Source of the DNA: Patescibacteria group bacterium
Lineage (GTDB): Bacteria > Patescibacteriota > Minisyncoccia > UBA6257 > HR35
Length of the DNA stretch: 32,000 bases
Assembly: GCA_030549845.1 (NCBI GenBank)
Contig: JAUQQN010000001.1
Coordinates: 60,001-92,000 of the forward strand
Direction of reading: 5' to 3'
Within the stretch, counting starts at the first letter, position 1. The number at the start of each line of letters is the position of its first letter. The notes under the pieces were generated by a model, which was not told the DNA's origin, did no database searches, and saw only the letters and a list, made by a program, of their open reading frames with translations. Position numbers and translations under genes: made by a program. Shown here piece by piece: positions 1 to 32,000 of this stretch.

Positions 1-970
1 CTTTATTATTTAACAAAAATAATTTTATCGGACAAGCTTCATTAATTTCTATAAATCTTTTTGTTGCTAAATAAATTTTATTTTTAAACAATCGAGCTGT
101 TATTATTGAGGTATTTTCTAGGCTAATGTTCCATTTTTCTTTAGGATTTTGAGGTTCAGAAATATCATAACCATAGATTTTGTTTAAATTTTTATCGAAT
201 ATTATTAAAATTTTTTCATCTTTCAAAAGCAATAAATCTCCAGCTTTATCAATTTTAGAAAGAACCCTTAAATTCTCAACAGGAAAGGCATTTATTAGTA
301 ACAATAATGATTCTATTTCATAATATGGAGATATAAAATTACTTTCTTTTGGAGGCCTTGAAATTACATAACGAGGCTCTTTTGAAAAATAAATATTATA
401 ACCATCAGTTTTTACTATATCAGGCTCATCAATTCCCTTAATTTGAACTGTAGTTTCTGAAACTCTTTCGGGGCTTGGTGTTAAAGAAGTAGCCTCAGGC
501 ATTTCTAGTATCATACCTTTGGATATTCCCAGCCCTTTTAGTTCTCTATCTTTATTTGCTAATAATAAATAATTCATAAAATCTTTTTCAGATTTAAATC
601 TTTCAAATTTTATTTTTGAAGTTTTAGAAGGTAAAAGTGTAACAAGTTCTTTTAATTTTTTAATCCCTAATTGCCCAATACTATATCCACTTACATTACC
701 ATACCAAAGTTTATAAAATTCTTTAACTGCTTCTATTGTTTGCTTTCCATAATAACCTGTAGCGCCAGAAGGAATATTGATTCCTATCTTAATTAAACAT
801 AATTGCAAATTTTTTACATAATAGCCAGATTGTTTATATTTAATCGGAATTAATTTTTGTGGGTTGCAGTCACTTATTTTTTGCGCAAAGCTTATATTTG
901 TAAATCCAAAAATTATGAGAAATAACAAAAAAGAAATCAATATTACTTTTTTAATTTTTAACAAGTACAT
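1..970 (-). CDS. Secreted protein with an N-terminal peptidoglycan-binding (PG_binding_1-like) repeat followed by a Beta_propel-family-like region. The 3' end runs off the left window edge.
   Basis: This ORF is absent from the ORF track because the frame is open down to nt 2. My translation from the ATG at 970-968 gives MYLLKIKKVILISFLLFLIIFGFTNISFAQ, a signal peptide. Next comes YKQSGYYVKNLQLCLIKIGINIPSGATGYYGKQTIEAVKEFYKLWYG, which fits the PG-binding pattern. Further on, TPSPERVSETTVQIKGIDEPDIVKTDGYNIYF resembles the typical start of secreted beta-propeller proteins. Confidence 0.6.
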   Translation of the reverse strand, partial: MYLLKIKKVILISFLLFLIIFGFTNISFAQKISDCNPQKLIPIKYKQSGYYVKNLQLCLIKIGINIPSGATGYYGKQTIEAVKEFYKLWYGNVSGYSIGQLGIKKLKELVTLLPSKTSKIKFERFKSEKDFMNYLLLANKDRELKGLGISKGMILEMPEATSLTPSPERVSETTVQIKGIDEPDIVKTDGYNIYFSKEPRYVISRPPKESNFISPYYEIESLLLLINAFPVENLRVLSKIDKAGDLLLLKDEKILIIFDKNLNKIYGYDISEPQNPKEKWNISLENTSIITARLFKNKIYLATKRFIEINEACPIKLFLLNNK

Positions 971-1112
971 TTTTGTTTATTAACATAATATTTAATTTAA
1001 TACCCGACTGTTTCAAGACTTAATTATAACTTAAAATTTAAATCTACTTAAAGTATGTATTATCGAAAGCTGGATTTTAATTGTTTAAAATTATAATAAA
1101 GTTATTCAAAAA

Positions 1113-1502
1113 ATGAAGATTTTGAAAATAAAAACAAATAAAGAAAAACAAATTTTAGACATAACGGGGGAGATTAATAAATTATTACAAAATCAAAACA
1201 AAAATGAAGGCTTGATTTATCTTTTTTTACTTCATACAACCTGTGCTTTAACTACTGCTGATCTAGATCCAGGGGCAGATTTAGATTATTTAAATGCTTT
1301 TGAAAAAATTGCTCCTAAATTAAAATATCGTCATCCACATAACCCAGCGCATTTTCCTGATCATTTTCTTTCTTCAGTTGTTGGTACTTCTTTAATTCTT
1401 CCTTTTGAAAATAAAAATTTAATTTTAGGAACTTGGCAAAGGGTGGTTTTAGTTGAATTTAATGGACCAAGAGAAAGAGAGATTTATATTAGAATTATTT
1501 AA
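1113..1502 (+). CDS. YjbQ/UPF0047 family protein (secondary thiamine-phosphate synthase-like)
   Basis: The 129-aa size fits the family, as do motifs LFLLHTTCALTTADLDPG, HPHNPAHFPDH and GTWQRVVLVEFNGPRER. The stop overlaps the next start (TAATG at 1500-1504). Confidence 0.8.
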   Translation: MKILKIKTNKEKQILDITGEINKLLQNQNKNEGLIYLFLLHTTCALTTADLDPGADLDYLNAFEKIAPKLKYRHPHNPAHFPDHFLSSVVGTSLILPFENKNLILGTWQRVVLVEFNGPREREIYIRII

Positions 1503-2197
1503 TGAAAAAAGGTAATAAATTACTTGTATTTTTATCCTTAATTTTGGTGATTTTTATAATAATTTATTTTGCTAAAGAGATAAATAAAACGCCATCTAAA
1601 CCACTAATTAAAAATTTAGAAAAATCTCAAAATATTGAAAAAATAAAAGAAAGAAAATTAGATTGGGCTTTATTATTACCCGAAATAAAAGAAATAATTT
1701 CGCAAAGTTTAAAAATTCCATCTTCGACTTTAGAAGTAACAATTCATCAAGAAATTGATCTAAATAATGATAAAGTAAATGAAGTTATTGTTGAAATATT
1801 AAACCCATATCATGGTGCAGTTGCCTTAGAACAGTATGCTATTTTTAAAATAGGAGAAAATAATAAACCAGAGTTTATTAAATTAAAAGAAAAAAGTGGT
1901 GAGATACAAGAAGCAATGTTTTCACAAGGTGAAGGTGGAGCAGGAAGATATGGATTTAATTTTGGATTTTTACCAGAAAAACAAATTATATATAGACAAG
2001 CTTTTTCTGCTTATAATTCTCCAAGTGATTTCTGTAAAGTTGATGCCTATATTTATAAACCTTTATCTGGCTACTTTGAGTATGATGAAAATATCTCAAA
2101 GGATTTAACAAAAAAATATTGCAAAGAATTATGTGACTATATTTCTAAAATGGAAGGAATGGAAGAGTATTTTTCAAATATTTGCAGCCAGTTTTAA
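1502..2197 (+). CDS. Hypothetical membrane-anchored protein
   Basis: There is one N-terminal hydrophobic helix (LLVFLSLILVIFIIIYF). I recognise no family. The stop shares a TTAA with the convergent nitroreductase stop. Confidence 0.5.
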   Translation: MKKGNKLLVFLSLILVIFIIIYFAKEINKTPSKPLIKNLEKSQNIEKIKERKLDWALLLPEIKEIISQSLKIPSSTLEVTIHQEIDLNNDKVNEVIVEILNPYHGAVALEQYAIFKIGENNKPEFIKLKEKSGEIQEAMFSQGEGGAGRYGFNFGFLPEKQIIYRQAFSAYNSPSDFCKVDAYIYKPLSGYFEYDENISKDLTKKYCKELCDYISKMEGMEEYFSNICSQF

Positions 2198-2712
2198 ATC
2201 TCTTTTATTATGATTTCTTTTAAACTTTTTCTTGGAGGTCTTTCTTTGTCTTCTTTTGAAAAACCAAGAGGAATTACTGCTATTGGTTTTAACTCGTCCT
2301 TCAAATTTAATAGCTGTTTTAATGTGTCTTCATTAAAAGCCCCTACCCAACAAGAAGCTAAACCAAAATTTGTAGCAACTAATTGAATATAAGAAGCAAA
2401 AATGGTGGCATCTTGAATTGCATATAAATTTCTTCCTCTTTCTCCATATTTTTTAGCTGATTCTTCCAAGTTAGCACAAATCACAAAGACAACCGTAGCT
2501 GATTCAATAAAACTTTGCCCATAACAAATCTCAGCTATTTTCTTTTTAACTTCTTTATCTTTTACGATTACTACGCTTCTTGCTTGCAAATTTCCTGCGG
2601 AAGGAGATAAATTAGCTAATTCTATAATTTTGTAAATTAATTCCTGAGGGATTTCTTTAGCTTCAAATTTCCTTATTGATTTTCTTTTATTTATGACTTC
2701 CTCAAATTCCAT
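2194..2712 (-). CDS. Nitroreductase family protein
   Basis: RKSIRKF near the N-terminus, SPSAGNLQ, and a size of 172 aa are typical of the NADH/FMN nitroreductase fold. Confidence 0.8.
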   Translation of the reverse strand: MEFEEVINKRKSIRKFEAKEIPQELIYKIIELANLSPSAGNLQARSVVIVKDKEVKKKIAEICYGQSFIESATVVFVICANLEESAKKYGERGRNLYAIQDATIFASYIQLVATNFGLASCWVGAFNEDTLKQLLNLKDELKPIAVIPLGFSKEDKERPPRKSLKEIIIKEI

Positions 2713-2732
2713 TAAAAAATTATAATATAACT

Positions 2733-3710
2733 ATGAAAATAGCTTTTATAGGAGATGTAATGATAGGAAGGTTGGTTAATGAGATTTTAAAGTATGAAGA
2801 ATTTAAATATGTTTGGGGAGATACATTAGAAATTTTGAAAAATGCAGACTTGAGAGCTTGTAACTTAGAATGTGTAATTTCTGATATAGGTGAACCATGG
2901 TCAATAACTCCTAAAGTTTTTCATTTTCGCTCGGATTCTAAAAATATTGAAGTTTTAAAAGTTGCAAATATTAATATTGTTTCTTTAGCTAATAATCATA
3001 CCTTAGATTATGGTTATGAAGCAATGTTTGATATGTTAGAGAATTTAAAAAAGAATGGTATCTATTATACCGGAGCTGGTAAGAATTTAGGAGAAGCTTC
3101 TCAACCTGTGATTTTAAAAATCAAAAATAAAAAACTGGGGTTTATCGCTTTTACCGATAATGAACCTTTCTGGTCAGCGACAAATAATAAACCAGGAATA
3201 TTTTATGTAGAATTAAAAGAGGGTGGCAAAAATCTTGATTATTTATTAAGCCTTATTGAAGAAACAAAAAGAAAGGTTGATTATTTGATTATTTCAGTCC
3301 ACTGGGGACCAAATTGGGGATATCAACCATTGAAAGAACATATTTATTTTGCTCATAAATTTATTGAGTGCGGAGCTGATTTTATTTTTGGACATTCTCC
3401 TCATATCTTTAGAGGTATTGAGATTTATAAAGAGAAATTTGTTCTTTATAGTGTTGGAGATTTTATTGACGATTATGCAGTAGATGAAGTTGAAAGGAAT
3501 GACGAAAGTTTTATTTTTATTTGGGATATAGAAAGGCAAACTTTAGAGCTTTATCCCACAATAATAGAGAATTTCCAAGCAAGATTAGCAAAGGAAGATA
3601 AAAAAATGAAAATAATGGAAAAAATGATAAAACTTTGTAATATATTAGGAACTAAAGTAGAACTAGAAAAAGACAAATTATTAATTAAAGATAAGTTAAA
3701 ATTAAATTAA
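2733..3710 (+). CDS. CapA/PGA_cap family metallophosphatase-like protein
   Basis: Family-typical motifs are IAFIGDVMIGR, NLECVIS, SLANNHTLDYG, ISVHWGPNWGY and FGHSPHIFRGIE. Confidence 0.75.
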   Translation: MKIAFIGDVMIGRLVNEILKYEEFKYVWGDTLEILKNADLRACNLECVISDIGEPWSITPKVFHFRSDSKNIEVLKVANINIVSLANNHTLDYGYEAMFDMLENLKKNGIYYTGAGKNLGEASQPVILKIKNKKLGFIAFTDNEPFWSATNNKPGIFYVELKEGGKNLDYLLSLIEETKRKVDYLIISVHWGPNWGYQPLKEHIYFAHKFIECGADFIFGHSPHIFRGIEIYKEKFVLYSVGDFIDDYAVDEVERNDESFIFIWDIERQTLELYPTIIENFQARLAKEDKKMKIMEKMIKLCNILGTKVELEKDKLLIKDKLKLN

Positions 3711-4117
3711 TGACAAATTTTGTAGTTGTCGGAATAATTTTAAACAAAAAAGGCGAGGTTTTGATAGTAAAGAGAAAAAAGGTCGAAATTACTCAATCTG
3801 GTAAAAAACTTATTTGGGTATTCCCTGGAGGTAAGGTAGAAAAAGATAAGTCTCGTGAAGAAAAAGTTGTTGAAGAAGTGTTAGCTGAAACAGGTTATAA
3901 AGTAAAACCAATAAAACAAATTCATTTAAGAATTCATCCAGATTCTTTTTTAATGATTGCTTATTTTTTGTGTGAACTTGAAAACGAAGAACCTATAAAA
4001 GAAATTGAGGAGAAGGATGAGATAGAGGAAGTTAGATGGGTAAAACCAGAGGAACTAAAAAATTATTTCACAACTGATATAGACCCTGAAGTTAAAAAGA
4101 TTTTAAAAATAGAATAA
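3710..4117 (+). CDS. NUDIX hydrolase family protein with a divergent Nudix box
   Basis: FPGGKVEKDKSREEKVVEEVLAETGY approximates GX5EX7REUXEEXGU, but with substitutions and off-by-one spacing. The size of 135 aa fits. Confidence 0.65.
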   Translation: MTNFVVVGIILNKKGEVLIVKRKKVEITQSGKKLIWVFPGGKVEKDKSREEKVVEEVLAETGYKVKPIKQIHLRIHPDSFLMIAYFLCELENEEPIKEIEEKDEIEEVRWVKPEELKNYFTTDIDPEVKKILKIE

Positions 4118-4135
4118 AAATTACTCTTTGGTTGT

Positions 4136-4792
4136 CTAAAATAAATTTGGAAAGTCTGTGGCAATCCCATCTACACCTTTTTTAATATATTCTAAAATTT
4201 CTTCCTTTTTATTAATTGTCCAAACTAAAACTTTTATATTATTTTTATGGTAGCTTTCTATATCTTTTGAGTGAATAAATTTATAAAAAGGTAGCACATA
4301 ATTAACATTTAAATCTTTAGCGGTTGTTAAAGGATTTTTATACTTTACATAAATGAATCCTGTTTCTGCATTTTTTGATAGATTTTTTATTCTTTTTACA
4401 GAGTTTTCATGAAAACTTACAAATATGACATGGGTTAATAATTTTTTCTCTTTTATCACTTTGAAAACTTTCTCTTCATAACCTTCTTCTTTTATTTCTA
4501 TTAAAATTTTTTCAACTTTCCTGTCGATAAAGTCTATTGCTTCCTCAAAAGTTGGTATAAGATCATTCGAAATTTCTTTTATCTCTTTCAATTTTAGATC
4601 CTTTACAAAAAGATTTTTATTCCAAACTCTTTTTAAATTATCATCATGGATAACAACTAATTTATTATCTTTAGTTTTTCTTATATCAAATTCGATAGCA
4701 TTGCAACCTAATTCAATCGCTAATTCAAAGCTTTTTAAAGTATTTTCAATTTCTAACCCTTTTGCTCCACGATGTCCAATTTTTAAAAACAT
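4136..4792 (-). CDS. Glycerophosphodiester phosphodiesterase (GDPD family)
   Basis: Family-typical motifs are IGHRGAKG.EIENTL, AIEFDIRKTKDNKLVVIHDD, and the C-terminal VDGIATDFP. Confidence 0.8.
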   Translation of the reverse strand: MFLKIGHRGAKGLEIENTLKSFELAIELGCNAIEFDIRKTKDNKLVVIHDDNLKRVWNKNLFVKDLKLKEIKEISNDLIPTFEEAIDFIDRKVEKILIEIKEEGYEEKVFKVIKEKKLLTHVIFVSFHENSVKRIKNLSKNAETGFIYVKYKNPLTTAKDLNVNYVLPFYKFIHSKDIESYHKNNIKVLVWTINKKEEILEYIKKGVDGIATDFPNLF

Positions 4793-4815
4793 CTAATAAT
4801 TTTATAATCAAATAG

Positions 4816-5295
4816 ATGGTATTAAAAATCAAACGACTTCGCAACCCAGAAGTTTTTAAAAATAAATTTAAAGAAATTTATCTTTCTGCATATGAAAGTG
4901 TAAAGAATGAGTATTATGAGCATACTGAAGAAGAAATTGAAGATTATTTTAATTGGTTAGTAAAACATGCGTATGATGGATTTTTAGTTGCATATTATAA
5001 AAATAAGCCTGTTGGTTTTTTGATTCTAGATTTAGATTGGTATGACAATAAATTAAGAAAAAAAGTAGCTGAAATTCATGAAATTTGTATTAAAGAAAAA
5101 TATAAAAGAAAAGGTATTGGTAAGAAATTAGTAAAAACAGCTGAGAAATTAGCTGGAAAATATGGCTTAAATTATATATGTGGTTGGGTTGGTAAAGAAA
5201 ATTATGGATCAATGAATTTTTTCAAAAAACTTGGTTTTGAAGAGGGAGAAATAGGTTGGAATATTTGGAAAAGAATAAGAAAGAAAATTAATTAA
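4816..5295 (+). CDS. GNAT family N-acetyltransferase
   Basis: The acetyl-CoA binding motif is present (ICIKEKYKRKGIGKKLV). The size of 159 aa fits. Confidence 0.75.
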   Translation: MVLKIKRLRNPEVFKNKFKEIYLSAYESVKNEYYEHTEEEIEDYFNWLVKHAYDGFLVAYYKNKPVGFLILDLDWYDNKLRKKVAEIHEICIKEKYKRKGIGKKLVKTAEKLAGKYGLNYICGWVGKENYGSMNFFKKLGFEEGEIGWNIWKRIRKKIN

Positions 5296-5340
5296 AATCT
5301 ACTAATCAATCCCTTTACTTCAAAAAATCTTCCTTAAACA

Positions 5341-5362
5341 AATAGTTCCGTACGGAATTATT
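5341..5362. terminator. Possible bidirectional intrinsic terminator between convergent genes
   Basis: AATAGTTCCGTACGGAATTATT contains the perfect palindrome TTCCGTACGGAA inside a roughly 9-bp stem. T-rich tracts follow on both strands. It sits between the GNAT stop (5295) and the transketolase C-half stop (5396). Confidence 0.4.
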
Positions 5363-5395
5363 TATTATAGAAAAAAGTGGAAGGTGGGGGAAAAA

Positions 5396-6385
5396 TTAAG
5401 GAAGGATTAAGTTTTTGACGGCTTCTTTGATGGCTTCTTTGTCCAATCCATATTTTTTGATTAAATCTTCCATACTTCCAGATTCACCGAAGGTATTTTG
5501 AAGCCCAATAAAATTCATTTTTATAGGTTTTGTCTTTGCTAAAAATTCAGCAACAGCACTTCCCATTCCACCATGAATCTGATGATCTTCCACTGTAACA
5601 ATCCCCTTAACTTTATTTGCAACTTCTAATATTTTTTCTTCATCCAATGGTTTTATAGTATGTACATTAAAGACATAAACATCTATTCCCTGCTCTTCCA
5701 ATTCTTTTGCTGCAAGTAGCGCTTGATAGACTAAATGTCCAGTTGCCATAATGGCAATTTCAGCACTTTCTGTTTTAGGTTTCCAAAAACATTCTATCTT
5801 CCCAAACCTAAAAGGTGTTTCTTCGGTTGTAATAATTGGAGTTTTTTCTCTTACAAATCTTAAATAAAAAGGACCATAGATTGTTGCAGAATATAAAGTT
5901 GCTTTTTTTGCTTCAAAATAATCACATGGAGAGATTATTCTTATATTAGGCAAACATCTCATAATTGCAATATCCTCTGTTGCTTGGTGAGTTACTCCAT
6001 CAGGTCCAGTAGAAATTCCAGCATGGTGTCCTGCAATTTTAACATTAGAGTTGTTATAAATAATAGTTGTTCTTATTGTTTCCCAATTTTTACCAGGTGA
6101 AAAGGTTGCAAATGAAGAAATAAAAGCAATTTTATTAGAAATACCAAGACCAGCAGCAATTCCGGCCATATTTTGTTCAGCAACCCCACATTCAATGAAT
6201 CTTTCTGGCCATTTTTCAGCAAATTTATGAATTCTTGTTGATTCAGCTAAATCAGCAGTCAATACTACAACGTTAGGATTTTTTTCCCCAAGTTCTAATA
6301 GAGCATCACCATAACCATCCCTTATTGATTTTCTTTCTGGCTCTTCAAAAATTTTTGAATTTAACTTTAATTCAGGGTTAAGCAT
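5396..6385 (-). CDS. Transketolase, C-terminal subunit (pyrimidine-binding plus C-terminal domains)
   Basis: Motifs are RDGYGDALLELG, FIECGVAEQNMAGIAAGL and GPDGVTHQATEDIAIMR. The ATG overlaps the stop of the upstream cohesin gene (TAATG). Confidence 0.9.
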   Translation of the reverse strand: MLNPELKLNSKIFEEPERKSIRDGYGDALLELGEKNPNVVVLTADLAESTRIHKFAEKWPERFIECGVAEQNMAGIAAGLGISNKIAFISSFATFSPGKNWETIRTTIIYNNSNVKIAGHHAGISTGPDGVTHQATEDIAIMRCLPNIRIISPCDYFEAKKATLYSATIYGPFYLRFVREKTPIITTEETPFRFGKIECFWKPKTESAEIAIMATGHLVYQALLAAKELEEQGIDVYVFNVHTIKPLDEEKILEVANKVKGIVTVEDHQIHGGMGSAVAEFLAKTKPIKMNFIGLQNTFGESGSMEDLIKKYGLDKEAIKEAVKNLILP

Positions 6386-7824
6386 TATGGTTTATTATAT
6401 CCTTTTTCTTCTTCTAAATATTCTTCAAACTCTTTTTCTGCTTTTTCCATTATTTCCTTGAATCTCCTATAAATATTTCTTTCCTCTTCGTTAAGGGTTG
6501 GATTTTCATCAAGATTTTTGATTTCTTCTTTCATTTCTCTTATAAATTGCTTAAATTTATTTTTATATCTCTCTTCAAAATCTTTCCAATGTACTTCTCT
6601 TGATTGCTTTTCTGATTTTTCGATTCGTAAAACTAAAATAATAAGTATAATTAAAACAATTAATAGTAGAAAACTGATAAATATAAAAATAAACCAGTTG
6701 CTAAATGGAACTTCTTTTTCAATTATAATGGGTTTTTCAATGGCTTGGAAAGAAATAATTTCTTCTTTTATCGTTTCATTATTTGCTTTATCCTTAATCA
6801 CAATTTTTATTTTTTGAGTACCGCTTAAATTTGTAATTGTTTTTAGTAGCGTTCCATCAACAAATTTTTCTTTAGAATACAATGAATCATTTAGATATAT
6901 TTCTGCTAAATCTAAACCAGAAAGTTCATCTTTAGCAGATACTTTAATATGAAGCGAATTTTGATCGGGAATAAGTGAAAACTCAGAAATAGTTGGGGGG
7001 TTTGTATCGATATTAAACTTAAATCTGGAAATTTCACTAACTCCAGCCTCATTTTCAAATTGTACAGCGAAATAATAAGTTCCATCAGGAATATTTTCTA
7101 ATTTCCTACGAGAAATAGGGGGGCTATATTCTACATAAGGAATTAAATCAGGATTTTTACCATAAGCTGTTTTTACTAGATCTACATCTGAAGGAAGATA
7201 CCATTCAAAAATAGGATTACTATTGTTGTACCATTTATTGGGATCTGGATGGGTAGGTGAGGTTATTATTGGCTTAGGAGGCAAATAAGTTATTGGAGAC
7301 TCTTCTCTAACAATAATTTCTTCTCTTTGTTGTGCTTGAACAACTTTATAACTTCCCCCATACATTGCTTTTAAAATATTGGTCCCCATACCATCATTTG
7401 CTAAAACCATCCCAGAAATGAAATCAATCTTTACCTCTCCTGGTTTAATAGCTTTAAAGTTTATTGTTAAAATTTTTCCTGATTTGCCCTTAAAACCTGG
7501 ATTAAAAACCACTCCTTCAAAAACAAACTCATTACCTTCTATTTCTGGTTCTCTTACCCAAAAATTAAAAATTGATCCAGACTTTGAATGACTAACATAT
7601 TTTAAAATACTATTATCCCAGGTAATTCTGCCTGAAGCAGCATTCATCGATTGGTCGGAAGATTCAACATAAATTGTAATTGTTAAGTTATCGCCGACAT
7701 TCAAATTCTTACTTGAAGGTTGAAGATATAAAGAAGCAGAAAAAGAGAATGCAGGTAATATTAAAAAAACACCAAAAATAAAGAAAATTATAATTATTTT
7801 CTTCTTAAAAATTTTACTATCCAT
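6385..7824 (-). CDS. Cohesin-domain surface protein with N-terminal signal peptide, THPDPNKWY module, Ig-like region, C-terminal TM helix and charged cytoplasmic tail
   Basis: The cohesin-type block (about nt 7330-7740) reads LYLQPSSKNLNVGDNLTITIYVES...NAASGRITWDNSILKYVSHSKSGSIFNFWV...GFKGKSGKILTINFKAIKPGEVKIDFISGMVLANDGMGTNIL. The TM helix is WFIFIFISFLLLIVLIILIILVL. It is followed by a roughly 80-aa K/E-rich tail. Confidence 0.7.
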   Translation of the reverse strand: MDSKIFKKKIIIIFFIFGVFLILPAFSFSASLYLQPSSKNLNVGDNLTITIYVESSDQSMNAASGRITWDNSILKYVSHSKSGSIFNFWVREPEIEGNEFVFEGVVFNPGFKGKSGKILTINFKAIKPGEVKIDFISGMVLANDGMGTNILKAMYGGSYKVVQAQQREEIIVREESPITYLPPKPIITSPTHPDPNKWYNNSNPIFEWYLPSDVDLVKTAYGKNPDLIPYVEYSPPISRRKLENIPDGTYYFAVQFENEAGVSEISRFKFNIDTNPPTISEFSLIPDQNSLHIKVSAKDELSGLDLAEIYLNDSLYSKEKFVDGTLLKTITNLSGTQKIKIVIKDKANNETIKEEIISFQAIEKPIIIEKEVPFSNWFIFIFISFLLLIVLIILIILVLRIEKSEKQSREVHWKDFEERYKNKFKQFIREMKEEIKNLDENPTLNEEERNIYRRFKEIMEKAEKEFEEYLEEEKGYNKP

Positions 7825-8603
7825 TTATCTTTAATTAATTTTATCAATAAATACATAAAAATAGCCAAAAAAACAAGACTGAAAATTTCATCAAAACTTA
7901 ATATTTTTTTAGGTGATAAATATTCTATTCTTTCATTGCCTGCTTTGTCTACAGCCTTAACAAAAATATAACTTCTTAAGGTTTGATCCTTTAGAATATG
8001 CGGAGATTCTGCTTTTACGAAATTTAAATCTTTTAAGTTAGGCTTTATAAAACCTTGTTTTTCAGCAACTTCATAATAAGCAATTCCTGATTGTTTATCA
8101 GTAGTATTAAAAACAATAAAATATTTATTACCAAAGATTTCTTTATTTCGGGATAAATAGATTTTAAAACTTTCTGGAGGGTATTTATCCTCAATTACTT
8201 CTTGAACTTTTAATTTTTGATTATCTAAAAATTTTTTTTCTACTTTTAATTCTACTGAAGTACCTGAACCATCATTTAACAAAACCTTAGACAAAGGTAG
8301 AATTTCAATTAATGCTTTATCTTTTTTAGCTTCAAAAATTAAGTTTATTAAAAGCCCCTTTTTGCCAATATATCCCCCAATACTAACTCCTGAAAATTGA
8401 ATTATATTATTTTGAATAAATGGTTTTTCTATCCAAAAATTAATAATTGAGCCTGCTTCTTGAAAATCGCGAAAAATTAAACTATCAGAAAATTTTATTT
8501 TAACCTCAAAAGCATTTACTGACTCTCCTTCGCTATCTATATGAATAGGAACTATAATTTTTTTATTTACACTGCTCGGCTCTCCAAAATAAATTTTTGC
8601 CAT
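7794..8603 (-). CDS. Second cohesin-like protein with a C-terminal TM anchor and no recognisable N-terminal signal peptide
   Basis: NAFEVKIKFSDSLIFRDFQEAGSIINFWIEKP...GKKGLLINLIFEAKKDKALIEILPLSKVLLNDGSGTSV parallels the cohesin block of the neighbouring gene. The C-terminal helix is IFSLVFLAIFMYLLIKLI. The ORF starts directly with MAKIYFGEPSS. Confidence 0.6.
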   Translation of the reverse strand: MAKIYFGEPSSVNKKIIVPIHIDSEGESVNAFEVKIKFSDSLIFRDFQEAGSIINFWIEKPFIQNNIIQFSGVSIGGYIGKKGLLINLIFEAKKDKALIEILPLSKVLLNDGSGTSVELKVEKKFLDNQKLKVQEVIEDKYPPESFKIYLSRNKEIFGNKYFIVFNTTDKQSGIAYYEVAEKQGFIKPNLKDLNFVKAESPHILKDQTLRSYIFVKAVDKAGNERIEYLSPKKILSFDEIFSLVFLAIFMYLLIKLIKDKWIVKFLRRK

Positions 8604-8604
8604 T

Positions 8605-9648
8605 TTATCCTGTATAATAATAAGCCATAATAGAAAAATCTATTAAATCTACTTTACCATCCCCATTTAATTTTTCTTTTTCTATTTTTGCAAATTCAGA
8701 ACTTAATTTTTTCTTATACCAATAAGCAGCAATGGAAAAATCAACTAAATTTACCTTACAATCATTATTTAAATCTCCTTTTAGGGGACATTTTCCTATT
8801 GTTTTTTTAGGTATAGAAACTTCTCCAACATAAAAACTAAGCGCTCTTGAATAAGGACTAACTAATTGATTTAGGTAAATTTGCCGTGATTTTGTATAGT
8901 GCTGGCCGGTTTCCAAAATACCTGTATCTAAAACATATAAATATGAACCATCTTTTTCGGTTGGAATTCTAAAAAATAACTCTTCTTCAGATGAAACATT
9001 AATAATAACATCGGCATCAGGGGTTGCCTGACCAAAAATTTGTAAAACATCTCCTTTTTTGACAGAGGTTTTATCAATATCAATTGTTGGTGAAAGAAAA
9101 AATCCTGAGCTTCTAACAGTTTGTCCAGCAATAACATTTACTTGAAAAGTTAATAAACTTGATCTTCTACCTTTTGAGTCTTCAGAATACAGGGTAAATA
9201 AATAAAAGCCTGGAGTAAGATTACTTAAGGTAATTTCAAAATCTCCTCTTGCTCCAGCTTTTGTGATCTGTCTTATTTGACCGTCAGAAAGGAGGGTTAC
9301 TTCAGAATTTGGATAAGCTTTACCAGAAATTATAACTGTTCCATACTGAAGGGGTGGAGGAGCCCATCCTCCGCCTCCGCCACCAGGAGGTTGGATTATG
9401 CATTGAGAAGTATTAAAAGTGCAATTAGAATTACAACTTAAATTACCACCACTATATCCTAAAGAAGTGCAGGTTTGTCCACCTAAATCTGGACCATCGC
9501 ACTCTTCATTATTTTCCTTTATATTATTTCCACAAATACCTGGTTTAAATGCTGTTACGCTTACGGAGGCAGATTTTATTTTATAGATAAAAGCTAAGGA
9601 AACAATTAAAAATAATATTAAAATTAGTATAAAATCTTTTAATTTCAT
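8605..9648 (-). CDS. Secreted dockerin-bearing protein: signal peptide, Cys-rich CGNxxxExxEECD module, Pro/Gly hinge, two Ig-like regions and a C-terminal dockerin
   Basis: The C-terminus carries two EF-hand-like dockerin repeats, GDLNNDCKVNLVDFSIAAYWY and LNGDGKVDLIDFSIMAYYY (about nt 8608-8790). The Cys-rich module is GICGNNIKENNEECDGPDLGGQTCTSLGYSGGNLSCNSNCTFNTSQC. The hinge is PPGGGGGGWAPPP. Confidence 0.7.
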   Translation of the reverse strand: MKLKDFILILILFLIVSLAFIYKIKSASVSVTAFKPGICGNNIKENNEECDGPDLGGQTCTSLGYSGGNLSCNSNCTFNTSQCIIQPPGGGGGGWAPPPLQYGTVIISGKAYPNSEVTLLSDGQIRQITKAGARGDFEITLSNLTPGFYLFTLYSEDSKGRRSSLLTFQVNVIAGQTVRSSGFFLSPTIDIDKTSVKKGDVLQIFGQATPDADVIINVSSEEELFFRIPTEKDGSYLYVLDTGILETGQHYTKSRQIYLNQLVSPYSRALSFYVGEVSIPKKTIGKCPLKGDLNNDCKVNLVDFSIAAYWYKKKLSSEFAKIEKEKLNGDGKVDLIDFSIMAYYYTG

Positions 9649-10535
9649 TCATGCTTTTGGGTATATTTTCTAATAATATAAGCGTTATATTTCCTGATTA
9701 ATATTGGTAACACAAAAACAACAAATATTATTAAAGCTACAATCACTGCTATGTAGTAAATATTCAAGAAAATAAACCAGTAATTAAAATTCAAACTATT
9801 GTTTTCTCCATAATTCATATTAAAAATAGCTTTATAAATTCCAAAGGCGAACTTTCCTTGCCATTCGGTTTCTAAAAGCCTTTCAGCATTTGGCAAAATT
9901 TGAAGTTCTTTAGGGTTAATTGGTAAACTAGCTACTTCTTTACCAAAAATATTTTTAATATCGATATAACCTCGAGGAGTGATATAAGTATTTCCTTCAT
10001 TTTTGATTAAATAAGCAAACTTTACTGGAAAATCCCAAACAATTCTTTTGGCATCAAATTTTGCAATAGTTGCTTTATAAATGGCATTACCTCTAACATT
10101 AATAAAAACTAAAGCGCCAACACGGGCAATAATTCCAACTTGACCTGCTTCTGTTTTGGGAGCACCACTCCCAACCCAAATTGCTAAGAAATGTCCGCCA
10201 GGTGGGGCTGCTTGAGGAATATTTATTTTAACTGGGATTTGTATATCTTCTTTTGCTTTTAAAGAAAATTCTTTTTGAACATTAACCCAGTCTTTTTCAG
10301 GGGGATTTTCAAAAAACTTTCTTTCTCCCCCAACATCTGTAAACCCCTCGACAGTGATATAAAATTTAGAATCCCAATCGCTATCGTTTCTAATAAACAA
10401 ATTAAAATCTAAAACATCTCCTGGATTAGCAGTAAATTCTATCTTTGCAGGACCAACAGTTAAAGCATAAGAGTAATTTATTATCACGAGAAAGAGAATT
10501 AAAGGAGAGATGAGGATTAATAACTGTTTCTTCAT
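9645..10535 (-). CDS. Surface protein with DUF916/DUF3324-like architecture (signal peptide, two beta-rich halves, C-terminal TM plus basic tail)
   Basis: The signal peptide is MKKQLLILISPLILFLVIINYSYA. The first half reads LTVGPAKIEFTANPGDVLDFNLFIRNDSD...KINIPQAAPPGGHFLAIWV. The second half reads FAYLIKNEGNTYITPRGYIDIKN...ILPNAERLLETEW. The C-terminal TM is IAVIVALIIFVVFVLPILI, followed by RKYNAYIIRKYTQKHE. The family assignment is by eye only. Confidence 0.45.
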   Translation of the reverse strand: MKKQLLILISPLILFLVIINYSYALTVGPAKIEFTANPGDVLDFNLFIRNDSDWDSKFYITVEGFTDVGGERKFFENPPEKDWVNVQKEFSLKAKEDIQIPVKINIPQAAPPGGHFLAIWVGSGAPKTEAGQVGIIARVGALVFINVRGNAIYKATIAKFDAKRIVWDFPVKFAYLIKNEGNTYITPRGYIDIKNIFGKEVASLPINPKELQILPNAERLLETEWQGKFAFGIYKAIFNMNYGENNSLNFNYWFIFLNIYYIAVIVALIIFVVFVLPILIRKYNAYIIRKYTQKHE

Positions 10536-10553
10536 ACCTGCTTGTTATGTTTT

Positions 10554-11180
10554 TTAATTAGCACTACATTGATAAGTTATTGTATCACTATAATCACCTG
10601 CTGGAGCTAATGCTGAAACAGCTACTTTATGGGTAACAACAACTTCTCTATTAGCCACTGGTTGTGATGAGGAGGCTAAGGTCTGAAATGTTGTAGTTAA
10701 TTTGCCAACAGTATTACCTGTTTGATTATAGATTGGGTTTAAGGATAAAATACCCCCTGAACCAGATGTTGTTGTAGCTGCTTGAATTCCATAACCATCT
10801 GTTCCAGGCTGTAAGGTTGCTGTATTTGGAAAACCACTTGCTGGTGAAGGAATTAAATATGTAGGAGAAGTTGACTTGTATAAGCCTCCATTCGTTCCAT
10901 CGCCTTGATCTTTAATTTCTACTTTGCAACCACCTCCCGGATTACAAGAAACAACAGTTGTTATGTTAGGTGATGAAGTAAAGACTGCTGATGTATCGAT
11001 ATTACCAAAAGAAGTTGAGGTTGCTGATGGCGTACATGTCACTGTTTGAGTAACACTTGCAGAAACAGAAACAGAGCCCCCTGTTTGAGCAAAAAGGCGA
11101 CCTAAAGAAAAAATTTCTATAAATGGAGGGAAATAAAGCGAGAGGATTAAAATATATATTAAAACTTTTAATTTTTTCAT
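10554..11180 (-). CDS. Small secreted S/T/G-rich protein, paralogous to the C-terminal module of the 1231-aa giant protein
   Basis: The signal peptide ends at about RLFAQ. Residues 47-208 align with the last 150 aa of the giant protein. Identical runs are GLYKSTSPTYLI and PGTDGYGIQA, and the ends match (VTCT/LTCT, and GDYSDTITYQCS versus GNYSDIITYSCS). Confidence 0.65.
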   Translation of the reverse strand: MKKLKVLIYILILSLYFPPFIEIFSLGRLFAQTGGSVSVSASVTQTVTCTPSATSTSFGNIDTSAVFTSSPNITTVVSCNPGGGCKVEIKDQGDGTNGGLYKSTSPTYLIPSPASGFPNTATLQPGTDGYGIQAATTTSGSGGILSLNPIYNQTGNTVGKLTTTFQTLASSSQPVANREVVVTHKVAVSALAPAGDYSDTITYQCSAN

Positions 11181-11224
11181 ATATTTAAGCGTTTATTTTC
11201 TTAATTTTCGACCACATTAATCAC

Positions 11225-11274
11225 ATAAGTATAACAAAATTTAAATTAATTATATAAGTATAACAAAATTTAAA
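11225..11274 (-). promoter_or_regulatory. Duplicated 21-nt element carrying an extended -10-like box, upstream of the small secreted-protein gene
   Basis: ATAAGTATAACAAAATTTAAA occurs at 11225-11245 and 11254-11274, a 29-nt period. On the minus strand each copy reads TTTAAATTTTGTTATACTTAT, which contains TGTTATACT (a TGn plus TATACT extended -10). The copies lie 45-95 nt upstream of the ATG at 11180. Confidence 0.35.
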
Positions 11275-11329
11275 AATTTCGCAAAACCAAACTGTGAATA
11301 ATCGCCCTTTTTTAAATACACACCCAATC

Positions 11330-11350
11330 TATGGACTTACGAAGTCGATA
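11330..11350 (+). repeat. Hairpin repeat, copy 1 (left of the transposase)
   Basis: In TATGGACTTACGAAGTCGATA, the stem TAT-G-GACTT pairs with AAGTC-G-ATA with one G:G mismatch. The loop is ACG. Confidence 0.8.
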
Positions 11351-11404
11351 CGCGATGTTTATTTATTAAAAAATTTGTAAAAATTAATGTAAAATTGAAA
11401 TAAA

Positions 11405-12091
11405 ATGGAGATTTATCACGTTTTAAATCGGGGAGTAGACAAACGAATAATTTTCTTTGACGAAAAAGATTATTTAAGATTTATACACGATCTTTACGAA
11501 TTTAACGATGAAGAGCCAGCAATGAATACTAATTATTTTTTCAACAAATTTAAAAATATAGACTTACGAAGTCGATATATTGCTAACCAAAGAAGAAAGA
11601 ATAGGAAAATGATAGTAAAAATTTTTGCTTTTTGTTTGATGCCTAATCATTATCATTTAATGCTTTCTCCTATCGTAAAAGATGGTATTACTAAATTTAT
11701 GAGAAAGTTAAATATTGGGTATGCAAAGTATTTCAATGAAAAGTATGGAAGGGTTGGTACTTTATTTGAAAGAAGATATAAGGCAATACCTATTACAAAA
11801 GAAAGTCATTTCATTTATCTGCCTACTTATATTCATCTAAATCCCTTAGATTTGAAATTTCCTGAATGGCGAAATAAAGAAATAAGAAATTATAAGGAAG
11901 CAATGAAATTCTTGGAAAGTTATCGTTGGTCAAGTTTTCTTGATTATATTGGTAAAAAGAATTTCCCATCTATAACTCAAAGAGAGTTTTTAAATAAAAT
12001 CTGGGGAGGACCTAAAGAAATCAGAAAAAACATTCTAAGATGGTTAAAAGAAATGGATTTTGAAGAAATGAAAGAGATCACCCTAGAATGA
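11405..12091 (+). CDS. IS200-like / REP-associated tyrosine (Y1, HUH) transposase
   Basis: Motifs are YHVLNRGVDKRIIF, CLMPNHYHLML (HUH) and GTLFERRYKAIPI (catalytic Tyr region). At 228 aa it is larger than a minimal TnpA. Confidence 0.8.
   Translation: MEIYHVLNRGVDKRIIFFDEKDYLRFIHDLYEFNDEEPAMNTNYFFNKFKNIDLRSRYIANQRRKNRKMIVKIFAFCLMPNHYHLMLSPIVKDGITKFMRKLNIGYAKYFNEKYGRVGTLFERRYKAIPITKESHFIYLPTYIHLNPLDLKFPEWRNKEIRNYKEAMKFLESYRWSSFLDYIGKKNFPSITQREFLNKIWGGPKEIRKNILRWLKEMDFEEMKEITLE
11557..11577 (+). repeat. Hairpin repeat, copy 2, inside the transposase CDS
   Basis: TATAGACTTACGAAGTCGATA has one mismatch to the flanking copies. It encodes the residues DLRSRY. Confidence 0.8.
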
Positions 12092-12107
12092 TCTGCGTAA
12101 AAGTAAT

Positions 12108-12128
12108 TATGGACTTACGAAGTCGATA
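12108..12128 (+). repeat. Hairpin repeat, copy 3 (right of the transposase)
   Basis: This copy is identical to copy 1. It lies 17 nt after the transposase stop and 36 nt before the stop codon of the giant gene. Confidence 0.8.
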
Positions 12129-12163
12129 GATTGACGACAGATTGGCATATTGGCATAGATTAA

Positions 12164-15100
12164 TTAGAGGGAGCTGCAAGAATAGGTAATTATGTCAGAA
12201 TAGTTGCCAGTGGGAGCAATATATGAAGCAGAGGCTTTATGTTTAATAATAATTTGAGCGTTAGAGACAGCAGTTGTTGAAGAAGCTAATTGAATATCAG
12301 TTAAACTAAGCCCACCAACATTATTCCCGCTTTTATTATATTTTGGATTAATAGTTATATTTGAGTTAGTTGTTGTTGCTTGAATTCCATAACCATCAGT
12401 TCCCGGAGTTAAAGTTGCATCAGTAGACTGAATTAAATAAGTAGGTGAAGTTGATTTATAAAGCCCAGGATTTGTGCCATTTCCAGCATCTTTAACTGTT
12501 ATTTGAAAACCACCAGAAGAAGTAATAGTAATTGTAATGTCTGGAGTTGAGGTTGAAACAGAAGATGGTGATAAATTCGAAAAAGAAGTAGAAGTAGCTG
12601 AAAGAGTACAAGTCAAAGCTGGAGCAGCTGCAGTGGTAATTTGAGGAATAACTGAATAAGTATCTAATAAGCTTCCGTCTGCTTTAACAACTCTAAAACA
12701 ATAAGTTGTTTCTGGAGGTGCACCGTTGTCTTTTAAAGCAAAGTCCCATTTACCATCTTGACCTGGAAGAATTGCTGCTTGAGAGTTAGTAAAGTTATTT
12801 ACTTCTTCATAAGTTTGATTAACAACCGTATCTGCACCATGAGTTGGGTCATTAGAATTAGGAGTTAATGGTGCACCATCATTTGGTGTAGGATTATCAT
12901 AAAAAGAAATAATTGTCGTAGCTGTTACATCGCTCCATAAAGAAGGAGGAGATGAAGTACAGCTTGAACCTGTTGAAGTTCCAAATTGAAGTTTAAACTC
13001 TTGACCTGAAATAGAGAGAGTTCCAGTTGAAATATGTATTAATAATCTTAATCTAAAAACCTGACCAGGATAGATTAAAATTGCCGGTGTATCTTGATTA
13101 GCTAAGGGACTACCGACATCAGTTGAATCTAAGTTATTAAAAAATCTATAAGCAGATTGATTATATGTAACATCGACTTCTAACCATTCAATTTCTAGTC
13201 TGACTACAAAGTTTGCATCACCAGCTGCAGATTCTTGATATAAAGCAAAACCTTCGCCTGGAGCTATCATAAGCTCATCTTGAAAAACAATTTCTATATG
13301 ATAAATTCCATAATTTTGGTTAACAGCGCCAGGTTGAGTAACACCTAATAAACGAGAATGAGTATTTTGATCAAAACTCACTATAGGATTATTTATTGAA
13401 ATTTCAGCAGTTGAATTAGGTGTTGAAGAGTTTTTAGGTAAAATATCAGTTTTATTTATCAAAGTATCACCTTTAGCTGATTTTACTTTTCTTATGGAAA
13501 TTGGAATATAAGTTGGTGCAGTTGCTGCTGCAGTTCTATCTACTCTAATTCCTATCCTTTTTACCAAATAATTCTTACCTGAAAAGAAAGGATTGAAAAA
13601 TGAAGAATAAACATAACCTGCATTTAAATTTCCTGCAATTGGTCCGGTATAAAAAAGATATTCTCCTTGAGGATCAGGAGCAGCTGTTACTTCTTGCCAT
13701 TCTATTAAAATTTTTACTACCAAAACTGAGCTTCCAGCTGCTTCTTGATATAAAGCAATACCTTCTCCTGGTTTTAAAATTAATTTTTCATCATTTCTGA
13801 AGATAATTTCTCTATAACCTCCTAAAGAAGGTGCTGTAGCCGCACCTACAGCACCAGGAGTTTGAACTGAAACCAATCTTGCATCATTAGTTCCAATAAA
13901 ACTTACTGTTACCCCTGTTCTTCTTATATCTGCAACTGAATTAGGACTTCCAGAATGTTTTTTAGGTATATTAGCTGTGGTAATTTGCGTTCCCCCAGAA
14001 GCTGAATTTATTTTTCTTAAGGTCATTGGAATATAAACACCTGCTCCAGTAGTATCAATTCTTATATCAATTCTTTTGACAACAAAATACCTTCCAGAAG
14101 CAGAAGGATTAAAAAATGAAGCATAAACATAATTTGCTGCTGTAGAACCATTAATTGGCCCGATATCAATTAAATATTCATTTTGAGCTGAAGGAGTGTC
14201 TGGTTTTTCTTGCCATTCAATCATTACTTTAATATAATGATCAACATCTCCAGCTGCTTCAATATAAAAGCCAATTCCTTCTCCTGGCTGTAAAATCAAT
14301 TTTTCATTGTCACCAAAAACTATTTCTCGATGGCCAATAACCTGAGCTACTGCGCCAGGACCATTTACTGTCAAAAGCCTTGAATCAGTTGTACCAACAT
14401 ATGTTGCGGTAATTGCTGTTCCACAAGCTGATCCGCACCAACGAATTTCCATTGCACTATTTGCGCTTCCAGTATGTTTTTTCGGAATATCTGTAGCTGC
14501 AATAAGTAAACCACCTGAAGCAGCACTTAATCTTCTCCAAGTAAAAGCAGAATAAACTGCTGCAGCGTCAGCATCATTTCTAATAACTAATCTTTTAACA
14601 ATTGCTGTTCTCCCAGAACCAGATGGGTTAAAAAAGGTAAAAAATGTTGTATTAGCAGCTGCAGCTACTTCAATTCTTCCTAAAGCAATTAAATACTCAT
14701 TTTGAGCTGAAGGAGTAGTTGTTACTTCTTGCCATTCAACAACCAATCTTATTAATTGATCAACATCTCCAGCAGTGTCTGCCACTAAAGCAATTCCTTC
14801 TCCTGGTTGTAAAATCAATTTTTCGTCAGTTTGATCAAAATTTAAATACATAAAACCATGAGGCTGACCAGCGGCACCACAAGGGGTAACCATAGCAATT
14901 CTTGCATCAGTTCCTCCAACTAAAGTAACAGTAACTCCTGTATGTCTAAGATCCATAGCTGTATTTGCACTTCCTGTATGCTTTTTAGGTACATCAGCAG
15001 CAGGAATTTGGGTTCCTCCAGAAGCAGCTGAAATTCTTCTAATGACAAGGTTATTTGTGTAAACAGCTGCTGCATCGCAAGTTTCAGCACCAAACCAAAT

Positions 15101-15859
15101 TCTCTTTATAATTGCTACCCTTCCTGAGCCAGCAGGATTAAAAAATGAATGATAAACATAATTAGCTCCACCAGCATTTTCTACTCTTGGAAAAGCAAAT
15201 AAATATTCATTTTGGGCTGTAGGAGTACTACTTGAAGAAATTTCTTCCCATTCTACATAAAGTCTTATAAGATGAGCAGTTGTCCCTGCTGCTTCTTGAT
15301 AAAGAGCAAGTCCTTCTCCTTGTTGTAAAATAATTGGTTCGTCTGAATTAGTAAATTGAATATCTCTTATGCTGTGCCACTGCCCAGCAGCACCAGGCAT
15401 TGCTTGTGATAAAATTCTTGAATTAGCCGTTCCAGCAAAAGTAACTGTTGGCCCAGCATATCTTACATCTAAAACAGGATCTGAAGAATAATTATTTTTT
15501 TTAGGAATATCAGCTGGTAAAATTTGTGTTCCGCCCGAAGCAGCAGTAATTCTTCTTAGAGTAAGATTCACATAATTACCTGTACCATTAGCAAAAGCTC
15601 TTACTACAATTCTTTTTATTAAAACAGTTCTTCCTGAAGCAGAGGGATTAAAAACAGAAGCATAAACATAATTTGCTGTTGCTGTCCCAGCTACTGGCCC
15701 GATGTCAACAAAATATTCATTTTTGTAAGGACTTAACTCGGCTTTGCTTTCTCTTTTGTTTAACAATAAATCTAAATTTAAAAATGACAAAAAGAGAATA
15801 GTTATTAGTAAGAATTTTGCTGTTTTTTTAAAAAAGATAAAAATATTTTTAGCTTTCAT
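12164..15859 (-). CDS. Giant secreted surface protein (1231 aa): signal/anchor helix, five tandem ~170-aa repeats, a ~186-aa middle domain, and a C-terminal ~150-aa module shared with the small neighbour
   Basis: This is an uninterrupted 3.7-kb ORF. The N-terminal hydrophobic segment is FLLITILFLSFLNL. The repeat, middle-domain and C-terminal-module boundaries were derived from the translation. The ATG overlaps the upstream gene's stop (ATGA). Confidence 0.85.
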   Translation of the reverse strand: MKAKNIFIFFKKTAKFLLITILFLSFLNLDLLLNKRESKAELSPYKNEYFVDIGPVAGTATANYVYASVFNPSASGRTVLIKRIVVRAFANGTGNYVNLTLRRITAASGGTQILPADIPKKNNYSSDPVLDVRYAGPTVTFAGTANSRILSQAMPGAAGQWHSIRDIQFTNSDEPIILQQGEGLALYQEAAGTTAHLIRLYVEWEEISSSSTPTAQNEYLFAFPRVENAGGANYVYHSFFNPAGSGRVAIIKRIWFGAETCDAAAVYTNNLVIRRISAASGGTQIPAADVPKKHTGSANTAMDLRHTGVTVTLVGGTDARIAMVTPCGAAGQPHGFMYLNFDQTDEKLILQPGEGIALVADTAGDVDQLIRLVVEWQEVTTTPSAQNEYLIALGRIEVAAAANTTFFTFFNPSGSGRTAIVKRLVIRNDADAAAVYSAFTWRRLSAASGGLLIAATDIPKKHTGSANSAMEIRWCGSACGTAITATYVGTTDSRLLTVNGPGAVAQVIGHREIVFGDNEKLILQPGEGIGFYIEAAGDVDHYIKVMIEWQEKPDTPSAQNEYLIDIGPINGSTAANYVYASFFNPSASGRYFVVKRIDIRIDTTGAGVYIPMTLRKINSASGGTQITTANIPKKHSGSPNSVADIRRTGVTVSFIGTNDARLVSVQTPGAVGAATAPSLGGYREIIFRNDEKLILKPGEGIALYQEAAGSSVLVVKILIEWQEVTAAPDPQGEYLFYTGPIAGNLNAGYVYSSFFNPFFSGKNYLVKRIGIRVDRTAAATAPTYIPISIRKVKSAKGDTLINKTDILPKNSSTPNSTAEISINNPIVSFDQNTHSRLLGVTQPGAVNQNYGIYHIEIVFQDELMIAPGEGFALYQESAAGDANFVVRLEIEWLEVDVTYNQSAYRFFNNLDSTDVGSPLANQDTPAILIYPGQVFRLRLLIHISTGTLSISGQEFKLQFGTSTGSSCTSSPPSLWSDVTATTIISFYDNPTPNDGAPLTPNSNDPTHGADTVVNQTYEEVNNFTNSQAAILPGQDGKWDFALKDNGAPPETTYCFRVVKADGSLLDTYSVIPQITTAAAPALTCTLSATSTSFSNLSPSSVSTSTPDITITITSSGGFQITVKDAGNGTNPGLYKSTSPTYLIQSTDATLTPGTDGYGIQATTTNSNITINPKYNKSGNNVGGLSLTDIQLASSTTAVSNAQIIIKHKASASYIAPTGNYSDIITYSCSSL
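13175..15721 (-). repeat. Five tandem in-frame coding repeats (164-173 aa each) of an unassigned domain
   Basis: The units are at 15212-15721, 14702-15211, 14183-14701, 13667-14182 and 13175-13666. Each starts with (N/G)EY(L/F). Each contains ANYVYASFFNPSxSGR, VKRI, LRRIxAASGGTQI, DIPKKHxGS, EKLILQPGEGIALYQEAAG and IEWQE-like blocks. Short DNA stretches are also conserved, for example tcattttgagctgaaggagt at about 14170 and about 14697. Confidence 0.85.
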
Positions 15860-17430
15860 TGCTCTTCAAGTATAAATCCTAGTTCTTCAAGTTTCTCCTT
15901 TGCTAAAAACTTATCTAAATTAAAATTTTTTCTAAAATCTTCTAAAACTAAACTATAATCATCAGAAAAAACTTCACCATGAATATTATCTTTAAAATAT
16001 AGATTATGTCCGTCATAGATAACCTCATAAGTTATTTCTTGAAAATTAACAATAGCCCTTTCTCCCTTAGATTTATCAAACTTAGGTAACTTTTTTTTAT
16101 AAATTTTTGTATTTTTGTAATCTGCAGCAAAAATTAAAGATTCTTCTTCATTTATCCAAAAAACAAAATTTTCTTTCGAAGCAATTACTGAATTATCGGA
16201 AGGCGAAATTACACCAGAAGCAATTTTTTTAATTGTTTTGTTGCTTACATTAATTAATAACAATTCATTTTCTTTTGTTTCTTTATTAAAAACAAAAGCA
16301 ATAAGTTCTGTAGGTGAAATTCCTTTGATTTTTTTAATTTCTAACTTATTAAAATCAAAATTTCCTAATTCCTGGAATTTATCAATTTTAATTTCTTCTT
16401 CATAACTTTCTTTACTGCTCTTTTTATTATATTCAACTTCTAAACTCATGCTTTCTAAATATAAATAAGGAATATTTTCAATTGTTGGGTTTGATTGAAC
16501 TTTGATTTGAATTTTTGAAATCATTAGCCAGTCATTAACTGGAATAGAAAAACTTACATCTTGCGAATTTTTATTGGTTATTGAACCCAAATATTGCCAA
16601 GTTTGAGCATCAAGAGTGTAAAAGATATCAAAATAATTTAGGGTTTGCTCTAATTGTGTTGTAGAAGTTATTTCTTCTTGAGCAGTTGTTGTTTCTTGGG
16701 TTGTTGTATTTGTTTCTTGAGTTGTCAGCTCCTGAGCTTTCGTTGCTTCAGGAGTTATTGTATTTGTCTCTTGGATTATCGTGTTTATTGTTTCTTCGGT
16801 TGTAGAAGTTACAAAAGTTTGCTCGCTTGTCAAATTTTCATTAGGATAAGCTGGTTCTGAATTTGTAATTTCTTCTGCAAAAACTATTTTGTAAAAAAAT
16901 GACTGAGGAATTTCGATTGTTGAAGTTGAAGGATTTTCTGGGACTGTATTTGTTGAATTTTCTGTTGAAGTATTCATAACTTCAATTGTTTTTGGTGGAA
17001 GAATTTTTTCGATTAATGACTTTGAAGATGTTGGCTGAATGATAGGTGTTTCTCTTCTTTCATTTGTTAAAATCATATTAAATTTAAGAGTTATCTTTCG
17101 AATTTCACCTTCTTCAATTGGTCCTTGAAAATTTCCGCAGTAAATTTCTTTGAATCCTCCTAAATAAACAGCTGAATTTGTTTCATTTATTAAATCTGGA
17201 CTTTCAACCTCAGGTTTACCTTGTGCTTTTTCAGGATTAATAAAACTTCCTAAGCAAGATGAAGGATAAAAATATAAAATATCGGCCTTACTTTCTTTTA
17301 GTATGAATTTATTCCAAACAATAATTAAAAAAATAATAAAAGCGAGTATTATAAATTCCTTTTTGAAGATTTTTAAAAGTATAGTATGAAAGAGCTCCCA
17401 GGTCTTTTTTTGAACAAATTTTGGGATCAT
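15856..17430 (-). CDS. Membrane-anchored hypothetical protein with a Thr/Glu-rich linker
   Basis: The TM helix is FIILAFIIFLIIVWNKFIL. The low-complexity segment is IIQETNTITPEATKAQELTTQETNTTTQETTTAQEEITSTTQ. The C-terminal half is beta-rich. It is translationally coupled (ATGA) to the giant gene. Confidence 0.6.
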   Translation of the reverse strand: MIPKFVQKKTWELFHTILLKIFKKEFIILAFIIFLIIVWNKFILKESKADILYFYPSSCLGSFINPEKAQGKPEVESPDLINETNSAVYLGGFKEIYCGNFQGPIEEGEIRKITLKFNMILTNERRETPIIQPTSSKSLIEKILPPKTIEVMNTSTENSTNTVPENPSTSTIEIPQSFFYKIVFAEEITNSEPAYPNENLTSEQTFVTSTTEETINTIIQETNTITPEATKAQELTTQETNTTTQETTTAQEEITSTTQLEQTLNYFDIFYTLDAQTWQYLGSITNKNSQDVSFSIPVNDWLMISKIQIKVQSNPTIENIPYLYLESMSLEVEYNKKSSKESYEEEIKIDKFQELGNFDFNKLEIKKIKGISPTELIAFVFNKETKENELLLINVSNKTIKKIASGVISPSDNSVIASKENFVFWINEEESLIFAADYKNTKIYKKKLPKFDKSKGERAIVNFQEITYEVIYDGHNLYFKDNIHGEVFSDDYSLVLEDFRKNFNLDKFLAKEKLEELGFILEEQ

Positions 17431-17512
17431 TATTATTTTTAAATTATAACTTGAAAACTTATTAAACCTACTTCGTTAATTTTAGTTTTAAGAATTATAT
17501 ATAAAAGTGATT

Positions 17513-17962
17513 TTATAAAGGAGAAATATCAAATGATTCTGAATTTGGTTTTAAAGGTGCAACATGTTGTATCCAAATATCATCTGGTGCTTTTCCTGTA
17601 AGAGATGGGAAATATTTTGCTATAATCCAACCACCTTCTTTAGTAGGAGAAGGTGCGATTTTTATAACTCTGAATACTTCATTACCAAATCTCATTTTTT
17701 CTTCATTTCCTAATATTTCTACTAATATCTCGAAGGTTTTTTGAACTTTTTCTCTATCTTTTTCTGAAATTAATTGAAATTCTACATAAGTTCCCTCTTC
17801 TTTTTCAAGCAATTCTTTTAAAAAATCTATCAATCTCTTTTTTAATGTTTCATCTAGGTTTTGAGTATTTTCTAGTTTATTAATCACATCAATCAACGAG
17901 GACCTATAAGCTTCTTTTTTATTTTCTGAGCTTTTACTTAGTTCTCCTCCAAATTGTTCCAT
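17513..17962 (-). CDS. Hypothetical acidic cytoplasmic protein
   Basis: This is a 149-aa ORF with no TM segment and no recognised motif. It lies between the transketolase N-half and the surface block. Confidence 0.5.
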   Translation of the reverse strand: MEQFGGELSKSSENKKEAYRSSLIDVINKLENTQNLDETLKKRLIDFLKELLEKEEGTYVEFQLISEKDREKVQKTFEILVEILGNEEKMRFGNEVFRVIKIAPSPTKEGGWIIAKYFPSLTGKAPDDIWIQHVAPLKPNSESFDISPL

Positions 17963-18010
17963 GTTGTGTTTATATTATTATATTAATTTTAAATTATAAA
18001 TTCCTAATCC

Positions 18011-18877
18011 TTATTGATGTTCACTAATTATTCTACCACCTAAGGTTCTTAATTCATCTAAAGCTTTTTTTGCTTCTTCTTTATTTGGTGGTTTTCCATG
18101 CCATTCAAATTTCTTCTCCATAAAACTTACGCCCTTCCCTGGAATAGTATAAGCAATAATTACTGATGTTCTTTTCCACTCTGATCTTGCTTCTCTTACA
18201 ACATCAACGAAAGCCCTTATGTTATGACCATCAACTTCTAAAACATGCAAACCAAATGATTCTAATTTTTGTTTTAATGGTTCAAGAGGCATAACATCTT
18301 CAGTGAATCCATCAATTTGGATATAATTTCTGTCAATTATTATCGTTAAATTATCAAGCTGGTTTTTCCCTAAAAACATATAAGCTTCCCAGATATTTCC
18401 TTCTTGATGTTCGCCATCAGAAGTTATACAGTACACATGGTAATCTTTTTGATCAAGTTTTCCAGCAATTGCTATTCCAATTGCTTGAGATAGGCCTTCA
18501 CCTAATGCACCTGATGTATTTTCTATACCTGGTAGACTCCCCCTATGAGGATGGCCTTGCAATCTTGAATTAACTTTTCTTAAAGTTTTTAACTCTTCTA
18601 TCGGGAAATAGCCTGCTAAAGCTAAAGCTGCATATTGCGCAGGGCATATATGGCCATTAGATATTACTAATCTATCTCTATCTTCCCAATTTGGATTTTT
18701 AGGATCGTGCCTTAAGATATGAAAGTAAAATGCAGAAAATATATCAGCCATTCCAAGTGGTCCAGCAGAATGTCCTGAGCCAGCTTCTAAAAGCATTTCA
18801 ATAATTAATTTCCTTATTTCATTTGCTTTTTCTTCTAAAAACTTTAGTTTTTCTTCGGTGATTTCCTCTATCATCAA
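18011..18877 (-). CDS. Transketolase, N-terminal (thiamine-diphosphate-binding) subunit
   Basis: Motifs are SGHSAGPLGMADI, RDRLVISNGHICPAQYA, LQGHPH and ITSDGEHQEGNIWEA...IIDRN. The track start at 18877 is a TTG. An ATG follows at 18874 and may be the true start. Confidence 0.9.
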   Translation of the reverse strand: MMIEEITEEKLKFLEEKANEIRKLIIEMLLEAGSGHSAGPLGMADIFSAFYFHILRHDPKNPNWEDRDRLVISNGHICPAQYAALALAGYFPIEELKTLRKVNSRLQGHPHRGSLPGIENTSGALGEGLSQAIGIAIAGKLDQKDYHVYCITSDGEHQEGNIWEAYMFLGKNQLDNLTIIIDRNYIQIDGFTEDVMPLEPLKQKLESFGLHVLEVDGHNIRAFVDVVREARSEWKRTSVIIAYTIPGKGVSFMEKKFEWHGKPPNKEEAKKALDELRTLGGRIISEHQ

Positions 18878-18910
18878 TTAAATTTTAACATTAATAACTT
18901 AAAAACTTTT

Positions 18911-19951
18911 TTATTCTATTTCTGGCAATCTTCTTTTCAAATAGGGGTGAAATTCACCTGGGTTTATTTCTAATTTTTTCCTAAATAGTTGAGCTGATAT
19001 TGCATTAAACAGATTTTCATTTTCAAAAAGTTCTTTAGGCAAATATCCTTCATTTCTTAATCTTCTAATTATTGATAAAGCAATTGCATTTGCTCTCCGC
19101 TCTTTTACAACGTCAATTTCTATACCAGAGTGTTCCTTATAAATTTCTTCATTTTTAGAAAAATCTATAGCATGCCCAATTTCATGAAATAAAGCTAATA
19201 GCAAAAAGAAGTGCGATAACTTTCCATATAATACAACCTTTATTTGCTTTTGAGAGCCTTTAAATAAAGAATGAGGAAAATTATTTAAAAATGCGAACTT
19301 AATTTCAGGAAGAGAGACATCATATCTATAGAAAATTACTTCTTCGGGTAGTAACGAATTTAAATTAAATTCTCTATCTTTATAAATTAAAGTCAAAATA
19401 GATTTAAGTTGATAAATTCCCTCATCCGTTTTATCATATTCTATTTCTTCTCTGATTTTTAAATCATTTGTTATATAATACTCATTTATTTCCTTCATTT
19501 CTTTTGATATTTCTTGTAATCTTTTTTTGCTTTCTTCTAAATATTCTCTACTTGAAAGAAGCTTCAAATATATCTTAATCCTAGACAAATGCGACATAAA
19601 AAGATCGAAAATCAAATCTTTTGCTTCTTTAGAAAAATCAGCTCTACTAATTTCTTTTTTCTCTTCATTTATTTCTATAGTAATCTTGGCAAATTCTAAA
19701 GTATTTGGCAATAATGGTTTTAAAATATCAAATCTTTCTGAAGGGTGCCTTAATATATAACTTATTAAATCGATTAACAATTTTCTTTCCTCAAGATTTT
19801 GAATTTTTTCTACGTTTTTTATCATATTTTCTAAATCTGCCGGTTGGACATAATATTCTTCATAACTTAATTCTTCATCCAATTTTTCAGCTATTTTTTT
19901 AATTGTTTCATATTCTTCAAAAGAAATCCTTCTTTTTCCAGTTGATTCCAT
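18911..19951 (-). CDS. Hypothetical cytoplasmic protein with an HEXXH zinc-peptidase motif (possibly ImmA/IrrE-like)
   Basis: LALFHEIGHAIDF is followed about 25 aa later by ERRANAIALSII. This resembles the HExxH...E..AN..A pattern of M78/ImmA-type peptidases. The N-terminal ~200 aa are helical and charged. Confidence 0.45.
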   Translation of the reverse strand: MESTGKRRISFEEYETIKKIAEKLDEELSYEEYYVQPADLENMIKNVEKIQNLEERKLLIDLISYILRHPSERFDILKPLLPNTLEFAKITIEINEEKKEISRADFSKEAKDLIFDLFMSHLSRIKIYLKLLSSREYLEESKKRLQEISKEMKEINEYYITNDLKIREEIEYDKTDEGIYQLKSILTLIYKDREFNLNSLLPEEVIFYRYDVSLPEIKFAFLNNFPHSLFKGSQKQIKVVLYGKLSHFFLLLALFHEIGHAIDFSKNEEIYKEHSGIEIDVVKERRANAIALSIIRRLRNEGYLPKELFENENLFNAISAQLFRKKLEINPGEFHPYLKRRLPEIE

Positions 19952-19967
19952 TTTTTATTTTGTTATT

Positions 19968-20564
19968 TTAATAAGCTCCTTTAGGGAAAATTAATTCTTT
20001 AATAGTAAGCACTAAGATTTTTAAATCATTTAAAAAGTTTATATTTTCAATATATTTTAAATCTAAATTGATTCTTTCTTGGAAGCTTAACTCATTTCTT
20101 CCTGAAACTTGCCATAATCCAGTTAAGCCCGGCCTAACACTGAAAATTTTTGTTGGAACATTATCACCAATTTCATATGGCCTTGGCCCAACAAAAGACA
20201 TTTCTCCTTTTAATATATTAAAAATTTGTGGTAATTCATCAAGAGAATGGACTCTAATAAAAAATCCACCCTTTATTAGTCTTGGATCAGGCTTAAGTTT
20301 TTTATATCGTTTCCACATTTTTTTAAAAGTCTCATCTTTAAGAACTTCATTTAAAATTTTCTCAGCATCCCTTCTCATTGTTCTTATTTTATACATATTA
20401 AAAATTTTTCCATTTTTCCCAATCCTTGGCATTATATAAAAAGGTGGCCAGCCATCAACCAAAATTACGTAAAGAGATAAAATAAAAATTAAAATTAAAA
20501 AAATTGGTAAAAAAATAATAGACAAGATTAAATCAAAAACTCTCTTCCCTACTCTTCTATACAT
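19968..20564 (-). CDS. Small monotopic phosphoglycosyl transferase (bacterial sugar transferase family, WbaP/PglC-like)
   Basis: Motifs are KRVFDLILSIIFLPIF, PRIGKNGKIFNMYKIRTM, DELPQIFNILKGEMSFVGPRP and RPGLTGLWQVSGRN. Confidence 0.85.
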   Translation of the reverse strand: MYRRVGKRVFDLILSIIFLPIFLILIFILSLYVILVDGWPPFYIMPRIGKNGKIFNMYKIRTMRRDAEKILNEVLKDETFKKMWKRYKKLKPDPRLIKGGFFIRVHSLDELPQIFNILKGEMSFVGPRPYEIGDNVPTKIFSVRPGLTGLWQVSGRNELSFQERINLDLKYIENINFLNDLKILVLTIKELIFPKGAY

Positions 20565-21613
20565 TCTTTAATTATTTTATAAATCTCTTCAGCTGTTTTT
20601 TGCCAACTAAATCTTTTTATAAATTCTAACCTTTTTTTCTCAAAATCTTCGTAATTTATTTTTTCAACTTGATTTAATGCATTTAAAAAACTTTCTTCAT
20701 TATTTAAATCAAAAAAGATACCTATATCTCCATAAATTTCTCGATGAACTGGGATATCAGATAAAATAACAGGTGTTCCACAAGCTAATGCTTCTAATGG
20801 AGGAAGATTAAACCCTTCTTTTAAAGAGGCTGAAATTAAAGCTTTTGCTTGATTGTATAATTGAATCAAAGTTTCATCATTTACTTCCCCATAAAAAATA
20901 ATCTTATCTTCTAAGTTTAATTTCTTAACTAATTTTTTTAAAAAATTAATATAATTTTTAAAATCTTCTCTAAAACCTATTATTTTTAACTGGTCTTGCA
21001 CTCTTAAAATTTTCCACATTTTTATTATGTAATCCACATTTTTATAGGGAAATGAAGGGTTCAAGGTTAAATAAAAGTTTTCTTTTGAAAGATTTAATTT
21101 TTTAAATACAGGATCAGGAGCTAAATGAGCTATTCTTATTTTATCTCTGTTTATATTAAAAACACTTATCAATTCTTCTTTTGTAAATTTAGATGGAGTT
21201 ATTATAAGTCTGCAGTTATCAATTAATTTTTTTAAAAAAACTTTATGATAAATAAAAGATGGGATTCTTTTTTTAAAAGTGGTAATATGAACTAAGTCAT
21301 AAACAACACAAATTTGCGGTATTTTTTTATTAAAAAAATAACCAACGTGGAAAGGGTTAAATATTAAATGGGGTTTAATTTTTTTCGTTACATCATAAAA
21401 AATTTTTTGTAATTTTAAAAAATGTAAAAATTTAGAATATTCTTTAGGATACAGCAAAGAATTTACAGATGAAATATCCAAAGGAAAGGAAGTTAAAATA
21501 TATACCTCTTCTTCAGAAATTTTAGATAATTCTTTTATTAAATTGTAAGCAGCCCTAAATATTCCGGAGTTTTTGGACCCCCAATAAAAAAAATTAATTA
21601 AAATTTTTTTCAT
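20549..21613 (-). CDS. Glycosyltransferase family 4 (GT-B)
   Basis: The C-terminal motif is SASLKEGFNLPPLEALACGTPVILSDIPVHREI (EX7E type). Confidence 0.75.
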   Translation of the reverse strand: MKKILINFFYWGSKNSGIFRAAYNLIKELSKISEEEVYILTSFPLDISSVNSLLYPKEYSKFLHFLKLQKIFYDVTKKIKPHLIFNPFHVGYFFNKKIPQICVVYDLVHITTFKKRIPSFIYHKVFLKKLIDNCRLIITPSKFTKEELISVFNINRDKIRIAHLAPDPVFKKLNLSKENFYLTLNPSFPYKNVDYIIKMWKILRVQDQLKIIGFREDFKNYINFLKKLVKKLNLEDKIIFYGEVNDETLIQLYNQAKALISASLKEGFNLPPLEALACGTPVILSDIPVHREIYGDIGIFFDLNNEESFLNALNQVEKINYEDFEKKRLEFIKRFSWQKTAEEIYKIIKECIEE

Positions 21614-22922
21614 TTATAACTTCACTTAATGAAAACCCTATCAAAATTGAGGAAATATAAAATATCAATGGATTAGTGAAAAAATAATCTACAATATTCC
21701 CCAACAGAACAACAATAAAGAATAATTTAAGTGGTGAATTTAGTCTAAATATTAATATTATTATACTCCACAAAATGACTACCCACAATATACCAAAATC
21801 TAGCCAGACTTGAAGCACTAGATTGTGTGCATTAAATCCTTTTGTATTTTCTCCCCATAAAGCTGTAAATTTCACATTCCTACTTAAAAATTCTGCTTGA
21901 AAAACATAGGGGCCCACCCCTAAGGGAAATTGACTTAACACATAGAGAGCGTAAGAATAAATTTCTTCTCTAAAATTTATAGAAGTAATTTTATAGGTAA
22001 TTATATTATGCTCTTTAAAAAATTGGCTAAGTGAATTTTCTATTGCTTGTTTGTACCATGAGTTATAACTAAATTTTTGGATAATTTCTAAACCACTTAA
22101 CCAAAAGAGCCAAAACAAAAAAATATTTAATATCAAAAATATTAAAATAATTTCAAAATCTAAACTGAATTTATTTTTTTTGTAAATTCCATATAAGATA
22201 TAAAGAGCTAAAAAAATAAACAGAATGAAATTGTTTTTACTACCGGTTAAAACTAAATTTAATCCACTTAAGATAAAATAAAAGTTAAAAATATTATTAC
22301 TGATTAGGCTTTCGTTTAATAAAACTAAAGCTACAATTAGGGATAGATTAATAAAAAAAGCATAAGAGTTTGGGTGCCCAACTAACGACTGAGCTCTTGG
22401 GTAGGTATATGGGCGTTCATAAAAGATAGTCTTGTATAAATCAGGATTAAAAAAGAGGATTAAATTAAAAAAGTTAAGAATAATAGCAATAAGAAAAATA
22501 ACTAGAAATAATAAGTTTTTATAATAGGTTTTGAACAAACCGATTAATAAAGCCAAAATGAAGACTGGCAAATATTCTAAAATTTTTAAGGTATACTTTA
22601 AGCTTGTTAAGGGATATGGGGACGTAAGGTTTAAAACAACAAAGTAAAAACTCAATAAAAAGAAATAAAAAATTGAATAGTAATTATTCAAAAATTTACT
22701 GAAAAATTTGCAAAGTTCTTCTTTAAAAAATAGAATTAAACACAAAATAGAAGAAAAAGGTACTATAATATTTGCAAAATTAAAATCTGTAAAAGGTATA
22801 TTTATCTCTGGCAAAACTAAAAAAGTTATAGCAACTGATATAGAAAAAACAATTAAGTAAACCTCAATCCTGTCTTTGCGTAAATTTTCTCTAAAAATAT
22901 TATAAATTTCGGTGGCAAACAT
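21594..22922 (-). CDS. O-antigen ligase / Wzy_C-family polytopic membrane protein
   Basis: There are many TM helices. Wzy_C-like motifs are AQSLVGHPNSYAFF, LTGSKNNFILFIF and NAHNLVLQVWLDFGILW. The annotated start overlaps the upstream GT2 by 70 nt, so the true start may lie further downstream. Confidence 0.65.
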   Translation of the reverse strand: MFATEIYNIFRENLRKDRIEVYLIVFSISVAITFLVLPEINIPFTDFNFANIIVPFSSILCLILFFKEELCKFFSKFLNNYYSIFYFFLLSFYFVVLNLTSPYPLTSLKYTLKILEYLPVFILALLIGLFKTYYKNLLFLVIFLIAIILNFFNLILFFNPDLYKTIFYERPYTYPRAQSLVGHPNSYAFFINLSLIVALVLLNESLISNNIFNFYFILSGLNLVLTGSKNNFILFIFLALYILYGIYKKNKFSLDFEIILIFLILNIFLFWLFWLSGLEIIQKFSYNSWYKQAIENSLSQFFKEHNIITYKITSINFREEIYSYALYVLSQFPLGVGPYVFQAEFLSRNVKFTALWGENTKGFNAHNLVLQVWLDFGILWVVILWSIIILIFRLNSPLKLFFIVVLLGNIVDYFFTNPLIFYISSILIGFSLSEVINEKNFN

Positions 22923-23761
22923 AAAATTAATATAAATATTATAAACATAATTAAATTCTTAATAGAAAAATTAGACCTTAAACCTTGGATTAAATAAAAC
23001 AAAGAGTTTCTGGGGTCATTATTCTTTTTGTAAAGCTTACTTAAATGAAAATAAAAATAAGATAAATTTTCTTTATCTAACAAATCCTTGTGTTTTTTTA
23101 AAATGTATTCCCTGTCTTTTATAACTTTCACAAAATTAGATTCATAGATCCTAAAATAATATTTATAAAAAACTACATTCAAAGGAATAAATTTTATATT
23201 ATTTACAATTAATCTCAAGCAGAATTCATAATCCTCTCCATAAAAAATATTTTCATCAAATAAAAAGCCTTTCTTAAAAATTTCTTTATTAAAGATACTG
23301 CCTCCTAATTTGAATTTTCTAATATCTAAGGCTTTATATGGATTCTTTTGTAATAAAACTAAATTCGAAAACTTGGGATATATAAAATTTTTATTATCAA
23401 AGACATACAATCTTGGGGCAACAAACCATAAAGTGTTATCATCAAATTTTGTCATTTCTTCTTTTAATTTATTTAAAGAATTTTCTATTATCTCATCGTC
23501 ATCATCAAGAAAAATGATCCAATTATTTTTAGCTAATTTGACCCCTAAATTTTTTGAAAATGTATAACCTTTATTGACTGGATTTTTGATTAAAATAATT
23601 TTTTGATCAAATTTTTTTACAACATCAGTTACATCTTCACCTCCATCATTTATAAGTATTATTTCAAAATTTTGATAATTTTGATTATAAATACTTTTTA
23701 TTGCTCTTTCTAAAAGATTTTTTCTATTATATGTACTTATGATAAAAGTAAAATTTGTCAT
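22853..23761 (-). CDS. Glycosyltransferase family 2
   Basis: Motifs are FTFIISTYNRKNLLERAIKSIYNQNYQNFEIILINDGGED, FLDDDDE and YGEDYEF. There is a hydrophobic C-terminal tail. Confidence 0.8.
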   Translation of the reverse strand: MTNFTFIISTYNRKNLLERAIKSIYNQNYQNFEIILINDGGEDVTDVVKKFDQKIILIKNPVNKGYTFSKNLGVKLAKNNWIIFLDDDDEIIENSLNKLKEEMTKFDDNTLWFVAPRLYVFDNKNFIYPKFSNLVLLQKNPYKALDIRKFKLGGSIFNKEIFKKGFLFDENIFYGEDYEFCLRLIVNNIKFIPLNVVFYKYYFRIYESNFVKVIKDREYILKKHKDLLDKENLSYFYFHLSKLYKKNNDPRNSLFYLIQGLRSNFSIKNLIMFIIFILILCLPPKFIIFLEKIYAKTGLRFT

Positions 23762-24907
23762 TTAAAGAAATTTTTCAAAAATAGATAAAAGCTTTTTAGT
23801 AAATTCTTCCCAATTTAATAAATTTAAAGGATTATTAATATCTCTTTTAACTTGCGAATTAAATTTTTTTATTATTTTTTCTCTTAATTCTAGTTCATCT
23901 AAGGGGTTATTAATAAACTCTATATTAGAAACATCAAGAAAATCTTTTACTCCACAATATTTTGTAATAATTAATTCTGCCCCAAAATAATAAGCTTCTA
24001 ATATACTAAGCCCATAAGGCTCAAAAATTGAAGGGTGGCAATATATTTTGCAGTTTTTATATAAAAATGCCAGGTCTTCTAATGTTAAGTTTGAATATAA
24101 ATATGTATTTTTTCTTTTCTCTAAAAGTTCTTTAAACTCCATATAATAAGATTTAAAATTTTGCGGTGGATTAGATAATATATTTCTATCTGGAAGTACA
24201 AATACTATGGGGATATTTTCAATATTTTGGAGTGCTTTTAGTATAAGAATTTGATTTTTGAATGGATCTATTCTTCCTACATTTAAAAGAAAGCTTTTAC
24301 CTATAATATCTTTGAAAAGTATTTTATTTCCCCCAAAATCTTTTTCTTTGTAATTAATTAGCTGAATTTCTTCTAAAATAGGTATAGGTAATAAGTAAAT
24401 TTTATTTTCTAAATTTTCAAGATCACTATAATATTCTAAAAGAAATTTTTTTTCAGTATAACTAGATACAATTATCAAAGATACTAAATTAAGAATTAGA
24501 CTTTCTTTTCTTTTCCTTCTAAATTTATTTAAGAATATTAAGAGATTTTTAAAATTTAGTTCTCCCACTAATTTCGCTCCAAAATTAAAAATTTTTTTAA
24601 ATCTAGAGTGTCTTTTATAAATTTCAATAATCATTTTTTCTATTTCTTTATTTTTTAACCAAAGTGTGTGAAGAATTACGGGCATTTTTTTATTTTTTAG
24701 TTCAAATAAATAAGGTAGCAAAGTTTTGTAATCTCCAAGGTTGAAAAAGTTATACACGTCATAATCTAAAGTAAAATCTTTTCTCTTAGCTATAATATCA
24801 GCTTTAACGTTATATTTTTCTAAATATTTTTTTATATTTAAAATATATAGGGTATCGCCTCCAGGATTTGTAAATAAATTACTTCTTGCAATTAGAGCTA
24901 TTCTCAT
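23762..24907 (-). CDS. Glycosyltransferase family 4 (GT-B)
   Basis: Motifs are MRIALIARSNLFTNPGGDT, VGRIDPFKNQ and HPSIFEPYGLSILEAYYFGAELI. Confidence 0.7.
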   Translation of the reverse strand: MRIALIARSNLFTNPGGDTLYILNIKKYLEKYNVKADIIAKRKDFTLDYDVYNFFNLGDYKTLLPYLFELKNKKMPVILHTLWLKNKEIEKMIIEIYKRHSRFKKIFNFGAKLVGELNFKNLLIFLNKFRRKRKESLILNLVSLIIVSSYTEKKFLLEYYSDLENLENKIYLLPIPILEEIQLINYKEKDFGGNKILFKDIIGKSFLLNVGRIDPFKNQILILKALQNIENIPIVFVLPDRNILSNPPQNFKSYYMEFKELLEKRKNTYLYSNLTLEDLAFLYKNCKIYCHPSIFEPYGLSILEAYYFGAELIITKYCGVKDFLDVSNIEFINNPLDELELREKIIKKFNSQVKRDINNPLNLLNWEEFTKKLLSIFEKFL

Positions 24908-24912
24908 TATAT

Positions 24913-25812
24913 TTATTTTAATTTTAATTCTAAGAGAAAATCCTCTATTATCCTACCTATCTTTAAAGGGATAAACAACAAAAATATTCTAAAAAAAATC
25001 TTTAATCTAGGTCGCTTTATTGAATATAAGAAATATTTCAGAGCTTCAAGTCGATTACTATTAAAATAGCTAAAACAGCCTAATCTGTAATAAAATTCGT
25101 GTAAAACTTCTTTTTCTTTTAAAAATTTTTTATGTTTTTCCAAAATTTTTTTATAATCCTCTAAAGCTTGATGCACGTTGGTAAAATCTGACTTTCTGAA
25201 ATAATGTAAATAAAAAGGCTCTTCAACGAATGCTATTTCATCTTTTAAGTTACGTAATAAATTTATTCCTAACTCTAGATCTTCACCAATTTTTATATTC
25301 TCATCAAATTTAATTTTGTTAAAAACTTCTTTTTTTATTACATAAGTACCTGAAATAAAATACCATTTAATCACCCATTCAAGAATCTTATTCTCGTCTA
25401 CATTGATTCCATTTGATTTAGGCATTAAAAATTTTTTACCATTTATAATTTTATAATGAGGGAAAAATAACACTCTTTTGAAAGTTTTTTGGACAATATT
25501 TATTAAAATTTCTGTAGCATTATTTATATATTCATCATCATCGTCTAAAAAACATATCCATTCCCCACTTGATTGAGCAACACCTAAATTCCGAGCAAAA
25601 GATGGTCCATTATTTGATGAATTATTTATGTATTTTAAGCTTAACCCCCTTTGTCGAAACTCTTCAATAACTTCTATAATATCTTCTCCTCCGTCATTTA
25701 TCACAATTACTTCAAAATTTTTTAAATTTTGATTCAATAATGAAGATAGGGCTCTATCTTTTAGCAAGCTTTTTCGATTATAAGTAGGAATTATTATTGA
25801 AAATTTGGGCAT
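24913..25812 (-). CDS. Glycosyltransferase family 2, paralog of 22853-23761
   Basis: Motifs are FSIIIPTYNRKSLLKDRALSSLLNQNLKNFEVIVINDGGED, FLDDDDE and IGEDLEL. It has the same overall layout as the other GT2. Confidence 0.8.
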   Translation of the reverse strand: MPKFSIIIPTYNRKSLLKDRALSSLLNQNLKNFEVIVINDGGEDIIEVIEEFRQRGLSLKYINNSSNNGPSFARNLGVAQSSGEWICFLDDDDEYINNATEILINIVQKTFKRVLFFPHYKIINGKKFLMPKSNGINVDENKILEWVIKWYFISGTYVIKKEVFNKIKFDENIKIGEDLELGINLLRNLKDEIAFVEEPFYLHYFRKSDFTNVHQALEDYKKILEKHKKFLKEKEVLHEFYYRLGCFSYFNSNRLEALKYFLYSIKRPRLKIFFRIFLLFIPLKIGRIIEDFLLELKLK

Positions 25813-27058
25813 CGTATTTTTTACCTAAATAACTACCAACCAAAATCCAGAAAATATTTACATTAACAGCATTCCATATTAAAAATATTATTATAAAAGA
25901 ACAGAGGGTAATAATTTTTATAAATGAACTCCCCCTTTCTTTTTCATATCCTTTGAATATTTTATAAAACAAATAAATAAAGGTTAAAAATCCTATAATA
26001 CCAGAGTTTGCAAGTAAACTTGAAAATAAATCTCCTGAGGTCCTAGCCCATCCTATGCCTAAAATTGGATATTTTAAAAAAATATTTAAATTAAACAAAA
26101 ACACATCGAATCTTTCATGCAAACTAGATTTTTGCACAGAAACTAAAAAGAGAAATAATATTAATATAAAAATAAAAAATAGGATTAACGCATTTTTAAT
26201 ATTTTTTGAATTTAACAAAAAAATTAAAAGTAACATCAGTAACCCCAGGATATATGTAGAATTAAAACCCAATAACCAATTTAAGTTTATTAATACGACT
26301 TCTGTATAAAAGAATTTTTTTGAAAATAAGTTTTTAAAAAGAACTAAAAAACCAAAAGCTATAAATAAATATATTCCTAATAAGGCAGAGCTTGGGAAAA
26401 GCCCACTAAATCTATAAAACTTAAAAGAATAAATACTTAAACCCTGAATAGTTTCATTTAAAAAACTTAGGTTATTTAAGATATTAGGAATAGATAGATT
26501 TTTTGCCTTGAAATAAACCCCCAAAAGTTGGAAACATAAATTGATATTTAGCCCATATAGGTAAAATCTAATAAACCTAGGTAGATTAGTTTTTTCACAT
26601 ATGATACTTAAAACAATTAAAAAATAAAACAACAAATAAAGAAATTGAGTGAAACTAAATCTTCCTATTTTAGAGAAACCTAAATATGGAGGGCCTGGGA
26701 TATCTTCAGGATATGTTAAAGTTAATATAAATTTTTCATCTAATATATTCACTAATAAACTAAATAAAATTGCAAATAAGAATATCAAAATGAGTATTAA
26801 AATTTTTTTGAGTTCTTTGTTTTTATAAATAAATAGAAAATTTTGGATGTTTTTAATAATTGAAATAATTGCAAAAAGGAAAAATATTTGAAAACCAAAT
26901 GTCCAAGGTTTAAAATTGAAAATTACTAAATTATAAAATGATGATGTTAAAGCTAATATTGAAATTAAATCTAAGGTTTTTTTATAAAGCAAAAACAATA
27001 AAAATAAAGAAGTGATTATACCTATTAAATTTATTTGAAAAAGATTTGTTTCTATCAT
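25778..27058 (-). CDS. Polytopic membrane protein, O-antigen polymerase/ligase-like (Wzy-like)
   Basis: There are about 10 or more hydrophobic helices. A loop reads RFSGLFPSSALLG, and GIGWARTSGDLFSSLLANSGIIGF resembles the end of Wzy_C. This call is weaker than for the 442-aa paralog-like protein. Confidence 0.5.
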   Translation of the reverse strand: MIETNLFQINLIGIITSLFLLFLLYKKTLDLISILALTSSFYNLVIFNFKPWTFGFQIFFLFAIISIIKNIQNFLFIYKNKELKKILILILIFLFAILFSLLVNILDEKFILTLTYPEDIPGPPYLGFSKIGRFSFTQFLYLLFYFLIVLSIICEKTNLPRFIRFYLYGLNINLCFQLLGVYFKAKNLSIPNILNNLSFLNETIQGLSIYSFKFYRFSGLFPSSALLGIYLFIAFGFLVLFKNLFSKKFFYTEVVLINLNWLLGFNSTYILGLLMLLLIFLLNSKNIKNALILFFIFILILFLFLVSVQKSSLHERFDVFLFNLNIFLKYPILGIGWARTSGDLFSSLLANSGIIGFLTFIYLFYKIFKGYEKERGSSFIKIITLCSFIIIFLIWNAVNVNIFWILVGSYLGKKYDAQIFNNNSYL

Positions 27059-28239
27059 TATTTTTTATTAATTGTTTTCTTTAGGCATGTTAAAAAATTA
27101 CTTCCCTGGAAGCTCCATTCTTTTTTGCAATAATCTAAAATATTTATTTGGTTTTTCTGTAAAAAGCCACAATACCTTATACCTCTATTATATCCTAAAT
27201 AAATCCATAACATTTTTTCATAAAGATCATTACTCTCACTAAGACATCCTTGAATCCATAATTTTATTAAACCTATACAAAAATTAACCTCTGTATCTTT
27301 AAATATAAAATTTTTACTCCACAAATCTATATCTTGGCTGTAATAAGGAAATTCGATAGAGTAATTTCTCTTTAGTAATTTTATGCATTCTTCTATTAAG
27401 GGTTTTTCAGATTGTATATAAAAAGAATTTATTTGCATTAAACCTAAGTCAAGGTTTATAATTCCTTTATTTATATGATATTGATTGCATCTACTTTCAG
27501 TTCTTATTACAGCCTCTAGCAATAAAGGAATTTCTAATTTAAACTTCTCTTTTAATTTTTTCAATTTATATTGGAATTCTTTTTTATTTATAAAATCTAA
27601 AACTTTTAGATTTACACATTCACATTCTGTACCAAAATCACACAAATTTTCATTTTTAGAATTTAAAGATATATTTTTAAAAACTATTGGTAAGGGATAA
27701 TAAGGATTTTTCACTACTTTACAATCATAAGAGCAATAGAATCTTTCATAACCTTCACATAAATTATTTTCATTACATATTGCGTACTTGGACAAATCAT
27801 ATTTGAAAACTATTTTATTGTTACTAATATTTCGAATTAAAAAATATCCTATATTTAAAAATTTAGGAATATCAATAAAATTTTGAGAGTCATTTATGTG
27901 AACAAAATAAGCTAAGAGAGGTTGATGTTTAAGAGAATATACTTCTATCATATATTCACTGCTATTCTCTTTCTGTCTTTTAAAAAAATCCTCTAAATTA
28001 TTTATAACAACTACGTCAAAGTCTAAAAATTCAAAAAATTGGGGTCTTATTAATTTTAAATTAGAATTACTATCTTTTTTAAAATAAAACCTATAACCAG
28101 ATAAAACTTGGCTATTTTTTAAGTTAGCTAAAATCCTTTCTCTACTTAGCCAATTTTTATATGCTTTTATCGTTAAAGCAAAGAAAAGAAACAAGAAAAT
28201 CAAGAGAATTATATTCCTAACCTTTTTCAAAGTTAACAT
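27058..28239 (-). CDS. Membrane-anchored protein with a Cys-rich middle region and a C-terminal family-1 lytic transglycosylase (SLT) domain
   Basis: The N-terminal TM is IILLIFLFLFFALTI. The SLT motifs occur in order: AVIRTESRCN (ES), DLGLMQINS (GLMQ) and LGYNRG (YNxG). Confidence 0.6.
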   Translation of the reverse strand: MLTLKKVRNIILLIFLFLFFALTIKAYKNWLSRERILANLKNSQVLSGYRFYFKKDSNSNLKLIRPQFFEFLDFDVVVINNLEDFFKRQKENSSEYMIEVYSLKHQPLLAYFVHINDSQNFIDIPKFLNIGYFLIRNISNNKIVFKYDLSKYAICNENNLCEGYERFYCSYDCKVVKNPYYPLPIVFKNISLNSKNENLCDFGTECECVNLKVLDFINKKEFQYKLKKLKEKFKLEIPLLLEAVIRTESRCNQYHINKGIINLDLGLMQINSFYIQSEKPLIEECIKLLKRNYSIEFPYYSQDIDLWSKNFIFKDTEVNFCIGLIKLWIQGCLSESNDLYEKMLWIYLGYNRGIRYCGFLQKNQINILDYCKKEWSFQGSNFLTCLKKTINKK

Positions 28240-28240
28240 A

Positions 28241-28672
28241 TCAAATTTTTAAAAAGAAACTAACCGGTCCTAAATTTTTGTTTTCAATTTCCATATATTC
28301 CCCGAAAATCCCAGATTCTATTTGAAATCCTTTATTTTTTAATCCTTCTTTGATCTTTTCAAAAATTAATTTTGCTTCTTCTTTTGAAGGCGAATTAGAA
28401 AAATCTGGTTTATTATCTTGAAAATTAGGAATTAACGTAATTTGAGAAACCAAAAGTAAGGGGCAAGGTTTTTCTTTTAATGATAAATTAAATCTACCAT
28501 TTTCATCTTCAATTATTTTTATTTTTAGAATTTTATCAATAGCCTTTTCTATTTTATATTCATCACCCTTTTCAATCCCAATAAAAATCAATAATCCATT
28601 ATTAATTTGAGATACAATTTTATTTTTTACATATAATTTTGCATAATCCACTCTCTGGATCAAAATTTTCAT
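28241..28672 (-). CDS. dtd: D-aminoacyl-tRNA deacylase
   Basis: Motifs are MKILIQRV, NNGLLIFIGIEKGD, LLLVSQITL...KPDFS and GEYMEIENKNLGPVSFFL. The size of 143 aa fits. Confidence 0.85.
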   Translation of the reverse strand: MKILIQRVDYAKLYVKNKIVSQINNGLLIFIGIEKGDEYKIEKAIDKILKIKIIEDENGRFNLSLKEKPCPLLLVSQITLIPNFQDNKPDFSNSPSKEEAKLIFEKIKEGLKNKGFQIESGIFGEYMEIENKNLGPVSFFLKI

Positions 28673-28698
28673 TTTTGCTTTAAAATATTATAAGCAAA

Positions 28699-28842
28699 AT
28701 GGCTTTTCAGATATTTTTCTTTATATTTTTATTATTTTTATATTTTGCTTATACAGAAATAAAAGCTGGGAACAAAGAGTGGGCTATAGTTTTTATAATC
28801 TCAGGTATTCTTTTTTTATTTATGAGTTTAATTAGTAGGTAA
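28699..28842 (+). CDS. Possible 47-aa two-helix membrane micro-protein
   Basis: The ATG-to-TAA ORF, from my own translation, is MAFQIFFFIFLLFLYFAYTEIKAGNKEWAIVFIISGILFLFMSLISR. It fills the only sizeable gap (174 nt) in this region and lies on the opposite strand to both neighbours. In AT-rich DNA such an ORF could be spurious. Confidence 0.25.
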   Translation: MAFQIFFFIFLLFLYFAYTEIKAGNKEWAIVFIISGILFLFMSLISR

Positions 28843-28846
28843 AATT

Positions 28847-29725
28847 TTACTTTCCACAACCTTCAACATGAAAATGAGCGCCGGTTGTTTTTGAAAAGTG
28901 TAATCTCTTAAGAACTTTATTACCACATTTTAATTCTTCCCAAGGGCCAGCTTCATAAAGAACCCTTACTAAGCCTGGTGTTTCTATAATAGCTTCACAA
29001 ACTTTTTCCCAATAGTCTTTTGTATTTCCTTGTGGAACTAAATCAACTGCTGTTCCGTAAGTAGTATGTGATTTAGATTGATGATCACCTTGTGAATAAC
29101 CGTCCGTAAGTATAACCTTTACTCCCTTAGAAAATAAATTATTATTAAGATTTCTTAAAAAATTTAACATACATTCATCAACACATTCTACATTATTTTT
29201 GCCAGCACAATTATCATTGTTTGCTGGATAAATATTTGTATATCCTGGAACTATAACAATATTTCCTGCAGGATTTGACGAAAGAGAGGTAGAATATGCT
29301 GTATTTTTAATATCATCGTCTGTCCAGTTTTCTACCTCTATTATAGGCAACTCCATCTCCACTCTAAACATTATTAATCTTGCATTAAATATTTCTGGGT
29401 TTATCCAATAAAGCAAAACACCAGAAGAAAAAATAACAATTAAGCCTATAATAGAATTTCTCATCTGTCTTTTGCCTTCCATTTTTATATCAGGCACAAC
29501 ACTTAATAAGTTCTTAAAAGCTCCTATAAAAAACATAATAAAAGCAATAACAACAGCTAAAGCTACTATTAAGTTATATATTCCTTGGATACAATAATTA
29601 ATATTTGAACCTTTGTAGCAATAACCAGCAATAAATTCAACTATTTGATTTACTTGGGCATAAGAAATAGAAGGTAAATAAGAGATTAGGCTGATAAATA
29701 TTCCAATTAAAAACAAATTTATCAT
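28847..29725 (-). CDS. Fusion protein: N-terminal T4SS-pilin-like two-TM domain plus C-terminal LAS/M15-type zinc peptidase domain
   Basis: The N-terminus has a signal peptide (ISYLPSISYAQ), a Cys pair (GYCYKGSNINYC) and two helices (LIVALAVVIAFIMFFIGAF and SIIGLIVIFSSGVLLYWI). The C-terminus has SKSHTTYGTAVDL and GAHFHVE, which fit the H..D and HxH zinc ligands of VanY/M15-like peptidases. Confidence 0.55.
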   Translation of the reverse strand: MINLFLIGIFISLISYLPSISYAQVNQIVEFIAGYCYKGSNINYCIQGIYNLIVALAVVIAFIMFFIGAFKNLLSVVPDIKMEGKRQMRNSIIGLIVIFSSGVLLYWINPEIFNARLIMFRVEMELPIIEVENWTDDDIKNTAYSTSLSSNPAGNIVIVPGYTNIYPANNDNCAGKNNVECVDECMLNFLRNLNNNLFSKGVKVILTDGYSQGDHQSKSHTTYGTAVDLVPQGNTKDYWEKVCEAIIETPGLVRVLYEAGPWEELKCGNKVLKRLHFSKTTGAHFHVEGCGK

Positions 29726-31074
29726 ATTTTTAGTTTATCCTTTAAATAATCTAAAATTTCATTTATGCTAATTCTTTCTTGTTTTGTTGTGTCTCTATCT
29801 CTAACTGTAACAGTGTTGTCTTCTAATGTTTGAAAATCTATTGTAATGCAAAAGGGGGTACCTATTTCATCTTGCCGCCTATACCTTTTACCAATTGAAC
29901 CCGTTTCATCATAAATTACTATTATTGAACTATTATTAATGATTCCAAAAACTTCTTTTGCTTTTTCGATTAAAGGCTTTCTGTTAGAAAGAAGTGGGAA
30001 TACAGCTACTTGAACAGGTGCAATTGCTGGCTTAAATCTTAAAACTGTTCTTTTTTCCAATTTTCCTTTTTCATTTGGCACTTCATCTTCATCATATGCA
30101 TCACATAATAAAGCAAATAAAATTCTTTCAACTCCAGCTGATGGTTCTATCACATAAGGTATTAACTTTGTTTTTGTTTTTTCATCAAAATAAGTCAGGT
30201 CTTCTTTGGAAAATTCCATATGTCTTTTTAAATCATAATCTGTTCTATTTGCTATTCCTTCGATTTCATCCTCTTTAAATGGAAATCTATAATAAATATC
30301 AATAGCTTTTTTTGCATAATGAGCCAGTTCATCTTCTGATTGAATGTGTTTTACTAAATTTTCTTTTTTAATACCTAAAATATCAGTATACCATTTAAAT
30401 CTCTTTTCTACCCAAAAATTAAACCATATTTCATCTTCTTCTGGTCTTACAAAAAATTCAATTTCCATTTGTTCAAATTCTCTTATTCTAAAAATAAAAT
30501 TTTTAGGCGTGATTTCATTTCTGAATGATTTTCCAATCTGGGCTATTCCGAAAGGTAATTTTGCTCTCATTGAATTTAGTATATTTTTAAAATTTACAAA
30601 AATTCCTTGAGCTGTCTCTGGTCTTAGATAGCTTTCTGAAGCCAATTCTTCTACTGGGCCAACAAATGTTTTAAACATTAAATTAAAATTCCTAGCCTCA
30701 GTTAATTCACCTTTACATAAAGGGCACAAGGCTTTGTTATCTTTTATCTCAATTTCACCATATTCACCTTTTAACAAATGATCTTCCCTAAATCTTTTAT
30801 GACAACTTTTACACTCAACTAATCTATCATAAAAATTTTCAATATGCCCTGAGGCTTCATATAATACTCTTGGTCCTATTATTGGAGTTTCTATTAAATA
30901 AATATTAGGCATATTCAAGATATCTTTAAGCCAAAGCTCTTTTATTTTATTTTTTAGTAAAACCCCAAGAGGACCAAAATCATAAAATCCACCTACTCCC
31001 CCGTAAATTTCATAACTTTTAAAAACAAATCCCCTTCTTTCTGCTAAATTTATAATCTTTTCTAACTTCTCCAT
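29722..31074 (-). CDS. glyQS: Glycine--tRNA ligase (dimeric class II, GlyQS type)
   Basis: Motifs are RGFVFKSYEIYGGVGGFYDFGPLG, YLRPETAQGIF, GKSFRNEITP, FEQMEIEFF and PSAGVERI. Confidence 0.9.
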   Translation of the reverse strand: MEKLEKIINLAERRGFVFKSYEIYGGVGGFYDFGPLGVLLKNKIKELWLKDILNMPNIYLIETPIIGPRVLYEASGHIENFYDRLVECKSCHKRFREDHLLKGEYGEIEIKDNKALCPLCKGELTEARNFNLMFKTFVGPVEELASESYLRPETAQGIFVNFKNILNSMRAKLPFGIAQIGKSFRNEITPKNFIFRIREFEQMEIEFFVRPEEDEIWFNFWVEKRFKWYTDILGIKKENLVKHIQSEDELAHYAKKAIDIYYRFPFKEDEIEGIANRTDYDLKRHMEFSKEDLTYFDEKTKTKLIPYVIEPSAGVERILFALLCDAYDEDEVPNEKGKLEKRTVLRFKPAIAPVQVAVFPLLSNRKPLIEKAKEVFGIINNSSIIVIYDETGSIGKRYRRQDEIGTPFCITIDFQTLEDNTVTVRDRDTTKQERISINEILDYLKDKLKI

Positions 31075-31077
31075 TTT

Positions 31078-32000
31078 TTAATACTTAAATGGATAACCTA
31101 TATTAAATGGTTGTAACTCATTTGTTTTAATTTTGAATGATTCACCAGAAAATTTACCTTGCGCACTTATTTCTATAGGTGGAATAATTACTAAATTATT
31201 TATATTTCCTATCAATGGGGGAGTGACTTCAATCTGAAACATTATAGAATAAGGTTCATATATACTTCCATGTCCGACTGATATTTCATCAATTTGGTAA
31301 ACAAAATCTCCAGTTTCTGCATTATATTGTAACTTATTATAATTAAACTCTCCACCTACAACGCCTGTTAATTTTACTCCGATAGGTATTTTGGTTTTTA
31401 CAAGTATATTTTGAAAATCTTCACCATATGTATAAAATTTTAGATAAAAAGATAAGGTTGTAGGTTTTCCATTGACTAGAGGATATGGACCAGTATTTTT
31501 TACCTGTGGGTCATTATACAATAATTCTGTAACTACATTAATATCTCCTTTAATTTTCTTTGTAAGTTGAGTTTGGATTGAAAGTTTTTTGCTTAATATT
31601 TGAACTTCTGGCGGTATTGACTCAGTTTCTAATGTTGCTTTAATTTGTAATTCTAAATCTTTTTTACCTATAGGATATTCTTTTGTGGGAGCTATTGATA
31701 TTGTCACATAATCAGAAGAACCAGGGCTCACATTTGCTAAAGAGGGTTTATTTCTTGCATCCCATATTATGGAATTTTCATAAGGATCAAAGTATCCATC
31801 AGTTCTAAGGGTTTCATAATCAAAAGGGCCTTCAAAATTTACTTTTAATTTCACATTATTTAACGTAATAGAGCTTTTATTGGTCCAACGTATAACATAT
31901 GTAATAGGAAACCTTAAATCAACCACATTAGATTCTGGCCTGCTTTCTATCTCTAAAACAATTGGACTTTCTAAAATATTTATACCTACAGAGTATGTTT
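31078..32000 (-). CDS. Hypothetical beta-rich protein; the 5' end lies beyond the right window edge
   Basis: The track starts this ORF at a GTG (31926). I found no in-frame stop between 31927 and 32000, so the frame stays open to the edge. No family was recognised. Confidence 0.55.
   Translation of the reverse strand, partial: TYSVGINILESPIVLEIESRPESNVVDLRFPITYVIRWTNKSSITLNNVKLKVNFEGPFDYETLRTDGYFDPYENSIIWDARNKPSLANVSPGSSDYVTISIAPTKEYPIGKKDLELQIKATLETESIPPEVQILSKKLSIQTQLTKKIKGDINVVTELLYNDPQVKNTGPYPLVNGKPTTLSFYLKFYTYGEDFQNILVKTKIPIGVKLTGVVGGEFNYNKLQYNAETGDFVYQIDEISVGHGSIYEPYSIMFQIEVTPPLIGNINNLVIIPPIEISAQGKFSGESFKIKTNELQPFNIGYPFKY

Follow-up and report, generated by a model that had tools for sequence, protein, structure and literature searches.

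Positions 6385 to 17430 of the window, the whole 32,000-nucleotide stretch of DNA analyzed here, probably encode a chaperone-assisted, usher-less donor-strand pilus of a monoderm Patescibacterium, known here from its genes alone. The host is an ultra-small CPR bacterium of the Parcubacteria/Minisyncoccia lineage. The most likely product is a thin adhesive surface fiber, putatively formed by donor-strand exchange, the mechanism of chaperone-usher pili.

Gene content and conservation of the locus

The initial annotation had placed a surface-complex locus between positions 9645 and 17430. Its four open reading frames, of 524, 1231, 208, and 296 aa, were confirmed on the minus strand (Table 1), and their coordinates reproduce the 4-nt ATGA overlaps described between these co-oriented genes, at 15856-15859 (524-aa/1231-aa) and 9645-9648 (296-aa/347-aa). 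The transmembrane (TM) protein noted upstream and the cohesin/dockerin set noted downstream are present as the 524-aa gene, a Dockerin_1 domain in the 347-aa protein, and the cohesin-like 269- and 479-aa proteins. The extent had to be revised: since the conserved unit includes the 347-, 269-, and 479-aa genes down to position 6385, a boundary at 9645 cuts the system in half.

Table 1 Features of the proposed pilus locus and of the gene inserted in it
Feature	Position	Strand	Description
479-aa putative membrane anchor (p479)	6385..7824	-	signal peptide, cohesin-like and Ig-like domains, TM helix, charged cytoplasmic tail
269-aa protein (p269)	7794..8603	-	cohesin-like N-terminal domain, Ig-like domain, C-terminal TM helix
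347-aa putative pilus terminator and anchor adaptor (p347)	8605..9648	-	Big_6 6.6e-6, Dockerin_1 2e-4
Donor-strand-like motif of p347, aa 28-35, SVSVTAFK	9544..9567	-	at mature N-terminus
296-aa membrane-anchored chaperone, WxLIP/PapD-like	9645..10535	-	two beta-sandwich domains, C-terminal TM helix, basic tail
Putative G1-type complementing strand of chaperone, aa 131-148, QVGIIARVGALVFINVRG	10092..10145	-	preceded by flexible loop aa 123-137
208-aa small pilin, putative shaft subunit	10554..11180	-	signal peptide, putative N-terminal donor strand, single pilin domain
Donor-strand-like extension of pilin, aa 36-48, SVSVSASVTQTVT	11037..11075	-	directly before invariant C49
RAYT/IS200-like Y1 transposase gene	11405..12091	+	Pfam Y1_Tnp 2.9e-10, NCBIfam REP_Tyr_transpos 1e-9
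1231-aa putative tip adhesin	12164..15859	-	signal peptide, five ~170-aa repeats, ~175-aa domain, C-terminal pilin (acceptor) module
Adhesin C-terminal pilin module, aa 1082-1231	12167..12616	-	53% identity to 208-aa protein
Five tandem ~170-aa repeats of adhesin, aa 45-900	13160..15727	-	pairwise identity 36-54%
524-aa conserved membrane protein	15856..17430	-	one N-terminal TM segment, Cys-pair domain, Thr/Glu/Gln-rich linker, C-terminal domain

Genes for the large protein, the small protein, and the 296-aa homologue are neighboring, co-oriented, and identically ordered in 24 of 24 related loci, the large-protein position being scored in loci that extend far enough upstream. This adjacency is far beyond chance, and co-occurrence of the three families across Patescibacteria, which had been proposed as a check on the locus, is thereby borne out. 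The directly observed synteny extends to seven genes, which in loci L001-L024 run in a constant order from the TM protein through the large adhesin, the small pilin, the chaperone, and the dockerin protein to two cohesin-like TM proteins. An orthologue of the 524-aa protein immediately precedes the large adhesin in 8 loci, the chaperone gene is followed directly by the 347-aa gene in 24/24, the 269-aa gene is kept downstream of the 347-aa gene in 22/24, and a full-length 479-aa orthologue is the final gene of the cluster in about 18/24. In locus L006, the 479-aa orthologue lies elsewhere on the contig, and in most of the remaining loci the contig ends short of its position.

The linkage claimed for the small and giant genes stands as far as their order is concerned, which is the same in all 24 loci, but here the two are split by a plus-strand RAYT gene. 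Its flanks are REP-like, and copies of a 21-mer of this type, TATGGACTTACGAAGTCGATA, are located at 11330, 11557, and 12108. A RAYT gene at the adhesin-pilin position is absent from all loci of other genomes. The transposase gene is unrelated to the pilus system and inserted in it. Locus L010 has a RAYT copy at a different position.

The shared C-terminal module and the chaperone

Residues 47-207 of the 208-aa protein align with residues 1082-1230 of the 1231-aa protein at 53% identity (BLASTP, E 1e-42), confirming that a C-terminal module is common to both, and a profile of the module (A2) matches the 1231-aa protein up to its last residue. Translations of the two copies agree with the earlier description of a Trp-free module with GYGI and YSD(T/I)ITY(Q/S)C. 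In the small-pilin family, C49 and C205 are invariant and the C-terminus is fixed, three residues past C205. Chaperone-usher (CU) pilins predominate among the Foldseek matches of the AF2 model of the 208-aa protein (pLDDT 90.7; residues 24-46 unstructured), with CfaB, CsuA/B, the PapG pilin domain, and FimA/G at the top and PapE also present, although these fold matches are weak (E 3e-3 to 0.1, TM 0.34-0.56).

Sequence families point to the same assignment. The 208-aa protein matches NCBIfam NF058581 (CPR_Pam_pilin_C), the model of the Pam pilin C-domain, at E 3.9e-4, covering positions 4-147 of the 148 in the model, with a score of 20.5 bits that is far under the NCBI cut-off of 55. This model is matched over its full length by 34 of the 41 members of the module family (best 1.1e-6), and 13 of 41 match Pfam SCPU, which is the family of Csu-type pilins. 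No pilin was found when the A2 profile was searched against PDB sequences. The module is a pilin domain of the CU type, related below threshold to the Pam pilin C-domain, and this assignment replaces its initial interpretation as a very divergent WxL relative or an independent analogue. A WxL domain is excluded by the lack of Pfam WxL matches (0/41), the absence of Trp, and the pilin matches in both families and folds.

The N-terminal extension of the small pilin, which C49 directly follows, is conserved as well, with V39 invariant and A41 and V43 conserved to at least 90%, and a V-x-V-x-A motif is found at the start of the mature chain in 24/24 small pilins. The same motif, in the form S-V-x-[VI]-[TS]-A, stands just behind the signal peptide in 24/24 orthologues of the 347-aa protein, in which A33 and C39 never vary and V29 is at least 90% conserved. 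Across 231,794 residues of six-frame translation, the strict motif was found 38 times, exclusively in small pilins (24) and 347-aa orthologues (14), and it precedes the pilin module in none of the large proteins of related loci. Because the small form carries this conserved donor-strand-like motif, a polymerizing pilus is more likely than a wall-binding module; together with the pilin-type module, the motif points to a pilus where a wall-display system had been proposed.

The 296-aa protein really is related to the WxLIP (DUF916/DUF3324) proteins of gut Firmicutes, as had been suspected. Its signal peptide, C-terminal TM helix, and basic tail, recognized initially, are confirmed, and the AF2 model (pLDDT 91.3; C-terminal helix 259-295) adds two beta-sandwich domains. 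The top Foldseek matches in the PDB are the Enterococcus faecium WxLIP structures 9i1y and 9i25 (E 4e-12), followed by the chaperones CfaA, CsuC, Caf1M, FimC, DraB, and SafB, which represent four chaperone-usher classes. A profile of the family matched EfmWxLIP1 only among PDB sequences (E 0.008), and Pfam WxLIP_PGBD matched 22/43 close members (best 1.2e-6) and 35/52 members of the wider family (best 1.7e-8). The loop at aa 123-137 is the sole internal low-pLDDT segment of the model and leads into the final strand of domain 1. Hydrophobic residues alternate in the family consensus QVxIVxRVGxLV(F/Y)INVSG, and aa 131-148 may be the strand that the chaperone donates.

Accessory proteins and proposed assembly

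Large proteins at the adhesin position range from 500 to 1767 aa, each ending exactly with the pilin module in loci that extend far enough upstream. The repeats of the 1231-aa protein (aa 45-900) match no family in Pfam or NCBIfam. Following the donor-strand motif, the 347-aa protein has a Cys-rich module, a Gly linker, Ig-like domains, and a C-terminal dockerin; of 21 orthologues, 21 match Dockerin_1 (best 4.4e-9) and 20 match Big_6. The profile of the 269-aa family matched only the Ruminococcus cohesins 5aoz and 5m2o (E 0.0015-0.0024), and one family member only reached Pfam Cohesin (E 0.098). Comparison of N-termini found no signal peptide in the 269-aa proteins of this clade. For the 479-aa protein, Pfam gave DUF7743 (4e-6) and Big_13, and its profile matched the same two cohesins (E 0.014-0.016) and the Ig-like repeats of 2yn3 (5e-7). 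The assignment of the two proteins as possible cohesins is thus weak, at E values of about 1e-3 to 1e-2. The 524-aa protein, with C59 and C98 among the conserved residues of its family, had no informative match in Pfam, NCBIfam, or PDB searches.

In the assembly that we propose, all subunits would be exported by Sec. The 296-aa protein would be a two-domain chaperone of the PapD/WxLIP type, with its C-terminal helix as a tether to the cytoplasmic membrane, and the last strand of its domain 1 may cap new subunits at their incomplete Ig-like pilin domain. Combining a putative donor strand (V-x-V-x-A-x-V) with an acceptor domain, the 208-aa protein could polymerize head to tail into a shaft. The 1231-aa protein would be restricted to the tip, because it has the acceptor domain and lacks the donor strand, and would there display its five novel repeats as an adhesin. 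The 347-aa protein, with a donor strand and no acceptor domain, would stop polymerization, and its C-terminal dockerin may dock the fiber on the 479-aa protein (and the 269-aa protein), both cohesin-like and anchored by a TM helix. The analysis shows directly the folds, the homologies at family level, the seven-gene order, and the restriction of the donor motif to small pilins and 347-aa orthologues. Polymerization, this order of subunits, and the terminator and anchor roles are what we infer, as is any role of the 524-aa protein, which may be an assembly platform.

Comparison with known systems

A canonical WxL cluster consists of one WxLIP with small and large proteins that have a common C-terminal domain (Hassan et al. 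2023, PMC10599100), and the WxL-like logic initially seen in this locus is exactly this arrangement. WxLIP is proposed to bind and stabilize WxL, an AF2 prediction has a WxLIP strand completing the WxL beta-sandwich in parallel orientation, and the Firmicute protein is believed to stay bound to its partner instead of building a fiber, which counts against the pilus model. With WxLIP as its nearest solved relative in fold and sequence, and its own TM helix as a conceivable anchor, the 296-aa protein could permanently hold one small or large protein by strand complementation, with no polymer formed. We consider this unlikely, and it is similarly doubtful that the module serves for attachment and that the giant protein is simply a surface adhesin. 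The donor motif, carried by the small subunit and again by the dockerin protein, has no role in a 1:1 complex, the module lacks WxL motifs and resembles CU and Pam pilins, and the related Pam system builds filaments. The locus further differs from Firmicute WxL/Csc loci in its extra 524-aa and dockerin/cohesin genes, and no LPXTG partner was seen.

The donor-strand pilus favored here has counterparts in the Pam pili of the CPR bacterium Ca. Mycosynbacter amalyticus, cryo-EM filaments of donor-strand pilins with TM-anchored PapD-like chaperones, a terminator that is TM-anchored and has an N-terminal strand, and two-domain (NTD-linker-CTD) PamA and PamB, reported mainly in Saccharimonadia and Microgenomatia (Troman et al., bioRxiv 10.64898/2026.03.03.709456); that paper mentions neither WxL nor Parcubacteria. 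Since these sister pili were described in 2026, the locus is not a new kind of system, and the initial statement that it was uncharacterized has been overtaken. Compared through the NCBIfam family model and the published description of the M. amalyticus proteins, both systems have a monoderm CPR host, no usher, a chaperone with a C-terminal TM helix, and, as proposed for the present locus, a truncated Ig-fold pilin C-domain completed by a donor strand and a terminator that donates an N-terminal strand and links the fiber to the membrane. These likenesses and the full-length CPR_Pam_pilin_C matches would fit a divergent copy of the pam operon itself (PamA/B/E/T pilins, PamC/D chaperones, PamR anchor) with no new architecture, which is nonetheless very improbable: the matches are sub-threshold, the putative shaft protein consists of one domain behind an N-terminal donor strand, one chaperone stands in place of PamC and PamD, a giant repeat adhesin would take the tip instead of the small PamT, anchoring seemingly depends on an adaptor with a dockerin and on TM proteins of cohesin-like type instead of the RbmA-like PamR, and the lineage is Parcubacterial.

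As in cellulosomes, a type I dockerin ends the 347-aa protein and cohesin-like N-terminal domains occur in putative cell-bound partners, whereas the presumed cargo is a pilus and the anchors are TM helices rather than SLH domains or sortase. Least probable of all is a mini-cellulosome-like scaffold with the dockerin and cohesin-like anchors as its core and the pilin- and chaperone-like proteins as merely co-located Ig folds: the dockerin is robust, p269 and p479 have cohesin-like profile matches, and the three genes are conserved as much as the others, but Pfam and NCBIfam found no enzymes or further dockerin proteins in the cluster, and the shared C-terminal module, the PapD/WxLIP-like chaperone, and the N-terminal motif common to pilin and p347 are left unexplained.

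The proposed pilus resembles the archaic (sigma, Csu) and alternate (class 5, CFA/I) CU pili of Gram-negative bacteria in its chaperone fold (CfaA/CsuC), its pilin fold (CfaB/CsuA/B), and the SCPU matches of the module family, and also in combining a donor-less tip adhesin that has a pilin domain with polymerizing subunits that have an N-terminal extension. CU pili are ended by terminators without an acceptor site, such as PapH, to which the 347-aa protein may be likened. Unlike in CU pili, an outer membrane and an usher are both lacking, the chaperone is tethered to the membrane instead of being soluble in the periplasm, and the pilin domain is larger, at about 160 aa. The locus links the WxL loci of Firmicutes, the Pam pili of CPR bacteria, and chaperone-usher pili.

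A conserved seven-gene cluster

In the initial annotation, a co-oriented, translationally coupled surface-complex locus was placed at 9645-17430. Its right end stands and its left end moves outwards: since the gene order is conserved in related genomes (L001-L024, see below), the functional unit in the window is 6385-17430. All seven cluster genes are indeed on the minus strand, and the proposed ATGA coupling is present as 4-base overlaps at the 524/1231 and 296/347 gene pairs. What had been overlooked is a plus-strand RAYT/IS200-type transposase gene (Y1_Tnp 2.9e-10, REP_Tyr_transpos 1e-9) that lies between the gene for the giant protein and that for the small one. Two copies of the REP-like 21-mer TATGGACTTACGAAGTCGATA flank the transposase gene, and a third copy with one mismatch lies inside it. 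The RAYT gene is missing from this position in all loci of other genomes and is therefore a secondary insertion. A related RAYT is found in locus L010 at a different cluster position.

Genes of the cluster and neighbouring features, with their conservation across loci L001-L024
Feature	Position	Strand	Type	Order and conservation
p524 (524 aa)	15856-17430	minus	ORF	1; p524-like TM protein, recognised in 8 loci
1231-aa protein	12164-15859	minus	ORF	2; large protein, 500-1767 aa, pilin module exactly at C-terminal end
208-aa protein	10554-11180	minus	ORF	3; small pilin, about 200-230 aa
296-aa protein	9645-10535	minus	ORF	4; chaperone
p347 (347 aa)	8605-9648	minus	ORF	5; p347-like dockerin protein, 24/24
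p269 (269 aa)	7794-8603	minus	ORF	6; p269-like protein, 22/24
p479 (479 aa)	6385-7824	minus	ORF	7; p479-like protein, full-length in about 19/24; most remaining contigs stop short of position
RAYT region	11325-12133			
RAYT gene	11405-12091	plus		
REP-like 21-mers	11330, 12108, 11557			
Transketolase, N-terminal subunit	18011-18877			
Transketolase, C-terminal subunit	5396-6385			
149-aa ORF	17513-17962		ORF	

Scanning the chaperone alignment against GTDB species representatives yielded 38 related loci (L001-L038). Their hosts are nearly all labelled Patescibacteria, with labels that include Parcubacteria, Wolfe-, Jorgensen-, Lipton-, Nomura-, and Kaiserbacteria, Paceibacterota, and Minisyncoccia. 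Across the 24 loci of the seven-gene type, six-frame ORFs searched with profiles and with phmmer show a single gene order, complete wherever the contig extends far enough. The co-occurrence on which the original proposal depended, a WxLIP-like protein together with a small and a large protein sharing a C-terminal domain, is present in every one of these 24 loci. The N-terminal parts of the large proteins differ widely in length and sequence, as would be expected of adhesins.

The whole cluster is bracketed by the two subunits of a split transketolase, the C-terminal half of which is overlapped by the p479 gene by 1 nt. This placement is the same in L005 and L010, and is seen on the C-terminal side in L003, L004, and L009. 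The 149-aa ORF between the N-terminal half and the cluster has no family match and no homologue in the 38 related loci. Scans for promoters and terminators were uninformative, as promoter-like sites are rarer than in shuffled sequence and terminator-like hairpins fall within genes. The window contains no tRNA genes. An identical sequence has been deposited as "Candidatus Aenigmatarchaeota archaeon" (JAWAJM01; L001), and close homologues carry Aenigmatarchaeota or Thermoplasmata labels. An archaeal origin was rejected, given that the window encodes a bacterial-type D-aminoacyl-tRNA deacylase (Dtd; TIGR00256, 1e-31) and the relatives are nearly all Patescibacteria; the archaeal label is probably a binning or classification error.

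A chaperone-like protein and a pilin-type module

The 296-aa protein had been described as a DUF916/DUF3324-like anchor, and this call is right at the family level. An AlphaFold2 model built with a 43-sequence alignment is confident (pLDDT 91.3): the signal peptide is followed by a pair of beta-sandwich domains (about 25-147 and 155-256), and residues 259-295 form a C-terminal helix. The sole soft internal segment of the model is a loop at 123-137, directly before the last strand of domain 1. The top Foldseek matches in the PDB are to WxLIP of Enterococcus faecium (9i1y, 9i25; E 4e-12 to 8e-11), followed by CfaA, CsuC, Caf1M, FimC, DraB, and SafB, which represent several chaperone-usher classes; RbmA and PapD-like ASH/SPD-2 domains are also among the matches. 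Searched against the whole PDB, the family profile finds EfmWxLIP1 only (E 0.008). The Pfam WxLIP_PGBD (DUF916) model matches 22 of 43 close relatives (best 1.2e-6) and 35 of 52 representatives of the wider family (best 1.7e-8), with the window protein alone remaining sub-threshold (E 0.17); WxLIP_HBD matches only two of the 43. The family comprises 16,867 clusters (50% identity) at E<=1e-3 and 10,014 at E<=1e-10. It conserves a mature N-terminus A-(L/V)-T-V-G-P-A-K, the motif A-P-P-G-G-H-F, and, after a variable loop, an alternating hydrophobic strand, Q-V-x-I-V-x-R-V-G-x-L-V-(F/Y)-I-N-V-S-G, which we infer to sit where PapD-like chaperones have their G1 strand.

In four long family members (P0193, P0203, P0206, and P0310; 637-802 aa), the chaperone-like region accounts for only part of the protein or is matched in two or three stretches, a pattern that points to chaperone fusions or duplications. 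The second locus type, L025-L038 (for example, L025 2798-12662), has two tandem chaperone-like genes of about 340 and 550 aa, arranged in the order 2047-aa protein, tandem chaperone-like genes, small TM protein, and thioredoxin/ResA-like protein. No pilin module is recognisable in these loci even at E<=10, and they may constitute a further variant of the system.

The C-terminal module reported to be common to the small and giant proteins is readily aligned (208-aa residues 47-207 with 1231-aa residues 1082-1230, 53% identity, E 1e-42), and the translations bear out that neither copy contains Trp. Its interpretation as a divergent WxL domain failed every test that was run: besides the absence of Trp, Pfam WxL matches none of 41 family members at E<=1, and there is no WxL chain in the top 50 PDB fold matches of the 208-aa model. 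That AlphaFold2 model (pLDDT 90.7) comprises a signal helix, an unstructured segment (residues 24-46), and a beta domain. Its PDB fold matches are weak (E 3e-3 to 0.1) and are dominated by chaperone-usher pilins (CfaB, CsuA/B, the PapG pilin domain, FimA, FimG, FimF, and PapE), with unrelated AP2 mu2-adaptin chains also among them. The NCBIfam model NF058581 (CPR_Pam_pilin_C, "Pam pilus system pilin subunit") aligns to the 208-aa protein over positions 4-147 of 148 (E 3.9e-4), with 20.5 bits against an NCBI cut-off of 55 bits. It is matched below threshold by 34 of the 41 family members (best 1.1e-6), and Pfam SCPU, the Csu-type pilin family, is matched by 13. This pattern of NF058581 scores indicates distant homology, not membership by the NCBI criterion. 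Single-sequence PDB searches with the 208- and 296-aa proteins gave nothing useful, and a sequence search of the PDB with the profile of the pilin family retrieved no chain. These similarities at the pilin level are weak. By the NF058581, SCPU, and fold matches, the shared module is of pilin type, with a distant relationship to the C-domain of Pam pilins, and by all the tests applied it is not a WxL domain.

Putative donor-strand motifs and a proposed mode of assembly

In each of the 24 small pilins, the motif V-x-V-x-A-x-V-x-x-x-V-x-C (S36-VSVSASVTQTVT-C49 in the window pilin) lies a few residues past the predicted signal cleavage site; V39 never varies, and A41 and V43 are conserved to at least 90%. 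The motif was never found in the large proteins, many of which carry Y-x-V-I-P-Q-I-T-T-A before the same Cys. Unexpectedly, the mature chain of all 24 p347 orthologues begins with a motif of the same type, S-V-x-[VI]-[TS]-A (S28-VSVTAF in the window protein, followed by an invariant C39). Within the 231,794 six-frame residues of the loci, a strict form of the motif, V[TSN][VI][TSN]A[TSNIF][VIFK], has 38 occurrences, which fall in the 24 small pilins and 14 p347 orthologues and nowhere else. The pilin fold matches and the distribution of the motif are compatible with the logic of classical chaperone-usher pili, in which the Ig fold of the pilin is incomplete and comes with a donor strand at the N-terminus, and the tip adhesin has no such strand.

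In addition to this N-terminal strand, p347 contains Ig-like domains and ends in a type I dockerin, a module defined by a duplicated Ca-binding segment; Dockerin_1 matches 21/21 orthologues (best 4.4e-9). It is without a pilin domain. Among the PDB matches to the family profiles of p269 and p479, both of which have a C-terminal TM helix, the Ruminococcus cohesins 5aoz and 5m2o (E 0.0015-0.016) stand alone or near the top, and Pfam Cohesin matches one member only (0.098); the assignment of both as cohesins is tentative. In the family alignment of p269 (A4), the window protein and its orthologues in L002-L006 start with MAKIYF or similar and have no signal peptide, and more distant orthologues have a clear one. 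In the window clade, p269 has only its C-terminal TM helix. Searches of p524 against Pfam, NCBIfam, and the PDB gave no match that indicates a function, and comparison with the TolB-like protein of L025 and with PDB chains revealed no relationship. Both the 1231-aa protein and p524 have E-S-K-A-(E/D) directly past the N-terminal hydrophobic segment (KRESKAELSP and LKESKADILY; window 15730-15760 and 17280-17300), which could be a shared processing site or coincidence.

Together, the data from the locus fit an usher-less donor-strand pilus; that its subunits polymerise, in what order they do so, and how the fibre is anchored are inferences. The 296-aa protein would act as a membrane-tethered chaperone. 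Since the 208-aa protein is predicted to have both a donor strand and an acceptor domain, it would form the shaft; the 1231-aa protein, with an acceptor domain only, would be placed at the tip as an adhesin; and p347, with a donor strand only, would end growth, like PapH or PamR. The dockerin of p347 may then couple the fibre to the cohesin-like TM anchors. The main rival is a static, WxL-like display complex with 1:1 stoichiometry, which accounts for the similarity to WxLIP but leaves the presence of the donor motif on two different proteins unexplained.

Patescibacteria account for much of bacterial diversity. They live on host cells, to which they attach by organelles that are barely known. 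An usher-less donor-strand pilus at this locus would bring donor-strand pili to Parcubacteria with a minimal subunit set, in association with a chaperone family that is huge in metagenomes (over 10,000 clusters at E<=1e-10). Dockerin-cohesin anchoring of a pilus, as proposed here, would be a new use of this module. The mechanism of the WxL/WxLIP loci of Enterococcus, Listeria, and Lactobacillus is still debated, and the locus would bridge these loci and pili by both sequence and structure, which suggests that WxLIP is a tethered PapD-like chaperone.

Relationship to WxL clusters, Pam pili, and chaperone-usher pili

Parallel orientation of the inserted strand is a hallmark of donor-strand complementation in chaperone-usher pili. 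For the WxL system, an AlphaFold2 prediction is reported to place a hairpin strand of WxLIP, in parallel orientation, into a gap of the WxL sandwich, and WxL clusters are defined as a single WxLIP with two WxL proteins, one small and one large (PMC10599100). The locus resembles these clusters of Firmicutes in its 296-aa protein, which corresponds to WxLIP (DUF916 and DUF3324 Ig-like domains, C-terminal TM helix), and in the grouping of this one protein with a small and a large partner that share a C-terminal domain in 24/24 loci. The shared module does not have the two Trp-x-Leu motifs or the Pfam match of a WxL domain, and for this reason the locus does not belong to the WxL family. In our literature searches, no paper connected WxL to donor-strand or chaperone-usher assembly, or to CPR.

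Pam pili were first described from cryo-EM of filaments of Ca. Mycosynbacter amalyticus, which are built from PamA and PamB; in each of these, a linker donor strand lies between the N-terminal domain and a truncated Ig C-domain (2026 preprint, 10.64898/2026.03.03.709456). PamC and PamD are predicted to be PapD/FimC-like chaperones whose C-terminus forms a TM helix, the tip pilin PamT has a single domain, and PamR is an RbmA-like, TM-anchored terminator that donates its N-terminal strand; homologues occur mainly in Saccharimonadia and Microgenomatia, and the paper does not mention WxL, DUF916, or Parcubacteria (10.64898/2026.03.03.709456). The locus has the same kind of chaperone, encoded by one gene instead of the PamC and PamD pair of M. 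amalyticus. By NCBI definition it is not a Pam system, because its pilin scores below the NF058581 cut-off, because this pilin has one domain, preceded by a signal peptide and a putative donor strand, where the Pam pilin has two (nine-strand NTD, linker donor strand, CTD), and because its anchor, putatively dockerin/cohesin-like, seems to differ from PamR. Neither Pfam nor NCBIfam picked out an RbmA-like gene, and the role of PamR seems to be split between p347 (N-terminal strand and dockerin) and p479 (TM). The apparent link of the locus to Pam runs solely through the NCBIfam model, and no PamA or PamB chain was found by sequence in the PDB. Relatives of about 360 aa were considered as PamB-like two-domain pilins and rejected, as their CPR_Pam_pilin_C matches are sub-threshold only.

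The hosts are Patescibacteria, which the literature describes as monoderm. Classical chaperone-usher pili require an outer-membrane usher, and the locus is not one of them because no usher family is matched by any of its seven conserved proteins. It thus fails membership in the WxL family, the Pam family as defined by NCBI, and the classical chaperone-usher pili, yet it would work like all three. The chaperone is related by sequence to WxLIP of Firmicutes, and the pilin to the Pam pilins of CPR and to Csu-type pilins. These bridging relationships suggest one ancient chaperone-subunit family in monoderms. In its full form, this proposal is possible but, in our estimation, somewhat doubtful: WxL/WxLIP clusters of Firmicutes, Pam pili of Saccharimonadia and Microgenomatia, and the Parcubacterial family (16,867 chaperone clusters) would together form a single ancient usher-less donor-strand family, homologous to the Gram-negative chaperone-pilin core, in which WxL proteins are pilin-like subunits of a tethered chaperone and to which the locus adds a new way of ending and anchoring a pilus, through a protein that gives a pilin-type strand to the last subunit and is joined by dockerin-cohesin contact to a TM anchor.

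Follow-up and report, generated by a model that had tools for sequence, protein, structure and literature searches.

In the Bacillota, WxL (Csc) cell-surface clusters encode a small protein that consists of a single domain, a large protein that ends in the same domain and carries its binding domains N-terminal to it (PMC9772566, PMC10599100), and a WxLIP with the organisation DUF916-DUF3324-TM (PMC9772566, PMC10599100, PMC1534035). AlphaFold2 has been reported to predict that a beta-hairpin of the Bacillota WxLIP is inserted into the WxL domain (PMC10599100). In the current study, a gene cluster with a similar logic was analysed in a window of Patescibacteria DNA (the window being the whole stretch under analysis, 32,000 nucleotides in length), where it encodes a 1231 aa protein with five tandem units (ORF 12164..15859, minus strand), referred to below as the five-unit protein. 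The Patescibacteria (CPR), to which this ultra-small bacterium belongs, represent a large share of bacterial diversity, and for most of them a life in attachment to other cells is assumed; to our knowledge their attachment machinery is, with the exception of type IV pili, essentially unknown, and we are aware of the WxL-cluster principle almost exclusively from Bacillota. We propose, with moderate confidence, that the five-unit protein is the ‘large’ subunit of a WxL-cluster-like envelope complex in which the array is displayed and binds a ligand, and this complex appears to be specific to Patescibacteria.

The five-unit gene belongs to a same-strand operon that is conserved in many Patescibacteria lineages (25–38 loci per gene family). 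Upstream, and overlapping it by 4 nt, lies a gene (15856..17430, minus strand) for a 524 aa partner with a TM helix, a Thr/Ser-rich low-complexity region and a conserved C-terminal domain; this partner holds the upstream position in 38 loci and returned no Pfam match. Downstream on the minus strand are encoded a 208 aa small secreted protein (10554..11180) with a signal peptide and a single domain of the type that ends the five-unit protein, a 296 aa WxLIP-like protein (9645..10535) with a signal peptide, two beta-sandwich domains and a C-terminal TM helix, a 347 aa protein with Big_6 and type I dockerin domains (8605..9648) and two cohesin-domain proteins with C-terminal TM helices (6385..8603; ORFs 7794-8603 and 6385-7824). 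In other genomes the small secreted protein is represented by one to four tandem genes, with products of approximately 362 aa each. In 25 loci there is also translational coupling to an upstream beta-lactamase/PBP-like gene, whereas LPXTG proteins were not seen. This multi-gene system lay beyond the view of an earlier, sequence-only reading of the DNA, which had dealt with the repeats themselves.

The likeness to a WxL cluster is one of composition: a small secreted one-domain protein, a large protein with beta-rich domains N-terminal to that same domain, and a co-encoded WxLIP homologue with a C-terminal TM helix. The gene for the latter is conserved in 31 loci. Its product has EfmWxLIP1 as best PDB match, PF06030 was detected in 7 of 26 family members (the best of them scoring 35.5 bits where the cut-off is 27.3), and hhalign comparison of the CPR family with six Bacillota WxLIP proteins returned 97.9% (E 3.5e-13, 283 columns) while the controls of this comparison were negative; these profiles identify the protein as a true WxLIP (DUF916-DUF3324-TM) homologue. 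LysM domains in some members of this family and the coupled PBP-like gene both point to peptidoglycan, hinting indirectly at a link that WxL clusters share, in which the common domain would bind peptidoglycan and the N-terminal domains host ligands. The cohesin proteins gave profile matches to the cellulosomal cohesins 5aoz and 5m2o (E 8e-4), and Pfam Cohesin was found in 3 of 28 members of their family at 1.7e-7, together with Big_13 and DUF7743.

The C-terminal domain of the five-unit protein (approximately residues 1077–1231, about 155 aa; 12167..12631, minus strand) shares 53% identity with the downstream small secreted protein (E 1e-50), and the corresponding identity is 41–63% in 33 of 40 loci, divergent subtypes included. 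By these alignments the two are paralogues that have co-diversified in those 33 loci. The domain was detected in 95 homologues, lies at their very C-terminal end in every case, and is presumed to be a docking or anchoring module. Relatives of the small protein numbered 483 at E≤0.001, and among the 120 matches listed all were without a Pfam domain and those with a named source were from Patescibacteria. The shared domain was rejected as a WxL domain: neither it nor the small protein matched WxL (PF13731) in Pfam at E≤1-5, hhalign against the WxL alignment returned 0.2% with no profile similarity, and, unlike the WxL domain with its two Trp-x-Leu motifs, it has none, the aligned domain of the window protein containing no Trp. 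It is thus from the WxLIP partner and the logic of the gene cluster that the analogy is drawn. Between the array and the C-terminal domain, an all-beta domain (approximately residues 896–1076; 12632..13174, minus strand) that matches nothing in Pfam or the PDB is inserted; it is missing from typical homologues of about 1095 aa, and RCC1, LamG or other domains take its place in other lineages.

A different role for the shared domain is conceivable, in which the small proteins polymerise in a pilin-like manner by strand complementation and the five-unit protein acts as a tip or base subunit of the FimH or CsuE type. Such a role would fit the paralogous relation between C-terminal domain and small protein, the occurrence of the latter as one to four tandem paralogues and a weak match to SCPU (archaic pilin; E 0.012), and it would also fit a weak fold match of the full model to the CfaB pilin fusion 3f84 (prob 0.85) and the resemblance of the hairpin insertion predicted for WxL domains to donor-strand complementation (PMC10599100). 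However, the SCPU match lies below threshold (16.5 bits against a cut-off of 22.4), the operon has no usher, sortase or recognisable polymerisation signal, and no usher-like gene was seen among the conserved families; we give this reading a low probability.

Full-length alignment and HMM analysis of the five-unit protein confirmed the five tandem copies of approximately 170 aa that had been proposed from the sequence. The units are contiguous and cover residues 47–895, or exactly 13175-15721 on the minus strand: unit 1, residues 47–216 (15212..15721); unit 2, residues 217–386 (14702..15211); unit 3, residues 387–559 (14183..14701); unit 4, residues 560–731 (13667..14182); and unit 5, residues 732–895 (13175..13666). 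Their pairwise amino acid identity is 36–55% over the full length, and an HMM built from them matches each of the five, unit 1 included, from end to end. The motifs (N/G)EY, FFNPxxSG(R/K), RRIxAASGGT, PKKH, LxPGEG and EWxE and the S/T/P linkers between the units, all noted in the sequence-only reading, are real, and unit 5, described there as the most divergent, is indeed so in the alignment of units. Positions N25, P26, G139, W160 and E162 are invariant among 90 diverse units, and two nearly invariant cysteine pairs are specific to their position: C226 and C292 in unit 2 (ETCD...TPCG) and C440 and C444 in the RWCGxxC insertion of unit 3. Ahead of unit 1, a stretch of 27–100 residues is found in all homologues; in the window protein these 46 residues (15722..15859, minus strand) include a hydrophobic helix, at approximately residues 16–33, and are predicted either to serve as a signal peptide for Sec or to anchor the N-terminus in the membrane, although a helix left uncleaved may give the protein a different topology. 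The claim of a surface location fits this hydrophobic element and the envelope-protein operon.

Homologues come from Patescibacteria MAGs, and the family is essentially confined to this phylum. Exactly five units were found in each of the 141 five-unit homologues examined, which included 120 close homologues and 18 representatives at 50% identity. Entries with two to four units start or stop mid-unit, as contig-end fragments do, and look like such fragments; among the homologues examined none that appeared complete had another unit number. The array is unlikely to be an artefact of assembly, since this five-unit protein was recovered both from a 302,595-bp contig and from a 12-kb contig independent of it. 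Between proteins, units at the same position share 54–67% identity against 37–48% for different positions: unit 1 averages 62% to other unit 1s and 42–47% to other positions, whereas the means to counterparts are 67% for unit 2, the most conserved position, and 54% for unit 5, the most divergent. The nearest non-self unit occupied the same position for 597 of 598 units, and identities between units within a protein (38–48%) equal the off-diagonal values between proteins, a comparison that gives no sign of concerted evolution. Since each unit most resembles the one at its own position in other proteins, the duplication predates the family, in agreement with the earlier view that it is old and maintained. 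The fixed number of units and the lack of concerted evolution led us to reject membership of the variable-number tandem-repeat class. Conservation of the array across CPR classes is high (about 50–60%). This level would be unusual in a host-specific adhesin, and may rather reflect a structural or enzymatic role.

The AlphaFold2 model of unit 2 is a beta-sandwich of 10 strands (pLDDT 94.9, pTM 0.90), and that of residues 36–1231 (1196 aa) reached a pLDDT of 93.0 and a pTM of 0.81. The latter value is unusually high for seven domains unless their interfaces are fixed and, together with linker sequences whose consensus is conserved across the five-unit family, suggests a rigid five-module architecture. 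It may be that such an array forms the distal part of an undescribed surface organelle present across Patescibacteria, one that serves episymbionts as a general device for attachment to host cells or host envelope glycans and that would also comprise the WxLIP anchor, the small docking subunits, the cohesin-dockerin pair and the PBP-like enzyme; to this broader reading we accord a low probability. A still more speculative variant has the five units closing into a penton-like pseudo-pentameric ring, which, if true, would explain why their number is always five. The rigid modules could otherwise set a fixed distance or geometry as a spacer or as part of an S-layer-like lattice. The strictly fixed module number, the conserved linkers, the high pTM, the high sequence conservation across CPR classes and the presence in the operon of several anchored envelope proteins, including the cohesin-dockerin pair, speak for this, but S-layer proteins usually diverge fast and the loop motifs common to phage single-domain proteins (NPxxSG, SGGT, PKK, PGEG, WxE) resemble a functional site more than a lattice contact, and we consider a purely structural role unlikely.

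The sequence-only reading could not assign the unit to a named repeat family, and no such family matched it here. Profile searches found no match for the whole protein in Pfam and NCBIfam at E≤1, none for the unit in PHROGs and nothing significant in the PDB (E at least 0.14), and the named adhesin repeats (Big/Ig, FN3, cadherin, CARDB) were rejected on this basis. The description of the unit as unassigned nevertheless needs a qualification: the unit is probably a jelly-roll-type beta-sandwich, and it is homologous to uncharacterised phage proteins. In Foldseek comparisons with the PDB, capsid proteins of the jelly-roll type (CMV, TAV, picornavirus VP2, nanovirus) made up nearly all of the top matches of the unit, but these are weak (TM 0.3–0.38, E at least 3e-3); the full model also matches a single-chain C1q head consisting of three fused jelly rolls. 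Phage proteins match clearly, the BFVD comparison giving a TM of 0.80, an rmsd of 2.3 Å and an E-value of 8.6e-11 and returning, at E<1e-3, 44 matches to proteins of phages or giant viruses. In addition, the unit HMM matched Streptomyces phage proteins with 60.0 and 54.6 bits over positions 2–160, and P0191, a distant relative, carries a PHROG virion-structural region.

These folds bear on whether the unit is a cupin- or PNGase-like enzyme or cofactor module acting on glycans or peptidoglycan, the array then being a multi-site processive enzyme. Across all positions and in the phage relatives, glycine-rich loop motifs show little or no variation, PNGase F and PHM, enzymes with two jelly rolls, are among the weak fold matches of the full model, and many loci have a PBP/beta-lactamase-like gene coupled upstream; however, no triad of His, Cys or acid residues as usual in such enzymes is conserved, the fold matches remain at TM<0.45 and Pfam, NCBIfam and the PDB profile search yielded no enzyme-family match, so that catalysis is very unlikely.

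The sequence-only reading had further suggested an adhesin array whose unit number changes by recombination at conserved nucleotide runs. Such runs exist, as a 31 nt linker block with 90–97% identity in three copies and a PGEG block with 69–81% nucleotide identity between units, but the runs identical between units extend over only 9–22 nt, the units are 51–66% identical in DNA, and the fixed count, the positional orthology and the lack of concerted evolution do not support copy-number change; this model is largely refuted and retains a minimal probability. That the gene is prophage-derived or encodes a phage tail fibre or virion protein, as the Streptomyces phage, BFVD and P0191 matches might suggest, is equally hard to credit given the absence of phage genes nearby, the conservation of the envelope-protein operon across many Patescibacteria lineages, the N-terminal signal or anchor and a tblastn search of 50,697 phage records, with the unit as query, in which nothing was found.

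Based on these findings, the WxL-cluster-like complex would be built as follows. The five-unit protein would be exported by Sec, after which its C-terminal domain would dock it into a wall- or membrane-associated platform of small secreted proteins held by the membrane-anchored WxLIP homologue. The units derive from a single ancient five-fold duplication, each position having later gained its own constraints, such as the cysteine pairs of units 2 and 3, and together with their short conserved linkers they would form a rigid ectodomain that projects from the anchor, with the lineage-specific domains (RCC1, LamG and others) lying between array and anchor. The array is probably the displayed, ligand-binding part, and its conserved ligand or partner may be a glycan or envelope component, belonging either to the host or to the bacterium.

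This study defines an unnamed domain family with a probable jelly-roll-type fold that is common to phage proteins, an architecture in which five-fold repetition is frozen across the family, and a conserved, previously undescribed surface-complex operon of about eight genes that joins the five-unit protein to a WxLIP homologue and a cohesin-dockerin pair. Fixed unit number and positional orthology provide a counter-example to the default view of tandem surface repeats as variable in copy number, and the operon supplies concrete candidates for experiments on CPR-host contact.

Regarding known systems, the single-domain phage proteins (Streptomyces phage FlowerPower gp42, Coruscant HUN41_00113, as well as numerous BFVD entries of 150–290 aa) share the whole unit domain, with NPxxSG, SGGT, PGE and WxE as common motifs. 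In phage/MGE proteins, however, the domain is present once and forms the C-terminal end, followed by a median of 1 residue in proteins with a median length of 197 aa, and only in the Patescibacteria proteins are five copies fused and joined both to a signal or anchor and to a presumed docking domain. The unit resembles viral single jelly-roll capsid proteins and the TNF/C1q jelly rolls in being modelled as an all-beta, approximately 10-strand two-sheet sandwich; it differs in the low TM values given above, in lacking sequence similarity to them and in showing no sign of a capsid-like or trimeric assembly. As in cellulosomes, a dockerin protein and two membrane-anchored cohesin proteins are encoded together, which implies a modular, non-covalent surface assembly; unlike in cellulosomes, the five-unit protein itself has neither cohesin nor dockerin and the operon has no glycoside hydrolases. 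Compared with the WxL clusters of Bacillota, the operon adds the dockerin and cohesin proteins, the Thr/Ser-rich TM protein and often a beta-lactamase-like gene, and a fixed five-fold array of an unnamed domain stands where the large WxL proteins have a mix of known adhesin domains. The operon thereby carries the WxL-cluster principle to a distant phylum, the Patescibacteria, with a different anchor domain.

The minus-strand ORF at 12164-15859 encodes a protein of 1231 aa, termed here the five-unit protein, in which residues 47-895 (exactly nucleotides 13175-15721) comprise five consecutive units (residues 47-216, 217-386, 387-559, 560-731 and 732-895). Whole-length alignment of the units gave pairwise identities of 36-55%, and an HMM built from them matched each unit end to end, thereby substantiating the boundaries proposed in an earlier sequence-only reading, whose quoted motifs and S/T/P linkers are indeed present and whose assertion that unit 5 diverges most is borne out by the pairwise alignment. 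N25, P26, G139, W160 and E162 are invariant when 90 diverse units, drawn from many genomes, are aligned, while near-invariant Cys pairs are specific to unit 2 (14702-15211; ETCD...TPCG) and unit 3 (14183-14701; an RWCGxxCG insertion), which would suggest extracellular disulfides and sub-functionalisation of individual units. The protein has no match in Pfam or NCBIfam over its whole length, its C-terminal 336 aa retrieved nothing from Pfam, PHROGs gave no match for the unit or the C-terminal part, and profiles of the unit, the inserted domain and the small-protein family (both described below) found nothing significant among PDB sequences; the unit can thus still be assigned to no named repeat family. 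The array is not reported by Tandem Repeats Finder because the DNA of the units is too diverged.

A homologue search covering 5.8 billion proteins returned 187, and all 120 of those listed contain exactly five units. An exhaustive search with a profile across 1.84 billion cluster representatives identified 668 proteins (E ≤ 0.001). Those multi-unit proteins among them that appear complete all have five units, none having two, three, four or six; entries with 2-4 units start or stop mid-unit and are for that reason read as contig-end fragments. In all, 141 five-unit proteins were tallied. Mean identity between proteins is 54-67% for units at the same position as against 37-48% for different positions, identities within a protein (38-48%) equal the between-protein off-diagonal values, and the closest match outside its own protein is the same position for 597 of 598 units. 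By these comparisons the five-fold duplication is older than the divergence of the family, as an old and maintained duplication had been supposed to be, with each position under its own constraint, as the Cys pairs of units 2 and 3 illustrate, and without concerted evolution. It had also been proposed that conserved nucleotide blocks could support recombination that alters copy number. Such blocks do exist, a 31-nt linker block being present in three copies at 90-97% identity, but unit-to-unit DNA identity is 51-66% and the longest exact runs in common are only 9-22 nt; given the 28% G+C of the window and its biased codon use, blocks of this kind are expected from conserved peptides. The uniform count of five, the positional orthology and the lack of concerted evolution speak against such recombination, and a reading of the array as a variable repeat is largely refuted. 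An assembly artefact, which had been named as a threat to the count, is unlikely since five-unit genes that are identical or 92% identical are present on independent contigs.

Scanning of 185,579 species genomes for the five-unit gene yielded 57 loci, nearly all in MAGs of Patescibacteria (CPR) labelled Paceibacter/Paceibacterota, Parcubacteria, Kerfeld-, Gracili-, Azam-, Doudna- or Kaiserbacteria, among others. A few MAGs bear archaeal or proteobacterial labels, some on near-identical copies; near-identical or related copies assigned to DPANN or other archaea, Gammaproteobacteria, Bacteroidia and others are found among the homologues P0265-P0268, P0002 and P0004 and the loci L038, L046, L049 and L055. 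These are probably mis-binned contigs, as their gene content is patescibacterial. Other genes of the window (T4SS_pilin, glycosyltransferases, D-Tyr-tRNA deacylase) are consistent with CPR. Further envelope functions are clustered on the strand of the five-unit gene (19968-25812 and 28847-29725, minus), namely polysaccharide synthesis, with Bac_transf, GT1, GT2 and GT4 enzymes and a Wzy_C-type protein, and a protein with a T4SS_pilin domain.

AlphaFold2 modelling of unit 2, using the alignment of 90 unit sequences, predicted an all-beta fold of approximately 10 strands (pLDDT 94.9, pTM 0.90). Structure searching of this model with Foldseek found no match below E 1e-3 in the PDB, the weak best matches (TM-scores 0.30-0.38) being nearly all viral single jelly-roll capsid proteins (cucumber mosaic virus, tomato aspermy virus, picornavirus VP2, nanovirus and circovirus) together with one phage tail fibre, but did find 44 matches below 1e-3 among predicted viral structures (BFVD). 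The named BFVD matches are all uncharacterised proteins of tailed phages or giant viruses, mostly of 150-290 aa, the best being from Streptomyces phage Coruscant (TM 0.80, rmsd 2.3 Å, 22% identity, E 8.6e-11). Two uncharacterised phage proteins, Coruscant HUN41_00113 and FlowerPower gp42, score 55-60 bits against the unit HMM; because this match spans the whole domain and includes the common motifs NPxxSG, SGGT, PGE and WxE, the unit and the phage proteins are homologous, beyond mere likeness of fold. The gp42 gene has the major capsid gene on one side and the holin gene on the other. No match to the unit was obtained by tblastn among 50,697 phage records, and the reading of the five-unit gene as part of a prophage is largely refuted.

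A second architecture class comprises approximately 90 single-domain representatives (median 197 aa), in which the domain stops one residue before the C-terminus; in a few proteins of 300-800 aa it is likewise at the extreme C-terminus, and the longer protein P0191, with the domain in that location, contains a PHROG "virion structural protein" region. The single-domain protein P0161 (210 aa), whose N-terminal motif IQVPPDSTGKKVRSIEKTV is common to several such proteins, is encoded on locus L008 (JGI contig Ga0450853_000160, 14.6 kb) among many ORFans and an adjoining integrase gene, and two glycosyltransferase genes lie at other sites of that contig; this locus looks like an uncharacterised mobile element or virus.

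Residues 36-1231 were modelled with 81 homologues (pLDDT 93.0, pTM 0.81). A pTM of 0.81 across seven beta domains in one chain implies that the predicted inter-domain geometry is confidently fixed rather than that of beads on a string, and this agrees with linkers whose length and sequence (...EWxEV-xxxPxAQ-(N/G)EY...) are conserved family-wide. Foldseek with the full 1196-residue model did not reveal the overall geometry of the array, returning only low-TM matches to multi-jelly-roll proteins (a single-chain C1q head, PNGase F, PHM, double-jelly-roll capsid proteins and a CfaB pilin fusion).

Concerning the C-terminus, the last 155 or so residues are 53% identical (E 1e-50) to a small secreted protein of 208 aa encoded downstream (10554-11180, minus). 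An HMM of this C-terminal domain matches 95 of the 141 five-unit proteins and reaches the C-terminus in every one; a relationship between the domain and the unit was ruled out (hhalign, 0.1%). When the C-terminal 190 aa were compared with downstream ORFs (E < 1e-3) in the 40 loci with a complete five-unit gene and downstream sequence, a match was obtained in 33, most at 41-63% identity, including L001 and L004 even though their C-terminal domain is too divergent for the HMM. Such matches, extending to HMM-divergent lineages, indicate that the large and small proteins co-diversify, as would be expected if both domains serve one assembly. Inserts that depend on the lineage, RCC1 and LamG among them, lie between the array and the C-terminal domain. 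The insert of the window is a beta domain of about 180 aa (12632-13174, residues ~896-1076; YRFFNN...FRLRLLI...FKLQFG) without a Pfam or PDB match, while at this site other lineages have RCC1 repeats or LamG_3/DUF2341, or else are greatly extended, in proteins of up to 3782 aa.

Clustering of ORFs around the five-unit gene in 60 loci defined a conserved one-strand operon, on the minus strand in the window. It opens with a TM protein bearing a Thr/Ser-rich region and a conserved C-terminal domain (15856-17430; 38 loci), the gene of which overlaps the five-unit gene by 4 nt. This upstream partner has a long Thr/Glu/Gln/Asn-rich low-complexity region, its gene contains a degenerate 21-nt tandem repeat (especially 16675-16725; TRF score 56) and the size of the protein differs greatly from one genome to another (~250-970 aa); genuine length variation in the operon could reside here and not in the five-unit array. 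In 25 loci a gene for a Beta-lactamase2/PBP-like protein of ~335 aa (PF13354, 2.5e-40; for example at L001 9010-10020, L004 9019-10020 and L019 6836-7825) precedes the five-unit gene and overlaps its start by ~19 nt, so that translational coupling is implied; this gene is missing from the window and from L010, L011 and L013, the closest relatives of the window. One to four small-protein genes follow the five-unit gene, and then genes for a ~325-aa protein with a signal peptide and C-terminal TM helix (9645-10535; 31 loci), a Big_6 and Dockerin_1 protein (8605-9648; 28 loci) and two proteins with C-terminal TM helices (7794-8603 and 6385-7824; 29 loci) assigned as cohesins by matches to PDB cohesins (E 8e-4) and Pfam Cohesin (1.7e-7). 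The succession of a dockerin protein and two membrane-anchored cohesin proteins over 6385-9648 (minus) suggests a cohesin-dockerin surface assembly in a Patescibacterium, and no glycoside hydrolases were found near these genes. An IS200-like Y1 transposase ORF (11405-12091, plus; PF01797, 2.9e-10) separates the five-unit gene from the small-protein gene and has the opposite orientation. The gap is 984 nt here, compared with ~50-160 nt in other loci and +95 nt in the 92%-identical relative L010, and the ORF looks like a recent insertion splitting the operon. A smaller three-gene variant at L067 (314-3748) and L068, encoding proteins of 215, 344 (a WxLIP_PGBD match) and 533 aa, may follow the same organisation in simpler form.

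In the ~325-aa TM-anchored family, Pfam WxLIP_PGBD (DUF916) is matched by seven of 26 members (best 35.5 bits, cut-off 27.3), and the family profile has Enterococcus faecium EfmWxLIP1 as its top PDB match, with borderline significance (E 0.014). Since searches with the small-protein and WxLIP-like profiles retrieved no Bacillota WxL/WxLIP proteins, the named matches being mostly from Patescibacteria, genuine WxL clusters carried by plasmids of Lactococcus, Enterococcus, Melissococcus and Levilactobacillus were used for comparison. The family aligned with Bacillota WxLIP proteins at 97.9% probability (E 3.5e-13) over 283 columns spanning both Ig-like domains and the TM helix, with all cross-controls negative, and at profile level is confirmed as a true WxLIP homologue.

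Regarding function, we lean slightly towards a model in which the five-unit protein would be exported, its C-terminal domain would dock at the cell wall onto its small paralogues and the WxLIP-like anchor, and a rigid array of five jelly-roll modules would be displayed to bind a conserved ligand or partner; the lineage-specific inserted domains may contribute further functions. The main rival departs from this only in assembly, in that the small proteins would polymerise like pilins with the five-unit protein as terminal subunit, and, while a weak SCPU match, the CfaB fold match of the full model and the tandem small-protein paralogues are consistent with it, we deem it rather unlikely. That the five-unit protein has a purely structural or lattice role appears more doubtful again, and that it is an enzyme highly improbable. 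No description of this CPR family or operon was found in the literature searched on jelly-rolls, dockerin/cohesin, WxL or AlphaFold/cell surface, and the unit, for which Pfam, NCBIfam and PHROG offer no model, represents a new domain family in an array frozen at five copies. The operon furnishes testable candidates, of predicted function, for the poorly understood cell-surface biology of Patescibacteria.

At the system level the operon is classed as a variant of the WxL-type surface cluster. Three components are invariably encoded by WxL clusters: a WxLIP, a small WxL protein with nothing but the domain, and a large WxL protein in which beta domains that bind the host precede a WxL domain at the C-terminus; the WxL domain is believed to rest on peptidoglycan and to present those N-terminal domains outward, and Firmicutes account for >91% of known WxL sequences (PMC9772566, PMC10599100). 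The LysM domains of some WxLIP-like members and the coupled PBP-like gene point to a peptidoglycan association in the CPR operon too. The C-terminal/small-protein domain of CPR was rejected as a WxL domain, as it shows no similarity to WxL domains (0.2%) and lacks Trp-x-Leu motifs. The CPR operon therefore matches WxL clusters in its three-part logic and in having a true WxLIP homologue; it differs from them in a common domain that is either different or unrecognisably diverged and in the presence of extra components.
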